This document shows, one piece after another, positions 1-64,000 of a DNA stretch of 64,000 nt. Both the position numbers and the translations under genes were made by a program. Position 1 is the first letter of the stretch; every line of letters begins with the position of its first letter. The notes under the pieces are model-generated. The model saw nothing but the letters and a program-made list of their open reading frames with translations, was not told where the DNA came from and did not search any database. Source of the stretch: an uncultured Gammaproteobacteria bacterium (lineage in GTDB: Bacteria > Patescibacteriota > Microgenomatia > Levybacterales > GWA1-39-11); contig CAYPEN010000005.1 in the NCBI GenBank assembly GCA_964409875.1, positions 11,569 to 75,568 of the forward strand. The letters are read 5' to 3'.

Positions 1-1
1 C

Positions 2-268
2 ATCTCCTATGAGGAGCTACTTCGGAAGGTTCAGCTCATGGGGCAGACGGTATTCAAAGATGCACTGAAGGCCGATCCTCATTTCTGGCGAGCTTGCATG
101 GACGAGTGGGGACAAGGACCTGGCTATAAAACACGAGTGGCTGGTCGAAACCAGCTTTGGTTTGAAAGTGAGTCTCGACGAAAGCTGGAGGCAGGTCTGA
201 AAGCGTTGGTATCGCGGGAATGGACCCGCGCACTGCAGAGCGTGACCGCTTTGTTGGATGCAGCCTGA
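2..268 (+). CDS. 3' end of a CDS entering from upstream of the window (unknown function)
   Basis: Frame is open from the window start (ISYEELLRKVQLMGQTVFKDALKADPHFW...) to a stop at 268. No recognisable family from this fragment. Confidence 0.25.
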   Translation: MSYEELLRKVQLMGQTVFKDALKADPHFWRACMDEWGQGPGYKTRVAGRNQLWFESESRRKLEAGLKALVSREWTRALQSVTALLDAA

Positions 269-401
269 TGACAATGCCACCGATCCATCGTCATGCGATT
301 GGCCGCATCTCGCCACATGTCTTGCACCGGGTTGAAGTACGTCGCCACAAGACAAGTGGCGATGAGCGTCATTGCTGCTGGCCTAGCGACCTGGGAGTGA
401 A

Positions 402-1379
402 TTGATGGCTTATAACAGACCTTGGAAATCGTTTCCTGATCAGCTGGAGCTGCTCAAATCTCGCGGCATGGTTGTAACTGATGACGCTGCGGCCCAAAGC
501 TATTTGGAGCGTGTCGGCTACTACCGCCTGAGCGCCTATTGGTATCCCTTTCGTGTGTTCAATATTCAGCAGGATCCGAAAACGCGGCAGCTGATTACTG
601 TGCGAACCGATCAGTTCGTGCCAGATACCCAATTTCTCGATGCCGTTGAGCTGTACCTGTTCGATAAGCAGCTGAGGCTGCTTGCGTCAGATGCACTGGA
701 GCGGATTGAAATCGCATTACGGGTAGATATCGCTTATTTGCTCGGTGCAATCGATACCTTCGCGCACCTGCATCAGAAATATTTGCATCCTGGCTTTTCC
801 GGAAAGATCGACAAGAGGTCGGGCAAAACAGCCTTCACGTTATGGCAGGACAAGTATCGCGATTTGCACTTGAGGTCGAAAGAGGATTTTGTAGAGCATT
901 ATCGGGCGAAACACGGCCCGCATCTTCCCATCTGGGTCGCCGTGGAAATTATGGATTTTGGCGCTCTGTCAAAATTGCTGTCGATGATGAAGGTACCCGA
1001 TCAGCAAAAGATTTCATCGAAATACGGGGTAGCCAACTGGCAGGTATTTCCATCCTGGCTACGGGCGATCAACTACCTACGGAATTTGGTGGCTCATCAC
1101 AGCCGTCTTTGGAATCGAAATGTTATCGATCAGCCCAAGCTACCGAAGGTAGGGGAGATTCCTTGGTGCGATGCGTTTATCGGTAAACCCGATTTGATAG
1201 CTAAGCCATTCCTTCTTTTAGCCATCACTAATCATCTGATGGCGACAATTTGTCCGAACTCGCGTTGGCCTGATCGCGTCGAAGAACTTTTGAATAAATT
1301 TCCCCAACAGGCATCCAGCCGCAAGTTGTCCATTTTCGATATGGGGGCCCCGAAAGGGTGGGAGACCTGGTGGCGCTGA
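402..1379 (+). CDS. Abi_2 / AbiD-AbiF-like abortive infection (phage resistance) protein
   Basis: 325 aa. The N-terminal YYRLSAYWYPF motif and overall length are typical of the Abi-like (PF07751) family. Stands alone between partial CDS and a terminator-like hairpin. Confidence 0.65.
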   Translation: MMAYNRPWKSFPDQLELLKSRGMVVTDDAAAQSYLERVGYYRLSAYWYPFRVFNIQQDPKTRQLITVRTDQFVPDTQFLDAVELYLFDKQLRLLASDALERIEIALRVDIAYLLGAIDTFAHLHQKYLHPGFSGKIDKRSGKTAFTLWQDKYRDLHLRSKEDFVEHYRAKHGPHLPIWVAVEIMDFGALSKLLSMMKVPDQQKISSKYGVANWQVFPSWLRAINYLRNLVAHHSRLWNRNVIDQPKLPKVGEIPWCDAFIGKPDLIAKPFLLLAITNHLMATICPNSRWPDRVEELLNKFPQQASSRKLSIFDMGAPKGWETWWR

Positions 1380-1650
1380 TGCCACAAAATAATAACCCCC
1401 GCGTAAATCCCAATGGGACCAAGAGGCGGGGGCCGTGTTAAGGGGAATTATAGAGATGTAGGTTCCTACGTCAAGCTGAGAGGCAGCAATCCGGCTTCAT
1501 TATCGACGTGAAATAATCAATTGATCAACCGCGTCCGCGGGATCTTGTGCTTTCAGCACATCGGAGGGCAGGGAGTAGCGAGTGAACTGTTAAATACCTG
1601 TACCCGTCTACGAAGTCCGCTGTCCGCACAATCCATAGTCCCTATAAACG

Positions 1651-1682
1651 AAAAACCCCGACCGAGGCCGGGGTTCTTCACC
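1651..1682. terminator. GC-rich hairpin flanked by A-run/T-run (candidate bidirectional rho-independent terminator)
   Basis: aaaaaCCCCGaccgaggcCGGGGttcttc. On the minus strand the stem is followed by TTTTTCGTTT. Lies in the intergenic region between abi and the next gene. Confidence 0.3.
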
Positions 1683-1908
1683 CTAACAGCCAGCGAACTT
1701 AATCGCTGCGTACAGGGCTGAGTTGTGCGATTAGTGTTGCGCAACATTGCGCGAAACGCAAGCCGTTTGCCATCGCCGCCCGACAGGATTCACTTAGGTA
1801 ACCATAAGCTGGCGTGTCCCCCGCCACTAGAAATCTGCACTGTTTACCTTGTAACCGTCTGAAAAAAAGTGGATTATTTCTGTAAATAGTGTCACGTAAC
1901 ACACAATT

Positions 1909-2487
1909 ATGCGCAAATCAGGCTCCCTCAAACACTTTCTGCCGGACCTCAGCGAGAGGGAAGCGGATGCCATTCGAATCACAGCCAACCCGGCGGACCT
2001 GGTCGAGCTGGTCGGAAGCCTTCGCAGCAAGGGCGTGCCCACCGAAAAGCTGGCGCGCGCCCGCAGCTGCAAGCCGTACGAAATCCGGCATCTGATGCGC
2101 CTGCAAGCCCGTTTGTCAGATCCATGCAAGGAATTCCTGCGGAAAGGCCGCATCTCCCTCGGCCACGCCCGCGCCTTGGCATCCCTGCCCAAAACCGAGC
2201 AAGTCGGGCTGGCCTATGAGTGCATCGACGCCCAATGGTCGGTACGCGCGCTGGAAAGCCGCATACGAGGCGATCAGCACGACGATCACCCCACCGCCAA
2301 ACCCACTGAATGGGCTGCGCATTACGAACGCATTGCTCAGGTTGCAGGTGACCAGCTCGGGTATCCCTGCCGCTTTCAGCTCGACAAGGGCAACGAGCGC
2401 GCGGGGGAGCTATCGCTGCGTTTCACCAGCCTTGCCGAGCTGGATGGCATTTTGCGACGCCTGCGCATTCGCCTCGACGACGATTAG
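1909..2487 (+). CDS. ParB/KorB-type HTH domain protein (lacks an obvious N-terminal ParB nuclease domain)
   Basis: 192 aa. The segment TEKLARARSCKPYEIRHLMRLQARL...ISLGHARALASLPKTEQ matches the conserved ParB HTH/'GHARAL' region. Confidence 0.4.
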   Translation: MRKSGSLKHFLPDLSEREADAIRITANPADLVELVGSLRSKGVPTEKLARARSCKPYEIRHLMRLQARLSDPCKEFLRKGRISLGHARALASLPKTEQVGLAYECIDAQWSVRALESRIRGDQHDDHPTAKPTEWAAHYERIAQVAGDQLGYPCRFQLDKGNERAGELSLRFTSLAELDGILRRLRIRLDDD

Positions 2488-3530
2488 CGCTCCGGCCCCT
2501 TGTCCTTGCCGCGTTGCGTGGAAGGCAACCGTTCCGCCAGCTGGTCGCGCAACTGCTCGGCGATTTCCTCCCTTTGGGTCTTAACCGGCGGCATCTTCGC
2601 AACGAAATCGCGAATCCGCGCTGAAAGCTGCTTATCCGCCGCCCCAGGCGAGCTCTCCAGCGACTTTGCGGCCTCCAGCCATGTCGCACGCACCATTTTT
2701 TGCTGCGTGCGTATAGCAGCCTCCCAGGGTCGCTCGGCGGGCATAGTCTTACCCATTACTTCGGCCGCGACTTCCTTGACCGTCGATTCTGCGCGCAGCG
2801 TGCGCGGATTGCGTTTTTCCGCGTGATGAAGCGGTTGTTTGGTGGCTTTCTTAATGACGCCGCGTGCGCGCCGCGGGGTCGATTCGCAGTCAATGCCTTG
2901 TTCGCGCAACCGCTCCGCGAAAACATCGCGCCAACGCTGCAAATCCGCCTTACGTGGATTCAGACGCCGGCCGTCAAAACCAAAGGATTTCACGACCACG
3001 TGAACGTGCGGATTCGGGGAAGGCTTATCGCTCGGATCGGTCTCGAAGGTGTGTAACACCATCACGTATTCGTGGTTCTCGGCGAACTCCGATTTGGCCA
3101 GCTGCCGCGCTGCCTGTAAAACCGATTGTGGATCGGTGGAAGCGGGCATGGATAAAACGATGTTCACGGTGTCGCGGGTGCTTTGCTTCCGCTTGCCTAA
3201 CTCTGCATTCCAATCGTTTGCAAAGGCGGCGATCGCTTCCTTTCCGCTAATCGCCTCGCCCCGATCATTCTCGGCGAGCAGCTCGCCGTCGCGGGATATG
3301 TACTGCATCAGCCGTCGTAAATGCTTGGCGCCGCGGGCGTGGCCCGTGACCTTCACCAGAACTTCGGGCGCCCCGGCCACAATCCGCTGCACCTGGCTCT
3401 TGCGGGGCACAATCCGAATATCCTTGAGCCTGCTCTTTTTCGGTTTGCTCGGTGCCCGAAACAGCGGCTCGAAGCCTTTCTCGAAATCAAATAGCCCCGC
3501 CATGGGAAGCGCTCCTTCGATTAACTCCAT
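2484..3530 (-). CDS. mobA: Mobilisation relaxase (MobA/VirD2-like relaxase/mobilisation nuclease domain)
   Basis: 348 aa. Histidine-triad-like motif NPHVHVVV (relaxase motif III) lies in the N-terminal half. Overlaps and is co-directional with an upstream MobC-family gene. Confidence 0.7.
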   Translation of the reverse strand: MELIEGALPMAGLFDFEKGFEPLFRAPSKPKKSRLKDIRIVPRKSQVQRIVAGAPEVLVKVTGHARGAKHLRRLMQYISRDGELLAENDRGEAISGKEAIAAFANDWNAELGKRKQSTRDTVNIVLSMPASTDPQSVLQAARQLAKSEFAENHEYVMVLHTFETDPSDKPSPNPHVHVVVKSFGFDGRRLNPRKADLQRWRDVFAERLREQGIDCESTPRRARGVIKKATKQPLHHAEKRNPRTLRAESTVKEVAAEVMGKTMPAERPWEAAIRTQQKMVRATWLEAAKSLESSPGAADKQLSARIRDFVAKMPPVKTQREEIAEQLRDQLAERLPSTQRGKDKGPER

Positions 3531-4060
3531 TTGGTGACGCTGCTGGCAAGCAGCGCCGAGACCTTTTCCGTGTGTTCCTTGATGTCAGCGGCAAGCCTGA
3601 CCACGTGCTCACGCTTTAACTTCTCGGCCTCTCGCCATTCGATATTGGTGAGCCGGGCTATTTGGTTCAGGTTTCGGCCGATGGCCTGAAGTTGGCGCGT
3701 GCTTTCGCGAAGGGCGGCAATTTCCTCGCGGTTCAGTGTCTGCCCGGATTTCAGCCGCCCGCGGATCAATCGTGTTACCCAGGTCGCGGGCTTCATGCCC
3801 TCCTCGTTCGCCATCGCTTTGAGCAGCGCAAACTCTTGCGGCTTCAGCCGCGCAGTCACCTTTTCAGTGGCGGTATCGGTGGGTTCGATCGCGGTGGTCT
3901 CAGCATCTACGCCGATCGTTTCGCCGTTGGATTTCAATAGCTGCTGCAACACCAGGTTGAGCAATCCGGATTGCTTGCGGCCCAGTTTGACCGCGAGTCG
4001 CCCGAGTTTTGTTTTCGTCTCTTCGTCTGTCCAGAAAGTGATTGTTGCCATGTTGAACAC
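3521..4060 (-). CDS. mobC: MobC-family relaxosome accessory protein
   Basis: 179 aa. Carries the ...NLNQIARLTN... motif characteristic of bacterial mobilisation protein MobC. Immediately upstream of, and overlapping, the relaxase gene. Confidence 0.7.
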   Translation of the reverse strand: MFNMATITFWTDEETKTKLGRLAVKLGRKQSGLLNLVLQQLLKSNGETIGVDAETTAIEPTDTATEKVTARLKPQEFALLKAMANEEGMKPATWVTRLIRGRLKSGQTLNREEIAALRESTRQLQAIGRNLNQIARLTNIEWREAEKLKREHVVRLAADIKEHTEKVSALLASSVTKWS

Positions 4061-4136
4061 GGGCTTCGAGGAGGAGAAACCACCCTAACCTGTTAGGTTG
4101 CTGGCGGCAAGCCTATCCTGCCATTGTTTTCTACTC

Positions 4137-4400
4137 CTCGAACTTGTTCATCATGTTGAACTTTCTGCTAGTTAGGTGGGTGGGTGTCTGGAGGGAAGTC
4201 GAAGCGTGCAAAGCGCTCCGGCCGCGAACAAATCCGCTCGGCTTCCTTGCCTCGCTTGTGCCAATTCATGTCGAGCAACGTGGCCGGCCCGGCGAAGCAA
4301 AAGGCGTCCAGCCTTCTGCTTCGCCGGGCTCACCGCTTCAGTGCAATCGTCGTCCACTCTTCAGGCTGATCTCGCAGAAGTTCAACATGTTGAACTTTTA
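4137..4400. promoter_or_regulatory. Palindrome-rich region between mobC and parB1: candidate oriT and/or parS centromere
   Basis: Perfect 16-bp palindrome GTTCAACATGTTGAAC at 4380-4395 and a near-copy GTTCATCATGTTGAAC at 4146-4161 in inverted context (gcagaaaGTTCAAC... / gcagaaGTTCAAC...). A third half-site (catgttgaac) overlaps the mobC start at 4049-4058. Confidence 0.45.
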
Positions 4401-5405
4401 CCCCTCACCTTCCACGATCGCCTGAATGGCCACGGCCAGCAACGGCACTTCCAACGTCTCGCCGCTCGATAGCACTCGGATCCACCCTCGCCCGTATCGC
4501 GCCCGCCTTTGCAGCTCCAAATACGCGAGCTGGCCTTCGTAGGTCACTTCCAAGAGTGGTCTTCTAAGTTGGTCATCGGTTGTGCCAGCTGCCACAGTCG
4601 GAGTCACCGCGCTGCTGCCGTCAGCATTCCTGAGGGTTTCATCCAGAAGCGCAGTTTTTTGCTTCGCTGCGCCTTCCTCACCGGCAGCAATTGGCCCCTT
4701 CTGCCGTGGCAAAAGCTCCCTTTCTTGACCGACTTTTTCTTCCAGCGCGGCAACATCACGGCGAGCAATTGGCGCACCACGCTTACACAAGTTCTCAACC
4801 TCAACCGGCGCCTTCTTACTCAGCTGAATCAGGCTGTAAAGCGTCGCTACCTCGGTACACAGACCTGCCGCATAGACCTCCGCTATGTAGTCAGGCCATG
4901 ACAGCAGCGCACCGTGCATGGAAATGTAAGATTTCGATTTCCCCAATCGCTCGGCAATGAATTTGTCCTTGTCGCCGGCGCCCCTTCGCTTCTCAATGAA
5001 GCGGGCAATTTCCAAGGCGGTGAGATTGTTCCGCTGGATGTTCTCGACAACTTGCGCGAAATCGTCATGGCTGTCGTCGATAAACCCCGGAATCGTTGCC
5101 TTTCCGGCAAGAATACTGGCCCGGTAGCGCCGCGCACCGTGGTTGATCGTGTACTTCCCGCGCGCGTTCTTCGGTTTCACGGAAATGGGCACGCGCACTT
5201 TGTCGGCCTTGATCGACTCGGCTAACTCCCGCAAGGCATCTTCATCGAACGTCTGGCGCGGCTGATCAGGATCCTCCTCGATCGCGCCGAGACTGAACTC
5301 CATAGGTGCCCCAGTGGCCGCCGGAACTACCTGGGGTGCCCCAGCTTTCAGCAAATCTGAAAAGCCACTTTCCAAGGCAGATAAATCAAGCTCTGATCCG
5401 TTCAC
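4398..5405 (-). CDS. parB: ParB/KorB-family partition protein
   Basis: 335 aa. ParB-box-like motif (INHGARRYRAS), HTH (LTALEIARFI) and ...KSYISMHGALL. 4-nt overlap with the upstream parA. Confidence 0.8.
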   Translation of the reverse strand: MNGSELDLSALESGFSDLLKAGAPQVVPAATGAPMEFSLGAIEEDPDQPRQTFDEDALRELAESIKADKVRVPISVKPKNARGKYTINHGARRYRASILAGKATIPGFIDDSHDDFAQVVENIQRNNLTALEIARFIEKRRGAGDKDKFIAERLGKSKSYISMHGALLSWPDYIAEVYAAGLCTEVATLYSLIQLSKKAPVEVENLCKRGAPIARRDVAALEEKVGQERELLPRQKGPIAAGEEGAAKQKTALLDETLRNADGSSAVTPTVAAGTTDDQLRRPLLEVTYEGQLAYLELQRRARYGRGWIRVLSSGETLEVPLLAVAIQAIVEGEG

Positions 5406-6157
5406 GCTGCTTCTCCCATCCGTTGAAAAATCAGATCAATGGCCGCCTTAAACTCGGTGCCAGCCTCTCTCGCTGCCGTCTTTTTCAACTTCCACACGGG
5501 TATTCCAGCGGCCAGGGCTTCGGGGATACCCGAACGTATCCCAATCTTCGCCGGAATCATGTACTGCGCAAATTGCTTCAGTAATTGGGCGAGCGCAGCC
5601 TTTTGTCGCACGCTGTTAGGGTTGAATTTGTTCGGCAACATGCCCAGGAAATTGAGGTTTGCGTTGTATTTCTGCTTCACGCCAATAATGGTTTTCAGCA
5701 GCTTCTCAATGCCGTCGAGACTGTATTCCTCAAGCTCAATCGGTGCCAGAACGTGATCAGTCACGATGAACGCCGCGGTCATTCGCAGGCCCATTGTGGG
5801 CGGTGTATCGATAATGCAGATATCGAAGGCAGCTTTGTCCAGGTTCTGTAACTGACCGGCGAAAACCCCAATCACCCTGTTTTCCGCACGCTCGATATCG
5901 ACCATCTTTGCATCTGCCGCGATCAGCGTAATTCCGTCTTTGCCGCCCAGAATCACAGGCGCTGCCTCGAAGAGCTGGCTGGCAACGATCCCGCTGGAAT
6001 GCACCCCGAGAGTTTTGCTGCTGTTCCCCTGCGGGTCGATATCGATGTACAGGACGCGCTTGCCCGTTTCGACAAAACGGTAAGCCAGATGCACCCCGAT
6101 GGTGGTCTTCCCTACCCCGCCTTTTTGGTTCGCTATCACTAGCTTTTTCATGGCCAA
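5402..6157 (-). CDS. parA: ParA/IncC-family partition ATPase
   Basis: 251 aa. Deviant Walker A KGGVGKTT directly after the N-terminus, plus DIDPQGN. Confidence 0.85.
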   Translation of the reverse strand: MAMKKLVIANQKGGVGKTTIGVHLAYRFVETGKRVLYIDIDPQGNSSKTLGVHSSGIVASQLFEAAPVILGGKDGITLIAADAKMVDIERAENRVIGVFAGQLQNLDKAAFDICIIDTPPTMGLRMTAAFIVTDHVLAPIELEEYSLDGIEKLLKTIIGVKQKYNANLNFLGMLPNKFNPNSVRQKAALAQLLKQFAQYMIPAKIGIRSGIPEALAAGIPVWKLKKTAAREAGTEFKAAIDLIFQRMGEAA

Positions 6158-6339
6158 CGCCCCTGTTGTGGTGCCAACTCCGGTGGTAATCCCTAATTTC
6201 TAAGCTATTTGATTTGCTAGTCAGATGTAGCTGCTGCCATTAACAAGTTAACAATTCTGTTAGTGGTATTAAGTTATCTAGAGTTAGGAAGTTAAACCGT
6301 TACGGGTTCGCAAGTCCTTGAATTGATGGCTCCGATTGA

Positions 6340-6715
6340 CCCACTTGGTGGGTAAAAGCACGAGGATCGGTGGGCAATCCGCCGATAGCGGGTGGCCAAA
6401 CGACCGAAACTGCGTGGGTGAAACCACGTTAGCCTGGTGGGCAATAACACGTGGCGAACGTGTTTAAAAACACGGCGTAATTCATGCACTTATCCACAAC
6501 GTTCCGAGCTTTCCTCCACAGCCAGCAATGGCGTGGGCAATAGCACGAAGTGACGGCCACGATCATGCGTGGCTCAGACAGATCAAAATTCAGTGTTTTT
6601 AACCCTCCGAAGAGCAGATTCCGACCGCAGAATCCTATCGACATCGGGAACACGGGCGTGAGCAGAGTCAACGAGTGGGTAAAACCACGAAATAGCGTGG
6701 GCAAAAACACGATAT
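6340..6715. repeat. oriV: eight ~16-bp iterons (consensus GYGGGYAAAANCACG) at 21-23-bp spacing, with DnaA box and AT-rich tract
   Basis: Iterons at 6347, 6369, 6390, 6413, 6436 (tandem, 21-23-bp phasing), 6532, 6674 and 6696. Sits directly downstream of the rep gene. Confidence 0.75.
6490..6498 (+). promoter_or_regulatory. Consensus DnaA box TTATCCACA inside the iteron origin
   Basis: Exact 9-mer TTATCCACA. Lies next to the AT-rich near-palindrome GTGTTTAAAAACAC (6461-6474), between the iteron blocks. Confidence 0.55.
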
Positions 6716-6717
6716 TT

Positions 6718-7608
6718 CTAGACCATAATTTTAAGCAGATATTCTTTGAGTTTTCCGTCGGGATCGTACTCGACCACGAGTTTCTCGGGGATACCCGATT
6801 TACCCTTGGGCTGGTAATCCAACGCGTATTCGGGCACTGGCTGGGTGGCAGCCATTTTCTTCAGCGTGCGCCGGAACTCGCGCAGCTCGCCGCGAGTGCC
6901 GAACTTGTCGTACAGCTTCTCAACGCTGATCTCCCAGATGGGCTGTCGACCACAGTGCTTGCGGCAGATTTCATACATGCGCCGCTCATTGGGTGAGCTC
7001 AGCTGAAAGTAATCGCGGGAATAGGTCAGTAGCCGCCGGTCGGAGATGGCGTTGTAGAGCCGCTCAGCAATGGTGACTTCGATGCTGGTCATACGACCGT
7101 TGGCCATATTGACCTCGGCATCGTCGATCAGTCCGAACACCACGCCGCGCTGATTCAGCTCGCCGTTGGCGCTCACATTGCTTTTGAACGTGGTGCCGCG
7201 CAGCCGCGCCAGGGTGTCGTGGATGCGCCGGTACTCGCGGCCCGATGTATCGCGGCCGGTGGCCGTCATGTAGTCGTAAGCGTTCAGCCGCACCCGCCGC
7301 CCCGTCTTGCGGCCACGGTTCATCGCTTCGGCCAGCTGTGAAATGCAGTAGATCAGCAAGTCTTTATCAAAGATGGTCGCCCGCCCGGCTGAGGATGGCA
7401 GGATTTCTATCCAGGCCCCGCTGACCGGGTTCTCGTAGCGAAAGGTCTCGGTGTCCGGATGCTTGGACAGAGCGAAGATGGGATATTCCATCGAGGTGAG
7501 GTCAGACTTCGGTGAAACGTCGATCAGCTCGGCGACGAACAGATCCAGCTGATCGGGAGCGCTGATAGCCGCCTCCCCTACCGTCTCCAGCAATTTTCCT
7601 TTTGCCAT
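6718..7608 (-). CDS. repA: Plasmid replication initiator protein (RepA / 'replication initiator protein A'-like)
   Basis: 296 aa. N-terminal DLFVAELIDVSPKSDLTSMEYPIFALSK is typical of RPA-type plasmid initiators. Gene abuts the iteron array. Confidence 0.65.
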   Translation of the reverse strand: MAKGKLLETVGEAAISAPDQLDLFVAELIDVSPKSDLTSMEYPIFALSKHPDTETFRYENPVSGAWIEILPSSAGRATIFDKDLLIYCISQLAEAMNRGRKTGRRVRLNAYDYMTATGRDTSGREYRRIHDTLARLRGTTFKSNVSANGELNQRGVVFGLIDDAEVNMANGRMTSIEVTIAERLYNAISDRRLLTYSRDYFQLSSPNERRMYEICRKHCGRQPIWEISVEKLYDKFGTRGELREFRRTLKKMAATQPVPEYALDYQPKGKSGIPEKLVVEYDPDGKLKEYLLKIMV

Positions 7609-8016
7609 CTAGGTGCTCCCGGTGTCCCCCAGGGGGACAGGTCTGATGAATTGCCGCCCGGCCGCTGCCAGTACGGCCTGGGTGATCGCTGTGCGCACGA
7701 TCGAACTGCGATCGATGATGCGCTCCGCCGACGTTAGCTGCTCGGCCAGCGCATTGATCTGAGCGACCAGCTGCGAGTCCATCGCCAACGGCAACGTGAC
7801 GGTCTTGCCGTCATAGAACTCTTCGCGCACCAAGTCTTCGCAGTCCGGATGGGCAAGCAGTGCTTCGCACGCATTGGCTATCCAGTTGCTGCGGCGCTTC
7901 AGTGACCATTCCTGCGCCACCATCGCCTGCTCCAGTGCGTCTTTCATACCGGCGGGCAGCCGAATGCTGGACCGAACCAGCGTTGCTCTCGGTGGCGGCG
8001 TGAACTTCTTAACCAT
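7609..8016 (-). CDS. Hypothetical small protein translationally coupled to rep (possible regulator)
   Basis: 135 aa. Its stop TAG is immediately followed by the rep ATG, and it overlaps parB2 by 8 nt. The TGTCCCCCAGGGGGACA palindrome sits in its last codons. Confidence 0.4.
   Translation of the reverse strand: MVKKFTPPPRATLVRSSIRLPAGMKDALEQAMVAQEWSLKRRSNWIANACEALLAHPDCEDLVREEFYDGKTVTLPLAMDSQLVAQINALAEQLTSAERIIDRSSIVRTAITQAVLAAAGRQFIRPVPLGDTGST
7613..7629. promoter_or_regulatory. Operator/parS-like palindrome TGTCCCCCAGGGGGACA (copy 1, 11 bp upstream of rep start)
   Basis: Perfect 17-bp palindrome. One of three copies of the same motif in the backbone. Confidence 0.5.
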
Positions 8017-9067
8017 CGACCTTCAACTCATCGATACGCGCCAGCAATACCTCGAAAGCGCGGTTCAGATCTTTCTGCCGGCTCAGGTCGAGCCCATCGA
8101 GCTCGGCGGTCAGGGCTTCGTCGTCTAGCTTCTCGGCGGCGGCCTTGATCAAGTAGGAAACCGCCCGGTAGTCCTTGGCCCGACCGACCCGCAGTGACGA
8201 CCCGGCACCCTGCGCGCTCTTGCTGACAGGTTTTTGCGGACCCAGCAGCTCTTTGATTTCGGCCACAGACAGCACCGCGATTTGGGCGGCGCGCTTGATA
8301 TTAGTTACCTGCCCCGCTTCAATCGCTTCGATCAACAGCGGCGAGGGGCAACGAATCACCGCCAGGTAGCGTTGGGCCACCGAGCGCGGCAGGCCGGACA
8401 ACGTCGCGAACTGGTTGACGCTGATCGCCTGCACACCCTTCCCGCTCTTCCAGGCCTCCATCAGCTGCCGCAGGTTGTCGATCTTCTCGAACAGCGACAA
8501 GTCGTCGCGATGGATATTCTCTTCCCACTGCAGCAGGTATTTTTCCAGCGCTGACGGCGCGGCCTCGCGAATGCGTGCGTCGATCATTGGCTCGCCCAAC
8601 AGCAGGTGCGCGAGCAACCGCCGTTCGCCGGCAATCAGATTGAACTGGGAGTCGTTCTGCCAGACCACGATCGGATGCAGTAACCGGTCGGCGCTTTTCA
8701 GTGCGAAGGCAAAGGCCGCAATTGATTGCAGATCCCCTACTGCCTTCCCGGAGAGTCCGCCATCGGCCTCGATCTGCTCAAGGTATTCGTCAAGGTAGGC
8801 GTCGTCGTCGCGGTTGAGCCGCTCGCGATCGATGGGAAAGCGCTGCGCCAGCGCGCCGATGTCGTCGGCGCTAAGTGCGAGCTTGCGTGGATTCAGCGCG
8901 TCTTCACGGATGTATTTCACCGGAATCCGCTTGACGTTGAGCGCCACCACTCCGCCCGCGGCCTTGATCTGCTCGGCGGCGCTCGTGGTCCAGCGCAGAG
9001 AACTTGATGCCGACTCGTCCACAGTGCCGGTACCGGCGCGTTTGGCGCCAAATTTCTTCACAGCCAT
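8009..9067 (-). CDS. parB: ParB/KorB-family protein (second partition/regulatory ParB)
   Basis: 352 aa. ParB box LIAGERRLLA followed by an HTH region. Confidence 0.75.
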   Translation of the reverse strand: MAVKKFGAKRAGTGTVDESASSSLRWTTSAAEQIKAAGGVVALNVKRIPVKYIREDALNPRKLALSADDIGALAQRFPIDRERLNRDDDAYLDEYLEQIEADGGLSGKAVGDLQSIAAFAFALKSADRLLHPIVVWQNDSQFNLIAGERRLLAHLLLGEPMIDARIREAAPSALEKYLLQWEENIHRDDLSLFEKIDNLRQLMEAWKSGKGVQAISVNQFATLSGLPRSVAQRYLAVIRCPSPLLIEAIEAGQVTNIKRAAQIAVLSVAEIKELLGPQKPVSKSAQGAGSSLRVGRAKDYRAVSYLIKAAAEKLDDEALTAELDGLDLSRQKDLNRAFEVLLARIDELKVDG

Positions 9068-9081
9068 TGGAATCCTCGCAG

Positions 9082-9102
9082 GGTGTCCCCCTGGGGGACA
9101 CC
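9082..9102. promoter_or_regulatory. Operator/parS-like palindrome GGTGTCCCCCTGGGGGACACC (copy 2, 15 bp upstream of parB2 start)
   Basis: Perfect 21-bp palindrome. Confidence 0.5.
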
Positions 9103-9182
9103 GGTTGAATCAGAGTCAGTTATGGGAGACACCAGTGCGATTGCGCGACTCCACGCAGAGAGCTCGAACGATCGTCGCTTAT

Positions 9183-10133
9183 TCATTGTGCGGCACGCCG
9201 CGCGCCTTCCAGAGGCACGACGCGCACCTTGCCGAAAATGCGCCCCAGCACAAACGCCCCGACCTTTTCAGCGGCAATGCGAGCGGCATGACTGGCTGGA
9301 ATCGCAAAAATTGACCGCGGGCTGATGCCCTTCAGGTCGCGCTCCGGGAACGCCGTCGACTGCGGCAGATAGGTGTCATCGGGCAGCATGATGTCGCTGA
9401 GCTGTTCCTGCAGCATGGTCAATGTGCCGCGATGCAGATTGGTGTTGGTGCGAACCTTGTTCGCACACAGCCCGACCAGCGCCAGCGCACTTCCACTGGG
9501 GCGCGAGAAGTTTTCCGACTGGATCGCCTGCAGCATCGCATTGATACCTTGTAGGCTCTTTTCCTCGGGTTCGAATGGAATGATCGCGTGCGTCGCCGCC
9601 CGAACCGCGGCTCGGAAAATCGGGTTTCGGCTGGGGCCGGTATCGAGAATGATCAGGTCATAAGTCTCAGCCACATCCGGCATGTGCAGGAACTCGCCGA
9701 GCCGGTTGATGATCTGCGAAGCGATTTTGCCGCTGGCATTGTCGAATTCGGTATTGATGGATTCGAGCAGAGCAGGGTGGCCGACCATGATGTCGACCGA
9801 GTGCTCAAAGCCATTTTCAGGGCAGATATAGGTTTTATGCGGTAACACGGCCTTGCCGTAGAAGATATCGGCGATCGAACTGCGTTCGGCAAGGTCCGGA
9901 TCGTTTTCGTAATCGGGGTGGCGGGGCGGAACCTGGCCGCCGGTGGCGGTTGGATCGGATTCCATGCCGATCCAGTAGTCGCTGGAGTTGCACTGCATAT
10001 CCAGGTCCACCACCAGAACATTCTTGCCGCCATGAATGGCAGCGTATTCGGCAATGACCGCAGCCAGCGTGGTTTTACCCACACCACCTTTCTGGTTCAG
10101 CACCGCGAGCACCTTGGAATGGTAGTGGAACAT
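9183..10133 (-). CDS. parA: ParA/IncC-family ATPase (second partition system)
   Basis: 316 aa. Walker A KGGVGKTT, then DLDMQCN. Confidence 0.8.
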   Translation of the reverse strand: MFHYHSKVLAVLNQKGGVGKTTLAAVIAEYAAIHGGKNVLVVDLDMQCNSSDYWIGMESDPTATGGQVPPRHPDYENDPDLAERSSIADIFYGKAVLPHKTYICPENGFEHSVDIMVGHPALLESINTEFDNASGKIASQIINRLGEFLHMPDVAETYDLIILDTGPSRNPIFRAAVRAATHAIIPFEPEEKSLQGINAMLQAIQSENFSRPSGSALALVGLCANKVRTNTNLHRGTLTMLQEQLSDIMLPDDTYLPQSTAFPERDLKGISPRSIFAIPASHAARIAAEKVGAFVLGRIFGKVRVVPLEGARRAAQ

Positions 10134-10255
10134 CCTGTACGCCCCTTTGTATACGCGGAATGTACGCGGACAATAACGCGCAGCTAATCACACGTCAACA
10201 ATAACATACGTGCTTTAGCGTCGGAGCCGGACAGAGAGGCAGTCAGCGAATTGGT

Positions 10256-10272
10256 ATCCCCCAGGGGGACAT
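10256..10272. promoter_or_regulatory. Operator-like palindrome ATCCCCCAGGGGGACAT (copy 3, upstream of parA2)
   Basis: Same core TCCCCCWGGGGGA as copies 1 and 2, with imperfect outer positions. Confidence 0.4.
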
Positions 10273-10325
10273 GCCAGCGCGAGTCGCGGATGCTGAAATG
10301 GCGGAGGAGGGCGCGTGGGCAAAGC

Positions 10326-10646
10326 CTAGTCACCCTTCCCGTAACGTTCCTTTGCGTCTTGCTCCATGCGTTTAACTATTGGAACCAGCTCATTGGGCAG
10401 GCAGACTTCAAACCGTTCCCATCCTTCAGGCGGTAGTAAACCGTTCTCCAGATGTGAAGCCCACACGCGCGCGACCATATTACTTATGCCCATCGCCGTG
10501 CGCTTGCCCTCTTCAATGAAGTCCTTCTGCTTGCAGCCATCCACCAGCACTGCTCGCGCAATGGCGACGTTCTCATCAGTCATAGCGCGTCGAATCCGGC
10601 TCACGGCCAGATCGAACTCACTCGTCGTAAGTTTCTTGGGCGCCAT
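10326..10646 (-). CDS. korA: KorA/TrfB-like plasmid transcriptional repressor
   Basis: 106 aa. Aligns by eye to RK2 KorA (LT.S.F..A..., IARGVLVDG, V.RVWA, LP.G, LP, E.DAK). Sits upstream of a parA-parB (incC-korB-like) pair, as in IncP-type control regions. Confidence 0.55.
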   Translation of the reverse strand: MAPKKLTTSEFDLAVSRIRRAMTDENVAIARAVLVDGCKQKDFIEEGKRTAMGISNMVARVWASHLENGLLPPEGWERFEVCLPNELVPIVKRMEQDAKERYGKGD

Positions 10647-10961
10647 ACCTGATAACTCCCATCAGAGTAAGTGGATATATAAAGATACTAATCCTTTAAA
10701 TATACCATTGCTGAGCCGTTTGGGTCTTTGCGGGTTAAACATCCGTTGATCGGGAGGAGCTATCTGAGAAAAAGACACTCAGGTTAATCTTGCAACCAAC
10801 TAAGGACAGTTGCCCGACCCCCAGGGCTGGGCGGCTTCCCAAGCAATCTGAGAGGCTGCAGAAATGGAATACAGCAACGAATCTTCCGCATTAACGGCTT
10901 AAGGCCAAGATCAATCGACACGTCGCCTTTGGATTTAAATGCGGACATGTCTGCATATTAA

Positions 10962-11282
10962 TTGGCGCTTTGCCCAGAGGGGCGCGATATGTTCGTTGTG
11001 ATTTTTCGAGCCAAAGTGCGGAGCGTTGATCAAGAGTATCCGGAAATTGCTGCGCGCTTACGTGATTTGGCCTTGGGCCAATTTGGGTGTCTAGAGTTTC
11101 ATTCGGTAACAGAGGGCCGAAATGAAGTTGCTCTCTCATATTGGGCTAGTGAAGAAAATATCCGCGCTTGGAAATCACATCCCGAACATATCGCGGCCCA
11201 ATCTCGCGGAAAGGAAATTTGGTATGAGTCATATTCTGTGCAAATTGTCAATATCACTCGCGAGTACGGCGCCAGCACCTAA
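10962..11282 (+). CDS. Antibiotic-biosynthesis-monooxygenase (ABM) domain protein
   Basis: ~100 aa. ABM-like pattern (FVVIFRAK...LEFHSV...ALSYWASEENIRAWKSHPEH). Lies in the low-GC island; the true start is possibly Met 10989. Confidence 0.5.
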   Translation: MALCPEGRDMFVVIFRAKVRSVDQEYPEIAARLRDLALGQFGCLEFHSVTEGRNEVALSYWASEENIRAWKSHPEHIAAQSRGKEIWYESYSVQIVNITREYGAST

Positions 11283-11318
11283 CCGGGTGCCCAAGCGGAC
11301 AGCAAAACGCTACGCCTT

Positions 11319-12425
11319 TTGTTCCCTCCGCAGCATTCCGGATGTCCGCTCAGTTTTGCGTTATATTTCGCTATGTCGGAGCAATGCATGAAGCTGGAGA
11401 CATTTGAAGATGTGCTTTCTTCTATTCGGAAGAATCCGAGGCGACAGTTTCATTTGCTTCTTGGGAATGGCTTTAGCGTTGCATACGATCCGGCAATTTT
11501 CTCATATAACGCATTGCACGATTTCGTCAAGAACGTCAATGATGGGGATCTTTCAAAGATCCTCGAAGTTATTGAGACGCGAAATTTTGAAGTGATAATG
11601 CAGTATTTGGACAACTTCGCGGCCTTGATAAATGCGTTCGGTGGTGAACCGAAGCTGAAGAAGCGGGTAGAGGCTGCAAGCGCCAAGCTGAAAAAAAGCC
11701 TGCTGGACGCCGTCAAGGCTATGCATCCAGAGCATGTCTTCAAAGTCCCGGAAGACCAAAGTATGGCGTGCGCCGCTTTTCTACAGAAATTCTTGGGTAC
11801 TACAGGAAGCATTTTTTCTACGAACTACGATTTGCTGTTGTATTGGGTTTTGATGCGAAACGGTATCGTGGATCACGTAGATGGCTGCGGCAGGGAGCTT
11901 GAGAATGATACAGGCGAGTATATGGCGCCAGAAGATCAGGAATGGTCTGAACTAATTTGGGGAATAAACCGCAATAAGCAAAATGTTTTCTATCTGCATG
12001 GGGCTCTTCCGTTTTTCGATAGTGGAGTTTCGGTAGTTAAGGAGGAGTACGATGTTTATAACTATCTGCTCGAAAATATCAGCGCAAGAATGGAGAACGG
12101 GGAGTATCCGATTTTCGTAACTGCTGGTGATGGCACGCAGAAACTAAACCACATTACTCATAATCAATATCTAACTTATTGCTACGACAATTTCTGTCAA
12201 ATGGAAGGCTCACTCGTTACCTATGGTTTCAGTTTCGGTCAGTACGATGAGCACATCATTGCCGCTATCAATAAAGCTGCAAAACAAAAGATTCCAAATA
12301 AGCTCTGGAGCATATACATCGGTGTCTACTCCCCTGAAGACAAAAAGCATATAGAACAAATTAAAGGAAAGTTTGCATGCAAAGTTCATGTCTTCGATGC
12401 GAAGACGGCAAACGTCTGGCGCTAG
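11319..12425 (+). CDS. SIR2-like (SIR2_2/DUF4917-type) putative NADase, candidate defence effector
   Basis: Motifs in SIR2_2 order: LLGNGFSVAYD (GAGxS-like), STNYDLLL (TTNYD) and YLHGALPFF (LHG, catalytic His). GC is ~45% against a ~59% backbone. Likely real start at Met 11373 or 11391. Confidence 0.5.
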   Translation: MFPPQHSGCPLSFALYFAMSEQCMKLETFEDVLSSIRKNPRRQFHLLLGNGFSVAYDPAIFSYNALHDFVKNVNDGDLSKILEVIETRNFEVIMQYLDNFAALINAFGGEPKLKKRVEAASAKLKKSLLDAVKAMHPEHVFKVPEDQSMACAAFLQKFLGTTGSIFSTNYDLLLYWVLMRNGIVDHVDGCGRELENDTGEYMAPEDQEWSELIWGINRNKQNVFYLHGALPFFDSGVSVVKEEYDVYNYLLENISARMENGEYPIFVTAGDGTQKLNHITHNQYLTYCYDNFCQMEGSLVTYGFSFGQYDEHIIAAINKAAKQKIPNKLWSIYIGVYSPEDKKHIEQIKGKFACKVHVFDAKTANVWR

Positions 12426-12525
12426 CGGCGTAGTCAAATATCGCAAAGAGTTCAAGTTTGTTCGCTGCGCTCACTGGGACTGCCAATACGCTACGCGTTT
12501 CGCCACCCCTTGAGCTCGCACTGTA

Positions 12526-13008
12526 TTGGAGCGCAAGAAAATGACCATCACGATTTCCGATGCAGTCAAACAAATGCTCGCAATAGTGGAGGAGCTTTGC
12601 GCTGCGTATCCACACAAAAAGTTCACACTCGATGGCCGTCTCGTGGGCGATATCGGGGAGGTGTTAGTTGAAGACGCATATGGTCTAAAGCTCTTCCCTG
12701 ATATCAAAAAACATCACGATGCAGAGTGCCCAGACGGGCGGCTTGTGCAGATCAAAGCCACAATGAAGAAAAGCCTAACGTTCCCCGCGGACCATGTTCC
12801 AAACTACTACCTCGGGGTTCAGGTAGGAGCAGACGGCACGTTCGTAGAAGTTTTCAACGGGCCTGGCGCTGTTGCTTGGGAAGCGGTAAAGGGCAGAGCC
12901 AAACCAAAGACCAACCTGCATTCCGTTCCAGTGGCCGCATTGGCAAAGCTTCAAAAGAAAGTGCGCCCGGAAGACCGCATCCCATTGCGCTCCAACAAGC
13001 CCCGGTGA
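12526..13008 (+). CDS. Small Mrr-like / PD-(D/E)xK nuclease-fold protein (partner of the SIR2-like gene)
   Basis: 160 aa. GDIGEVLVEDAYGL ... HHDAE ... LVQIKAT resembles the D...(E/Q)xK core of Mrr-catalytic-type restriction nucleases. Same strand as the SIR2-like gene, 100 bp downstream. Confidence 0.35.
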   Translation: MERKKMTITISDAVKQMLAIVEELCAAYPHKKFTLDGRLVGDIGEVLVEDAYGLKLFPDIKKHHDAECPDGRLVQIKATMKKSLTFPADHVPNYYLGVQVGADGTFVEVFNGPGAVAWEAVKGRAKPKTNLHSVPVAALAKLQKKVRPEDRIPLRSNKPR

Positions 13009-13063
13009 TCCAATCCACCTCAATTTCGAGCGCCATTTCTTCTAAGCGGGATCCACAGCTGCA

Positions 13064-13723
13064 TCACAATAGACTTACTTGCCGAGGCTGTGATGCCTTC
13101 CAGACTCTCTTGACCTGACTCTCACTGCAACCAGCCAATTTCGCCGTCCGGGCAATGCTAGTACCGGCCGATCGTAACGCGATGATTTGTTGATGCATGG
13201 CGACATCTGGTTGCCTGCCGGTGTACTTACCGGCCTGCTTTGCGAGCTGCACTCCTTGCCGTTGTCTTTCCCTCCGATCCTCGTAATCGTCGCGCGCGGC
13301 TTGTAGCGCCACCTTCAAAAGCATTTCTTGCACTGACTCCAGCACAACTTTCGAAACGCCTTTGGCATCCGCCGCAAGTTCGGATAGATCGATGATGCCC
13401 GGTACCGCCAACTTGGCGCCCTTGGCGCGAATCGAGCCAATCAGCTTCTCAGCATCGGGGAGGGGGAGGCGGCTGATCCGGTCGATCTTCTCGGCAATTA
13501 CCACTTCGCCAGGCTGCAGGTCGTCGATCATTCGCAATAGCTCTGGCCGGTCTGCACGCGCACCGGATGCCTTTTCCCGATAGATCCCAGCAACGTAGTA
13601 ACCGGCGTCTCGTGCCCCTTGCGAGAGACTCTCCTGGCGCCGCAAATCTTGTTCGTCGGTGCTGACCCGCATGTAGATGCGGGCCACTCGGATTTCAGAA
13701 TCTCTGGTCTTGGGTGATCGCAT
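13064..13723 (-). CDS. Serine recombinase (resolvase/invertase family)
   Basis: 219 aa. N-terminal catalytic motif YMRVSTDEQDL and a C-terminal HTH (TSIARTAKLAGCSESQVKR). Confidence 0.8.
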   Translation of the reverse strand: MRSPKTRDSEIRVARIYMRVSTDEQDLRRQESLSQGARDAGYYVAGIYREKASGARADRPELLRMIDDLQPGEVVIAEKIDRISRLPLPDAEKLIGSIRAKGAKLAVPGIIDLSELAADAKGVSKVVLESVQEMLLKVALQAARDDYEDRRERQRQGVQLAKQAGKYTGRQPDVAMHQQIIALRSAGTSIARTAKLAGCSESQVKRVWKASQPRQVSLL

Positions 13724-14305
13724 CGAAGTGTGCCTTCAGTAGGGCGTTTATAATGGACAAATAGGGTGTACCTAAATGCACCAACAATATCCGATGGGGC
13801 CAGAGCATGCAATGGCGATGTATATGCGCCTAGCTAATAATTCTGATTTATATGGACTAGGTGCGAAGTAAAGTCGGGCAGCACCGGTCATCGGTTCCAA
13901 AGGCCGTGACCGAAATAGAGCGCCGATATGTCGGCGCGTTTGTGCGTCGGCTCTGAGGGGTTCGGTAGCCGATCTAGAGCTGTATCGGCTAAACAGGAAA
14001 GCGGGGGAGGGTGTGCGCAGACCCTTGCGAATCTTACGGCAGAGTTGTTCTTTCAAGCTGGTCGTCTATTCGAACGCATGGTCGACCAGGCGCGCCAACA
14101 CAACACCATCATCGACCGAAGTTCGGCCAAAGCGGTCTATCTAGACATTTCAATTTACAGCGGTCGACACTCAGAAAGCAGACATTCACTTACTAGACTT
14201 AATGTTTTGAAGGTGAATGACGCTGATGGCGCGTGCAGCACATTTTTGCGCCATGGTTTTTGGGTATCGTTGCATGATTAACTAATTCAAAAAGCAACGA
14301 CAACA

Positions 14306-14728
14306 TTAAGAATGGCAAACGCAGTTTTCACCATCCGCCGCTGCATTGAGCGTTTGCAAAATGCCGCAATCTTCCGCCTGCCGATGTTCGCTGCAGCGGG
14401 CTTGCAGCAGCAATAACTGTTGTTCGAGATGTTGCAGTTGCTCAATGCGTTGCCGCACTTGGTTCACATGCGTTGCGACGAGTTGATTAATTTCGTCGCA
14501 CGCAAGATCAGGGTGTTCGCGATAATTCAGCAGCGAACGAATTTCCGGTAGCGACAAATCCAATGATCGGCAATGACGAATAAATTGCAGCGCCTCGCGA
14601 TGTGTTGCGCCGTACTGTCGATAACCAGCATCTGTACGCGGTGGCGCCGGTAGCAAACCTTCGTGCTCATAAAAACGAATGGTCGGAACATCAACGCCGG
14701 TTGTTTTGGCCAGCTCACCGATTTGCAT
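14306..14728 (-). CDS. cadR: MerR-family heavy-metal-responsive regulator (CadR/ZntR/PbrR-like)
   Basis: 140 aa. MerR HTH (MQIGELAKTTGVDVPTIRFYEHEGLLP) and C-terminal metal-binding cysteines (CVCHS). Divergent from a P1B-ATPase gene. Confidence 0.8.
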   Translation of the reverse strand: MQIGELAKTTGVDVPTIRFYEHEGLLPAPPRTDAGYRQYGATHREALQFIRHCRSLDLSLPEIRSLLNYREHPDLACDEINQLVATHVNQVRQRIEQLQHLEQQLLLLQARCSEHRQAEDCGILQTLNAAADGENCVCHS

Positions 14729-14810
14729 AATTTGCCTCCCATTGCTTGACCCTAGAGTAGCTAGAGGGTTTTAAATCCACAATATCACTGTTTCCACTGA
14801 GACCCGTGTA
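14729..14810. promoter_or_regulatory. Divergent cadR/cadA MerR-type promoter with 19-bp spacer and dyad operator
   Basis: TTGACC-ctagagtagctagagggtt-TTAAAT: -35 and -10 separated by 19 bp. The dyad ACCCTAGAG/CTAGAGGGT resembles CadR/ZntR operators. Confidence 0.55.
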
Positions 14811-17003
14811 ATGGATTCTCCCGATAGTTGTTGCGGTTCAAAGTCGTCTTGTGCGGCACCGATACCCTTGGCCGAGGCGACCACCGCTACCAACGGCACT
14901 CGAACGGTAGTGCGCATCGACGGTATGGATTGCCCTACGGAGGAGAACTTGATTCGTGGCAAGTTCACTTCATTCCCTGGCGTAATCGGACTGGAATTCA
15001 ATCTGCTCCAGCGCTTGCTAACACTCATCCACACGCCTGAGGCACTGCCTCGCGCTCTGGATGCTTTGCGCGGGCTCGGTTTTGATCCGGTGGTGCAAGC
15101 TGATAACGCCACCCCGAGTGAGTTGGTCGAACCCCCGGCACTCAATCGTCGGGAGCTGGCATTACTGAGTCTGTCGGGCTTGTGTGCAGTAGCGGCCGAG
15201 ATGATCAACTGGGCAAGCGGCTCGCTCTGGCTCGAAATTGCGCTCAGCTTGGTCGCGGTTTTCAGCGGCGGCCTCGGCACCTATAAAAAAGGCTGGATTG
15301 CGCTCAAAAACCGCACACTCAACATCAACGCCCTAATGTCAGTGGCTGTTACAGGCGCGCTGTTGATTGGTCAGTGGCCCGAAGCCGCGATGGTGATTGT
15401 GTTGTTTGCGATCGCCGAACTGATCGAAAAGGTTTCACTAGAGCGTGCGCGCAACGCGGTGCGCGGTCTGATGGCGATGACGCCGGAAACGGTCAGCGTT
15501 CGCCAGCCCGATAACAGCTGGCGCGATGTCATGGCTGACGAAGTGGCTGTTGGCGCTGTGATGCGCGTGCGCCCCGGCGAGCGGGTTGCGCTGGACGGCG
15601 TTGTTACTCAAGGGCAATCGAACCTGAATCAGGCGCCGATCACCGGTGAAAGTATTCCTGTCGAAAAAAGCGTTGGCGATTCGGTCTATGCCGGCAGTAT
15701 CAACGAAGCTGGGGCTCTGGAGGTGCGAGTTACTGCCGCCAGCACGGACTCAACTGTTGCTCGCATCATTCATGCGGTCGAAGCGGCGCAAGGCAGCCGC
15801 GCACCGACCCAGCGCTTCGTCGATCAATTCGCGAAGATCTACACGCCGGTCGTGTTCGTGCTGGCTATCGCCATTGCCATACTACCGCCGCTATTGTTCG
15901 ATGGATTGTGGCTAACTTGGATTTACCGTGCGCTGGTGTTGCTGGTTATCGCGTGTCCTTGCGCGCTGGTGATTTCAACACCCGTCACGGTGGTGAGTGG
16001 TCTCGCTGCAGCGGCGCGACGCGGTATTTTGATTAAAGGCGGCGCCTTTCTCGAAGCGGGTCGCAATCTCAAAGTGATGGCGCTCGATAAGACCGGTACG
16101 CTCACCATGGGCAAGCCCACCGTTGTCGATTTTCTGCCGTTTGCCGACCGCGGGACTACGTTGCGTCAGGCGGCGAGTCTGGCCAGCCACTCGGATCATC
16201 CGGTGTCACAGGCCGTTACCCGATTCGCCGATGGGCACACACAGCTTGCCGAGCCTATTGCCATGCAGGCACTGCCGGGGCGTGGTGTTAAAGCCGAGAT
16301 CGAGGGGCAACTGCTGTATCTTGGCAATCATCGCCTGGTCGAAGATTTAAAGATCTGCAGTCCTGCGCTGGAAGCACAGTTAAAAGCACTGGAAAGCCAG
16401 GGCAAAACGACCACACTGCTGATGAGCGAGAGTCAAGTGCTCGGGGTATTTGGTGTCGCTGACACCGTGCGCGAAAGCAGTAAGCAAGCCGTGGCCGAAC
16501 TGCACGCGCTGGGTATTACCACCTCGATGCTGACTGGCGACAATCCACTCACGGCAAAGGCAATCGCGGCTCAAGTCGGCATCGATATCGTAGAAGCCGA
16601 ATTATTGCCCGCTGACAAACTGGCCGCGATCGAAGCGATGGCGGCTCAATACGGTGCCATCGGCATGGTGGGCGACGGCATCAACGATGCGCCCGCACTG
16701 GCGCGCGCAGACATCGGTTTTGCGATGGGTGCAGCGGGCTCCGATACCGCGCTCGAAACAGCGGATGTCGCGTTGATGGATGATGACCCGCGCAAGCTGG
16801 CTGAATTTATCCGGCTGAGCCGAAACACTGCGGCGATATTGCGTCAGAACATCGTGTTGGCGTTGAGCATCAAGGCCGTGTTTTTTGTGCTCGCTGTGCT
16901 TGGCACTGCGACGCTGTGGATGGCAGTGTTTGCCGACATGGGCGCGAGCTTGCTTGTGGTGGCCAATGGGTTGCGCTTGCTGAAATTGGGCAAGCCGCGA
17001 TGA
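14811..17003 (+). CDS. cadA: Cd/Zn/Pb-translocating P1B-type ATPase
   Basis: 730 aa. N-terminal HMA-like GMDCPTEE, CPC motif (IACPCALVISTP), DKTGTLT phosphorylation site and GDGINDAPAL. Confidence 0.9.
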   Translation: MDSPDSCCGSKSSCAAPIPLAEATTATNGTRTVVRIDGMDCPTEENLIRGKFTSFPGVIGLEFNLLQRLLTLIHTPEALPRALDALRGLGFDPVVQADNATPSELVEPPALNRRELALLSLSGLCAVAAEMINWASGSLWLEIALSLVAVFSGGLGTYKKGWIALKNRTLNINALMSVAVTGALLIGQWPEAAMVIVLFAIAELIEKVSLERARNAVRGLMAMTPETVSVRQPDNSWRDVMADEVAVGAVMRVRPGERVALDGVVTQGQSNLNQAPITGESIPVEKSVGDSVYAGSINEAGALEVRVTAASTDSTVARIIHAVEAAQGSRAPTQRFVDQFAKIYTPVVFVLAIAIAILPPLLFDGLWLTWIYRALVLLVIACPCALVISTPVTVVSGLAAAARRGILIKGGAFLEAGRNLKVMALDKTGTLTMGKPTVVDFLPFADRGTTLRQAASLASHSDHPVSQAVTRFADGHTQLAEPIAMQALPGRGVKAEIEGQLLYLGNHRLVEDLKICSPALEAQLKALESQGKTTTLLMSESQVLGVFGVADTVRESSKQAVAELHALGITTSMLTGDNPLTAKAIAAQVGIDIVEAELLPADKLAAIEAMAAQYGAIGMVGDGINDAPALARADIGFAMGAAGSDTALETADVALMDDDPRKLAEFIRLSRNTAAILRQNIVLALSIKAVFFVLAVLGTATLWMAVFADMGASLLVVANGLRLLKLGKPR

Positions 17004-17046
17004 GTTTTCCGCGCGCCGCTGACTTAGCGTTGTTGCTGTCTCACAC

Positions 17047-17448
17047 TTGTGCCAGACTTCGTTGATGCGCGCGTTACGTCAATCCTCTTGGTTTATTGCT
17101 CTGCTGTGTGTGCTCTTGATCGGCGCACGTATCAGCGGTGCGCATTGGCATTTGTGTTTAGATCGTACCGAGCCGCCACTTGCACTGCATGTCGGCGACA
17201 TTGATCAACACGACGACGATTCATCCTCCAACGCTCCACATCAAGATGTTGATTTAAAGCTGGTCGATGATGGTCTGATCAAAAACTTACTGAGCGGCCT
17301 CGATGCGCCCATGCTGCTCACGTTAATTCTGTGCGTATGGCTATTGCCGCGTCGTGTTCAATCAGTACCGCTTTCGCACTACCGTGTCCCTACATTTCTC
17401 AACGATCCTCGTTCACTGCACGCGCCACCGCGTGCACCTCCGCTCTAA
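17047..17448 (+). CDS. czcI: CzcI-like / DUF2946-type small signal-anchored protein
   Basis: 133 aa. N-terminal hydrophobic anchor then HWHLC motif. Position directly upstream of czcCBA matches czcI. Confidence 0.35.
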   Translation: MCQTSLMRALRQSSWFIALLCVLLIGARISGAHWHLCLDRTEPPLALHVGDIDQHDDDSSSNAPHQDVDLKLVDDGLIKNLLSGLDAPMLLTLILCVWLLPRRVQSVPLSHYRVPTFLNDPRSLHAPPRAPPL

Positions 17449-17515
17449 CTCCCACATCCATCACCTCGTGATTATTCGCGCCTGACGGCGCTGTTATTTC
17501 TGTGGGAGTTTTTCT

Positions 17516-18793
17516 ATGTCTTGTCTCTGGACGCGCGGGCTTATCGCGTGTGTCGGGGCGTTGTCGCTGACGTTATCCGTCGCGCACGCCGCTGATTTTA
17601 TGGAACCGCGTGGCGAATTAACGCTGACGGATGCGATCGCTGCGGCGATGCAACGCAATCCGTCGTTGCGAAACGCCGATTTTGAAATTCGCGCCGCCGA
17701 TGCGCGTATCACACAAGCGCAATTGCGGCCCAATCCTGAATTGGGCGTGACGCTAGAGAATTTCGGTGGCAGCGGCAATTTGCGTGGCACCGATACTCTC
17801 GAATCGACGTTGACGCTGAGTCAGGTCATCGAACTTGGCGGTAAGCGTAGTCGCCGTGCGGATGCCGCACGCTATGGTCGCGACAGTGCGAGCATCGAGC
17901 GCGAATCAGCACAACTCGATGTGCTCGCCGATGTCACGCGCCGTTTTATCGATGTGGCCGAACAACAAGAACAATTGTTGCTGACGCGCAAGGCGACCGA
18001 ATTAGCGGAAAAAACACTGGCCGCAATTACTGCGCGTGTGGATGCAGCGCGCGCACCGCTTGCGGAAAAAAGTCGAGCCACGATTGCACTCGGTCGAGCG
18101 TGTCTGGAGCAACAGCAAGCCGAACAATCACTGCTCACAGCGCATCGCCGCCTCGCCGCGTTATGGGGTAGCACTGAGCCGCGTTTTGGCGATGCCAAAA
18201 ACGATATGTTCGACCTGCCTGCCGTTGCGAGTTTCGACAATCTGACTACAAGGTTGCAATCGAGTCCCGATTTTTTGCGTTTCACCAGTGAAAGCCGACT
18301 GCGCGATGCCGAGTGGCAATTAGCGATGGCGCAGGCGAAATCCGATGTGACCGTTGGTGCCGGTCTGCGACGTTTCGAGGAAACCGGCGATAACGGTTTT
18401 GTGGTGAATTTCTCGATGCCATTGCCGTTCGCCAATCGCAACCAAGGCGCAATCCGCGAAGCCTCGATTCGACGCGATCAGGTGCAAGTACAACAGCAAG
18501 CGGCATTCATTACGACACAAGCCAATCTGTTCGAGTTCTATCAGCAATTGCAGCTCGCGCGCACCGAAGTCACGAGTCTTCGCACGCAATTAATTCCGCA
18601 AGCCGAATTAGCGCTGAAACAAACGCACGATGGTTACGAGCGCGGTCGCTTTTCGTATTTGGAATTAGCAGACGCGCAACGCGAATTACTCGAACTGCAA
18701 CGCACGGCCATTGCCGCTGCCGCCACCTATCACCGCGTGCTCGCCGAAATCGAACGCTTGACCAATACGTCGCTTGCGGCGACTCAGGATTAA
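17516..18793 (+). CDS. czcC: Outer-membrane efflux protein, heavy-metal RND system
   Basis: 425 aa with a signal peptide, TolC/OEP-family length and composition. First gene of a CBA operon. Confidence 0.8.
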   Translation: MSCLWTRGLIACVGALSLTLSVAHAADFMEPRGELTLTDAIAAAMQRNPSLRNADFEIRAADARITQAQLRPNPELGVTLENFGGSGNLRGTDTLESTLTLSQVIELGGKRSRRADAARYGRDSASIERESAQLDVLADVTRRFIDVAEQQEQLLLTRKATELAEKTLAAITARVDAARAPLAEKSRATIALGRACLEQQQAEQSLLTAHRRLAALWGSTEPRFGDAKNDMFDLPAVASFDNLTTRLQSSPDFLRFTSESRLRDAEWQLAMAQAKSDVTVGAGLRRFEETGDNGFVVNFSMPLPFANRNQGAIREASIRRDQVQVQQQAAFITTQANLFEFYQQLQLARTEVTSLRTQLIPQAELALKQTHDGYERGRFSYLELADAQRELLELQRTAIAAAATYHRVLAEIERLTNTSLAATQD

Positions 18794-20067
18794 TGCTCAT
18801 GAACTTACCTACGTCACTGCTTAAACCCATTTTCCCATTGCTTGCCGTGATCATCTTGCTCACTGGTTGTAGCAAAGCGCCATCCACTGCGTCTGCTGAA
18901 GCAGACGAGCACGGCGATCACGCAGAATCCGAAGCTGTCGAATTTGAGCGCGGACCGCACAATGGACGGTTACTGCGCGAAGGCGATTTCGCCGTCGAAC
19001 TCACCATTTTTGAAAACGGCGTTCCGCCCGAGTTTCGCGTGTACATGACGCACGAAGGCAAACCGATCAAGCCGGCGACGACCGCGCTCAGCATTCAACT
19101 CAATCGCTTTGCCGGTGTGGTGGATCAACACAGCTTCGCAGTAAAAGACGATTACTTGGTCAGTAAAGCCGAGGTGTACGAACCGCACTCATTCGATGTG
19201 ACGGTGATTGCTGAATACGACGGCCATCGTCATCGCTGGACCTATGCCTCCTACGAAGGTCGCACCGTTATCGATGCCGCCATGGCAAAAACGCAAGGCA
19301 TCGCAACGCAGCCTGTCGGTACCGGCAACATCAAGGAGCGTGTCGCGCTTTACGGCACGATCCAGCCCGATGCCACGCGGGTGCGGTCTGTCGTCGCGCG
19401 CTTTCCAGGTGTGATTCGCAGCGTCGATGCCGCGCTCGGCGAGCAGGTTCGCGCCGGCCAAACACTGGCGCGCATCGAAAGCAACGAAAGTTTGCAAACC
19501 TACACCGTGACAGCGCCAATCGCCGGCACGGTTATCCAGCGTCACGCCAACCCCGGTGAAGCCACCGGATCGGAGCCATTGTTTGAAATCGCCGACTACA
19601 CGCAGGTGTGGGCGCTGCTGAATGTCTTCCCACGCGATCGTGCGCGCATCCATACCGGCCAGGCCGTGGCGATTAACGCGGCCGATGGCGCGGCCATTGG
19701 CACTGGCACCATCGCCGCCATCGGTGTCGGTACCAACACGCCATCGTCGCTCAGCGCGCGCGTGATTCTCGATAATCGCAATGCGCAATGGACACCAGGG
19801 CAATTCGTCAACGCGGAAGTGACCGTCGCCGAAACCGCAGCGCCGTTGGTGTTGCCGATCAGTGCGCTGCAAACCTTTCGCGGCTGGGACGTGGTGTTTC
19901 TGAATACCGGCGACACCTACCAAGCACAGCCTGTTGAGCTTGGAAAGCGCGATGGCGAGGTGGTGGAAATTACCGGCGGCTTGAGTGCGGGCATGCCAGT
20001 AGTCGTTGCCAACTCTTATCTGGTGAAGGCCGATATCGAAAAGTCGGGAGCGAGTCATGACCATTAA
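18793..20067 (+). CDS. czcB: Membrane fusion (periplasmic adaptor) protein, HlyD/CzcB family
   Basis: 424 aa. N-terminal anchor, His-rich region after the anchor (DEHGDHAESE) and a biotinyl/beta-barrel adaptor pattern. Its start overlaps the czcC stop. Confidence 0.8.
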   Translation: MLMNLPTSLLKPIFPLLAVIILLTGCSKAPSTASAEADEHGDHAESEAVEFERGPHNGRLLREGDFAVELTIFENGVPPEFRVYMTHEGKPIKPATTALSIQLNRFAGVVDQHSFAVKDDYLVSKAEVYEPHSFDVTVIAEYDGHRHRWTYASYEGRTVIDAAMAKTQGIATQPVGTGNIKERVALYGTIQPDATRVRSVVARFPGVIRSVDAALGEQVRAGQTLARIESNESLQTYTVTAPIAGTVIQRHANPGEATGSEPLFEIADYTQVWALLNVFPRDRARIHTGQAVAINAADGAAIGTGTIAAIGVGTNTPSSLSARVILDNRNAQWTPGQFVNAEVTVAETAAPLVLPISALQTFRGWDVVFLNTGDTYQAQPVELGKRDGEVVEITGGLSAGMPVVVANSYLVKADIEKSGASHDH

Positions 20068-23256
<3,189 letters not shown>

Positions 23257-23314
23257 TAATACAATTCTCATCCGCGAAAATACGGCTGTGTGTGAAACGC
23301 GTTAGGAGCTGAGA

Positions 23315-23938
23315 GTGAACGACGAAAGAAAATCGCATTGGGAAACGGTTTACACCACGAAGGACTCCCAGTCGATGAGCTGGTATCAGCCGCACGCGAA
23401 ATTATCGCTCGCCTGGATCACGCATGCCGGTGTCGGGCACGACGGCGCGATTATCGATGTGGGTGGCGGAGCCTCCACGCTGGTCGATGATTTACTCGCT
23501 GCGGGGTATCAGAACCTGACAGTGCTCGATCTCTCGGGGGCGGCACTTAACGTTGCGTTACAACGGTTGGGGCCGCAGGCGGCGAAGGTCAATTGGTGCG
23601 AGGCCGACGTGACAACGGCTGATTTTGCGGAGCAGTCATTTGATATTTGGCACGACCGTGCCGTTTTTCATTTTCTGACGGAACTCTCTGATCGTAAGGC
23701 GTATGTGGAACAACTGCATCGCGCCGTAAAATCTGGAGGCCACGTCATTATCGCGACGTTTAGTTTAGAGGGGCCGCTGCGCTGCAGCGGCTTACCTATC
23801 GTGCAATATTCAGCGGAAATACTTCAACCGGAATTAGGGCCGCAATTTCAATTAATCGAGCAAGCGAACGAGCGGCATGTGACGCCCTCGGGTGCCGAAC
23901 AGCATTTTATTTATTGTCATTTCATCAAGCGTGATTAG
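23315..23938 (+). CDS. Class I SAM-dependent methyltransferase
   Basis: 207 aa. Glycine-rich SAM motif IIDVGGGASTL plus acidic loop LTVLDLS. Confidence 0.65.
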   Translation: MNDERKSHWETVYTTKDSQSMSWYQPHAKLSLAWITHAGVGHDGAIIDVGGGASTLVDDLLAAGYQNLTVLDLSGAALNVALQRLGPQAAKVNWCEADVTTADFAEQSFDIWHDRAVFHFLTELSDRKAYVEQLHRAVKSGGHVIIATFSLEGPLRCSGLPIVQYSAEILQPELGPQFQLIEQANERHVTPSGAEQHFIYCHFIKRD

Positions 23939-23993
23939 GCGGAAAAGCCAAAACGAATTTCAGAAAGTGTTGCCAATTTAAACGGAGATATGT

Positions 23994-25043
23994 GTGCGCA
24001 CGATGAATGTCGGAGTGATGGCTGCATTGAGTGCGGCGATATTGTTTGGTGCGGGCACACCGCTGGCCAAATTACTGCTCACTCAGATCAGTCCGTGGTT
24101 GCTGGCCGCGTTGTTATATTTAGGTTCGGGTGTGGGTCTATGGATACTACGTCGTATTCGTCGAGCACCCGCTGTACATTTAAGGACTAACGACTGGGCT
24201 TGGCTTGCGAGTGCGATATTTTTTGGCGGTGTAGTCGGCCCCGTGTTGTTAATGCTTGGCTTATCAAAAATGCCAGCGGCCGGTGCTTCGCTTCTGCTCA
24301 ATGCCGAAGGCGTATTCACTGCTTTACTCGCATGGTTTGCGTTCAAAGAAAATTTTGATCGACGCATTGCTCTCGGCATGGTCGCAATCATGGCGGGCGC
24401 GGTGGTATTAAGTTGGCCTACGCATCACTTTCAATTAAACAGCGTATGGCCCGGACTACTGGTATTAGGCGCGTGCTTGGCGTGGGGGCTCGATAATAAT
24501 TTAACGCGTAAGGTTGCACTGACCGATGCGTCTTTTATCGCGATGACCAAGGGGCTTGTTGCGGGAGGTACCAATTTTTTGCTGGCGTTGACCGTGCAGG
24601 TGACGTGGCCAGCGACCGGCACCATCGCAAGCGCAGCTTTGCTGGGATTTATTTGCTACGGCATGAGCTTGACGTTATTTGTGATCGGATTGCGCCATCT
24701 CGGTACCGCACGCACCGGCGCGTATTTTTCCATCGCGCCTTTTTGCGGCGCGTTACTGGCGATTCTATTGCTCGGCGAGTCCGTTACCGCGCAACTATTA
24801 TTAGCCGGTTGTTTGATGGCCATCGGGGTCGGTTTACATCTTCTTGAACGGCACAGCCACGCCCATCAGCATTTGGTGTTAACGCATTATCATGAACACA
24901 CGCACGATGGTGATGACCACCATCGTCATGCGCATGATAAGCCCATCGCCCACGGAACAACGCACGCCCACGAGCATCGACACGATGCGTTGCGCCATAC
25001 CCATGCGCATTATCCCGATGCACATCATCAACATTCGCATTGA
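23994..25043 (+). CDS. DMT/EamA-family transporter with His-rich C-terminal tail (probable metal efflux)
   Basis: 349 aa, ~10 TM helices. C-terminal ~70 aa has >25 His (HEHTHDGDDHHRHAHD...). True start is likely Met ~24004. Confidence 0.6.
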   Translation: MRTMNVGVMAALSAAILFGAGTPLAKLLLTQISPWLLAALLYLGSGVGLWILRRIRRAPAVHLRTNDWAWLASAIFFGGVVGPVLLMLGLSKMPAAGASLLLNAEGVFTALLAWFAFKENFDRRIALGMVAIMAGAVVLSWPTHHFQLNSVWPGLLVLGACLAWGLDNNLTRKVALTDASFIAMTKGLVAGGTNFLLALTVQVTWPATGTIASAALLGFICYGMSLTLFVIGLRHLGTARTGAYFSIAPFCGALLAILLLGESVTAQLLLAGCLMAIGVGLHLLERHSHAHQHLVLTHYHEHTHDGDDHHRHAHDKPIAHGTTHAHEHRHDALRHTHAHYPDAHHQHSH

Positions 25044-25401
25044 GTCCAGTATGATCGGGCTGCTTCAAACCACCCTCTATTATCGAAAGTCCGCTTTCAG
25101 GATACTGCGCGCTAGAAATGCCAAATGGAGGCAGGATGGCGATGCAGCTGTTGACGCGAATACGCTCAGTCGCGCCGGCCCAATACGCCATCGCCGAGTA
25201 CGCTGAAAAGTAATGCGGCCCGGACAGCTCGACATGGCCACTGGGAACGATGTGATGCTCGGGCACTGAGATCATTTCGTAACCGAGTTTTTCGGCCAAC
25301 TTGGCAAGACGTGTCTGATCCGCACCAGTCACGGCAGCCTCCCACGGCTGAGTCATCGCCTTTAGCCGCAGCATGTGCGGCATCGAAAATCCCAACTTCA
25401 T
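24784..25401 (-). pseudogene. N-terminal fragment of a luciferase-like monooxygenase (truncated)
   Basis: The first ~110 aa (MKLGFSMPHMLRLKA...YEMISVPEHHIV...) look like an LLM N-terminus. The ORF then runs antisense through the 3' end of the DMT gene with no LLM-like sequence. Confidence 0.3.
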
Positions 25402-25429
25402 GATCCACCTCTTTTTGCTTATTTAGATT

Positions 25430-26278
25430 TCAGAACCCCATGGCCGCCGTGTGTCCGCCGTCGACGAGAATGTCGCAGGCGGTGACAAAGCTGGCCGCAG
25501 GTGAACAAAGGAATACGGCCATTGCAGCCACCTCTTCCGCTCGTCCCATGCGTCCGCTAGCGGAGTTGAAGATCATGCGTTGCGCCAAGCTTTCTGCATT
25601 CGCCTGCCCCACACGTGTTTCGCCGCGGCTTATAGATGCCTCGGCGCGCGTCATCGGCGTGTCGATCGCACCGGGAGACAGGGAGATGAGCCGGACGCCA
25701 CGCTCGCCAAAACTCCTGGCTTCACGCTTCACTAGCGCGCGCACACCGAGCTTGGATAGCGGGTAGGCGATGTCTGAAATGGGAGCGAGATGAACCAGCG
25801 ATACGGAGCCTGCTGGCGGCAGCGGCGCGGTAAAGGCTGCTGCAGCTTCGGGCGGCATAGGGAAATAACTGGAGTTCGACGCGAACAGTACTACCGCCGA
25901 GCCTTGCGCCATGCGGTTTCGAATAGCCTCGACCAAGCGTACGGTGGCGTCGAGGTTGATCGCGAGGATACGCTCAGGCGAACCCATCGCCGGTGAAATT
26001 CCAGCGGTGTGGACCAGTGCAGCGATAGGTCTGTCGCCCAATACGGACAGCACCTTGCTTGGGAAGGCCAGGTCAGCAACGTCCCCAGCGACAATCTCCA
26101 CCTTCGCGCCTTTTTCGCGCAGCGGCGCCGCTGTCGCCTCAAGGCGGCTAACATCCATGTCGCAAAGCAGCAGCTCGCTCCAGCCCGCTTCAACCAGCTG
26201 AAGCGCCGTGGCTGAGCCCATGCCACCCGCCGCCCCGGTCACTACCACAACACCTTTCGGCAAGACCTGTTCAGTCAT
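25430..26278 (-). CDS. Short-chain dehydrogenase/reductase (SDR)
   Basis: VVVTGAAGGMGSATA Rossmann motif. Start placed at MTEQ (26278), which removes the overlap with the upstream gene. Confidence 0.75.
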   Translation of the reverse strand: MTEQVLPKGVVVVTGAAGGMGSATALQLVEAGWSELLLCDMDVSRLEATAAPLREKGAKVEIVAGDVADLAFPSKVLSVLGDRPIAALVHTAGISPAMGSPERILAINLDATVRLVEAIRNRMAQGSAVVLFASNSSYFPMPPEAAAAFTAPLPPAGSVSLVHLAPISDIAYPLSKLGVRALVKREARSFGERGVRLISLSPGAIDTPMTRAEASISRGETRVGQANAESLAQRMIFNSASGRMGRAEEVAAMAVFLCSPAASFVTACDILVDGGHTAAMGF

Positions 26279-26291
26279 GAATTCTCTCCAA

Positions 26292-28439
26292 TTAAATTTT
26301 TGCTGCGACATCCGCTGCGTTGCGGACGGCACCAACGATGTAACCAACACCGGCGCAGTCGCCGACCATGTGGGATTCCACTCCGGCTGCGACCAATTGG
26401 TCATAAAGGGCGGTATTTGGCTCAGCGCCCTTGGCGATGATCACCGTGTCGGCGGTCACTGCGCAGGCGTCGCCAGCCTTGTTCGTAAAAGTGACGTCCT
26501 TTGCGTTTATGCGAATGGCGCTGCAGCCCGGATGCAGTGCGATGTCCGCAAGCGGCATTTCATCGAGCATGACCGAGCGCCGAGCGACCGACAGGCCTCG
26601 CCCGAACTTGTCCTCATCGCCAACCACCGTGACGTGGCGACCGCGCTCATGCAGGAATTCAGCGAGTTCGAGTCCAACCAGTTCACCGCCGATGATCACG
26701 ACGCGATCGCCGATGGGCATCCACAACTTGCTGGCCTTGCGGACAAGTTCAGGATTGTTCGTGACACCCAATGTCCGCGCCGCACCCACAGCAAGACGCT
26801 CGACAAGAGAGGCCTTGGAGGTCGCCCCCTCGGTCTCCTCTCCCAGCAAGAGCGCACGCAGCGAGAGGCCGTCATGCACATGCGGTAGGTGTTTCCCTTC
26901 GATCTCGGGTGCACGTCGGATGGCGCCAGTTGCGACCACTACGGCATCGGGGCGCAAGGCGGAGATACTCTCCAGCGTAGCCTTATGATTGAGGCGAATA
27001 TCGACCCGCAAATCGGTCAGTCGCGCCTTCAACCATTCGACAAAATCGCCATTGGGCGCATAGGCAATAGCGGCGATACGGGCAGTGCCGCCCAGCTGTG
27101 CACCAGCCTCTAACAAGGTAACGGAATGGCCGCGCAGGGTAAGCCGGCGCGCGGCTTCCATGCCGCCTGGGCCGCCTCCGACTACGACCACCCGGCGCGG
27201 CTTCTGCGTTGGGGCAAGAAGATTGTCTTTTTCAAAGCCCACATCGGCATTCACGGCACAGCGCAGTGGTTGATGCAACATCGCCTGGCTGAGGCAGGTG
27301 TAGCAATAAATGCAGGGGCGTACGGCTTTCGCGCCACCCTCGGCAAGATGCCGCACAAAATCGTTATCGGCGATCTGCTTGCGCCCCATCGCCATGAAAT
27401 CAAACTTGCCATCTGCGATCGCCTGATCTGCAACATCCGGATCGATGCGCCCGACCGTAACCACCGGAATCGAAACGGTCGCCTTGATTGCGGCTGCAAA
27501 AGGAATCAGCTTGCCCGGTTCATGTGGCAGATAGGAGCTGAACAGCGCGCGGGGAATGCCGTAGTTGTGCGATGCGCTGACTGTGATCGCATCGACTCCG
27601 GCCGCTTCAGCGATGCGCGCCACTGCGCATGCATCTTCGAGTTGCAAACCACCCTCGATGTAAAACTCGGTCGCATTGATCTTGCACAGCATCGGAAAGT
27701 CACGCCCGATGCGCTGGCGTATCGCTTCAAGAATTTCTCGCAATAGGCGCGCGCGGTTTTCCATCGAGCCACCGTACTGATCGGTACGGCGGTTTTCAGC
27801 AGGCGAAAGAAACGAGTTGATGATGTAACTGTGCGCAGCATGAACTTCGACGGCGTCGAATCCCGCTGCAACGGCGCGGGCAGCGCCGGCGGCAAAGCTC
27901 TCAATCAACTGTGCGATATCGTCGAGCGTCATCTCCTTGAATGAAGGCATCACCCCGCCGCCAAAGTGCGACTGCGCCAGTTCTTCCGGCAGCAGCGCAT
28001 CTTTCATGCTTGCGCCTCCTGCCAGCTTTGGCATCGACGGCAGCGTAACCGTCCGCCCGGATGCCATATCACAGGCCGCCGAGAGACCACCATGATGAAG
28101 CTGCGCCGAGATGCGCCCGCCGTTGCGATGCACGGCATCGGTGATGCGCTTGAGGTCTGGCAGAAAACGGTCGTCCGAAATTCCCACCTGATTGGTTTGC
28201 ACCTGACCATGGGGATAACTCACGCCAACGGCACCCATGGTGACCAGTGCCGCACCACCCGCTGCTCGTGCAGCATAGAAAGCGATGATGTCTTCGCTGA
28301 TAGTGCCATCGGCGTTGGCAAGATTGGTTCCCATCGCGGTCTGGAACAGCCGGTTTTTAAGCTCTAGTGTTCCAATCCGTCCCGGAGCTAGCAGATGAGT
28401 GTAATTAGACATGACCGCTCCTAAGCGCCTAGGCACCAT
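26292..28439 (-). CDS. NADH:flavin oxidoreductase (Old Yellow Enzyme domain) fused to FAD/NAD(P)-binding reductase, 2,4-dienoyl-CoA reductase (FadH)-like
   Basis: 715 aa. N-terminal OYE TIM-barrel (GRIGTLELKNRLFQTAMG...) and a C-terminal GxGxxG domain (VVVVGGGPGGMEAA). Confidence 0.75.
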   Translation of the reverse strand: MVPRRLGAVMSNYTHLLAPGRIGTLELKNRLFQTAMGTNLANADGTISEDIIAFYAARAAGGAALVTMGAVGVSYPHGQVQTNQVGISDDRFLPDLKRITDAVHRNGGRISAQLHHGGLSAACDMASGRTVTLPSMPKLAGGASMKDALLPEELAQSHFGGGVMPSFKEMTLDDIAQLIESFAAGAARAVAAGFDAVEVHAAHSYIINSFLSPAENRRTDQYGGSMENRARLLREILEAIRQRIGRDFPMLCKINATEFYIEGGLQLEDACAVARIAEAAGVDAITVSASHNYGIPRALFSSYLPHEPGKLIPFAAAIKATVSIPVVTVGRIDPDVADQAIADGKFDFMAMGRKQIADNDFVRHLAEGGAKAVRPCIYCYTCLSQAMLHQPLRCAVNADVGFEKDNLLAPTQKPRRVVVVGGGPGGMEAARRLTLRGHSVTLLEAGAQLGGTARIAAIAYAPNGDFVEWLKARLTDLRVDIRLNHKATLESISALRPDAVVVATGAIRRAPEIEGKHLPHVHDGLSLRALLLGEETEGATSKASLVERLAVGAARTLGVTNNPELVRKASKLWMPIGDRVVIIGGELVGLELAEFLHERGRHVTVVGDEDKFGRGLSVARRSVMLDEMPLADIALHPGCSAIRINAKDVTFTNKAGDACAVTADTVIIAKGAEPNTALYDQLVAAGVESHMVGDCAGVGYIVGAVRNAADVAAKI

Positions 28440-28513
28440 TGTGTAGTGGCCACTACTCTACCGGGCCAACTCGGTGGCGGCAAGGAAATTAAATCCTTAC
28501 ACAGCAATGTGTT

Positions 28514-29278
28514 ATGATATTTAATGTAGTAGCCACTTTACTGCTAGGCACCCGAGCCAAGAAGTACCTACAGCAAGCATCCAGGCCACCTGCCGGCAAC
28601 CACCGAGAGAGAACTTCGTTGGACGAAAAATTGAAATTGAAAGTGCAGCGGGCCGCCAGCGGACGCAGACGCCGGTCAACCAAAGAGGTGATGAATCGAT
28701 TGATGGGTGCCGCCTGTGAGGAATTTGAATCCAACGGCTACACACGGACCAAAACGGCAACCATCGCACAAAAGGCCGGAGTGAGTGAAACACTGTTATT
28801 CAAGTATTTCGGCTCCAAAGCCAACCTGTTCCAAGATGCGATTTTCAAAGCGTTCAATCAGCACTTTACGGAGTTCAAAACTGCGCACCCCATTGCCGAG
28901 AACGACACAGAAGCTCGTCTCGAAGTTACCAAACAATATATCGGCGAGGTGCAGAATTTCCTTTCGCAGCATTCGCGAATGCTGATGCTCTTGATTACGT
29001 CGCAAAGCTACGAATCCGACGAAATTCAGGGGATCGACGACGTTACGGGACTGCATGATTATCTGCTAACGACTTCAAAAATTATTGAAAGTCGATTGCA
29101 AGAAACGCCCAACATCGACCCACTGCTGATGGCATGTATTTCATTTTCGACAATTATGTCGTGTGCTTTATTCAAAGACTGGCTGTTCCCCAAAGGGGCT
29201 GCCGATGATCAAGCAATCAATGTGGCAGTTAGAAATTTCGTGCTTGGCGGCGTGAGCGCAAACCTTATCAAGCAATGA
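28514..29278 (+). CDS. TetR-family transcriptional regulator
   Basis: TetR HTH (TRTKTATIAQKAGVSETLLFKYFGSKANLF). The real start is probably downstream of 28514, possibly non-ATG. Confidence 0.7.
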   Translation: MIFNVVATLLLGTRAKKYLQQASRPPAGNHRERTSLDEKLKLKVQRAASGRRRRSTKEVMNRLMGAACEEFESNGYTRTKTATIAQKAGVSETLLFKYFGSKANLFQDAIFKAFNQHFTEFKTAHPIAENDTEARLEVTKQYIGEVQNFLSQHSRMLMLLITSQSYESDEIQGIDDVTGLHDYLLTTSKIIESRLQETPNIDPLLMACISFSTIMSCALFKDWLFPKGAADDQAINVAVRNFVLGGVSANLIKQ

Positions 29279-29318
29279 TCGACATTCGAAATATCGCGCT
29301 GACGTCAGGAGTAATCAA

Positions 29319-29789
29319 ATGCCATCGCGCCGCGAAATCATCACGATGACACCCGAAGAAATTCGGACCTACCTCGCATCGCGTACGCGGATCATTGTCG
29401 TCACCAACGGATTTAACGGGCTGCCACACCCGATACCTATGAATTACGGCTTGGACGCGGAGGGCCGCATCCTCGTCACCACTTTTCGCAAAAGTCAGAA
29501 AGTGAAGAACCTTGAACGCGACCCGCGCGCGACATTGCTGATCGAAAGTGGAGAAAACTACACGCAACTCAAATCGGTGATTGCTTATGCAGACGCCGAA
29601 ATTATTTATGATCCGGAATTAATCGCGAGTTGTATGCAGATGATTCGTGCCGACGATGTATTGAAAGAGAGTCTCAGCGCATCGATGAGCGCGCAGGTTC
29701 AAGCATCGCTAAGTAAACGCGCCGTCGTCCGTTTCACGCCATTTCGCTATGTCAGCTGGGATCATTCAAGGCTGGGTGAGTTTTACTGA
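29319..29789 (+). CDS. Pyridoxamine-5'-phosphate-oxidase-like (PPOX/F420-class) flavin-binding protein
   Basis: 156 aa with the PNPOx-like split-barrel pattern (TRIIVVTNGFNGLPHPIPMNY...ILVTTF...). Confidence 0.5.
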   Translation: MPSRREIITMTPEEIRTYLASRTRIIVVTNGFNGLPHPIPMNYGLDAEGRILVTTFRKSQKVKNLERDPRATLLIESGENYTQLKSVIAYADAEIIYDPELIASCMQMIRADDVLKESLSASMSAQVQASLSKRAVVRFTPFRYVSWDHSRLGEFY

Positions 29790-29793
29790 CCAA

Positions 29794-30573
29794 TCAAATC
29801 CCCGCAGCGAATCCACCGCCGACTCGCAGCGTTTCTCCAGTGATAAATTTCGCCTTGGAAGACGCCAGGAACAGCATGGCCTCCACGATATCCTGTTCGT
29901 CTCCGTCATCTGAAAGATATTGCATGGATTTAATACGCGATAATGTTTCGGGAGCCATTTCGGAGCGGATGGTATCGGTGAGAATCACGCCGGGCGCGAT
30001 GGCATTCACTCGAATGCCATCGGTTGCCAGCTCGCGCGCAAAGGTCATCGTTAGGCCAATCACGGCAAGCTTCGAGGTGCCATAACCGCCACCCATAAAC
30101 GCTGAGCTTGAAGAAATATTGACGATGTTCGCTCCCTTGCGGCCAACCATGTGCGGTTGTGCCGCCAGCGTACAGGCAACGGTTCCCACCACGTTGACTT
30201 CAAACAATCGCCGAGTTTTAGCAACACCCATCTCAGCAAGTGGGCGGCTATATTCGTGACTGTGCAGGCCGGCATTGTTGATGAGGATATCAATCCCACC
30301 ATAAGTTCGCGCTACCTCAGATAGGACAGCATTAATTCGCGCCTCATCGGTTATATCGGCAGCATAGCCACAGGTCGTGCCGCCAATTTCTGCGGCAGCT
30401 GCCTCCGCCGCGGCACCATCAAGATCGATCAAAATAACGACAGCCCCTTCGCGCGCAAGAGCAGCACCAAATGCTTTGCCGAACCCGCGTGCGCCGCCCG
30501 TGATAACTGCGACCTTTCTCGTATATTCACCGCTCATAATTATTTCTCTACCTGTTGTGTTAGTACTGCGCAC
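29794..30573 (-). CDS. SDR-family oxidoreductase (FabG-like)
   Basis: VAVITGGARGFGKA Rossmann motif, plus the NNAG and YxxxK pattern. Confidence 0.8.
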   Translation of the reverse strand: MRSTNTTGREIIMSGEYTRKVAVITGGARGFGKAFGAALAREGAVVILIDLDGAAAEAAAAEIGGTTCGYAADITDEARINAVLSEVARTYGGIDILINNAGLHSHEYSRPLAEMGVAKTRRLFEVNVVGTVACTLAAQPHMVGRKGANIVNISSSSAFMGGGYGTSKLAVIGLTMTFARELATDGIRVNAIAPGVILTDTIRSEMAPETLSRIKSMQYLSDDGDEQDIVEAMLFLASSKAKFITGETLRVGGGFAAGI

Positions 30574-30599
30574 TCAGTGTCGTGACGTTTAATACGGCG

Positions 30600-31349
30600 C
30601 TAATTTGTGAGTGCAGCCTCAATCAATAGTGCCTCTGCAAAAGCCTGGGGGCGCGTCATCATTCCTTGATGGCCTGCGTCGATGCGTACGATGTGATTAG
30701 CATGGAGCCGATCCGCAAAGCGTTGCTGCCAGACAGGAGGAACGGCGCGGTCTTGAAGAAAAATGATATAGCTTGCCGGGATCAACTTCAGGTAATCGCG
30801 TCGCCACTCACGGTGCGCATAGGAACTCACCGGCCAACAATCTTTGCTCATGCCATCGAGTAGTCTGGCGCGCTGCTCGGCATTCATATCGTGGCAGAAA
30901 ATGCGTTCGTAGCGTTCGTTGGTAGGCGTGGTTACAACGTCGACAAACCAACCCACTTCGCAGGAATTCTCTCCCTGTTTACTTTTGCCCATCATTTCCG
31001 GAATGGTTTGCCCTCGACGAGGCGCGGAACAACTCGTGTAAATCAAACGCTTAAATAAATCTGGACGCAATTCAGCCATGCGTGGCATTACTGTGCCAGC
31101 CTGTGAATGACCGACCAGAATTACATCGCGCAGTCCGGATGCTTCAATATCCGCAATGAGTTCATTGACGATGTCTTCGTAAGCGATAGCGCTGGTGTCT
31201 CGCCCGCGTTTAGTGCCGCAACCCGGCGCATCGAGCGCGAGCGTGTTGCACGCGTTTCCAGTTTGAGCTGCAAGAGCGGCGATGGTCTCATCCCAAACCC
31301 AACTTCCCTGTCCGCCGCCGTGCATGAATACAAAATTGATTCTTTCCAT
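30600..31349 (-). CDS. Alpha/beta-fold hydrolase
   Basis: 249 aa. HGGGQGSW oxyanion region and the nucleophile elbow GHSQAG. Confidence 0.7.
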   Translation of the reverse strand: MERINFVFMHGGGQGSWVWDETIAALAAQTGNACNTLALDAPGCGTKRGRDTSAIAYEDIVNELIADIEASGLRDVILVGHSQAGTVMPRMAELRPDLFKRLIYTSCSAPRRGQTIPEMMGKSKQGENSCEVGWFVDVVTTPTNERYERIFCHDMNAEQRARLLDGMSKDCWPVSSYAHREWRRDYLKLIPASYIIFLQDRAVPPVWQQRFADRLHANHIVRIDAGHQGMMTRPQAFAEALLIEAALTN

Positions 31350-31363
31350 ACGGCGCCTCTTGC

Positions 31364-40222: not shown

Positions 40223-40891
40223 TTGAATACGCAGGACGCACAGGATTGGTACGCCAACGGGATTTTAAGGACAAAGCAGGATATGGCAGCTCTGGATTTC
40301 CTCGCCCTCTTTGCGATGTGTGCCCCTCAGGTACACCCCACCACATTGCAAGCCCTGATCGACGCCGAAAGCTCGTATCGCATCTACGCGGTACATGTGA
40401 ATGGCGACGATGCCGCACAACCCCCGCAACCCACTAACAAATCCGAAGCAACCGCCTTACTGACCCAGCTCCTCGATGCCAACAAGAGTGTCGATGTCGG
40501 ACTCGGCCAAGTGAACTCTAAAAATTTTGCGGCGCTCGGCCTTACTCCTGAAAACGCCTTTGACCCATGTACGAATATCAATGCCGCTGCGCAGATCCTG
40601 ACCGACAACTATGTGTTGGCGCACAAGAAGCTGCCCAGCGATGAAGCCCTGAAAGCCGCGCTATCGGCCTACAACACCGGCAACCAAACCGCCGGAATTG
40701 CCAATGGCTACGTCCAGCGCGTTCAAAGCAAGGTCGGTTATACCGTGCCGGCCCTGCAGGCCAACGAACCATCCACAACCCTGCGTGACGAAAGCCCGGT
40801 TCGGCTGTCGAGGGCCAACGCCCCGACTGCTGAATGGAGCACCTTCGCCCGCACAGCGCCAAAAGCGTGGGATGTGTACAGCCGCAAGTGA
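40223..40891 (+). CDS. virB1: VirB1-like lytic transglycosylase
   Basis: SLT-domain motifs (AESSYRIYAV..., GLGQVNSKN..., DPCTNINAAAQIL). Start may be Met 40283. Confidence 0.7.
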   Translation: MNTQDAQDWYANGILRTKQDMAALDFLALFAMCAPQVHPTTLQALIDAESSYRIYAVHVNGDDAAQPPQPTNKSEATALLTQLLDANKSVDVGLGQVNSKNFAALGLTPENAFDPCTNINAAAQILTDNYVLAHKKLPSDEALKAALSAYNTGNQTAGIANGYVQRVQSKVGYTVPALQANEPSTTLRDESPVRLSRANAPTAEWSTFARTAPKAWDVYSRK

Positions 40892-41004
40892 GAAAGCAGG
40901 GAGGGGAGCGGGCGCTCGGCACGCCCGCCGCGGTAGACATTGAGGGAACCGTCACGCAGTGCGAAACTCGCGGGTTTGAACCCGACCCGAGTGACGAAAC
41001 TCCG

Positions 41005-41286
41005 ATGGACACCATCACCGAACCCCAGCTCATTCTCACTGCGAAAACGGGCGGCGTGGAATATCTGCGCGCCGTCGAGACGACGGGAGGCTTTGCCTTC
41101 CGCGTCAAACTAAAGGGATTTAAGGAGGAAAAGCCGGTTTACACGATGCGCAACGCCCCAAAGCACTGGGTCAGCCTTGACCGCTTAGCGAAACACATAC
41201 GGACGAACTACGGCGATCACCCGCCAATCCTCATAGTGGATATTAGGAGCATCACCCATGACACCGACTTATCGAGTGGGCCATAA
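41005..41286 (+). CDS. Small hypothetical protein preceding virB2
   Basis: ~93 aa from MDTITEPQ. Overlaps the virB2 start. Confidence 0.3.
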   Translation: MDTITEPQLILTAKTGGVEYLRAVETTGGFAFRVKLKGFKEEKPVYTMRNAPKHWVSLDRLAKHIRTNYGDHPPILIVDIRSITHDTDLSSGP

Positions 41287-41623
41287 AACCCAAAACAGAT
41301 TGTTTCACCTGCCTGCCAATGTCATCGCGCTCGGCAAAGCCATCCTCTCTCCCCGCATCGCAATCAACTTCGCCTACATCCTGCTCATGCTGCTCGGCCC
41401 GCAGTTCGCACACGCCGAACCGTGGGACGAAGGCGCTGACTCCATCGTTGAAGCCATCCGCAGCGTCATGCGACCGCTCGCCATCATTGCGATCATTGTT
41501 TTGGGCTGCCTGGCGTTCTTTGGCCAGCTCGCCATGAAAACGGCCGCAATGGCTGCGGTTGGTATTTTTATTACAGTCGGAGCGGATGCCATCTACGACT
41601 ATTTCAGCAGCGCCGTGGGCTGA
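41258..41623 (+). CDS. virB2: VirB2/TrbC-family pilin
   Basis: 121 aa. Long leader, two hydrophobic segments, and a C-terminus typical of T-pilin precursors. Confidence 0.65.
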   Translation: MTPTYRVGHKTQNRLFHLPANVIALGKAILSPRIAINFAYILLMLLGPQFAHAEPWDEGADSIVEAIRSVMRPLAIIAIIVLGCLAFFGQLAMKTAAMAAVGIFITVGADAIYDYFSSAVG

Positions 41624-41638
41624 CAGGGAAGCAACTCG

Positions 41639-41959
41639 ATGAGCGTTCAGACAGACATTCTTTTTCAGGGCGCGACACGCCCAACGATGATGTACGGCGT
41701 TCCTATGGACGCGCTAATCATTATCGTTGGCATCGTGATGATCCTTTTTATTGGAATCGGCAATCCGCTGTACATGCTGATTTACCCGCCGCTGCATTTG
41801 ATTGCGATGGCGATATGCGCAAGCGACGCGCGCGCATTTCGCCTGCTGTATTTCGCAATCATCACCAAGGGTGTCTGTTTGAATCGCCACTTTTGGGGGG
41901 CGAGTTCATACAGCCCCGCCAGTGTCAGGGAGAGAAGGAGAGGACATGCGCGCAACTAA
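41639..41959 (+). CDS. virB3: VirB3
   Basis: ~100 aa. LFQGATRPTMMYGVPMDALIIIVGI matches the VirB3 family. Overlaps the virB4 start. Confidence 0.65.
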   Translation: MSVQTDILFQGATRPTMMYGVPMDALIIIVGIVMILFIGIGNPLYMLIYPPLHLIAMAICASDARAFRLLYFAIITKGVCLNRHFWGASSYSPASVRERRRGHARN

Positions 41960-44387
41960 GGCAGCCCCGGATTCGACTACGATCTTATCCCGCGAGAAAG
42001 CCATCGAAAGTCGCATCCCGTATGCGGCACAACTCGACAAATGGACGGTCAGCACGCTCGGTGGCGATTTGATCCAGGTTTTAAAAGTCGAAGGTATCGC
42101 TCACGAAAGCGCAGACCCCGATGATCTGGATGCGTGGCACAACGGGCTGAATACCTTGTTGTGCAACATCGCCAGCCCGCAGCTGGCGATCTGGTCGCAC
42201 ATCATTCGGCGCGAGGAGCGCGAATACCCGAAGGGAACTCCGCTGGGCAATTTCGCGCGCGCGCTCAATGACAAATACCGGGCACATGTCACCAGCGGCC
42301 GCATGATGGTCAATGAGCTGTATATCTCACTGGTGTACCGACCGAACGCCGGCGTCGCCGGCAAAATCGGATCGCTGTTTCAAAAGAAAAGCACCGAAGG
42401 CATCCGCGAAGCGCAACTCGAAGCTCTTACCGCCCTGGGCGATATCACCGAGCGCGTGCGCCGCGGCCTGCATCGCTACCAGGCGCGCTGTCTTGCTACC
42501 TACGAGCACAACGGCATGTTGTATTCGGAAACCCAGGAGTTCCTGTCGTTTCTGGTCAATGGTGAAGCGCGGCCAGTGCCGGTGTGCCGCAGCCCTATCA
42601 ATGCGGTGCTGGGCGTAGTGCGGCCTTTTTTCAGCACCGAAGCCTTTGAGCTGCGCGGCCCCGCGCGCAGCCAGGTCGGCGCGATTCTCACGCTGAAAGA
42701 GTACATGCCGGAAACCGCGCCGGGCTTGTTCAACACCCTGCTGACCATTCCCTATGCGTTCATCCTGAGCCAGTCGTTTACGTTCATGTCGAAAGGGGTG
42801 GCGCAAGGCCTGCTCACGCGCACGATCGCCAAAATGGTGAATGCCGGCGATTTGGCTGAAAGCCAGATTGAGGATCTGCACCTGGCACTGGATGATCTGA
42901 TCAGCGGCCGTTTCGTCATGGGTGAGCATTATCTGGGATTAACGCTGCTCGCGCAGGACGTGAAGCAACTCAACAAGGCCGTCGCCGATTGTTATGACCT
43001 GCTGACGCCAAGCGGCGGCATCGCCGTGCGCGAAGACGCGGCGATGGAAGCGGCCTATTGGTCGATGCTGCCGGGCGTGTTCAGTTTGCGCCCGCGCCCT
43101 GCGCCGATCACGTCGCGCAATTTCTGCGGATTTTCACCGCTGCACAATTACCCGACCGGCCGGCGCAATGGCAACCAGTGGGGGCCGGCGGTCACGCTGC
43201 TAAAAACCACCAGCGGCTCGCCGTACTATTTCAATTTTCACCTGCCGCTCGACGGCCGCCGCAGCGCCGACCCCGACGACGCTACCCGCGACAGCTCGCA
43301 AAAGGTATTGGGCAACACGATGATCATCGGGCCGTCCGGCTCCGGTAAAACCGCGCTGCAGGCCTTCCTGATCGCGCAGGCCGAGAAATATCAGCCGACC
43401 ACGGTTTTCTTCGACAAAGACCGCGGCGCGGAAATTCTGATTCGCGCACTTAACGGTACATACCTGCCGCTGAAAAATGGCATTCCCACGGGCTTCAATC
43501 CATTTTCACTGCCACCGACCGAGCAGAATCTTTTGTTCGTTGCTGGCTTGATCAAGAAGCTGGCGCTGCTATCGAATCCGGGCAAGCCACTGACCGTGCG
43601 CGAAGCGGCCGAAGTGGAATCCGCCGTCAAAGGCGTTTACGGCTTACCGGAACATATGCGCCGTATCGGTCAGCTGCAAAGTTTTCTCGACGGCACCGAC
43701 CCGGAAGGGCTCGGCGCGCGCTTGAAGAAATGGACACGCGGCCATGCACTCGGCTGGGTATTCGACAACGACACCGACGACCTCGATTTTACGCAAGGCC
43801 GCATTTTCGGTTTCGATCTGACCGACTTTCTCGACAACCCCGAAACGCGAACGCCGATCGTTATGTATGTGTTCTATCGGATGGAGCAGCTGATCGATGG
43901 CCGTCGCTTCTGCTGTTACATCGATGAATTCTGGAAAGCACTGTCGGACGAAGCGTTCGAGGATTTCGCGCAGAACAAAAACAAAACGATTCGCAAGCAA
44001 AATGGCTTGATGGTGTATGGATCACAAAGCCCCCAGGACGCACTTAGCTCGCCCATTTCGCACACATTGCTGGAGCAGTGCGCGACGTTGATCCTGATGC
44101 CGAATCCGAAAGCGCGCGAAAGCGACTACATCGAAGGACTGCATCTGTCGCAGGCTGAATTCGAGCTGATCAAGGAAGGCATGGGCGAAGGCTCGCGCCG
44201 CTTCCTGGTCAAGCAGGGCCAGCAATCCGTTGTGTGCGAGCTGGATTTGAAGGGTTTCGACAAGGAGCTCGCCGTGCTGTCCGGCACTACCGACAAAGTG
44301 GAGCTTCTTTCTCGGATCATCGCCGAGGTTGGCGATGACCCGGATGTATGGCTGCCGATCTTTCACGATCGGAACAACGCGGCGTAA
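41922..44387 (+). CDS. virB4: VirB4 ATPase
   Basis: 821 aa. Walker [10 protein letters not shown] and the Walker B / CagE-TrbE-VirB4 pattern. Confidence 0.9.
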   Translation: MSGREGEDMRATKAAPDSTTILSREKAIESRIPYAAQLDKWTVSTLGGDLIQVLKVEGIAHESADPDDLDAWHNGLNTLLCNIASPQLAIWSHIIRREEREYPKGTPLGNFARALNDKYRAHVTSGRMMVNELYISLVYRPNAGVAGKIGSLFQKKSTEGIREAQLEALTALGDITERVRRGLHRYQARCLATYEHNGMLYSETQEFLSFLVNGEARPVPVCRSPINAVLGVVRPFFSTEAFELRGPARSQVGAILTLKEYMPETAPGLFNTLLTIPYAFILSQSFTFMSKGVAQGLLTRTIAKMVNAGDLAESQIEDLHLALDDLISGRFVMGEHYLGLTLLAQDVKQLNKAVADCYDLLTPSGGIAVREDAAMEAAYWSMLPGVFSLRPRPAPITSRNFCGFSPLHNYPTGRRNGNQWGPAVTLLKTTSGSPYYFNFHLPLDGRRSADPDDATRDSSQKVLGNTMIIGPSGSGKTALQAFLIAQAEKYQPTTVFFDKDRGAEILIRALNGTYLPLKNGIPTGFNPFSLPPTEQNLLFVAGLIKKLALLSNPGKPLTVREAAEVESAVKGVYGLPEHMRRIGQLQSFLDGTDPEGLGARLKKWTRGHALGWVFDNDTDDLDFTQGRIFGFDLTDFLDNPETRTPIVMYVFYRMEQLIDGRRFCCYIDEFWKALSDEAFEDFAQNKNKTIRKQNGLMVYGSQSPQDALSSPISHTLLEQCATLILMPNPKARESDYIEGLHLSQAEFELIKEGMGEGSRRFLVKQGQQSVVCELDLKGFDKELAVLSGTTDKVELLSRIIAEVGDDPDVWLPIFHDRNNAA

Positions 44388-44411
44388 GCCGCAATTCATA
44401 GGGGACATGAG

Positions 44412-45128
44412 ATGAAAACAACCCGCAAGAAAAACATCTGCGCAGCCGCAGTGGCTGCAACGTTCTTCAGCGTCGCAATGCCACTGCATCACGCCTTTGC
44501 CTCCGGCATCCCCGTACTCGACGTGGCGGGCCTGGTGCAGGCAGTTCAGCAGGTCCAAACCGCCTATGAGCAGCTGACCCAGCTGCAGAACCAACTCAAA
44601 CAAGCAGAGCGAACCTATGAATCGATGACCGGTGCGCGCGGCATGACCGAGCTGCTGAACAATCCCGCAGCGCGGAAGTTCTTGCCGGAAGATATGCAAG
44701 CCATTCTCGAAGCGACCAGCGAGCTGACCGACAAGTACAAGGCGGCAGGGCGGTTACTGAAGAACAATGCCTGGCAAGACGCCGCAATGGAAGCCGCCAA
44801 ACATCTGAGCGATCAGGAAAGCTCCGCCGCCACCGATTTAGCGAACTCTGAAACGACGTACAACCGCGCCGGCGAACGCATTGAGGAGTATCAGGATTTC
44901 GTCGATCAGATCGACGAGAGCACTGATCCGAAAGCCATCCAAGACCTGCAAGCACGCATCCAGTCCGAGCAGGTCTTTCTGCAAAACGAAACCGTGCGCC
45001 TGCAATCAATGCAGCTCGCGCAGCAGGCGAAGCGAGATATGCAGGCAGTTCGTAGCCGCGAACGCCGAATCAATATGACGGGATCACACACAACTGACTA
45101 TTCCGATGTATTCAGCGTGGATGACTAG
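44412..45128 (+). CDS. virB5: VirB5 minor pilus subunit
   Basis: 238 aa with a signal peptide, helical. IPVLDVAGLVQAVQQVQTAYEQLTQLQNQL is typical of VirB5/TraC. Confidence 0.7.
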   Translation: MKTTRKKNICAAAVAATFFSVAMPLHHAFASGIPVLDVAGLVQAVQQVQTAYEQLTQLQNQLKQAERTYESMTGARGMTELLNNPAARKFLPEDMQAILEATSELTDKYKAAGRLLKNNAWQDAAMEAAKHLSDQESSAATDLANSETTYNRAGERIEEYQDFVDQIDESTDPKAIQDLQARIQSEQVFLQNETVRLQSMQLAQQAKRDMQAVRSRERRINMTGSHTTDYSDVFSVDD

Positions 45129-45188
45129 CGACTGCGGCCATTCAGGGCTGTCGTCATTGACGACCAGCATTTTAAGGAGTTTCAGAAT

Positions 45189-45446
45189 ATGAAAATGAAA
45201 TCTGCACTACTAACAATGGGCGTCGCTATTTTGATCGGAGGATGTACCAAATCGGAAGAAACACACGACGTGGCGTATTACCAAAACAATCCCGATGCTT
45301 TGAAAGAAAAGTGGGATCAGTGCACCAATAATCCTGGTGATCTGGAGAAATCAGCAAACTGCATAAATGCAGCGACAGCCAGGCGCGTAAATACAACGCA
45401 AGGACGCACCACAGACTACTCCGATGCGTTCAAAGGTAAGCCATAA
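45189..45446 (+). CDS. Small lipoprotein between virB5 and virB6 (entry-exclusion Eex-like)
   Basis: 85 aa. Lipobox LIGGC. The position between virB5 and virB6 is where Eex-like lipoproteins sit in VirB-type clusters. Confidence 0.4.
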   Translation: MKMKSALLTMGVAILIGGCTKSEETHDVAYYQNNPDALKEKWDQCTNNPGDLEKSANCINAATARRVNTTQGRTTDYSDAFKGKP

Positions 45447-45458
45447 CTGGGGATCAAT

Positions 45459-46553
45459 ATGGCCGCACTCACTGCAGAAGAATACCCAATCGTAACCAAT
45501 TTTTTTAACTTCCTGCATAGCTCCATTGAGGGCTATGTCACGGATACGTCAGCGAGCATTGTCGCAGCAATTACGCCTGTTGCATCCGTTTGCGGAATTA
45601 TTGTGATCATGGTTTACGGCATCCTGCTAATGCGCGGTTCTGTCGAGGCTCCGCTCATGGACGCCATATATAGAGGACTAAAATTAATCGTCATTTTAGG
45701 CTTTGCCCTCAATGTCGGAATTTACCAAACATATATCGCTGACTTCTTTTTAAACGCACCATCACATATGGCAGCTGTGATAAGCGGAATTCCCACAGAC
45801 ACTGATATAGGGCAGGAAAACGCTGCACCGATAACAGAGTTTTTGGTGGCGTCTTTTAACCTCGCAGATCGTCTCTGGGCCGAGGCGGATACTTTCGATT
45901 TCGGCAATTACATTATGGGCGGAATCGTTTATGTTCTTGGAACAATTCTAGGCGCTTACGCTGCATTCCTATTCGCGTTGAGTAGCATCGCGGTCGCAGT
46001 TCTATTGGCGGTAGGCCCGATATTCATATTGTTGTCGGTATTCGAGTCGGGGAAGAAATTTCTAGAAATGTGGCTTCAACAAGCCTTTAACTTTGGGTTC
46101 GTCGCTGTGCTAACCGCCGCCTGCCTACGGTTCTTTCTGTCAAATGTCGAATTCATTGCATCCAAAGCAATCGAGAAAGAATCTCCTATCGAAACGTTTG
46201 ATGTAACCACATTTAGCGTGATTTCGTTAATTGGTGTACTGGTACTTCGTCAAGTTATGCCTATTGCTTCCGGACTGGCTGGCGGCATGGCGCTGGCAAC
46301 GCAGGGAGCCTTTGGTGCCGCCGCTGGTGCTATGGGCAGAGCGTTGGGCGCCACTGCCAAACGCTATACCCCGAACAATGTCGCCGAGAGATATAGACGG
46401 AATCAGCGCAACTCAGCAACGTGGCGAAAAATTCGCGGTGAGTGGGGCGACCGCGCTGCAAGCGTAAAAGGTGCGGCACAGAAAGCCACATCTGCAGCAT
46501 CAAACGCATACAAACGTAAATTTGAACCAAACAGAGTTTCCAAAGCAGCGTAG
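45459..46553 (+). CDS. virB6: VirB6/TrbL polytopic inner-membrane protein
   Basis: 364 aa, 5-6 TM helices, Gly/Ala-rich C-terminal tail. Confidence 0.7.
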   Translation: MAALTAEEYPIVTNFFNFLHSSIEGYVTDTSASIVAAITPVASVCGIIVIMVYGILLMRGSVEAPLMDAIYRGLKLIVILGFALNVGIYQTYIADFFLNAPSHMAAVISGIPTDTDIGQENAAPITEFLVASFNLADRLWAEADTFDFGNYIMGGIVYVLGTILGAYAAFLFALSSIAVAVLLAVGPIFILLSVFESGKKFLEMWLQQAFNFGFVAVLTAACLRFFLSNVEFIASKAIEKESPIETFDVTTFSVISLIGVLVLRQVMPIASGLAGGMALATQGAFGAAAGAMGRALGATAKRYTPNNVAERYRRNQRNSATWRKIRGEWGDRAASVKGAAQKATSAASNAYKRKFEPNRVSKAA

Positions 46554-46640
46554 CTAAAAACAGGCATTTGGTGCCGCGGTTGGTTGCGCCCTAAATTTTA
46601 CAAAAGAATACATATTGTTTCGACAAAGGAGGTAATTCTG

Positions 46641-46781
46641 ATGGGAAGGATACTAATCGTTTCACTGCTCGCGGCGCTGTGTGTTGGTTGCGCAGCGCCG
46701 CAACCTGCGACCTGTGATGGCAGCAATCTGCGCCCGATCAATCAACCGCTCGATAAGCCTGCTGAGGAGTCCGCGCAATGA
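46641..46781 (+). CDS. virB7: VirB7 lipoprotein
   Basis: ~46 aa. RBS aggagg then ATG, lipobox LCVGC. Overlaps the virB8 start. Confidence 0.55.
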   Translation: MGRILIVSLLAALCVGCAAPQPATCDGSNLRPINQPLDKPAEESAQ

Positions 46782-47482
46782 ATGCAAAGACCGAATCAAA
46801 TTCGTTCTCGAAACTGGAACAGCAGTTTTTCGAAGAAGGCCGCACCTGGGAAACGGATCGCTTAAGGGATGCCATCAGCAGTCGTCGGACCGCATGGATT
46901 GTCGCATCCGCCGCATGCGTAATTGCTGGCCTGTCAGTCATCGCGGTCGTAGGTCTTACACCACTCAAAAAGGTCGAACCTTTTGTCGTGCGCGTGGATA
47001 ACGCAACGGGCGGTGTTGATATCGTGAGCACACTCAAAGACGGCAAAGAGACCTACACCGAAGCAGTCACCAAACACTTCCTGCTGCGGTACGTTTTGGC
47101 GCGCGAGTCGTACAGCCGCCAGGCGGCCAGCTCCAATTACGAATCGGTCGGGCTGATGTCAACGCCGGCCGTCGCAAAGCGCTACTTCGAACAATTCAAT
47201 CCCGAAAATCCGCAAAGTCCGCTGGTTGTCTACGGCAAGTCCACCACAGCTGAACTGAAGATCAAGAGCATCGCCTTCGTCGGGCCGACAATTGCCAATG
47301 TGCGTTATTCGCGGCTCATTTATCGCGTGACCGGGCAAGCCCCGGAAACCACGCAATGGGTCGCAACGATCGGCTTCAAATATTCCTCATCCTCAATGCG
47401 CGAGCGTGATCGGTTGTTGAACCCGTTGGGCTTTCAGGTCACGGAGTACCGCACCGATCCCGACAGCCTGGAGGCCAAGTAA
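46778..47482 (+). CDS. virB8: VirB8
   Basis: 234 aa. Single N-terminal TM helix, NTF2-like C-terminus, and the VirB8 motif pattern (YVLARESY). Confidence 0.8.
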   Translation: MNAKTESNSFSKLEQQFFEEGRTWETDRLRDAISSRRTAWIVASAACVIAGLSVIAVVGLTPLKKVEPFVVRVDNATGGVDIVSTLKDGKETYTEAVTKHFLLRYVLARESYSRQAASSNYESVGLMSTPAVAKRYFEQFNPENPQSPLVVYGKSTTAELKIKSIAFVGPTIANVRYSRLIYRVTGQAPETTQWVATIGFKYSSSSMRERDRLLNPLGFQVTEYRTDPDSLEAK

Positions 47483-48289
47483 ATGAGCCGCACGCTGTTT
47501 GCATTGTTGGTTGGAATCCTGTCGCCATTGCCGGCGCTGGCCCTCGCGCAACCGGAAGCCGGCCCCAAGGACTACCGCGTCAAATACGTCGATTACAACG
47601 CCGATGAAGTGTTTCGGATCAAGGCGTTTTATCAGCGCAATTTGCGTATTGAGTTGGCACCCGGCGAGGTCGTCAAGGACATTGGTATTGGCGATCCGCT
47701 GGCCTGGGATCATGTGCCGTCCGACAACAACATCTTTATCAAGCCGAAGCGCGAAGACGCCACCACAAATATGTCGGTGGTCACGAACCGACATACCTAC
47801 GAATTTGAATTGCATGCGTCAAAGCCGCCCGAAAAAGGCCAGTACGTGGATCTGACGTATGCAATCAAATTTCGCTACCCGGCCGAACAGCAAGCATTGG
47901 CCCTCGCTCAATCCAAGCGCGAAACGGCGGAAGACATGCTGAATATGTCGCCGGAGAAGAATCCCGAGGCCAACTGGAACTATTGGGTACAAGGCTCCGA
48001 AAGCATCAGCCCCGATAAGGCATTTGACGACAAAACGTTTACTTACCTCACGTTCACGCACAACAAGACGATGCCGGCAATTTATGCAGTAGACGAAGCC
48101 GGCTCGGAAGTGTTGGTGAACACGCACGTCGAGGGCGATGTAATCGTCGTTCATACCGTCGCAACCAAGCTGGTGCTTCGCAAAGGCGAACTAGCCGCCT
48201 GCGTATTCAACAAAAGTTACGACTCAAAGGGCGTGAGCAACACCAGCGGCACGATCTCCCCATCAGTCAAGCGCATGATTCGTAAGTGA
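47483..48289 (+). CDS. virB9: VirB9
   Basis: 268 aa, signal peptide. VirB9/CagX/TrbG-family beta-rich protein. Confidence 0.8.
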   Translation: MSRTLFALLVGILSPLPALALAQPEAGPKDYRVKYVDYNADEVFRIKAFYQRNLRIELAPGEVVKDIGIGDPLAWDHVPSDNNIFIKPKREDATTNMSVVTNRHTYEFELHASKPPEKGQYVDLTYAIKFRYPAEQQALALAQSKRETAEDMLNMSPEKNPEANWNYWVQGSESISPDKAFDDKTFTYLTFTHNKTMPAIYAVDEAGSEVLVNTHVEGDVIVVHTVATKLVLRKGELAACVFNKSYDSKGVSNTSGTISPSVKRMIRK

Positions 48290-48296
48290 GGGAAAA

Positions 48297-49556
48297 ATGA
48301 GAACGGATGGAAACCACGATAGCCAGGAATCGGAAATTGACGGCGTAGGAGAAGCACTCGCCGGAGAGCGCACAATTCCGAGTGTCAGCGCGCGCAAGCG
48401 CCCACCCTTTGCCGCGATCGGCGCGGCAACGGTGTTCATCGTTGTTGCAGTGACCATGTTCGTTTACGCCAACAAAGGCGATCCGAAGCAAAAGGCTCAA
48501 GACAAAGCCGTAGCAGCGGCCGAGGAGCGGGATAAGAACAAAAAACTGTCCCAGCATTTGCCAGGCATCGACTTCAAGGCCATTGCAGCAGCAGACGCGG
48601 CGGAACGGCCGGAATCTGTTGTTGCACAATCTGGCGATACATTGCCTGCGACCGCCGACGGCAAGCCGGCGCTCCCAGGCGCGGCGTCGGCCGGCAACGC
48701 TGCATCCAAGGCAAGCGATCGCGACGCCGAACGCCTGGCGCGTGAAGCGGAGAAAGCGCAGCGGGAGGCCGACGAACTGGCAAGAAAGCGGCTCGAAGCC
48801 TCGCCACTGGCGTATTCGCAGAAGGGGAAAGCCTCGGCCGAGGATAAGGCGCTCGCGATGGCGCGCTCACTGAGCGGCGGCACCGGCGGCGTATCGGATG
48901 AATCCGACGATGCGGGTGATGGACTGTCCGTGAAGCTGAAACCCACCAAAGTACAGGGCGCGCGCGCTGGCCTTTTGCCGCACCCGAACTTCATGCTGAC
49001 CAAGGGCCATTTCCTTGAATGCACATTGGAACAGGCCATCAATTCAACGCTCGCCGGCCTGCTGAGTTGCCGCCTGGCGAACGATATCTATTCGACCAAT
49101 GGCAAAGTCTTGCTGATAGAGCGGGGTTCACGCATCACAGGCGAATATCAGCGTGGCCTGATGAAAGGCCAGGCGCGCCTATTCGTGCTCTGGACTCGAA
49201 TTGAAACGCCGCTCGGTGTTGTGGTCGATCTGGATTCGCCGGGTACTGACGCGCTCGGCCGCTCCGGCATCGATGGGTATGTGGACCAGCATTTTGCGCA
49301 ACGCTTTGGCGCGGCAATCTTGTTGAGTCTGATCGATGACGTGGGGCAGTACGCCATCGCGGAAGCTCAAGACGGCAATGCCAACCAGATCAATCTCGGC
49401 GGTACTGCACAAGCGGCGGATGATATGTCCACCATCGCCATGAAGTATTACATCGACATACCACCGACGCTGGAGAAGAACCAGGGCGGGCATGTGTCCA
49501 TTTACGTCGCCCGAGACTTGGATTTTGCCGATGTGTACACGCTTGCACATGAGTGA
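48297..49556 (+). CDS. virB10: VirB10
   Basis: 419 aa. N-terminal TM, Pro/Ala-rich linker, and conserved C-terminal beta-barrel domain (...GTDALGRSGIDGYVD...). Confidence 0.85.
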   Translation: MRTDGNHDSQESEIDGVGEALAGERTIPSVSARKRPPFAAIGAATVFIVVAVTMFVYANKGDPKQKAQDKAVAAAEERDKNKKLSQHLPGIDFKAIAAADAAERPESVVAQSGDTLPATADGKPALPGAASAGNAASKASDRDAERLAREAEKAQREADELARKRLEASPLAYSQKGKASAEDKALAMARSLSGGTGGVSDESDDAGDGLSVKLKPTKVQGARAGLLPHPNFMLTKGHFLECTLEQAINSTLAGLLSCRLANDIYSTNGKVLLIERGSRITGEYQRGLMKGQARLFVLWTRIETPLGVVVDLDSPGTDALGRSGIDGYVDQHFAQRFGAAILLSLIDDVGQYAIAEAQDGNANQINLGGTAQAADDMSTIAMKYYIDIPPTLEKNQGGHVSIYVARDLDFADVYTLAHE

Positions 49557-50613
49557 GGTCAAGGTGGTGACGAACATAGCCGACGCGCAGCACAACAGCG
49601 GCAAAAACGATGCGTCCGCGCTGTTGGAATACCTGGGGCCACTCAAGCCATTTTTCGACGATCCGGCCGTAACCGAGATTTGCGTCAACCGGCCGGGGGA
49701 GGTGTACACCGAATCCCGCGCCGGCTGGCGTCGCTATGATTGCCCCGACGTGACATTTTTTCTGTGCAAACAGCTGGCGCAGCTGACGGCGACATTCAGT
49801 AATCAAAAAATCAATGACGAAAATAACCTGCTCAGTGCGCAACTGCCGCTCGGCGAGCGGGTGCAGTTCGTCGTGCCGTCGGCATGCGAGCCCGGCACGG
49901 TATCGATGACCATTCGCAAACCGTCAAAGCTGGTCAAAACGCTTGAAGAGCTGGAAACAGACGGCGTTTTTGCCGCTGTCCGCGATATCTATTCGAACGA
50001 TTTCTTGCCAGAAGAAAAAGAATTGCTCGCGCTCAAGGAAGCCGGCCGTTACCGCGAATTCATTCAGCTCGCGGTTCAAAGCAAAAAAAACATTGTCATC
50101 AGCGGGGCGACCGGAGCGGGGAAAACCACGCTGATGCGCGCAATGGTCGGCTGCATTCCAGCGCAGGAGCGCTTGGTGACCATCGAAGACGTTCACGAAC
50201 TACCGCTGCCGGGCCATCCGAATCATGTCCACCTTTTTTATTCCAAAGACGGGCAGGGGCTGTCGAAGGCGTCGCCCAAACAATTGCTGGAAAGCTGCCT
50301 GCGCATGAAACCCGACCGGATATTGCTCGCGGAGCTGCGCAGCGATGAAGCCTTTTACTACTTGCGCAACGTGAATAGCGGCCACCCAGGCAGTATCACC
50401 AGCATTCACGCCAACAGCGCAAAACTCGCCATCGAGCAACTGGGATTGCTCGTCAAGGAGTCGGCCGGCGGCTCCAACCTGAGCCGGGACGACATTAAAT
50501 CGCTGCTCTACATGCTGGTCGACGTGGTGGTGCAATTCAAGAATATAGCGGGGCGGCGAGTCATGACGGAGGTCTTCTATGATCCAGCACTTAAAAGAAA
50601 GCACATGGATTAA
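49549..50613 (+). CDS. virB11: VirB11 ATPase
   Basis: Walker A ISGATGAGKTT and the His-box of the VirB11/PulE family. Start placed at MSEVKVV. Confidence 0.85.
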   Translation: MSEVKVVTNIADAQHNSGKNDASALLEYLGPLKPFFDDPAVTEICVNRPGEVYTESRAGWRRYDCPDVTFFLCKQLAQLTATFSNQKINDENNLLSAQLPLGERVQFVVPSACEPGTVSMTIRKPSKLVKTLEELETDGVFAAVRDIYSNDFLPEEKELLALKEAGRYREFIQLAVQSKKNIVISGATGAGKTTLMRAMVGCIPAQERLVTIEDVHELPLPGHPNHVHLFYSKDGQGLSKASPKQLLESCLRMKPDRILLAELRSDEAFYYLRNVNSGHPGSITSIHANSAKLAIEQLGLLVKESAGGSNLSRDDIKSLLYMLVDVVVQFKNIAGRRVMTEVFYDPALKRKHMD

Positions 50614-52471
50614 GGCCGCCGGCATCGCCATCGCGGCGATTGCAGTTCTCGTGCTCTGGTCGTGGCTGGCCGGCTGTATGTTCATGCTGGTCAATAAAAC
50701 CAAGCCCATCGGTGTGCTTCCGCAAACTTTCTGGACGTATGTATATCACTACCATGCAGAAAGGCAGGTCATGGGCCAGCTCGCTATTGCTGCCGGCGTT
50801 CCGCTGGTGGTCGCGTTTTTTGGGATCGCCGGGCTTCTCCAGAAAAAACGCTCACTGCACGGTGAGGCGCGTTTTGCCAATCGCCGCGAAATTACTCAAT
50901 CCGGCCTGCTGGCATCGAAGGGAATAATCGTTGGCACCCACGGCAACCGCTTTTTAACTTCGGATGGTCCTTTCCACGTACTGCTCGCCGCTCCTACACG
51001 CAGCGGCAAAGGCGTCGGCGTGGTTATCCCGAATTTATTGAGCTGGGCTGATTCAGTCGTCGTCCTGGACATAAAGCAGGAAAACTGGGATCTGACAGCC
51101 GGCTTCCGCCAGCAACACGGCCAACAATGTTTCTTGTTCAACCCAGCCGCGCGCGATTACCGCACGCACCGCTGGAATCCGCTCGCGTATGTCTCTACCG
51201 ACGAGCATTTCCGTGTTGATGATCTGCAAAAAATCGGATCGATGCTGTGGTCCGAAACGCAGGGTAACGAAGGCTTTTGGGATCAACTGGCCGGCTCATT
51301 ATTTCTCGGCATTTCGCTCCTGGTGATGGATAGCCCGGAGCTGCCGTTCACGCTCGGCGAGTGTCTGCGCCAGTCGATGAAGCCCAACCTGCAGAAACGA
51401 TTCATGAAAATCATCGCGCAGCGTCGCAAAGAGGGTAAACCGCTGCCGTCGCAATGCGTGAATGCGCTCACAGCCTTTGCAGGGCGATCGGAAAATACCA
51501 CGGCGTCGATCCTTTCGACGTACCAAGCGAAATTGAATATCTGGTTGAACCCGGTAGTCGATGCCGCCACGTCGGCCAACGATTTCGATTTGCGCGAGCT
51601 GCGCCGCAGTCCGATGTCGATTTATCTCGGCATAACGCCGGATAACCTGGCGCGTTTGGCCCCGGTGGTAAATCTGTTCTTTCAGCAGGTCATCGATCTA
51701 CAGATGCGCAAGCTGCCGCAGCAAGACCCGACCTTGAAACATCAGGTCTTAATGCTGATGGACGAATTCACCGCGATGGGCAAGGTCGGAATTCTCGCCG
51801 AAAGCATTGCCTATGTGGCGGGCTATGGGCTGCGCTTGCTCCCGATCGTGCAGAGCACGTCGCAGCTTGTAGAGCGTTACGGTCAACATCAATCTGAAAA
51901 CTTCATCGAAAATCACGCGGTGCGAATTGTGTTCGCCCCCGAGTCAATCAAGATCGCGAAGGAACTGAGCGAAACGCTCGGCTATGAGACCGTGAAAAGC
52001 ACCAATATCAGCAAGCAAAAGGGTCTGCGAGCAAAAGTCGGTCTGCACAATGAAAGCGAGAGTGATCAGCGCAGGGCATTACTGCTACCGCAGGAGCTAA
52101 TGACGCTCGGCTCAAAGAAGGAAATTGTGTTTCATCGCGGCACCAAACCTATTCTGGCGGATAAGGTTATTTACTACAAAAGCAGTGTTTTTAAAGATCG
52201 TATTTGTACCGCGCCTTCGGTGCCTAAACTGGTCTTACTGACAGAGCATCTTACCCAGGATGCCTATGCCATCGACGATCAAGCAGAGCAATCAGCCGGC
52301 CGCGATTTCTCCATTACCGATTTGCCAAACGTTGACAGCATTTCGCTGGATCAATTCAGTTGCGATTTTAGCGACATTGAAATCCCCAATGACCCGATCA
52401 GCGATGCCGACGTGGCAAAGCTGGCGGATGCCTTTTTTGATCGCATCACCAATAGCACGGAGACAGCATGA
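50579..52471 (+). CDS. virD4: VirD4/TraG type IV coupling protein
   Basis: 630 aa. Two N-terminal TM helices, Walker A LAAPTRSGKGVGVVIPN and the TraG/VirD4 family pattern. Confidence 0.9.
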   Translation: MIQHLKESTWIKAAGIAIAAIAVLVLWSWLAGCMFMLVNKTKPIGVLPQTFWTYVYHYHAERQVMGQLAIAAGVPLVVAFFGIAGLLQKKRSLHGEARFANRREITQSGLLASKGIIVGTHGNRFLTSDGPFHVLLAAPTRSGKGVGVVIPNLLSWADSVVVLDIKQENWDLTAGFRQQHGQQCFLFNPAARDYRTHRWNPLAYVSTDEHFRVDDLQKIGSMLWSETQGNEGFWDQLAGSLFLGISLLVMDSPELPFTLGECLRQSMKPNLQKRFMKIIAQRRKEGKPLPSQCVNALTAFAGRSENTTASILSTYQAKLNIWLNPVVDAATSANDFDLRELRRSPMSIYLGITPDNLARLAPVVNLFFQQVIDLQMRKLPQQDPTLKHQVLMLMDEFTAMGKVGILAESIAYVAGYGLRLLPIVQSTSQLVERYGQHQSENFIENHAVRIVFAPESIKIAKELSETLGYETVKSTNISKQKGLRAKVGLHNESESDQRRALLLPQELMTLGSKKEIVFHRGTKPILADKVIYYKSSVFKDRICTAPSVPKLVLLTEHLTQDAYAIDDQAEQSAGRDFSITDLPNVDSISLDQFSCDFSDIEIPNDPISDADVAKLADAFFDRITNSTETA

Positions 52472-53661
52472 TGAGCACTGTAGAAAAGGAGTTAAAGGCC
52501 GGTGGAACAGACCGCGAGGAGTTGCCTGCCGCTGGCAGCTCGCGTCCGCGCAGCGACGACGGACACGAGCGCGGTTTTCGCATCAACAACATTGCGGCTG
52601 ACGCCATAGCGGTGCGGCGCAGCGAAAACGCCAGGGGCGATCTGCAATTTGATGTGGAATTCGCGCAGCAAGGTAAATCGCTGGGTCGCTTGAGCAATTT
52701 GAGTCTTGACGATTTGGAAACCGCAGTGGGCGAAAAGAACACGAGGGCAGCCATTGAGGGTAAGTCCGAAATAACCCTAAAGGGCGATCAACTGGCGCCT
52801 TATGACGGCCTCACGCCAAAGGAACAGGATCGCCAAATTATCGAAAAGGAAACGCGCAAGAGCGCGGACTTCTCAATTGACCAGCGCAGCGCGCGCGCAA
52901 ATGAAATTCCGCTAACGATTCCCAGCGCGGGCGATATGGAATTCGATAGGAAAAACCCGAACGCCATCGAAAATGCGAATCCACCCAAACGCCAAGGCCA
53001 GCAAATCGAAAATGAGGACATATTGCCGCATCTGCGCGAGAAGGCGCCGCGCCCGGTGCCTCCCGCCATCGCTGAGAAATACACACAGGACGGACAGCGC
53101 TATTACGATCGATCGTCAGAGCTGAAGACCCCGGCCTTCACGGATCGCGGCGACAAGTTCAGCACGGCGCGACACGACTCCCAGGTTGCCAGCGATATGG
53201 TTGAAATGGCGCGCGCGCGCGGCTGGGAGCAGATCGAACTCAAGGGTGATGAAGAGTTTCGACGCGCGGCATGGATTGCTGCTGAAGCTAAAGGCATCCA
53301 GACCAAAGGCTACACACCCACCGAAAAGGAAATAGAGGTCGCCGCCAATAAGCGATCAACCATTGAAGCTGTTGAAACCACCAACATAACGCGGGATGGT
53401 GAATTGCCGGCGGATTTGCGCGAACGCGCCAAAACAGACCCCGAGGCACTTAAGGCAGTGGGAATACGGCAGCTGGCAAAGGAAGTCGCCAATCATTTAC
53501 TCGCCGATCGTGTTTTGCGAGAGCGGTTTGAGCGCACCGTCGAGCATCGACTGGAAGAACATCTGAAGGGCAATCGCCCGCTGCCCAGCTTGAAGCTGCG
53601 CGACGATCGCGAGAAGGAACGGGGCGATGACGACCTGCGAGAGCAGTCGGTGGGCCGGTAG
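52468..53661 (+). CDS. Conjugation-associated protein with LPD7-like domain
   Basis: 397 aa. ...FSTARHDSQVASDMVEMARARGWEQIELKGDEEFRRAAWIAAEAKGI... resembles large-polyvalent-protein domain 7, which is frequently encoded right after traG/virD4. Overlaps the virD4 stop. Confidence 0.35.
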   Translation: MMSTVEKELKAGGTDREELPAAGSSRPRSDDGHERGFRINNIAADAIAVRRSENARGDLQFDVEFAQQGKSLGRLSNLSLDDLETAVGEKNTRAAIEGKSEITLKGDQLAPYDGLTPKEQDRQIIEKETRKSADFSIDQRSARANEIPLTIPSAGDMEFDRKNPNAIENANPPKRQGQQIENEDILPHLREKAPRPVPPAIAEKYTQDGQRYYDRSSELKTPAFTDRGDKFSTARHDSQVASDMVEMARARGWEQIELKGDEEFRRAAWIAAEAKGIQTKGYTPTEKEIEVAANKRSTIEAVETTNITRDGELPADLRERAKTDPEALKAVGIRQLAKEVANHLLADRVLRERFERTVEHRLEEHLKGNRPLPSLKLRDDREKERGDDDLREQSVGR

Positions 53662-53728
53662 TTGGACGCGTAAACGATTCGAGTAATTCCCTTACTGACA
53701 AGTCCTAAAGGGACTTTAGGAGAGCACC

Positions 53729-54028
53729 ATGAAGCAGCAATTAATTGTAGTCAGCCTGTGTGTGGGCTTCATTGCATCCTCCGGCGCATTGGCGAAGGAG
53801 GCTTGCAGTACCGAGTTGTGCCTGGGCGGAATGTTGTTGACCGGCGAGCAGGCGGACAACTGCAAAGGCCCGATAAAGGACTTCTTCGAAATCGTGAAAT
53901 TCAAGAACGGCCACCCAAGCCCCTCCAGAACCTTGAACGCCAGAAAATCCTTTCTCAATAGCTGCCCGAGCGGGGACGACAACAAGAAAACGGAGATTCT
54001 CGCGAAGTTCGGGAAGGTGTTTCTTTAA
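53729..54028 (+). CDS. Small secreted cysteine-containing protein
   Basis: 99 aa, signal peptide, 5 Cys. Local GC is lower than the backbone. Confidence 0.35.
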   Translation: MKQQLIVVSLCVGFIASSGALAKEACSTELCLGGMLLTGEQADNCKGPIKDFFEIVKFKNGHPSPSRTLNARKSFLNSCPSGDDNKKTEILAKFGKVFL

Positions 54029-54116
54029 GCAGCGAATGCGCGACGACACCACTACCTTCCACAGTGGTGTCTATTGCATACACGCATTACAGGAATCGAG
54101 CAGATAAGGAGTTCAT

Positions 54117-54341
54117 ATGCTCATTTTGACGCGCCACATCGGCAGCAGTTTGTTCATTGGTGATGATATTAAAGTGATGGTTCTCAACATCAGTGGAAAC
54201 CAGGTCCGTATCGGAATCGACGCACCCAGGAATATTGCAGTACACCGTGAGGAGATTCACGACCGCATTCAGTTAGCGCACGAAAGCGACGGCAAGCGGC
54301 CTAAGCTCCACCGCGCCAAGCCACCCATCGAAAAGGAATGA
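54117..54341 (+). CDS. csrA: CsrA/RsmA-family post-transcriptional regulator (plasmid-encoded)
   Basis: [51 protein letters not shown] aligns residue-for-residue with canonical CsrA ([48 protein letters not shown]). Confidence 0.85.
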
Positions 54342-54345
54342 GGTC

Positions 54346-55020
54346 ATGAATGCACGGACATATATCGGAATTCTCACCGCGCTGATTGTCGTTGGCTGCA
54401 CCACAACCGACCCGAAAACCGGCGAGAACAAAACCTCGAATACCGCAAAGGGCGCTGGCATTGGCGCCGTCGCTGGCGCCGTGATCGGATCTGCAGTAAA
54501 TCACGATAACCGCGCCCAAGGGGCTGCGATCGGGGCGGCCCTTGGCGGTGGCGCCGGCGCCGCCGTCGGCTACCGCAAGGACAAGCAAGAGGCAGAACTC
54601 AGGGAGAAGCTGAAAAACAGCAGTATCGAAGTTCAGCAGGGGGGCGATGCGATAAAAGTTGTGATGCCTGGTAGCGTCAGCTTCGATGCCGACAGCGCAA
54701 AACTGCGGCCCAATTTTCAGGACAAACTCGCAAAGATTTCCGAGTCCCTGAATCAATACCCGGATACAACAATATTTATTGCTGGGCACACCGATAACAA
54801 GGGGCCTGAGCCGTTCAATAAAAAGCTATCCCTCGATCGCGCCAACAGCGTTGCAACCTATCTCGTCGCGCAGGGCATCGACAGCAAGCGCATCAAGACG
54901 GCCGGCTTTGGCTCCAGCGTACCGATCGGTGACAATGCCACCAACATGGGGCGGGCCAAGAATCGCCGTGTCGAGATCAAGATTGTCGCGCCGGCGCCGG
55001 CAACCGCATCGTCCAACTAA
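54346..55020 (+). CDS. OmpA-family lipoprotein with glycine-zipper segment
   Basis: Lipobox VVGC. Gly-zipper GAGIGAVAGAVIGSAV...GAAIGAALGGGAGAAVG. C-terminal OmpA-like peptidoglycan-binding motif (FIAGHTDNKG...NRRVEI). Confidence 0.75.
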   Translation: MNARTYIGILTALIVVGCTTTDPKTGENKTSNTAKGAGIGAVAGAVIGSAVNHDNRAQGAAIGAALGGGAGAAVGYRKDKQEAELREKLKNSSIEVQQGGDAIKVVMPGSVSFDADSAKLRPNFQDKLAKISESLNQYPDTTIFIAGHTDNKGPEPFNKKLSLDRANSVATYLVAQGIDSKRIKTAGFGSSVPIGDNATNMGRAKNRRVEIKIVAPAPATASSN

Positions 55021-55090
55021 GGCGCGTTTTCCGCATGCAGCATACGGCCGCTACGGCGGCCGTAGTTTATTTGAGAATTGGCGAACGAAG

Positions 55091-55567
55091 ATGAAGAAAA
55101 TTAGATATGTTTCTGTGTGCGTGATGTTGTTGATTGCATGTGCCGCGCATGCCGATTTTTCCGGCATCGTGGTGGGCGTGCTCGATGGCGACACTGTAGA
55201 TGTTTTGGTGGATCGCAAGCCGGTGCGCGTGCGCCTGGCCGAAATTGACGCGCCCGAGAAGGCCCAGCCATTTGGCACGAAGTCTCGCCAAGCGCTGGCC
55301 TCTTCGGTTTTTCAGCAGATGGTAACGGTGAAGACCACTGGCACTGATCGCTACGGCCGCACCATAGGCACACTTTGGCTGAAGGACAGGAACATCAATA
55401 AAATGATGGTCACGCAAGGTATGGCATGGGCGTATCGGAAATACCTTTCCGATCAGTCGCTACTCGCTGCAGAAGCCACAGCGCGAGGCGAGGGGTTGGG
55501 GCTATGGGCTGACCCACATGCAGTTCCGCCGTGGGAATGGCGAGCGGAAAAGCGGCAACGGCAATAG
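55091..55567 (+). CDS. nuc: Secreted thermonuclease (SNase-family) protein
   Basis: Signal peptide, then VVGVLDGDTVDV...VRLAEIDAPE...RYGRTIGTLW, the SNase catalytic pattern. Comparable to nuc/parB nucleases of conjugative plasmids. Confidence 0.75.
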   Translation: MKKIRYVSVCVMLLIACAAHADFSGIVVGVLDGDTVDVLVDRKPVRVRLAEIDAPEKAQPFGTKSRQALASSVFQQMVTVKTTGTDRYGRTIGTLWLKDRNINKMMVTQGMAWAYRKYLSDQSLLAAEATARGEGLGLWADPHAVPPWEWRAEKRQRQ

Positions 55568-55955
55568 CTGTTGGCGATTCCGTTCACGAACACGCTACGG
55601 ATTACATCGGACCACGGGCCCGCTTTTCGGCCATTGCGGCCGCTCAAGCAACTTCGTTTGATGCAATGAGTGACAGCTTTACAGCGCTTTTATTTACGAT
55701 GAAAAAGCGGACGCGAACACTAACTCAAGCGGCATGTAGCACTATTCCACCCTGAATGAGTAGAGAGGTTCATTCAGGTGAGCACTTTTCCGCAAGGCTC
55801 ATCGCAAAATGTAAAACAGGCTAATTGAACGTGCGATTTAACAGCGACGATCAAATGGCCTGCTCCTTCAGCAGCAGCCCAACATCGCTATCCACTTGCC
55901 GATTGGAACGCGCCGCCATAAGATAGTAATCAATTACTACCTTGTGGTGCGCATC

Positions 55956-56564
55956 ATGCGAGATTCTGGCAAAAACCTCCCGGCCGATGAACGGCGGGCT
56001 GTCACCGTGGCGGCAGTGATCGAGCTGGCTGGCGAGCTGAATCCCGGTGACATCACTACGGCCGCTATCGCCAAGCGCATGCACGTCACTCAGGGCGCGC
56101 TATTTCGGCATTTCACGAATAAAGAGGCCATATGGTCGTCCGTCATGGAGTGGGTGGCCGATCATTTGCTCTCGCGTATGGAGCGAGCCGCTGAGTCTGC
56201 CAGCTCACCACTGGGGGCGCTTGAGGCGATGTTTATGACGCATATCGAATTCGTTGTCAGTCACCCCGGCGTTCCACGCATTTTGTTCGGAGAGTTGCAG
56301 CGTGCCGAAGACTCTCCTGCCAAGCGCATGACGCAAACACTGATTCGCCGTTACAGCGAGCGATTACAGCGTTTGATCGAACAGGGTAAGGCGCAGGGTG
56401 AGTGCGATGCCGCGCTCGATACAAGCGCGGCGGCGATGTTGTTTATTGGTGCAGTTCAAGGGTTGGTCATGCAGTCCCTGCTGGCAGGTGACGTTGATCA
56501 AATGCGTCGTGCCGCACCGGGTGCCTTCGCGATTTATGGCCGCGGTATCCGGAGCATTCAATGA
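55956..56564 (+). CDS. TetR-family regulator of the downstream ABC efflux genes
   Basis: HTH ITTAAIAKRMHVTQGALFRHFTNKEAIW. Its stop overlaps the start of the adaptor gene. Confidence 0.7.
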   Translation: MRDSGKNLPADERRAVTVAAVIELAGELNPGDITTAAIAKRMHVTQGALFRHFTNKEAIWSSVMEWVADHLLSRMERAAESASSPLGALEAMFMTHIEFVVSHPGVPRILFGELQRAEDSPAKRMTQTLIRRYSERLQRLIEQGKAQGECDAALDTSAAAMLFIGAVQGLVMQSLLAGDVDQMRRAAPGAFAIYGRGIRSIQ

Positions 56565-57754
56565 AACTGCCCGCCTTCAAAAGTCGCACGGCGGCGCTGT
56601 TGGCAGTGCTGGTTCCGCTTCTGGGTGTGTTCGTTTACGTATTGCTGCGCTCGGGACCGCTGGCGCCGATTCCGGTCACGGTCGCTAACGTCGAAAAGCG
56701 CTCGATTGCCCCGGCGTTATTCGGTATCGGTACCGTTGCGGCGCGTTACACATACAAGATCGGCCCTACGGTCGCCGGCCGGGTTCAGCGCGTCGACGTG
56801 GACGTCGGCGATGAGGTGCGTGCAGGCCAGATGCTCGGTGAAATTGAGCCGGTGGATTTGGATCAGCGCATCCTGGCGCAGGCGGCGGCAGTGCGGCGTG
56901 CCGATTCTTCGTTGCTGGTGGCACAGGCGCAATTGCGCGACGCCAGCGCACGCTGGTCCTTCGCCGACACGCAGGCGCAACGTTATGAAAAGCTGCTGCA
57001 GGCGCGCTCGGTCAGCGACGAGGCGGTGGCGATGAAGCGACAGGAGTTGCGAGTGGCAGAGGCGGTATTGGCATCAGCCCGCGCCGGGCTGGAGGTTGCT
57101 CGCCAGGAGCGAGTGCGCAATGAAGCCGACAGTGCCGGCCTGATTGAGCAGCGCAGCAACCTGCGCCTGGTTGCACCGGTGGATGGTCTGGTGGTCGCGC
57201 GCAATGCAGACCCCGGTACCACGGTGGTTGCCGGTCAGTCTGTCGTGGAGATTATCGATCCCGCCGCGTTGTGGATTGATGTCCGGTTTGACCAGCTCAG
57301 CGCGGGTGGTTTACGCGCGGGATTGCCGGCCCAAATCCAGTTGCGTTCGCGCACAGGACAGCAACAACGGGCTCACGTGTTACGTGTCGAACCACTGGCC
57401 GACGCGGTGACCGAGGAAACCCTGGCCAAGGTGGTATTCGATACCCTGCCGGAAATATTGCCGCCGCTCGGCGAACTGGCCGAAGTCACGGTGGCGTTGC
57501 CGGCATTGCCTGCCGCACCGGTGGTGCCCAATGCCGCCATAAGGCGGGTCGATGGCCAGTTGGGTGTGTGGCTGCTCGACGATGGCGATCTGCGGTTTGC
57601 GCCGATCAAGATCGGTGCGACCGACCTGGATGGCGGCGTGCAGGCTCGTGAAGGTTTGACTGCGGGTGATCAGGTGGTGGTGCATAGCCGGCGCCCGCTC
57701 AGCGCCCGCAGCCGCATCAAAGTTGTCGAGGGCGGATCCGGAGTCGCGCTGTGA
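56561..57754 (+). CDS. HlyD/MacA-family periplasmic adaptor
   Basis: 397 aa. N-terminal TM, coiled-coil hairpin, beta-barrel adaptor domains. Confidence 0.8.
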   Translation: MKLPAFKSRTAALLAVLVPLLGVFVYVLLRSGPLAPIPVTVANVEKRSIAPALFGIGTVAARYTYKIGPTVAGRVQRVDVDVGDEVRAGQMLGEIEPVDLDQRILAQAAAVRRADSSLLVAQAQLRDASARWSFADTQAQRYEKLLQARSVSDEAVAMKRQELRVAEAVLASARAGLEVARQERVRNEADSAGLIEQRSNLRLVAPVDGLVVARNADPGTTVVAGQSVVEIIDPAALWIDVRFDQLSAGGLRAGLPAQIQLRSRTGQQQRAHVLRVEPLADAVTEETLAKVVFDTLPEILPPLGELAEVTVALPALPAAPVVPNAAIRRVDGQLGVWLLDDGDLRFAPIKIGATDLDGGVQAREGLTAGDQVVVHSRRPLSARSRIKVVEGGSGVAL

Positions 57755-58953
57755 TCAGCCTGGCCGGCAGGGACATCCTGCACAGCTGGGGCAAGTTTGT
57801 GTTTACCGGCGTGGGGCTCGGACTTCTGATCGGCGTGACCCTGAGCATGGCGGGCGTCTATCGCGGCATGGTTGATGATGCGTGGTCGCTGCTCGACAAC
57901 AGTGGCGCCGATCTGTGGGTGGTGCAGAAAGACACGCTGGGTCCCTATGCGGAATCGTCCAGTCTTTATGACGATGTGTATCGCAGCATTCGCGTGATGC
58001 CGGGGGTCGCCAGCGCCGCCAACGTGACCTATCTCACCATGCAGGTAGTGCAGGGTGGGCGCGATGTGCGTGCGATGGTGGTGGGCGTGGTTCCCGGCGG
58101 CCCCGGTGAGCCAGGGCAACCCGGCTATCTGGTGGCGGGGCGCCATATGACCCGGGGCCACTATGAAGCGGTAGCCGATACGGCAGCGGGTTTTAAACTC
58201 GATGAAATCATCGAGATTCGCCGCAATCGCTATCGCGTGGTCGGCCTGACCCGGCACACGGTTTCGTCGGCCGGCGATCCAATGATCTTTATTCCGCTCA
58301 AGGACGCGCAGGAAGCACAGTTTCTGAAAGATAACGACGCCATTCTTCAGCAGCGCCGGCGCACCAGCGAAAATCCTGCGTTTGATCGCCCCGGCGTTCC
58401 GGGATTGCTGGATTCGATCATTACCTCGCAAAGCACGAATACTTACGTAAACGCGGTGCTGGTGGTGATCAAGCCCGGTTATGCCCCGGAGGAAGTCGCC
58501 GAACCCATTCGCCGCTGGAAGCGGCTGCAGGTCTACACCCGCACCCAGATGGAATCGATTCTAATCGGCAAGTTGATCGCTACATCGGCTAAACAAATCG
58601 GCATGTTTCTGATAATTCTGGCTACCGTCAGTGCGGCCATCGTCGCCTTTATTATTTACACGCTAACGCTGGGGAAAATCCGCGAAATCGCTGTGCTCAA
58701 ACTGATAGGAACCAAAAACAGAACCATCGCCGGCATGATCATGCAGCAGTCGCTGGGCCTGGGCCTGATCGGATTTATCGTCGGGAAAATTGCGGCAACG
58801 TTATGGGTACCGATCTTTCCAAAATATGTATTGCTGCTGCCCGGCGATGCTGCGCGCGGCTTCTTCGCCGTGATGCTGATCTGTGTGCTTGCCAGCCTGG
58901 TGGCCATTCGTGCGGCGCTGAAAGTAGACCCGGCGGAGGCGATCGGTGGCTGA
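57751..58953 (+). CDS. ABC transporter permease (FtsX/MacB-type)
   Basis: 400 aa. N-terminal TM, large periplasmic domain, and a C-terminal 3-TM FtsX-like segment. Confidence 0.75.
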   Translation: MISLAGRDILHSWGKFVFTGVGLGLLIGVTLSMAGVYRGMVDDAWSLLDNSGADLWVVQKDTLGPYAESSSLYDDVYRSIRVMPGVASAANVTYLTMQVVQGGRDVRAMVVGVVPGGPGEPGQPGYLVAGRHMTRGHYEAVADTAAGFKLDEIIEIRRNRYRVVGLTRHTVSSAGDPMIFIPLKDAQEAQFLKDNDAILQQRRRTSENPAFDRPGVPGLLDSIITSQSTNTYVNAVLVVIKPGYAPEEVAEPIRRWKRLQVYTRTQMESILIGKLIATSAKQIGMFLIILATVSAAIVAFIIYTLTLGKIREIAVLKLIGTKNRTIAGMIMQQSLGLGLIGFIVGKIAATLWVPIFPKYVLLLPGDAARGFFAVMLICVLASLVAIRAALKVDPAEAIGG

Positions 58954-59659
58954 TTTGCAGCGGGGAATATTGATCGAAGGCGTGCGCAAGCGCTATGGCG
59001 AAGGCGACACGGCTGTCGATGCATTGAAGCATGTCGATATGGAGGTGGCACCCGGCGAGGTCGTCGGCTTGATCGGTCCGTCTGGCTCGGGCAAGAGCAC
59101 GCTGCTGAAATGTCTGGGGGCTGTTACCGAACCCAGCGCCGGCCGGATGACGGTCGGCGGCGAAATTATTTACGACAACGGCTGGAAAATTTCGGATCTG
59201 CGCGCGCTACGCCGGGACAAAATTGGTTTCGTGTTTCAGGCGCCGTATTTAATTCCGTTTCTTGATGTCACCGACAATGTGGCTTTGCTGCCGATGCTCG
59301 CCGGAGTATCCAACGCGGAAGCGCGCAAGCGTGCTTTGGAGTTATTGAGCGCGCTGGATGTTGCGCACCGCGCCAACGCCATGCCCACACAGCTATCCGG
59401 CGGCGAGCAGCAGCGTGTTTCGATTGCGCGCGCATTGGTTAATCGTCCTCCCGTGATTCTCGCCGATGAGCCAACGGCACCGCTGGACAGCGAACGGGCG
59501 CTGGCGGTTATTCGCCTTCTAAATCAGATGGCGCAGCAGTATTCCACGGCCATCATCGTGGTGACGCACGATGAAAAAATTATTCCCACGTTTAAACGCA
59601 TTTATCAAATACGCGATGGCAGGACGAGTGAGGAGGCCGGTGAGGGTCGCGGATTTTAA
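58946..59659 (+). CDS. ABC transporter ATP-binding protein (MacB/LolD-like)
   Basis: Walker [10 protein letters not shown], signature [15 protein letters not shown] and Walker B ILADEPT. Confidence 0.9.
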
Positions 59660-59673
59660 TAGTTATGTTGAGC

Positions 59674-64000: not shown

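What the first reader, a model, noticed from the sequence alone, without database searches (positions are those of the whole stretch)
7613..10272. Three copies of a 17-21-bp palindrome TGTCCCCCWGGGGGACA at the rep, parB2 and parA2 promoters: a global operator / centromere motif
Perfect palindromes sit at 7613-7629 (11 bp before the rep ATG, inside the last codons of the coupled 135-aa ORF) and at 9082-9102 (15 bp before parB2). A core-identical copy at 10256-10272 sits in the parA2 upstream region. All lie in the korA-parA2-parB2-orf135-rep control region, analogous to the IncP korA-incC-korB regulon. The sequence differs from the IncP OA/OB operators. It could be the binding site of the KorA-like repressor, of the KorB-like ParB2 (doubling as parS), or of the 135-aa protein. 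A half-site (gcgtgtcccccgcc) also occurs at ~1825 upstream of the 1909 ParB-HTH gene.
Basis: seen in the sequence. Interest (0 to 1): 0.55.

Follow-up and report, generated by a model that had tools for sequence, protein, structure and literature searches.

The report
Conserved parS-like sites of plasmid ParB
The three GC-rich palindromes are real, conserved protein-binding sites, most likely the centromere and operator sites of the plasmid's own ParB-type segregation protein; this is an ordinary kind of element, but it belongs to a plasmid family nobody has studied.

Summary
TGTCCCCCWGGGGGACA occurs at 7623-7639 and 9084-9100 (both perfect) and at 10255-10271 (one mismatch). These are the only copies in 64 kb, and 0 of 100 shuffles reach three.

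All three lie on a minus-strand module, parA2-parB2-orf135-rep (RPA family). The module is conserved in more than 45 non-identical environmental loci. In those loci a related palindrome, TGTCYCC-N3-GGRGACA, occupies the same three slots: upstream of parA2, about 30 bp before parB2, and in the last codons of orf135 before rep.

The arm sequence changed in three lineages. Each time, ParB2 changed within residues 226-229, at the turn and start of its helix-turn-helix recognition helix. Residue 227 is the only one of 1,042 tested alignment columns that separates the three operator classes.

The KorA-like gene is absent from nearly all loci that carry the motif, so it is not the binder. Orf135 is a TraY-like tandem ribbon-helix-helix protein and remains a weaker rival.

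Best reading: these are the parS sites of a new ParB subfamily, with the parA2-proximal copy probably also acting as an autoregulatory operator. The "global regulon" reading is not supported. This is a new member of a known kind, of moderate-to-low interest.

The parts
7623..7639 (.). Palindrome copy 3 (rep-proximal): TGTCCCCCAGGGGGACA, perfect. It lies inside the last codons of orf135, 14 nt before the rep ATG.
   Evidence: The slot is conserved at +1400 to +1435 from the parB2 start in 28 of 43 loci. The site is inside the orf135 reading frame in 32 of 33 cases, and in two different frames.
9082..9102 (.). Palindrome copy 2 (parB2-proximal): perfect 21-bp GGTGTCCCCCTGGGGGACACC (17-mer core 9084-9100), in the parA2-parB2 spacer. 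It is the best-conserved slot and the probable primary parS.
   Evidence: The slot is occupied in 41 of 44 loci. Flanks are unconserved while the palindrome is conserved. Some relatives carry 2-3 tandem copies here.
10255..10271 (.). Palindrome copy 1 (upstream of parA2): TATCCCCCAGGGGGACA, with one mismatch in the outer TGT. It lies 56 bp upstream of the predicted -35.
   Evidence: The slot is occupied in 28 of 40 loci. The same outer-position defect recurs at this slot in L045, L047, L049 and L055.
8009..9067 (-). parB2: a 352-aa ParB-CTPase-fold protein and the proposed reader of the palindrome. Features: conserved basic N-terminal peptide, NPRK, GERR and EENxxR motifs, helix-turn-helix 217-238, C-terminal helical domain.
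   Evidence: 4UMK Spo0J-parS, E = 1.7e-11; AF2 model, pLDDT 78; Foldseek: ParB, Noc and KorB structures. Covariation at residues 226-229.
9183..10133 (-). parA2: a 316-aa Walker-type ParA ATPase with the P-loop at the N terminus and no N-terminal DNA-binding domain.
   Evidence: It is 58-78% identical across all related loci.
7609..8016 (-). orf135: a single-chain tandem ribbon-helix-helix protein (beta-alpha-alpha twice), overlapping the parB2 stop and abutting the rep ATG. It is the rival candidate binder. Its C-terminal tail is encoded by palindrome copy 3.
   Evidence: AF2 model, pLDDT 80, pTM 0.71. (best PDB matches are F-plasmid relaxosome chains, which I take from memory to be TraY, and VirC2). 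(JGI name: CopG/Arc/MetJ family). No Pfam hit.
6718..7608 (-). rep: a 296-aa replication initiator of the RPA family (PF10134).
   Evidence: E = 2.1e-73. It is conserved downstream of orf135 in all loci long enough to show it.
10170..10209 (-). Predicted parA2 promoter block GTATGTTATTG-TTGACG-17 nt-TATTGT, nearly invariant in the 10 closest relatives.
   Evidence: the only sigma-70-like hit in 6000-11000; alignments.

Best explanation
The three palindromes are the parS-type binding sites of ParB2, the ParB-CTPase-fold protein encoded between them.

Proposed mechanism (inferred by homology):
- A ParB2 dimer reads the two 7-bp arms (TGTCCCC / GGGGACA) with its helix-turn-helix motifs. The central 3 bp act as a largely free spacer.
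- The sites nucleate a partition complex. With the ParA2 ATPase, this complex segregates the RPA-type replicon.
- ParB2 has all the CTP-pocket motifs, so it probably closes into a clamp at these sites and spreads over the 2.6-kb parA2-parB2-orf135-rep-oriV region.
- The copy upstream of the conserved parA2 promoter probably also serves as an autoregulatory operator. In the window's clade it lies 36-79 bp upstream of the -35. In the Cellvibrio-type clade it abuts the -35. These correspond to the KorB 'distal' and 'proximal' arrangements.

What is shown: the sites exist; their position is conserved; the arm sequences are under DNA-level selection; ParB2 has a ParB fold and motifs; operator class covaries with ParB2 residues 226-229.

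What is inferred: direct binding, CTP-dependent clamping, partition activity and repression.
For: 1. The motif is non-random: three copies against 0.08 expected, and it is the only recurrent palindrome in 64 kb.

2. The four-gene module is conserved in all fetched relatives, with ParB2 identity from 36% to 83%. The pattern GT[CT][CTA]CC-N3-GG[GAT][AG]AC occupies the parB2 slot in 41 of 44 loci, the parA2 slot in 28 of 40 and the rep slot in 28 of 43. Only 8 hits occur in the other 357 kb.

3. Selection acts on the DNA:
- Flanks diverge while the palindrome stays.
- The rep-proximal copy is read in two different frames in different clades.
- The arms are sequence-constrained, with only a few variants. 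The central 3 nt are free in the large GTCTCC clade; in the window's clade the outer two spacer positions are mostly C and G. The flanking T and A are conserved.

4. The operator changed in three lineages: GTCCCC to GTCTCC in L046, GTCTCC to GTTACC in L022/L023, and a relaxed seventh arm position in L052. Each lineage carries lineage-specific ParB2 substitutions within residues 226-229, with a chance probability of about 0.009.

5. Residue 227 is the only one of 1,042 columns in ParA2, ParB2, Orf135 and RPA that separates the three classes: A/P, G/S and N.

6. In the AF2 model, residues 225-227 form the turn and 228-238 the recognition helix. The profile alignment to Noc (7OL9) places G225-L226-P227-R228 on the G-K-S/G-R/Q motif. 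In Caulobacter ParB the equivalent residues G170, K171, S172 and R173 contact parS, and R173 sets specificity (PMC7383237).

7. ParB2 has NPRK, GERR and EENxxR motifs and a conserved basic N-terminal peptide. It matches ParB, Noc and KorB structures.

8. Two deeper lineages fit the same pattern. L056 has GGTGTCCCGCAGCGGGACACC at -45 and +1406. L057 has a 16-bp TGTTCCCCGGGGAACA at -45 and just after parB2. Its outer TGTT...AACA matches the canonical parS as I recall it.

9. The other module proteins have other plausible targets: iteron-like repeats for RPA and a conserved GTATGTTAT-type promoter block that could suit Orf135.
Against: - No binding was or could be tested here.
- The covariation rests on three switch events, and the 226-229 window was chosen after seeing the data.
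- Residue 227 is P or A in the window's clade. These are not base-reading side chains, so the effect may be indirect, through backbone or helix positioning.
- R228, the equivalent of the parS-reading R173, is not conserved across clades, although the outer TGT is.
- Orf135 also shows lineage-specific changes next to its second beta strand in two of the three switch lineages: K71T in L046 and T/A74S in L052.
- Two of the three sites sit 14-16 nt before start codons. That placement is not explained by a pure centromere role, and may only reflect where a 17-bp palindrome is tolerated.
- No promoter is predicted near copies 2 and 3.
Confidence: 0.65

Rival explanations
1. The palindromes are operators of Orf135, the tandem ribbon-helix-helix protein. 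Like omega of pSM19035 or CopG/CopB (recalled from memory), it would repress the parA2, parB2 and rep genes, with one Orf135 pseudo-dimer on each arm. ParB2 would use some other, unidentified parS.
For: - Orf135 is a confident tandem RHH fold, with its best PDB matches to F-plasmid relaxosome chains and VirC2.
- It is as conserved a member of the module as ParB2.
- It is translationally coupled to rep.
- RHH repressors encoded just before rep are a known arrangement (abstract of PMC5717011, listed).
- The sites precede three genes, as omega sites do (recalled from memory).
- L046 and L052 carry lineage-specific changes next to or in beta strand 2: K71T and T/A74S.
Against: - No Orf135 column separates the operator classes.
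- The largest operator switch (CT to TA in L022/L023) occurs with no change in either beta strand.
- Beta-strand residues vary widely within one operator class (RSSIR, RTTLR, RMAVR) and are identical across classes.
- A single-chain RHH has two different strands, so it would not by itself favour a perfectly symmetric site.
- ParB2 would be left without a parS. No other recurrent palindrome exists in the window.
- A separate conserved promoter element (GTATGTTAT-type repeats) is available as an Orf135 target.
Confidence: 0.2
2. The palindromes are operators of the KorA-like repressor encoded upstream (10326-10646), as in the IncP-1 korA-incC-korB regulon.
For: The gene matches PF16509 KORA and lies directly upstream of copy 1.
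Against: - A KorA homologue is detected only in the window and in L046, out of more than 45 loci that keep the motif. In L046 it lies about 3 kb away, across other genes.
- It co-occurs with the separate ParA1/KorB-like pair, not with ParB2.
- In relatives the gene upstream of parA2 is instead a short ParB-HTH protein, an unknown 121-aa ORF, or nothing.
Confidence: 0.03
3. The palindromes act as RNA or DNA hairpins, for example mRNA-stabilising, processing, attenuating or translation-modulating stem-loops just before the parB2 and rep ribosome-binding sites. On this reading they are not protein operators.
For: Copies 2 and 3 lie 14-16 nt upstream of start codons within the transcript, and can form a 7-9-bp GC stem with a 3-nt loop.
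Against: - Local folding is not more stable than shuffled sequence (z = +1.2, -0.4 and -0.3).
- No T-run follows any copy.
- The arm sequence itself is conserved across proteins only 36-83% identical, with a few concerted variants per locus, rather than drifting with compensatory pairs.
- Imperfect copies break pairing in ways that G-U wobble cannot rescue.
- Copy 1 lies upstream of the predicted promoter, so it would not be transcribed with the operon.
Confidence: 0.04
4. The binder is another protein: the short ParB-HTH protein (window 1909-2487, adjacent to parA2 in many relatives), the RPA initiator, or a host factor.
For: - The short ParB-HTH gene sits directly upstream of parA2 in L045, L049, L053 and L054, and divergently in L051 and L052. 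In the co-directional loci the parA2-proximal palindrome lies between the two genes.
- A half-site lies upstream of the window's copy of this gene.
Against: - The recognition region of the short ParB-HTH protein is hypervariable among relatives that share an identical operator.
- That gene is missing near the module in many loci.
- The half-site is at chance level.
- RPA has its own iteron-like repeats downstream of rep, and no RPA column tracks operator class.
Confidence: 0.06

Closest known systems
Chromosomal and plasmid ParABS systems with CTP-dependent ParB clamps and 16-bp palindromic parS (TGTTNCACGTGAAACA, recalled from memory)
   Same: - A Walker ParA sits next to a ParB with GERR and ENxxR CTP-pocket motifs, a helix-turn-helix and a C-terminal dimerisation domain.
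- Short perfect palindromes sit next to the par genes and keep the outer TGT...ACA. One lineage (L057) even has a 16-bp TGTT....AACA site.
- The specificity-linked residues fall on the GKSR-equivalent patch.
   Different: - The site is 17 bp, with 7-bp GC-rich arms and a central spacer that is free in most relatives.
- ParB2 falls below the Pfam ParB_N threshold (23.2 bits against a cut-off of 26.3). It is at most 22-33% identical to any ParB on a catalogued plasmid.
- The three sites are spread through the operon, partly inside coding sequence.
- A tandem-RHH gene and the rep gene are fused into the same module.
IncP-1 (RK2) KorB / OB / KorA system
   Same: - A ParB-family protein whose palindromic sites serve as centromere and lie upstream of promoters.
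- OB sites lie 4-10 bp (proximal) or 45 to more than 1,000 bp (distal) upstream of target promoters (PMC11790492). Here the parA2 site abuts the -35 in one clade and lies 36-79 bp upstream in the window's clade.
- A small second DNA-binding protein is encoded in the module.
   Different: - ParB2 lacks the KorB (PF08535) and KorB_C domains. These are found instead on the plasmid's other ParB (4398-5405).
- The sequence is unrelated to OB.
- There are three local sites rather than a plasmid-wide set.
- KorA is not a conserved partner.
- The small partner candidate is an RHH protein, not a KorA-type HTH protein.
Omega (RHH) of pSM19035/inc18 and ParG/CopG-type RHH regulators (recalled from memory)
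   Same: A ribbon-helix-helix protein encoded in the par/rep region, with sites placed before the partition and replication genes, which would link copy-number control to partition.
   Different: - Those proteins bind arrays of short heptad or direct repeats, and they replace ParB. Here a full ParB is present and the site is a single symmetric 17-mer.
- Orf135 is a single-chain tandem RHH of the kind I recall for TraY and VirC2.
- Its beta strands do not track operator class.

Membership tests
ParABS partition system (ParB-CTPase with parS) | A Walker-type ParA ATPase encoded next to ParB | tested here: met
   parA2 (9183-10133) matches AAA_31/CbiA, E = 2.4e-25. It is adjacent to parB2 in every related locus.
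ParABS partition system (ParB-CTPase with parS) | ParB N-terminal CTP-binding fold with the GERR arginine patch and ENxxR motif | tested here: met
   G147-E148-R149-R150, E183-N184 and R187 are invariant, and N59-P60-R61 is conserved. The profile hits Spo0J and Noc structures. Foldseek hits CTP/CDP-bound ParB, Noc and KorB. The Pfam ParB_N score is below its cut-off (23.2 against 26.3).
ParABS partition system (ParB-CTPase with parS) | A helix-turn-helix DNA-binding domain followed by a dimerisation domain | tested here: met
   In the AF2 model, helices 217-224 and 228-238 form the HTH and helices 298-347 form the C-terminal domain. The HTH aligns to those of 4UMK and 7OL9.
ParABS partition system (ParB-CTPase with parS) | Cis-acting palindromic centromere site(s) close to the par genes | tested here: met
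   Three copies lie within the module, and their position is conserved in relatives.
ParABS partition system (ParB-CTPase with parS) | ParB binds the site specifically | tested here: inconclusive
   Only indirect evidence is available. Operator class covaries with ParB2 residues 226-229. Binding itself cannot be tested with these tools.
ParABS partition system (ParB-CTPase with parS) | CTP binding and hydrolysis, clamp loading, and plasmid stabilisation in cis | not testable with these tools
   This needs biochemistry and plasmid-stability assays.
IncP-1 KorA-IncC-KorB global regulon | A KorB-type ParB with KorB and KorB_C domains | tested here: not met
   ParB2 has no PF08535 or PF06613 hit. 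These domains are on the other ParB at 4398-5405. The two ParBs are only about 26% identical locally.
IncP-1 KorA-IncC-KorB global regulon | An OB-type operator distributed over many promoters of the plasmid (global control) | tested here: not met
   There are only three copies in 64 kb, all within 7623-10271. The window covers about 64 kb of a roughly 101-kb contig, so the remainder is unseen. L046 does carry two extra copies, inside its korB and nikA-like genes.
IncP-1 KorA-IncC-KorB global regulon | KorA as a conserved co-repressor partner | tested here: not met
   A KorA homologue is present only in the window and in L046.
RHH (omega/ParG/CopG-type) operator | An RHH protein encoded in the module | tested here: met
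   Orf135 is a tandem RHH by AF2 and by fold search.
RHH (omega/ParG/CopG-type) operator | Operator sequence tracks the DNA-facing beta-strand residues | tested here: not met
   No class-separating column exists in Orf135. The strands are unchanged across the CT-to-TA switch. Changes near strand 2 in L046 and L052 leave some doubt.

The most novel reading that the evidence does not exclude
The module may be a compact KorB-like silencing circuit built from different parts. ParB2-CTP clamps would load at three parS sites inside their own operon and slide to the parA2 promoter and towards rep and oriV. The tandem-RHH protein Orf135, bound to the conserved GTATGTTAT-type repeats at that promoter, would act as the clamp-arresting co-repressor, the role KorA and TrbA play for KorB. 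One set of sites would then couple partition, par autoregulation and Rep dosage.
Probability: 0.12. Interest if true: 0.6.

Novelty: new member of a known kind. Interest (0 to 1): 0.35.

Why it matters
It defines the centromere motif and its likely reader for an unstudied family of RPA-type replicons. The family is seen in environmental Gammaproteobacteria such as Cellvibrio, Colwellia and Pseudomaricurvus, and on this conjugative metal-resistance plasmid.

It has no close relative among catalogued plasmids. The best ParB match in PLSDB is 22-33% identical.

The natural operator variants (GTCCCC, GTCTCC, GTTACC, GTCCCG) pair with changes at ParB2 residues 226-229. This gives a small, directly testable case of ParB-parS co-evolution, and a source of mutually orthogonal ParB/parS pairs for DNA labelling or for plasmid incompatibility typing.

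It does not reveal a new kind of mechanism.

Tried and rejected
- **DNA searches of PLSDB.** The near search found nothing. The distant search found only short RPA-gene matches in alphaproteobacterial plasmids.
- **IMG/VR scan for relatives.** None found.
- **Single-sequence search of the HTH region against the PDB.** Only spurious matches to designed TIM barrels, so it was no use for residue mapping. The mapping rests on the profile alignments.
- **Intrinsic terminator or attenuator.** No T-run follows any copy, and the folds are no better than shuffles.
- **KorA as binder.** Rejected because the gene is absent from almost all motif-bearing loci.
- **The short ParB-HTH protein as binder.** Rejected because its recognition region is hypervariable among loci with an identical operator.
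- **The half-site at 1815.** Chance level.
- **A shared KorB-type palindrome in L046.** Searching for the window's AAGTTCAACATGTTGAACTT in the fetched loci found nothing.
- **The second family-wide palindrome, AACATACNGTATGTT.** Absent from the window.
- **Literature.** Searches for RPA/PF10134 together with ParB found no description of this module.
Full report
**1. The observation**

The motif TGTCCCCCWGGGGGACA, with up to 3 mismatches allowed, matches exactly three places in the 64-kb window:
- 7623-7639, perfect
- 9084-9100, perfect, and part of a perfect 21-bp palindrome at 9082-9102
- 10255-10271, one mismatch (TATCCCCC...)

Dinucleotide-preserving shuffles give a mean of 0.08 matches, and none of 100 reaches three. 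It is the only palindrome with arms of 7 nt or more that recurs in the window.

The "half-site" at 1815-1822 is a single 8-mer where 1.23 are expected by chance.

**2. Genes around the sites**

All genes lie on the minus strand:

| Gene | Coordinates | Size | Identification |
|---|---|---|---|
| KorA-like | 10326-10646 | 106 aa | PF16509 |
| ParA2 | 9183-10133 | 316 aa | Walker ATPase |
| ParB2 | 8009-9067 | 352 aa | ParB-like |
| Orf135 | 7609-8016 | 135 aa | no Pfam hit |
| Rep | 6718-7608 | 296 aa | RPA family, E = 2e-73 |

Downstream of rep come iteron-like repeats. After these come a second pair, ParA1 and a KorB-like ParB, and then NikA-like and MobP1 relaxase genes. Further on are type IV secretion genes and metal-efflux genes. 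The window is therefore part of a conjugative plasmid.

The 17-mers end 121 nt before the parA2 start, 16 nt before the parB2 start and 14 nt before the rep start. The last copy lies inside the final codons of orf135.

**3. Comparative evidence**

ParB2 has about 20 close relatives (67-83% identity) and many distant ones (36-47%) in metagenomes and in MAGs or isolates of Cellvibrio, Colwellia, Pseudomaricurvus and others. PLSDB holds nothing closer than 22-33% identity, and no near DNA match exists. An exhaustive profile search finds 109 cluster representatives at E < 1e-30.

I fetched 56 related loci.
- All loci long enough to show it keep parA2-parB2-orf135-rep in the same order.
- A KorA homologue is found only in the window and in L046. 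Both of these also carry the ParA1/KorB-like pair.

In 45 non-identical loci, a palindrome of the form GT[CT][CTA]CC-N3-GG[GAT][AG]AC occupies the same three slots:

| Slot | Loci occupied |
|---|---|
| 0-120 nt before parB2 | 41 of 44 |
| Before parA2 | 28 of 40 |
| About 1.4 kb downstream of the parB2 start, before rep | 28 of 43 |
| Elsewhere | 8 hits in 357 kb |

Further points from the comparison:
- Flanking T and A are conserved, so the unit is TGTCYCC-N3-GGRGACA. The three central bases are free in the large GTCTCC clade. In the window's clade the outer two spacer positions are mostly C and G, which extends the palindrome.
- In alignments of the close relatives the flanks are scrambled while the palindrome is intact.
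- The rep-proximal copy lies within the orf135 reading frame in 32 of 33 cases, but in two different frames in different clades. The conserved object is the DNA, not the peptide.
- In several relatives the parB2-proximal copy lies inside the 3' end of parA2.
- Some loci carry two or three tandem copies before parB2. That looks like a centromere array.

**4. Which protein reads the site**

Candidates encoded in the conserved module are ParB2 (helix-turn-helix), Orf135 and RPA.

*ParB2.*
- It has a disordered but conserved basic N-terminal peptide, and the NPRK, GERR and EENxxR motifs.
- Its AF2 model has pLDDT 78, with helix-turn-helix helices 217-224 and 228-238.
- It matches CTP/CDP-bound ParB, Noc and KorB structures.
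- Its profile hits the Spo0J-parS complex 4UMK at E = 1.7e-11.

*Orf135.* It folds as beta-alpha-alpha twice, a single-chain tandem ribbon-helix-helix (pLDDT 80). Its best PDB matches are F-plasmid relaxosome chains and VirC2. From memory, those relaxosome chains are TraY.

*Operator classes.* The arms come in three main classes:
- GTCCCC, in the window's clade
- GTCTCC, in most loci, including L046, whose ParB2 is 77% identical to the window's
- GTTACC, in L022 and L023, which nest among GTCTCC loci

*Covariation.*
- Across 1,042 alignment columns of ParA2, ParB2, Orf135 and RPA, exactly one column separates the three classes. It is ParB2 residue 227, which is A/P, G/S and N respectively.
- L052 has a relaxed arm, TGTCCC followed by G, T or C. 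Its ParB2 carries a unique L/M226Q change.
- Each of the three switch lineages has lineage-specific substitutions within residues 226-229. The chance probability is about 0.009, but the window was chosen after seeing the data.

*Where these residues sit.*
- Residues 225-227 form the turn, and 228 starts the recognition helix.
- In the profile alignment to Noc (7OL9), G225-L226-P227-R228 falls on the G-K-G-Q motif, the counterpart of G-K-S-R in ParB.
- In Caulobacter ParB, G170, K171, S172 and R173 contact parS, and R173 sets specificity (PMC7383237).

*Two deeper lineages fit.*
- L056 (ParB2 with GMKRSV) has GGTGTCCCGCAGCGGGACACC at -45 and +1406.
- L057 (GLPRVT) has a 16-bp TGTTCCCCGGGGAACA at -45 and just after parB2. 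Its outer TGTT...AACA matches the canonical parS as I recall it.

- No column separates the classes.
- Its beta strands are unchanged across the CT-to-TA switch.
- The strands vary freely within one class.
- However, K71T in L046 and T/A74S in L052 lie next to or in strand 2, so Orf135 is not excluded.

*Other candidates.*
- The short ParB-HTH protein (window 1909-2487) is adjacent to parA2 in many relatives. Its recognition region is hypervariable among loci that share the same operator.
- RPA has its own iteron-like repeats.

**5. Centromere, operator or both**

- The close relatives share a nearly invariant block, GTATGTTATTG-TTGACG-17 nt-TATTGT, before parA2. In the window the -35 is at 10198-10193 and the -10 at 10175-10170.
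- In this clade the palindrome lies 36-79 bp upstream of the -35, at a variable distance. The window's value is 56 bp.
- In the Cellvibrio-type clade the palindrome abuts a TTGCCC-16 nt-TATATT promoter.
- This mirrors the "proximal" (4-10 bp) and "distal" (45 to more than 1,000 bp) OB positions described for KorB (PMC11790492).
- The parA2-proximal copy is recurrently imperfect in its outer TGT, in the window and in L045, L047, L049 and L055. That would suit a weaker, tunable operator.
- No promoter is predicted near copies 2 and 3. Their placement at gene boundaries may simply reflect where a 17-bp palindrome is tolerated.

**6. RNA-hairpin alternative**

- Folding energies are no better than those of shuffles.
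- No T-run follows any copy.
- The arm sequences are conserved rather than drifting with compensatory pairs.
- Copy 1 lies upstream of the promoter.

**7. Verdict**

The palindromes are a genuine, family-wide cis-element. They are most probably the parS sites of ParB2 (confidence about 0.65), with an added autoregulatory role at PparA2.

The main rival is the tandem-RHH Orf135 (about 0.2). KorA is essentially excluded.

The IncP korA-incC-korB analogy holds only loosely:
- ParB2 is not a KorB-type protein.
- The sites are local rather than global.
- KorA is not a conserved partner.

This is a new member of a known kind. Its interest lies mainly in the natural specificity switches and in defining the centromere of an uncatalogued plasmid family.

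Noticed in passing
window 6340-6710 (minus strand, between the rep stop and the ParA1 start): There are four copies of an iteron-like unit, TTGCCCAC. Three of them are followed about 22 nt later by TT(T/C)ACCCAC. There is also a palindrome CGTGTTTAAAAACACG at 6459-6474. This is the probable oriV of the RPA replicon, and it is distinct from the ParB2 palindrome.
   Followed up: partly
window 10170-10209; L002-L034 upstream of parA2 and about 2.4 kb downstream of the parB2 start: A second conserved cis-element overlaps the parA2 promoter: GTATGTTATTG-TTGACG-17 nt-TATTGT in the window's clade, and GTATATTAT/GTATGTTAT repeats in the Cellvibrio-type loci. The same half-site forms a palindrome, AACATACNGTATGTT, downstream of rep in distant loci, but that palindrome is absent from the window. 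It may be the target of Orf135 or RPA.
   Followed up: partly
window 7609-8016 (-): Orf135 has no Pfam hit, yet it models confidently as a single-chain tandem ribbon-helix-helix. Its best PDB matches are F-plasmid relaxosome chains (which I take from memory to be TraY) and VirC2. It is wedged between parB2 and rep, with overlapping or abutting stop and start codons.
   Followed up: partly
window 4146-4161, 4378-4397 and 4287-4329: A perfect 20-bp palindrome, AAGTTCAACATGTTGAACTT, lies immediately after the KorB-like gene, with a one-mismatch copy 232 bp away. Between them is a hairpin with 19-nt arms. These are candidates for the KorB-like operator/centromere and oriT of the second par/mob module.
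   Followed up: partly
window 1909-2487 (+); L045, L049, L051-L054 upstream of parA2: A 178-192-aa protein consists only of a ParB HTH domain plus a ParB C-terminal dimerisation domain, with no CTPase domain. It sits next to parA2 in many close relatives but is relocated about 7 kb away in the window. Its recognition region is hypervariable and its role is unknown.
   Followed up: partly
L046 9098-9114 and 10131-10147: This relative (ParB2 77% identical to the window's) carries two extra copies of its own operator variant, TGTCTCCCCGGGAGA(C/T)A. They lie inside the korB-like and nikA-like coding regions, so ParB2 sites can spread beyond the module in some plasmids.
   Followed up: no
L057 221-241 and 1308-1328: A deep-branching relative uses a 16-bp even palindrome, TGTTCCCCGGGGAACA. 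As I recall them, its outer bases match the canonical parS and its centre resembles the Noc-binding site. Its second copy lies between parB2 and the orf135 homologue rather than after it.
   Followed up: no
window 11319-12425 (+): A DUF4917-family protein (E = 2.5e-42), with a faint precomputed SIR2_2 hit in L001, lies next to the KorA-like gene. It may be a defence-related accessory gene.
   Followed up: no
window 10255-10271; the same slot in L045, L047, L049 and L055: The parA2-proximal copy is repeatedly imperfect at the same outer position (TGT to TAT, or its mirror ACA to ATA), while the parB2-proximal copy is usually perfect. This suggests a deliberately weaker site near the promoter.
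   Followed up: partly

Follow-up and report, generated by a model that had tools for sequence, protein, structure and literature searches.

The low-GC block of about 3 kb on this gammaproteobacterial plasmid is probably the remnant of an integron array. It consists of three one-gene cassettes that circulate independently, encoding an ABM-domain (antibiotic biosynthesis monooxygenase-like) protein, a DUF4917 protein predicted to be an NADase and a DUF6998 protein predicted to be a restriction-like nuclease. One cassette thus carries a catalogued SIR2-like defence candidate (PDC-S21), and another a previously uncharacterized small restriction-like nuclease. A foreign origin of the block is supported. 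The GC content falls to 0.43-0.49 over approximately 10750-12750 and amounts to 0.59-0.62 in the partition genes on the flanks. This trough had been noted in the initial annotation, but the dip is not uniform (ABM 0.47, DUF4917 0.44, DUF6998 0.53, resolvase 0.57), and the mean of the window, i.e. the whole analyzed stretch of 64,000 nucleotides, is 0.55 and not 0.59. The right-hand edge of the island lies at 12999, the left edge somewhere within 10650-10980. The array now lies between korA and the gene of a ParA multimer resolvase on a conjugative plasmid. Its three genes, all on one strand, would represent promoterless cassettes; a single sigma-70-like site was found in the island region, where 4.2 are expected.

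The first recognizable cassette harbors the ABM-domain open reading frame (10989-11282, plus strand, 97 aa; Pfam ABM, E 1.2e-6). All homologues of this protein are about 97 aa long, and one with 84% identity is encoded by the first cassette beside a verified integron integrase in locus L173. The attC site of the ABM cassette (11277-11366, plus strand) was identified by its orthology to the L173 site. Its boxes are R'' ACCTAAC (11277-11283; overlapping with the stop codon of ABM), L'' GCCCAAG (11289-11295), L' CTCAGT (11349-11354) and R' GTTATAT (11360-11366), with substitutions in the L boxes. Compared with the attC site of the L173 ABM cassette, which is itself significant (E 3e-7), 75 of 90 nucleotides are identical (83%). 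Both sites are 90 nt long and equally offset from the stop codon, and the homology stops at the R' crossover. There, at 11360-11371, begins the conserved 5' boundary of the DUF4917 cassette, G^TTAT(G/A)TTTC(A/G)C (caret, boundary).

The second attC site (12438-12531, plus strand), downstream of the DUF4917 gene, is decayed and was delimited by alignment to the loci L170, L002, L085 and L166. Its R'' position reads ATATCGC (12438-12444) where ACATAAC is expected and its R' position ATTGGAG (12525-12531) instead of GTTGGAG, so that the AAC/GTT crossover triplets are gone. The pairing of L'' GTTCAAG (12450-12456) with L' CTTGAGC (12509-12515) is retained. The first 34 nt past the DUF4917 stop codon align with the starts of the attC sites downstream of DUF4917 in L170 and L002, the central ~50 nt are similar to the ABM attC, and the R' position has its counterpart in the GTTGGAGCGCAA that precedes DUF6998 in L085 and L166. 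Of the third site only the R'' box GCTCCAAC is left, inside the end of the DUF6998 open reading frame (12989-12996, plus strand; feature to 12999). The DUF6998 relatives in L085, L087, L166 and L089 run on as ...CGCTCCAACAAGG(C/T)GCTCAAGCCGAC... into significant attC sites. The window departs from them after ...CCAACAAG and reaches a new stop codon 9 nt further on. Because homology to the other DUF6998 cassettes stops at 12999, this attC site is considered truncated. The decay would therefore seem stepwise along the array: intact R boxes in the first site, loss of the crossover triplets in the second and truncation after R'' in the third.

The cassette nature of these genes is apparent from their homologues. 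When 12 curated sites were folded jointly with RNAalifold, R'' paired with R' and L'' with L'; one base was unpaired, and the stems showed compensatory changes. Applied to the homologue loci, the covariance model detected 31, 21 and 12 significant attC sites, all of them on the gene strand (64/64). An integron integrase was verified (TIGR02249, 465-473 bits) beside the DUF4917-containing arrays L017 and L013 and the ABM array L173, and DUF6998 is located between significant attC sites in L085, L087, L089, L092, L098, L099, L101, L154 and L166. Each of the three genes is an integron cassette elsewhere, with attC sites beside it and with a verified integrase for the DUF4917 and ABM arrays. The other cassettes of the L017 array gave no PADLOC match.

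Alternatively, the island could have arrived by a transposon, by resolvase-mediated capture or by illegitimate recombination, the attC-like features being coincidental. The window lacks an integrase, and the left boundary is not defined (10650-10980). The ABM attC is the best-scoring attC-like site of the whole window, but the covariance model assigns it only 11.3 bits (E about 1). It also ranks top by half-site weight matrices, with a score of 22.6 that lies within the range of shuffled sequences (maximum 26.2). The second site, devoid of crossover triplets, gave no covariance-model match in the window at E <= 10. Coincidence would nevertheless have to account for a site of 90 nt that is 83% identical to a significant attC carried on the same gene by a bona fide integron and whose homology breaks off at the crossover. 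All three genes are moreover cassettes elsewhere, with boundaries that agree to a few nucleotides with those in the window. A non-integron route is thus very unlikely, also because the adjacent resolvase belongs to the plasmid backbone. This serine recombinase had been taken as a sign of a mobilizable cassette, and the initial annotation was correct in placing an ABM gene upstream and a serine recombinase downstream of the pair. However, the recombinase gene is on the opposite strand, has a backbone-like GC content, and its product is ~78% identical to ParA, the multimer resolvase of IncP-1-type plasmids, with matches on more than 4900 plasmids. It is a stability gene of the plasmid backbone (IncP-type ParA), not the mobilizer of the island. 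The signature of mobility resides instead in the attC sites, which had escaped the initial annotation, and the pair does not form one cassette.

A tblastn search of the window with the integrase of L017 retrieved at best a 36-aa match (62323-62430, E 0.019), which indicates that no integron integrase is encoded, and a complete integron with intI and attI/Pc beside the array was not encountered within the window. As the integrase is missing, the island is regarded as a CALIN-like relic; together with the progressive decay of the attC sites this suggests that the array is probably frozen in place. Integron cassettes can encode phage defence (BRiCs), one of them a 'putative dimeric restriction endonuclease'; outside integrons, too, pseudo-attC sites are known (Kieffer et al. 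2025; Darracq et al. 2025; bioRxiv 10.1101/2024.07.02.601719). The island resembles BRiCs and CALINs in its compact one-gene defence candidates, in its attC-bounded cassettes and in the plasmid-borne array. Its pseudo-attC with a mismatch at the crossover point also recalls a BRiC homologue outside integrons. The array in the window differs from them by its decayed or truncated attC sites and by the lack of an integrase and Pc/attI. Neither the DUF4917 nor the DUF6998 protein was found in the supplement of the BRiC paper.

The open reading frames of both proteins had been correctly located on the plus strand (11319-12425, 368 aa, and 12526-13008), but their true starts are further downstream. 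The DUF4917 protein begins at ATG 11388 and comprises 345 aa (11388-12425), like all homologues. The Pfam DUF4917 model matches over its full length (1-311 of 311; E 2.5e-42, 145.9 bits, cut-off 28) and spans residues 46-367 of the open reading frame, whereas SIR2_2 is matched just above its cut-off (E 1.2e-5, 25.8 against 24.5 bits). The three SIR2 motifs recognized beforehand (GNGFS, STNYD, LHGAL) were confirmed, and none of them varies among 18 homologues with 74-100% identity. The invariant residues are G26-N27-G28, S144-T145-N146-Y147-D148 and H204-G205, corresponding to the Rossmann GxG, the catalytic Asn/Asp and the catalytic His. In a Foldseek search with a low-confidence model (pLDDT 59.9, TM about 0.4) every match at E <= 0.001 was a SIR2 domain, SIR2-HerA ranking first (E 6e-7) and FAM118B second, followed by DSR2, ThsA and SIRT2 at weaker E-values. 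A SIR2 fold is probable, and the description as a DUF4917 protein with intact NAD-site motifs and without a sensor domain is supported. By its motifs, the protein is predicted to be a minimal SIR2-fold enzyme with the full NAD-binding and catalytic set.

As initially stated, additional domains are absent: the protein consists of a single domain, no HerA or Argonaute was found, and neither the protein nor its neighbours gave a SLOG or TIR match in Pfam or PADLOC. The gene is, however, not an unrecognized one, as had been supposed. It matches PADLOC PDC-S21 (PDLC04960) at E 3.2e-110 over positions 1-334 of 336, and other PADLOC SIR2 models match weakly and partially (E >= 1.6e-5). PDC-S21 is a single-gene phage defence candidate, predicted only (Payne et al. 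bioRxiv 10.1101/2024.01.29.577857), and a literature search retrieved no paper on it besides the candidate listing in this preprint. It is defined as a one-gene unit with some members inside type I R-M, BREX or DISARM loci. The gene shares with PDC-S21 the full-length profile match, the lack of a conserved partner and homologues beside or within type I R-M loci. It differs in that this gene and its closest relatives are integron cassettes, whereas some other members are embedded in R-M loci. No copy of the subfamily above 31% identity was found on PLSDB plasmids.

With ThsA, DSR1/DSR2, SIR2-HerA (Nezha) and the SIR2-APAZ protein of SPARSA, the protein shares the GxG and (T/S)xN(Y)D motifs, the catalytic His and, as predicted, the SIR2 fold; NAD+ hydrolysis as abortive-infection effector is presumed here as well. 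By analogy to ThsA, DSR1/2 and SIR2-HerA, the DUF4917 protein would most likely hydrolyse NAD+ upon infection and thereby abort phage replication. It differs from Thoeris by the absence of a SLOG domain and of an adjoining ThsB (TIR) gene, and from DSR1/DSR2, SIR2-HerA and SPARSA by its length of 345 aa without a sensor extension of ~1000 aa, a HerA or an Argonaute. Assignment to any of these systems was rejected, as their defining features are lacking and the neighbours encode ABM, DUF6998 and ParA resolvase proteins. Since there is no partner or sensor domain, sensing would have to reside in the helical insertion, which is poorly modelled, or depend on oligomerisation.

A different role is suggested by SliP of Campylobacter jejuni, the one DUF4917 protein that has been studied. 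SliP was reported to be a secreted NAD-dependent deacetylase with a role in neutrophil activation, and the R subunit of a type I R-M system is encoded in the same operon (PMC10421069). The likeness to SliP consists in membership of the same Pfam family and in the R-M gene beside it. The protein of the window could accordingly be a deacetylase or another non-defence sirtuin carried as adaptive cargo, and most cassettes of the same integron arrays lack a defence annotation, while PDC-S21 is so far a predicted candidate. However, SliP is described as a host-directed deacetylase and virulence factor, whereas the protein in question is encoded on an environmental plasmid that has no tie to animal hosts. 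With the low-confidence model SIR2-HerA, FAM118B, DSR2 and ThsA outrank SIRT2, and homologues repeatedly adjoin type I/III R-M and GmrSD genes, as does sliP itself with its type I R-M operon. This renders a non-defence sirtuin improbable and favours the predicted single-gene NAD+-consuming effector.

The DUF6998 protein starts at ATG 12541 and comprises 155 aa (12541-13008, plus strand; Pfam DUF6998, E 1e-47). It had been described as an Mrr-like nuclease core, which is correct as far as a PD-(D/E)xK nuclease of the QxK variant is concerned, an assignment that is supported. An Mrr-type identity was ruled out, as Mrr_cat gave no Pfam match at E <= 0.1 and the structural neighbours are BisI/PvuII. 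DUF6998 shares with Mrr the PD-(D/E)xK fold, the Q-x-K variant of the last motif and independence of a methylase, but lacks the N-terminal winged-helix DNA-binding domain. Its active site consists of E40, D60 on strand 2 and Q70-I71-K72. It is D60 in 'HHD' that serves as catalytic Asp, not the Asp of 'GDIGE'; E40 of the latter motif is the helix Glu. These residues align with the mutationally validated site of the BisI family (helix-Glu, xD, QVK/QIK), and DUF6998 combines this site with the PvuII-like protomer fold by which the family is defined. It is therefore BisI/PvuII-like rather than Mrr-like, although the two are not significantly similar in sequence (Eco15I E 0.84-1.0; NhoI not retrieved at E <= 10) and DUF6998 forms a separate Pfam family. 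The sole sequence bridge to the BisI family is a weak match to PADLOC mREase_II (E 1.3e-6). The BisI family itself is characterized by a methyl-binding (H/R)(V/I/T/M) motif and by cleavage of multiply methylated GCNGC. No paper mentioning DUF6998 was found in a literature search.

The protein would thus represent a small endonuclease of the homodimer type whose metal site is E-D-QxK, and it is predicted to be solitary (methyltransferase-less). No methyltransferase gene was found beside it in the island, nor among the recurrent families of 150 neighbours from 80 loci. As no cognate methyltransferase is nearby, DUF6998 most likely cuts DNA bearing a modification that the host lacks (type IV/IIM-like restriction). 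Defence genes are only modestly enriched around DUF6998, and many neighbours are metabolic. A nuclease with a role outside defence, for instance as a toxin, as a homing or selfish element or in repair or junction resolution, is conceivable though unlikely. Modification-dependent REases of the BisI family and PvuII provide the best matches as well as the longest alignments and the identical QIK variant, in line with the mREase_II match. Some neighbours do belong to defence (TIR/ThsB-like, GmrSD/HEC-06, MADS, SspE, AriA, DarTG/HEPN), the DUF6998 loci show no conserved antitoxin-like partner, and phage genomes gave no tblastn match. These observations argue for a restriction-like function.

Both proteins had been proposed to form one new anti-phage system; in such a system the nuclease could, for example, act as sensor and the NADase as effector. 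The genes are indeed adjacent on the same strand, with 115 nt between them, their upstream spacers have an element of ~50 nt in common, and both proteins show defence-type folds (low-confidence model for DUF4917). However, DUF6998 was found near DUF4917 in 0/80 genome loci and DUF4917 near DUF6998 in 0/80 metagenome loci (+-8 kb), with a downstream flank of 1.2 kb or more in 71/80 DUF4917 loci and a one-sided flank of this length in 53/80 DUF6998 loci. Relatives with 88-91% identity to either gene also lack the other. In these loci the two genes are never co-conserved, an observation that the initial annotation itself had named as speaking against the pair, and the two-gene system is already largely refuted. 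Furthermore, the SIR2 gene is modelled in PADLOC as a candidate of one gene, the common spacer element is explained by attC cores of the same family, and the GC contents are unlike (0.44 and 0.53). A joint system is thus extremely improbable, and DUF4917 and DUF6998 are separate one-gene modules, not partners. Their closest relatives adjoin other genes (RT, HNH, GmrSD-like, TA, DarTG/HEPN), and the commonest neighbour cluster occurs in at most 11/80 DUF4917 loci (HsdM/HsdS) and 7/80 DUF6998 loci. The recurring neighbours of DUF4917, type I R-M (including HsdR), type III Res-like and GmrSD genes, agree with the definition of PDC-S21. The same plasmid also carries, as had been noted, an Abi_2 gene at 402-1379 and a zeta toxin gene at 35735-36913.

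The island of low GC content between korA and a ParA resolvase gene holds three genes on the forward strand, encoding an ABM protein (10989-11282), a SIR2-like DUF4917 protein and a small nuclease-like DUF6998 protein. The latter two ORFs exist as initially annotated (11319-12425 and 12526-13008, forward strand), but their starts shift to the ATG codons at 11388 and 12541. Both starts were set by homologues, giving 345 aa for DUF4917, whose close homologues all have 344-357 aa, and 155 aa for DUF6998, for which an identical contig from a public run has the same call. The reported GC island within a backbone of about 59% was found in part: GC content is 0.43-0.49 at about 10750-12750 versus 0.59-0.62 in the partition genes to its left, but composition is uneven (ABM 0.47, DUF4917 0.44, DUF6998 0.53, resolvase 0.57) and the window mean is 0.55.

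The DUF4917 protein is a full-length member of the Pfam family of that name (E 2.5e-42) and scores above the SIR2_2 threshold as well. The three SIR2 motifs noticed earlier, GNGFS, STNYD and LHGAL, are invariant in 18 homologues, and Pfam and PADLOC searches agreed with the initial annotation in finding no SLOG, TIR, HerA or Argonaute domain in the protein or its neighbours. The pairing had not been recognised as any named SIR2 system, but the family of the SIR2 gene is already catalogued: the best match is the PADLOC model PDC-S21, which aligns end to end (E 3.2e-110). PDC-S21 belongs to a set of 145 'phage defence candidates' that were predicted from their embedding in BREX, DISARM and type I R-M loci ('guilt-by-embedding') and entered PADLOC as predictions for later study (Payne et al., bioRxiv 10.1101/2024.01.29.577857). 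No mention of PDC-S21 by name was found in the literature searched. The AlphaFold model of the protein was poor (pLDDT 60) because of the shallow alignment used as input. With this query, all Foldseek matches in the PDB at E <= 0.001 were SIR2 domains, which is consistent with a SIR2 fold within the limits of the model; SIR2-HerA ranked first (E 6e-7) and human FAM118B next, with DSR2, SIRT2 and ThsA at weaker E-values. A PDB sequence search gave no match.

By analogy with other defence SIR2 domains, DUF4917 would most likely be an NAD+-hydrolysing abortive-infection effector. The main rival is a deacetylase function like that of SliP from C. jejuni (Cjj81176_0779), the only studied DUF4917 protein, which is reported to be a secreted deacetylase (PMC10421069). 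The sliP gene shares an operon with the R subunit gene of a type I R-M system, which is the same 'embedded' signature that underlies the definition of PDC-S21. An anti-phage role lay outside the considerations of that paper (PMC10421069), and SliP may merit testing for such a function.

The small downstream protein was previously described as an Mrr-type nuclease. This assignment has to be replaced, as the protein has no Mrr_cat match and belongs to Pfam DUF6998 (E 1e-47), a family with about 1100 detected relatives; PADLOC 'mREase_II' matches weakly (E 1.3e-6). No paper naming the family was found in the literature searched, and a PDB sequence search returned insignificant matches alone. NhoI and Eco15I are homodimeric modification-dependent restriction enzymes of the BisI family, whose nearest conventional relative is PvuII. 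Their active site, consisting of a helix Glu, an xD motif and QVK/QIK, has been confirmed by mutation. In a weak HMMER alignment (E ~1), GDIGE, HD and QIKA of DUF6998 fall exactly on GDyaE, aD and QIKA of Eco15I, and the DUF6998 model places them in helix 34-47, strand 59-62 and strand 68-74, respectively. Based on this alignment and placement, DUF6998 is a predicted PvuII/BisI-like PD-(D/E)xK nuclease with E40, D60 and Q70-x-K72 as putative catalytic residues. This modelled resemblance is a new, if modest, result; by sequence DUF6998 is a family separate from BisI. The protein would most likely act as a homodimeric Mg2+-dependent endonuclease. Both island proteins match PHROG families of unknown function, DUF4917 phrog_30889 (E 1e-33) and DUF6998 phrog_35225 (E 7e-42). 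A tblastn search with DUF6998 gave no match among 50,697 phage records, and the PHROG members of these families may be prophage-borne.

The adjacency of the two genes had been interpreted as a new two-gene anti-phage system. Profile scans yielded 80 DUF4917 loci from species-representative genomes and 80 DUF6998 loci from metagenome contigs, each including at most 8 kb of flanking DNA, and every ORF of both sets was searched with both HMMs. A DUF6998 gene was present in none of the 80 DUF4917 loci, 71 of which have at least 1.2 kb downstream, and a DUF4917 gene in none of the 80 DUF6998 loci, 53 of which have at least 1.2 kb on one side. The nearest relatives also have other neighbours. Genes for DUF4917 with 88% identity adjoin an IS and a reverse transcriptase in Denitratisoma and an HNH-AP2 gene in Thiobacillus; DUF6998 genes with 89-90% identity adjoin a DUF433/DUF5615 pair or a GmrSD-like gene, and one with 76% identity is located inside a DarT/HEPN island. 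No conserved partner was found for either gene in its 80 loci. DUF4917 and DUF6998 are thus not one system: the claim of a novel SIR2-nuclease pair fails, the island does not represent a novel type of system, and a functional pairing is very unlikely in spite of the juxtaposition in the window. Recurrent neighbours of DUF4917 are HsdM/S, HsdR, type III Res-like and GmrSD genes, in keeping with how PDC-S21 was derived. The neighbours of DUF6998 are mixed, with a few scattered defence genes (TIR/ThsB-like, GmrSD/HEC-06, MADS, SspE, AriA and type III REase); the main rival to a defence function is a nuclease with another role. No methyltransferase family recurs in the 80 DUF6998 loci, and since the nuclease lacks an accompanying methylase its predicted target would be DNA modified in a way not found in the host.

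The neighbourhood of the two genes is better described in terms of integron cassettes. The DNA conserved with each gene starts merely 20-40 nt upstream of the ATG. Several unrelated contigs carry GTGAAACATAAC 3' of DUF4917; this sequence exactly reverse-complements GTTATGTTTCAC, the boundary conserved upstream, and after it come GGTCRAG, a hairpin, CTTACC and GTTRRRY. A strict attC regular expression (RYYYAAC...GTTRRRY with paired boxes) found nothing near DUF4917 or DUF6998, because the real boxes (ACATAAC/GTTATGT) deviate from this consensus. A relaxed symmetric finder gave no usable result, and a loose expression gave many false positives. These approaches were superseded by curated attC sites, weight matrices and a covariance model built from 12 curated sites. 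RNAalifold folded the 12 sites into an R''/R' stem and an L''/L' stem with one unpaired base, with compensatory changes in three stem pairs (GC/AU 6:6, AU/GC 8:4 and GC/CG 8:4), which is the architecture of attC. The covariance model detected 31 significant sites in DUF4917 loci, 21 in DUF6998 loci and 12 in ABM loci, most of them outside the training set and all 64 on the strand of the anchor gene.

Several of these loci are integrons or parts of them. A Gallionella locus (L017) is a complete integron with an integrase (IntI; TIGR02249, 472 bits, cut-off 265) and, in divergent orientation, an array of some 13 attC sites; DUF4917 is flanked by those at 7896-7958 and 9049-9135. PADLOC had no matches on ten other cassettes of this array, which therefore gives no support for a defence island. 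In Solimonas terrae (L013, 6419-9038) DUF4917 would be the first cassette: a verified IntI gene (473 bits) adjoins it on the upstream side in divergent orientation. Since the attC type of this locus was missed by the covariance model, cassette counts are lower bounds. An ABM gene with 84% identity is the first cassette in L173 (IntI 465 bits). Among the DUF6998 loci with at least 78% identity, 6 of 11 have significant attC sites flanking or nearby. The nearest metagenomic DUF6998 homologue (L085, 937-1998; 91% identity) is preceded by a TIR/ThsB-like cassette and has significant attC sites on both sides, forming a small array of defence-type cassettes. All three island genes thus circulate as cassettes in environmental integrons, a modest novelty. 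On the Denitratisoma oestradiolicum chromosome (L002, 7038-8915; also L003) the attC 3' of DUF4917 appears split: R''/L'' directly follow the stop codon, then come a 500-aa RVT_1 reverse-transcriptase ORF (7353-8855) and a significant attC remainder (8850-8915). The arrangement resembles the insertion of a group IIC-attC intron into an attC site.

In the window itself the sites have decayed. The spacer between ABM and DUF4917 (11277-11366) is the best attC-like site of the 64 kb by weight matrices and covariance model alike, although it is weak when taken alone (score 22.6 versus 13.0 +- 3.5 and a maximum of 26.2 in shuffles; 11.3 bits, E ~1). Of its 90 nt, 75 are identical in the significant attC that belongs to the ABM cassette of L173; both sites are 90 nt long and begin 5 nt before the ABM stop codon. 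Homology stops at the R' crossover (GCGTTA|), beyond which each contig has a different cassette. The R boxes ACCTAAC and GTTATAT are intact and the L boxes carry substitutions. The second spacer (12438-12531) aligns at its 5' end with the attC that follows DUF4917 in L170 and L002; its 3' end aligns with the boundary GTTGGAGCGCAA that precedes DUF6998 in L085 and L166. Its crossover triplets are changed (R'' AAC to CGC, R' GTT to ATT), and the pairing of L'' GTTCAAG with L' CTTGAGC is kept. Folded as single strands, neither spacer was better than shuffles (z -0.75 to +0.9). The likeness of the two spacers over about 50 nt reflects attC cores of the same family. A 17-nt repeat considered as a common operator or promoter occurs only twice in the window and is absent beside homologues; it is explained as the hairpin tip of these sites.

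At the right end, homologues of DUF6998 carry the R'' of the cassette (GCTCCAAC) within the ORF end, running on to L'' CTCAAG and the hairpin. The window keeps ...CGCTCCAACAAG (R'' 12989-12996) and departs from the homologues at 12999; 9 nt further on it has a new stop codon. This point is the right junction with the backbone. On the left, homology to other ABM cassettes begins about 8 nt before the ATG. Upstream of ABM, the window reads 'GCATTAAC..GGCCAAG...AATTGGC' at 10888-10965, which could be another decayed attC and would then imply a further or ORF-less cassette to the left; the covariance model had no match here. No IntI was found in the window by tblastn. A weak 36-aa match to the C-terminal catalytic region of an integron integrase (62323-62430, reverse strand, E 0.019) could be part of an unrelated tyrosine recombinase ORF (62269-62895). 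One sigma-70-like site was observed in the region versus 4.2 expected, consistent with promoterless cassettes, and in an intact integron Pc would drive both DUF4917 and DUF6998. The probably frozen three-cassette relic on this plasmid is a further modest novelty, and illustrates cassettes becoming fixed on plasmids while their attC sites decay.

Recent work describes integron cassettes for phage defence (BRiCs), one of which encodes a 'putative dimeric restriction endonuclease', as well as arrays without an integrase (CALINs) and pseudo-attC sites mismatched at the crossover point (Kieffer et al. 2025; Darracq et al. 2025; bioRxiv 10.1101/2024.07.02.601719); DUF4917 and DUF6998 proteins do not occur in the supplement of Kieffer et al. 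The island adds an environmental, non-clinical case of integron cassettes as a shuttle for candidate defence genes. It is conceivable, if doubtful as a whole, that DUF6998 is a widespread solitary BisI/PvuII-like nuclease family, that DUF4917/PDC-S21 is a sensor-less minimal SIR2 NADase, and that both are single-gene anti-phage cassettes (BRiCs) traded among environmental Betaproteobacteria and occasionally fixed on conjugative plasmids. DUF6998 would then represent a new modification-dependent restriction specificity, as its structural kinship with BisI-type enzymes also suggests, possibly of use as a reagent. DUF4917 would in turn be a minimal SIR2 effector, able to sense infection on its own and activated independently of any known partner. 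The main value of the island lies in two cheap experimental candidates, which, if the functional assignments hold, are compact, easily cloned single-gene candidates for defence.

The resolvase gene immediately to the right (13064-13723, reverse strand) had been regarded as pointing to a mobilisable cassette. Its product shares about 78% identity with the ParA multimer resolvase of IncP-1-type plasmids, where annotation places a parB nuclease gene beside the ParA gene, and has matches on more than 4900 plasmids. It is a stability gene of the backbone, and a role as mobiliser of the cassettes was rejected. The Abi gene and the zeta toxin noted earlier were confirmed as an Abi_2 family gene (402-1379) and a 392-aa zeta-toxin-domain gene (35735-36913). 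The window represents a conjugative plasmid with an RPA-family replicase (6718-7608), two complete ParA/ParB(KorB)-type partition modules with KorA (4398-6157 and 8009-10646), relaxase, VirB4 and coupling protein. Directly right of the resolvase is a metal-resistance block (14306-23256) of MerR-family regulator, P-type ATPase, outer-membrane factor and Czc-like RND efflux pump. In PLSDB, the island had no relatives at DNA level apart from weak resolvase matches, and the 10.7-kb backbone upstream had none by megablast. The 580-nt gap between the resolvase gene and merR contains a 29-nt imperfect palindrome (14059-14108), a possible res site or MerR operator; weak noise matches of the attC expression and the covariance model at 14069-14127 overlap this region.

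Follow-up and report, generated by a model that had tools for sequence, protein, structure and literature searches.

Background

CsrA homologues encoded on plasmids and ICEs are already known, from ICEs and plasmids of Legionella and from plasmids of Pseudomonas, Xanthomonas and Piscirickettsia. In Legionella, apart from csrA and csrR themselves, the csrA paralogues are located in ICEs (PMC4471563), and lvrC is found within the lvrRABC regulatory module, next to T4SS clusters (PMC3864950). This module has been described as unique to Legionella. On the F-type plasmids of the same genus, a csrA gene directly precedes traT and traA. In Xanthomonas citri the chromosomal CsrA binds the 5' UTR of virB7 (~240 nt) and partly represses the virB operon, limiting the cost of a bactericidal T4SS (PMC7286519); the regulator is in this case the global CsrA of the host, encoded elsewhere. 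On the Pseudomonas fluorescens megaplasmid pQBR103, RsmQ conditionally changes the conjugation rate. A survey reported with it counted 106 homologues on 98 of 12,084 plasmids, a carriage termed 'not uncommon, but taxon specific', without a general link of rsm carriage to the mobility of plasmids across taxa, and the effects of RsmQ were mainly on the host (PMC9928087). In the literature searched, no conjugative element was found described with a CsrA autoregulatory circuit that is self-contained and internal to an operon.

The csrA gene described here lies in the window (the whole 64,000-nucleotide stretch of DNA that was analysed), which belongs to a ~100-kb plasmid. Like the genes of the Legionella LvrC/CsrT class, it is tied physically and evolutionarily to a conjugative T4SS on a mobile element, and in both cases the CsrA sequences are diverse and fast-evolving while the key RNA-binding residues are kept (PMC4471563, PMC3864950). 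The arrangement is a different one, since the window gene comes after virD4 and an LPD7 gene, at the 3' end of the operon, whereas lvrC belongs to a 5' lvrRABC module. The T4SS is also of another lineage, with an IncU-like gene order, and csrA has a kikA/trbM-like gene and an OmpA-lipoprotein gene as partners. No likeness to lvrR, lvrA or lvrB was detected among the profile-scanned neighbours of csrA, and the window CsrA is 41-47% identical to the CsrA of Legionella F-type plasmids, with which it did not group in an NJ tree. With X. citri the window shares a VirB-type T4SS whose leader (virB7 and virB1, respectively) carries multiple GGA motifs, one of them at the ribosome-binding site. In the window, however, csrA is inside the conjugative operon, which would close the loop, and the leader measures ~50 nt; the CsrA binding seen in X. 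citri is the mode of action proposed for the window. RsmQ and the window protein are both CsrA homologues of conjugative plasmids, probably of the canonical fold class, but the window gene is embedded, and conserved, in the transfer operon.

Position of csrA at the end of the virB/virD4 operon

The preliminary description of this region had placed a CsrA homologue on a plasmid, directly downstream of a T4SS and beside OmpA-like and nuclease genes, all of which was borne out by profile searches. The window contains an RPA-type RepA, two ParA/ParB(KorB) pairs, a MobA/VirD2-type relaxase, a NikA/MobC accessory protein and a full MPF_T T4SS; no tRNA genes were found in it. The genes around csrA are as follows.

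40283-52471, + strand: VirB/D4-type T4SS operon, with virB1 (SLT), an ORF, virB2, virB3, virB4, virB5, virB6, virB8, virB9, virB10, virB11 and virD4 (Pfam; virB3 by its counterparts in related loci)
52468-53661, + strand: LPD7-domain gene (Pfam LPD7, 77.5 bits), corresponding to TraC4/TraO of IncU plasmids and their relatives
53729-54028, + strand: kikA/trbM-like gene, with a secreted product of 99 aa from the TrbM/KikA/MpfK conjugal-transfer family (Pfam TrbM, 34.1 bits; cut-off, 21)
54117-54341, + strand: csrA, for a 74-aa RNA-binding protein of the CsrA/RsmA family (Pfam and NCBIfam profiles)
54346-55020, + strand: yiaD-type gene for a glycine-zipper/OmpA-domain lipoprotein (NCBIfam NF053611, 252.7 bits; cut-off, 175; Pfam OmpA and Gly-zipper)
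55094-55567, + strand: SNase-type (Staphylococcal-nuclease-type) gene (Pfam SNase, 93.1 bits)

The order of the T4SS genes is that of the IncU plasmid pRA3. The start of virB1 was set at the ATG at 40283 by the conserved N-terminus MAALDFLAL…CAPQVHP, and the virB3-sized ORF (41639-41959) has counterparts in the related loci L021, L023, L024 and L026 that match PF05101 (VirB3). The LPD7 gene, whose start overlaps the virD4 stop by 4 nt, occupies the identical position in pRA3 and pMBUI7. Intergenic gaps are short (24-29 nt between the LPD7 gene and csrA in L023 and L024; 4 nt between the csrA stop and the yiaD-type gene in the window, where the yiaD ribosome-binding site lies within the 3' end of csrA), and no sigma-70 consensus was found between virD4 and csrA.

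The gene before csrA had been described as coding for a small secreted Cys-rich protein. Its product does have a predicted N-terminal Sec-type signal (SSGALA followed by KE at the predicted cleavage site, by inspection) and four Cys in the mature part, but it is not an orphan, as it belongs to the known TrbM/KikA/MpfK family of T4SS accessory proteins. Homologues annotated with these names were detected by tblastn on 4022 PLSDB plasmids, in 3721 of them with at least 80% coverage and ~40% identity, and on an IncX4-type plasmid the homologue directly follows virD4. The 99-aa protein resembles the family in being small, secreted, with conserved Cys and encoded at the edge of a P-type (MPF_T) T4SS operon; it differs from the annotated members in sequence (only ~40% identity) and in being paired with csrA. 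It is not the equivalog of the IncP TrbM (NCBIfam, 28.8 bits against a cut-off of 259).

Sequence features of the CsrA protein

On the evidence of profiles and conserved residues, the 74-aa protein is a real member of the CsrA family encoded on a conjugative plasmid. It scored 80.9 bits with the Pfam CsrA model PF02599 (cut-off, 27), residues 1-52 aligning on the 53-position model, 95.5 bits with the CsrA equivalog PRK01712 of NCBIfam (cut-off, 73) and 81.0 bits with TIGR00202 (cut-off, 70.1). Among solved structures the closest, by sequence, was RsmE (2JPP, E 3.5e-19), the protein of an RsmE-RNA complex; 2JPP, 1VPZ and 1Y00 gave collinear matches over the full domain (E 1e-18 to 1e-19), whereas RsmF and RsmN gave weak partial ones (E about 1e-4), a comparison bearing on whether the protein would form the canonical interleaved beta-sandwich homodimer or have the permuted RsmN/RsmF topology. 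Residues 1-52 are 62% identical to E. coli CsrA. The 22 C-terminal amino acids that follow form a basic, Pro-rich, lineage-specific tail. Hence, the earlier statement that the protein matches canonical CsrA across nearly its entire length holds for the full domain (about 52-56 aa) and was slightly generous, because the last ~20 residues lie outside it.

Work on E. coli CsrA and RsmE has established the importance of conserved residues of strands beta1 and beta5 for RNA binding. The window CsrA retains L2, L4 and R6 (beta1), V42, R44, E46 and I47 (beta5) and H43, and it kept all 19 invariant columns of a 29-sequence alignment (A1). Residue 7 is H, not R, and is K in RsmE; this position is variable, being H, R, M or K in the T4SS-linked CsrAs and S or C in those of Xanthomonas plasmids.

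By tblastn with the window CsrA, 255 of 72,556 PLSDB plasmids were matched, none with more than ~70% identity, and those matches covered ~70% of the protein. Plasmid CsrAs, previously called rare, are so in relative terms, considering this number and the taxon-specific carriage in the RsmQ survey (PMC9928087). The csrA genes of Xanthomonas plasmids were considered as a case of the same arrangement and ruled out, since they lie outside T4SS operons. The GC3 of the window csrA is like that of the neighbouring genes and, therefore, there is no sign of a recent insertion. Comparison with the allele of L110, a 96%-identical variant, gave a dN/dS of 0.53, which is uninformative with six differing codons (two synonymous and four non-synonymous).

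Distribution of csrA and kikA across the T4SS clade

The distribution was counted in 47 informative related loci, 8 close and 39 distant. Both csrA and kikA were found right after the LPD7 gene in all eight loci with VirB8 at least 60% identical to that of the window, which represent five lineages, and csrA was present at this position in none of the 39 loci with VirB8 at most 52% identical, IncU pRA3 and pMBUI7 included. The four closest VirB8 relatives (83, 71, 63 and 60% identity) all have the order LPD7, csrA and kikA, OmpA, and the end of csrA is located 1.4-2.2 kb past the end of virD4 in the eight loci of the clade. The OmpA-lipoprotein gene follows csrA and kikA in four of the five lineages; in the sister clade it comes directly after the LPD7 gene. 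Thus, between the LPD7 and OmpA-lipoprotein genes, distally in the virB/virD4 operon, csrA and the kikA/trbM-like gene were shown to make up an insert of two genes that is conserved in the clade. Rather than being stray cargo, csrA is part of the conjugative-transfer module.

The CsrAs of the five lineages share L2, L4, R6, V42, R44, E45 and E46 despite only 44-67% identity of the core between lineages. H43 is replaced in two of them (H43N in L021 and H43F in L024), and the L021 protein has a C-terminal extension. The fast divergence, together with these two replacements, could reflect a relaxed or altered specificity. Monophyly of the T4SS-linked CsrAs had no support in the NJ analysis (bootstrap 1/200, 56 columns), and a single acquisition is argued from synteny instead. 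The core of the window CsrA is up to 78% identical to chromosomal CsrAs and 52-67% identical to its syntenic counterparts; its nearest sequence relatives come from csrA genes that are chromosomal and adjoin alaS and aspartokinase genes. In-situ replacement by a host csrA is therefore possible.

No match to the region 52400-55700 was obtained in PLSDB by megablast. A distant blastn search of the region recovered virD4 only, at ~70% identity, in IncU-type and related plasmids, and the top VirB8 match in PLSDB was that of Xylella pXF51 (48%). Two pattern scans, one for the LPD7 protein and one based on the VirB8 alignment, found no relatives of the clade in GTDB representative genomes and none in named isolates. 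The plasmid lineage, whose T4SS is a distant relative of the IncU and pXF51 types, is without a PLSDB representative.

GGA motifs in the virB1 leader

Two features were identified upstream of virB1.

40200-40228, + strand: promoter-like sequence TTGACA-N17-TTGAAT with the palindrome CAAAA-N7-TTTTG (by inspection)
40232-40282, + strand: virB1 5' leader with five GGA motifs (40234, 40243, 40260, 40269 and 40279), predicted to be unstructured

The preliminary description had suggested GGA targets in virB leaders, and the sequence lends this some support: with five motifs in ~50 nt, the virB1 leader ranks as the most GGA-rich of the 53 gene leaders of the window, the others having 0-3, and its motifs are conserved across lineages. 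The five lineages have 5, 4, 3, 4 and 3 GGA, respectively. Those at 40243, 40260 and 40269 are invariant, and one of these three lies at the ribosome-binding site; their spacing (about 17 nt and about 9 nt) is conserved, but not the nucleotide immediately 5' of each. In an alignment anchored by hand on the GGAs themselves, all 9 GGA columns were invariant, compared with 16 of the 51 remaining UTR columns (Fisher p = 1.4e-4). Part of this invariance is general conservation, as the entire leader is 75% conserved across lineages.

The number of GGA clusters in the window as a whole is that expected by chance (three stretches with at least five GGA per 50 nt, against a Markov expectation of 3.0 +/- 1.8), and by a Poisson estimate ~0.4 of the 53 leaders would have at least five GGA per 50 nt by chance. 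Since there is no window-wide enrichment, the evidence is limited to the ranking of the leader and its conservation across lineages. A model made from the leader only had matches restricted to csrA-bearing loci in the 0.96 Mb searched. The upstream regions of the outgroup virB1 genes are mostly coding and do not serve as a like-for-like control. Leader and csrA have been inherited together within one clade, which counts as one phylogenetic event and not as independent co-occurrence.

Possible control of the transfer operon by its own CsrA

In five lineages csrA has kept its position and the first gene of the operon a GGA-rich leader, which suggests that the transfer machinery may be under the plasmid's own control. 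Specifically, we propose, with a probability of about 0.45, that the CsrA encoded at the operon tail binds the virB1 leader and limits translation of the T4SS. We infer every mechanistic step of this feedback, as follows. The 74-aa protein would be a functional RNA-binding regulator of the CsrA family, produced from a gene transcribed with the T4SS operon or right behind it. Bound as dimers to GGA in the virB1 leader, CsrA would block access to the ribosome-binding site and might also destabilise the virB1 mRNA. Such binding would therefore keep T4SS synthesis at a low set-point, through a plasmid-carried negative feedback independent of the host Csr system. Side-effects on host mRNAs containing GGA would be likely and secondary.

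A stronger form of the proposal can be put forward only tentatively: csrA at the operon tail and the GGA platform at its head, co-inherited through the divergence of the clade (VirB8 down to ~60%), may constitute a closed negative feedback, independent of the host, by which T4SS dosage is set and which would also work in hosts without Csr. Against the proposal, the regulator could be the host's own CsrA.

If feedback by the plasmid CsrA does operate, translational control over the cost and dosage of a T4SS can travel with the conjugative plasmid itself, in contrast to the reliance of the X. citri chromosomal T4SS on the host CsrA; the association between T4SS and CsrA would extend beyond Legionella, and a way would be suggested in which transfer control could stay constant across hosts. 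A csrA gene fixed at one position of the transfer operon in five diverged lineages, together with a short conserved leader, makes a clean and testable system.

The main rival explanation is that the plasmid CsrA acts mostly on the host, binding host mRNAs and the sponge RNAs of the host Csr/Rsm system in the manner of RsmQ or CsrT, so that motility, metabolism or biofilm formation would be shifted to favour plasmid maintenance or transfer; adjacency to the T4SS would then mean co-expression only. There are precedents, as RsmQ binds RNAs of its host and reshapes the host's proteome, besides altering motility and conjugation rate (PMC9928087), and ectopic csrT can replace CsrA as the repressor of flaA expression and of motility (PMC5655016). 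The predicted RNA-binding surface is canonical, and GGA targets of the host would accordingly be expected to be bound. Those relatives of the cargo CzcA that bear a name belong to Gammaproteobacteria (Nevskiales- or Spongiibacteraceae-like), which normally have Csr systems, and these affinities are a weak hint of a gammaproteobacterial plasmid host. No Csr/Rsm sponge RNA was detected in the window with Rfam, either at gathering thresholds or at E values up to 1, so titration would need host RNAs. The GGA-densest intergenic stretch (10157-10306, 8 GGA in 150 nt) was rejected as a candidate sponge, with a fold no better than shuffled sequences (z = +0.35) and no repeats. Action mainly on the host leaves unexplained, however, both the strict, long-term linkage of csrA to the T4SS in five lineages and the restriction of the conserved GGA-rich leader to csrA-bearing loci. 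We consider it rather unlikely as the main role of the protein; it may coexist with the feedback on the virB1 leader.

A second alternative, in our judgement improbable, dispenses with any link between csrA and the leader. The latter would be a DNA operator for a plasmid repressor or a strong, unstructured translation-initiation region, and csrA would act on kikA and yiaD only or be a neutral hitch-hiker. The conserved palindrome embedded in the putative promoter is of a sort typical of Kor-type operators and is possibly an operator for a transcriptional repressor, and the motifs of the leader form GGATT direct repeats. CsrA sites of high affinity generally have their GGA exposed in a loop, and no stable or conserved hairpin presenting GGA was found in the virB1 leader; this, and a number of GGA clusters compatible with chance, speaks against feedback by CsrA. 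Any Shine-Dalgarno sequence overlaps GGA, moreover, and the ribosome-binding sites of kikA and yiaD also contain it. Against the absence of a link stands the case of L023: the promoter is conserved in four of the five lineages, and L023 has a different upstream sequence, lacking promoter and palindrome, yet it keeps the same transcribed leader with three GGA. The GGA are also invariant while the flanking bases vary, and neutrality is opposed by the intact key residues of csrA in five diverged lineages.

It is very improbable that the plasmid CsrA serves as an antagonist, lifting or modifying the host's Csr control through heterodimers with host CsrA or by competition for its sponge RNAs. Such a role would agree with an evolution faster than that of chromosomal CsrAs (30-34 of 52 core residues shared with E. 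coli CsrA, long branches), with the variable residue 7 and with the C-terminal extension of L021. A pure protein antagonist would, however, have no need of the conserved RNA-binding residues.

Non-coding features around csrA

Three non-coding elements were noted around csrA.

54045-54071, + strand: hairpin between kikA and csrA, with a 9-bp stem (GACACCACU / AGUGGUGUC) and a 9-nt loop, not followed by a T-run
54092-54110, + strand: csrA leader with two GGA 16 nt apart, ACAGGAAU (54092-54094) and that of the Shine-Dalgarno sequence AAGGAG (54108-54110)
55043-55064, + strand: terminator-like hairpin of 9 bp (7 GC) followed by GTTTATTTGA (consensus scan)

The csrA leader, with its two GGA, is possibly an autoregulation site. 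Both motifs are unchanged in L110; all five lineages keep the one in the Shine-Dalgarno sequence, whereas the other is not present in all. The predicted RNA fold of 54020-54125 has an energy of -29.1 kcal/mol (z = -2.7), and in L110 one stem and one loop position of the hairpin between kikA and csrA are changed. The hairpin at 55043-55064 is likely to be the end of the kikA-csrA-yiaD transcript, on weak evidence, because the region has about as many terminator-like sites as shuffled sequences would be expected to have. The SNase gene beyond it, which we take to be reminiscent of nuc of the IncN plasmid pKM101, has an equivalent in L021, where an SNase gene is also found after the OmpA gene.

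Identification of CsrA and its neighbours at the end of the T4SS operon

Both open reading frames named in the preliminary description are present, and a lipoprotein gene follows csrA closely.

Features at the distal end of the T4SS operon
53729-54028, + strand: kikA/trbM-like gene, 99 aa; Pfam TrbM 34.1 bits (cut-off 21)
54117-54341, + strand: csrA, 74 aa; Pfam CsrA, NCBIfam CsrA equivalogs
4-nt gap 3' of csrA: yiaD, YiaD-type glycine-zipper/OmpA lipoprotein; NF053611 252.7 bits against 175

Profile and residue tests identified the 74-aa protein as a member of the CsrA family, as initially proposed. It scored 80.9 bits against Pfam CsrA (cut-off 27), spanning the entire 53-position domain, and exceeded both NCBIfam equivalog cut-offs (PRK01712, 95.5 against 73; TIGR00202, 81 against 70.1). 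The likeness, first put at nearly the entire length, holds for the whole domain, but the last ~20 residues are a unique basic and proline-rich tail. Residues 1-52 share 62% identity with E. coli CsrA. The closest solved structure is RsmE of the RsmE-hcnA RNA complex 2JPP (E 3.5e-19), with RsmA and E. coli CsrA next; only weak partial matches were obtained to the permuted RsmN and RsmF. In a 29-sequence alignment all the invariant CsrA positions are retained (M1 L2 I3 L4 T5 R6 … H43 R44 E46 I47), the notable departure being R7 to H. The identical protein is encoded on five contigs, one of them a 101,474-bp NCBI contig, and the window is matched without differences over 19.9 kb by a Logan contig.

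The gene preceding csrA does encode a small secreted Cys-rich protein, which begins with a Sec-type signal (…ALA|KE) and whose mature part contains four cysteines. Orphan status was ruled out by the TrbM match and by homologues on 4022 PLSDB plasmids (tblastn, ~40% identity), annotated as 'TrbM/KikA/MpfK family conjugal transfer protein'; in an IncX4-type plasmid, for example, the kikA-family homologue lies directly 3' of virD4. A perfect 9-bp hairpin is located between kikA and csrA, at 54045-54071 (+). The complement of its loop is GUGGAAGGU, i.e. a GGA-containing loop if the antisense strand is read, and in the variant that is 96% identical to the window allele (locus L110) one stem pair is mismatched.

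Upstream of csrA there is a complete VirB/D4 system (virB1 (SLT), virB2, virB3, virB4, virB5, virB6, virB8, virB9, virB10, virB11 and virD4) followed by an LPD7-domain gene. The virB3 call is a virB3-sized ORF whose counterparts in related loci match Pfam VirB3. Downstream of yiaD lie a terminator-like hairpin and then an SNase-type nuclease gene, which is the end of the T4SS-linked module; the co-location with OmpA-like and nuclease genes had been correctly described. That csrA is plasmid-encoded, as was also claimed, is well supported, because the window contains an RPA-type RepA, two ParA/ParB(KorB) pairs and a MobA/VirD2 relaxase with a NikA/MobC accessory protein, and no tRNA was found in it.

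Distribution of csrA and kikA among related T4SS loci

Apart from a 95%-identical allele, the CsrAs nearest by sequence are chromosomal (55–78% identity), in an alaS-aspartokinase-csrA setting of uncultured Gammaproteobacteria, and for this reason csrA looked like isolated cargo. This impression was overturned by a T4SS-based comparison, in which csrA occupied the same site in VirB8 relatives. The four closest relatives, drawn from 5.8 billion proteins, have VirB8 identities of 83, 71, 63 and 60%, and all four contigs show the same layout: virB1 to virB11, virD4, LPD7, then csrA plus a kikA-like gene of 96–99 aa. The pair spans 53729-54341 in the window, 13856-14374 in L023, 17002-17498 in L024 and 16840-17364 in L026. 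In the window and L021 kikA comes first, in L023, L024 and L026 csrA does, and the two genes always lie between LPD7 and the OmpA gene. A Gly-zipper/OmpA gene follows the pair in four of the five lineages, with the nuclease next in the closest one.

Eighty further loci were obtained from JGI metagenomes (degenerate-pattern scan, VirB8 alignment) and scored with HMMs together with the related loci retrieved before, the window and two IncU references. Among the 47 informative loci (virD4 present with at least 2.5 kb downstream), CsrA was found in 8/8 loci, representing five distinct lineages, at VirB8 identities of at least 60%, and in 0/39 at 52% or below. KikA has the same distribution across the scored loci. 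Having a canonical CsrA at its distal end is a conserved trait of this conjugation operon.

In a sister group (L032, L033, L041-L043 and L047; VirB8 48–52%) neither csrA nor kikA was found after LPD7. There, an OmpA-type gene directly follows LPD7 with a 4-nt overlap; its product is longer (~318 aa) and matches the YiaD-type lipoprotein of the window (phmmer). Because of this direct junction, csrA plus kikA looks like a two-gene insertion between LPD7 and OmpA, or else a loss in the sister group; of the T4SS-distal partners, the OmpA-type gene is apparently the older. No PLSDB plasmid exceeded 50% VirB8 identity (the top match, Xylella pXF51, reached 48%), and two scans of GTDB representative genomes did not find the clade, which is known from metagenomes and one NCBI contig only.

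Divergence of the T4SS-linked CsrA proteins

Between lineages the CsrA core is 44–67% identical, on a par with KikA, YiaD and LPD7, whereas VirB4 (72–91%) and VirB11 (73–92%) lie far above. Each T4SS-linked CsrA shares 30–34 of 52 residues with E. coli CsrA, on long branches, and monophyly of these proteins received no bootstrap support (1/200). Synteny argues for one acquisition of csrA followed by rapid divergence; alternatively, csrA may have been replaced by host copies. The GC3 of csrA is in line with that of its neighbours, and dN/dS against the 96%-identical allele was uninformative. Residues L2, L4, R6, V42, R44, E45 and E46 are retained in every lineage; H43 is replaced by N in L021 and by F in L024, and position 7 reads H/R/M/K/R across the five lineages.

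Residue 7 (54135-54137 in the window) is R in all chromosomal CsrAs of the sampled alignment, which is small. Among mobile CsrAs (the window, L003, L013, L023 and L024) it is H in the window, S and C in two Xanthomonas plasmids, and M and K in two T4SS-linked relatives (L023 and L024); RsmE has K. In this small sample, it may be a specificity-tuning position of mobile CsrAs. The closest syntenic CsrA, in the lineage with 83% VirB8 identity (L021, 17323-17850 (+)), was called as 175 aa, with a normal domain (Pfam 76.3 bits, residues 1–53), the substitutions T5K and H43N, and a ~115-aa C-terminal extension lacking a Pfam match. It may be a true fusion or an assembly frameshift.

The virB1 leader as a candidate CsrA target

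The first cistron of the operon has a conserved GGA-rich leader. With the virB1 start fixed at ATG 40283 by the conserved N-terminus MAALDFLAL…CAPQVHP, five GGA motifs occur in the preceding 50 nt (CAGGAC, CAGGAU, CGGGAU, AAGGAC and CAGGAU-AUG), the maximum for the 53 gene leaders of the window (the rest have 0–3). Counts for the remaining four lineages are 4, 3, 4 and 3. Three of the motifs, the last being the ribosome-binding site, are invariant in 5/5 lineages with conserved spacing (~17 nt and ~9 nt), and the base directly 5' of each is variable. GGA columns were invariant in 9/9 cases against 16/51 for the other UTR columns (p = 1.4e-4), in a hand-anchored alignment whose anchoring biases the result. 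The earlier suggestion of GGA targets in virB leaders thus finds a plausible candidate at virB1, judging from sequence.

Searched against related T4SS loci (0.96 Mb), a sequence-only model of the leader matched csrA-bearing loci only, and it gave no second match in the window; this co-distribution counts as a single event, given the common evolutionary origin of leader and csrA. Most outgroup virB1 genes have coding sequence immediately 5'. An unstructured leader is predicted for every lineage; the classic sites that CsrA binds with high affinity are hairpin loops. Upstream, at 40200-40228 (+), a promoter-like TTGACA-N17-TTGAAT with a palindrome, CAAAA-N7-TTTTG, is kept in 4/5 lineages, which suggests a separate, Kor-type transcriptional operator besides any RNA-level control. 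In L023 the promoter region is wholly different and the leader is the same. The csrA leader has two GGAs 16 nt apart, of which only that in the Shine-Dalgarno is general across lineages. No Csr/Rsm sponge RNA was detected in the window.

Overall, the window holds as many dense GGA clusters as expected by chance. Besides the one at virB1, only two have at least 5 GGA per 50 nt (46849-46898 and 48285-48354 (+)). Both are on the T4SS-operon sense strand, one within the 5' part of the virB8 coding sequence and one at the virB9-stop/virB10-start junction. The GGA-densest stretch, 10157-10306 (+), with 8 GGA in 150 nt (window mean 1.85, sd 1.39), is intergenic, between a parA-like gene (9183-10133 (-)) and an ORF (10366-10749 (+)). 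It showed no structure above shuffles (z = +0.35), no repeats and no Rfam match, and may serve in partition or as an operator instead of encoding an RNA.

Proposed circuit and comparison with known systems

The gaps are short, virD4 and csrA have no consensus promoter between them, and a terminator-like site is reached only past yiaD; csrA would accordingly be expressed together with the T4SS operon. CsrA dimers would bind the GGAs of the virB1 leader, occluding the virB1 ribosome-binding site and possibly also destabilising the transcript; the outcome would be a host-independent negative feedback capping T4SS output. Every element of this model has a direct precedent. In X. citri, host CsrA binds the GGA-rich virB7 5' UTR and represses the virB operon in part, which keeps the fitness cost of the operon down (PMC7286519); in Legionella ICEs and plasmids, CsrA paralogues (lvrC, csrT class) adjoin T4SS clusters (PMC4471563, PMC3864950); and RsmQ alters the conjugation rate of pQBR103 (PMC9928087).

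The T4SS gene order is common to the window and the IncU-type plasmids pRA3 and pMBUI7, but these lack the kikA, csrA, OmpA and nuclease genes after LPD7. The window csrA falls outside the Legionella lvrRABC module: its position and partners are different, and the sequences do not group together. Unlike RsmQ, also a plasmid CsrA, it sits inside the transfer operon. Plasmid CsrAs had been called rare; they are not very rare, with tblastn matches in 255 of 72,556 PLSDB records and homologues on 0.8% of plasmids in the COMPASS survey (PMC9928087). In the literature searched, we found no account, outside Legionella, of a VirB/D4 conjugation operon that ends in a fixed csrA and kikA pair and begins with a conserved GGA leader, the pair being kept across a diverged and uncatalogued plasmid clade. 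Testing the circuit is easy; confirmation would make it a neat case of post-transcriptional control exercised by a plasmid on its own.

The chief rival explanation, compatible with the feedback model, is that the main CsrA targets are host mRNAs, as with RsmQ, and it may hold as well. Gammaproteobacterial hosts, which would have a CsrA of their own, are hinted at by the cargo CzcA, whose named relatives come from Spongiibacteraceae, several Nevskiales genera and Immundisolibacter.

Metal-efflux and other cargo lies beside the transfer region (14811-23256 and 55956-59659 (+)): a P-type ATPase, the CzcA-type RND pump, 88% identical to a Spongiibacteraceae MAG protein, and a TetR plus MacAB-like efflux set, beyond which lie an IS4-family transposase and a short tyrosine recombinase. 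Putative defence/addiction genes, for Abi_2, DUF4917/SIR2_2-like and zeta toxin proteins, are located at 402-1379 (+), 11319-12425 (+) and 35735-36913 (+). The zeta toxin, DUF3560 and ArdC-N genes 5' of virB1 were found again in L021 and L026.
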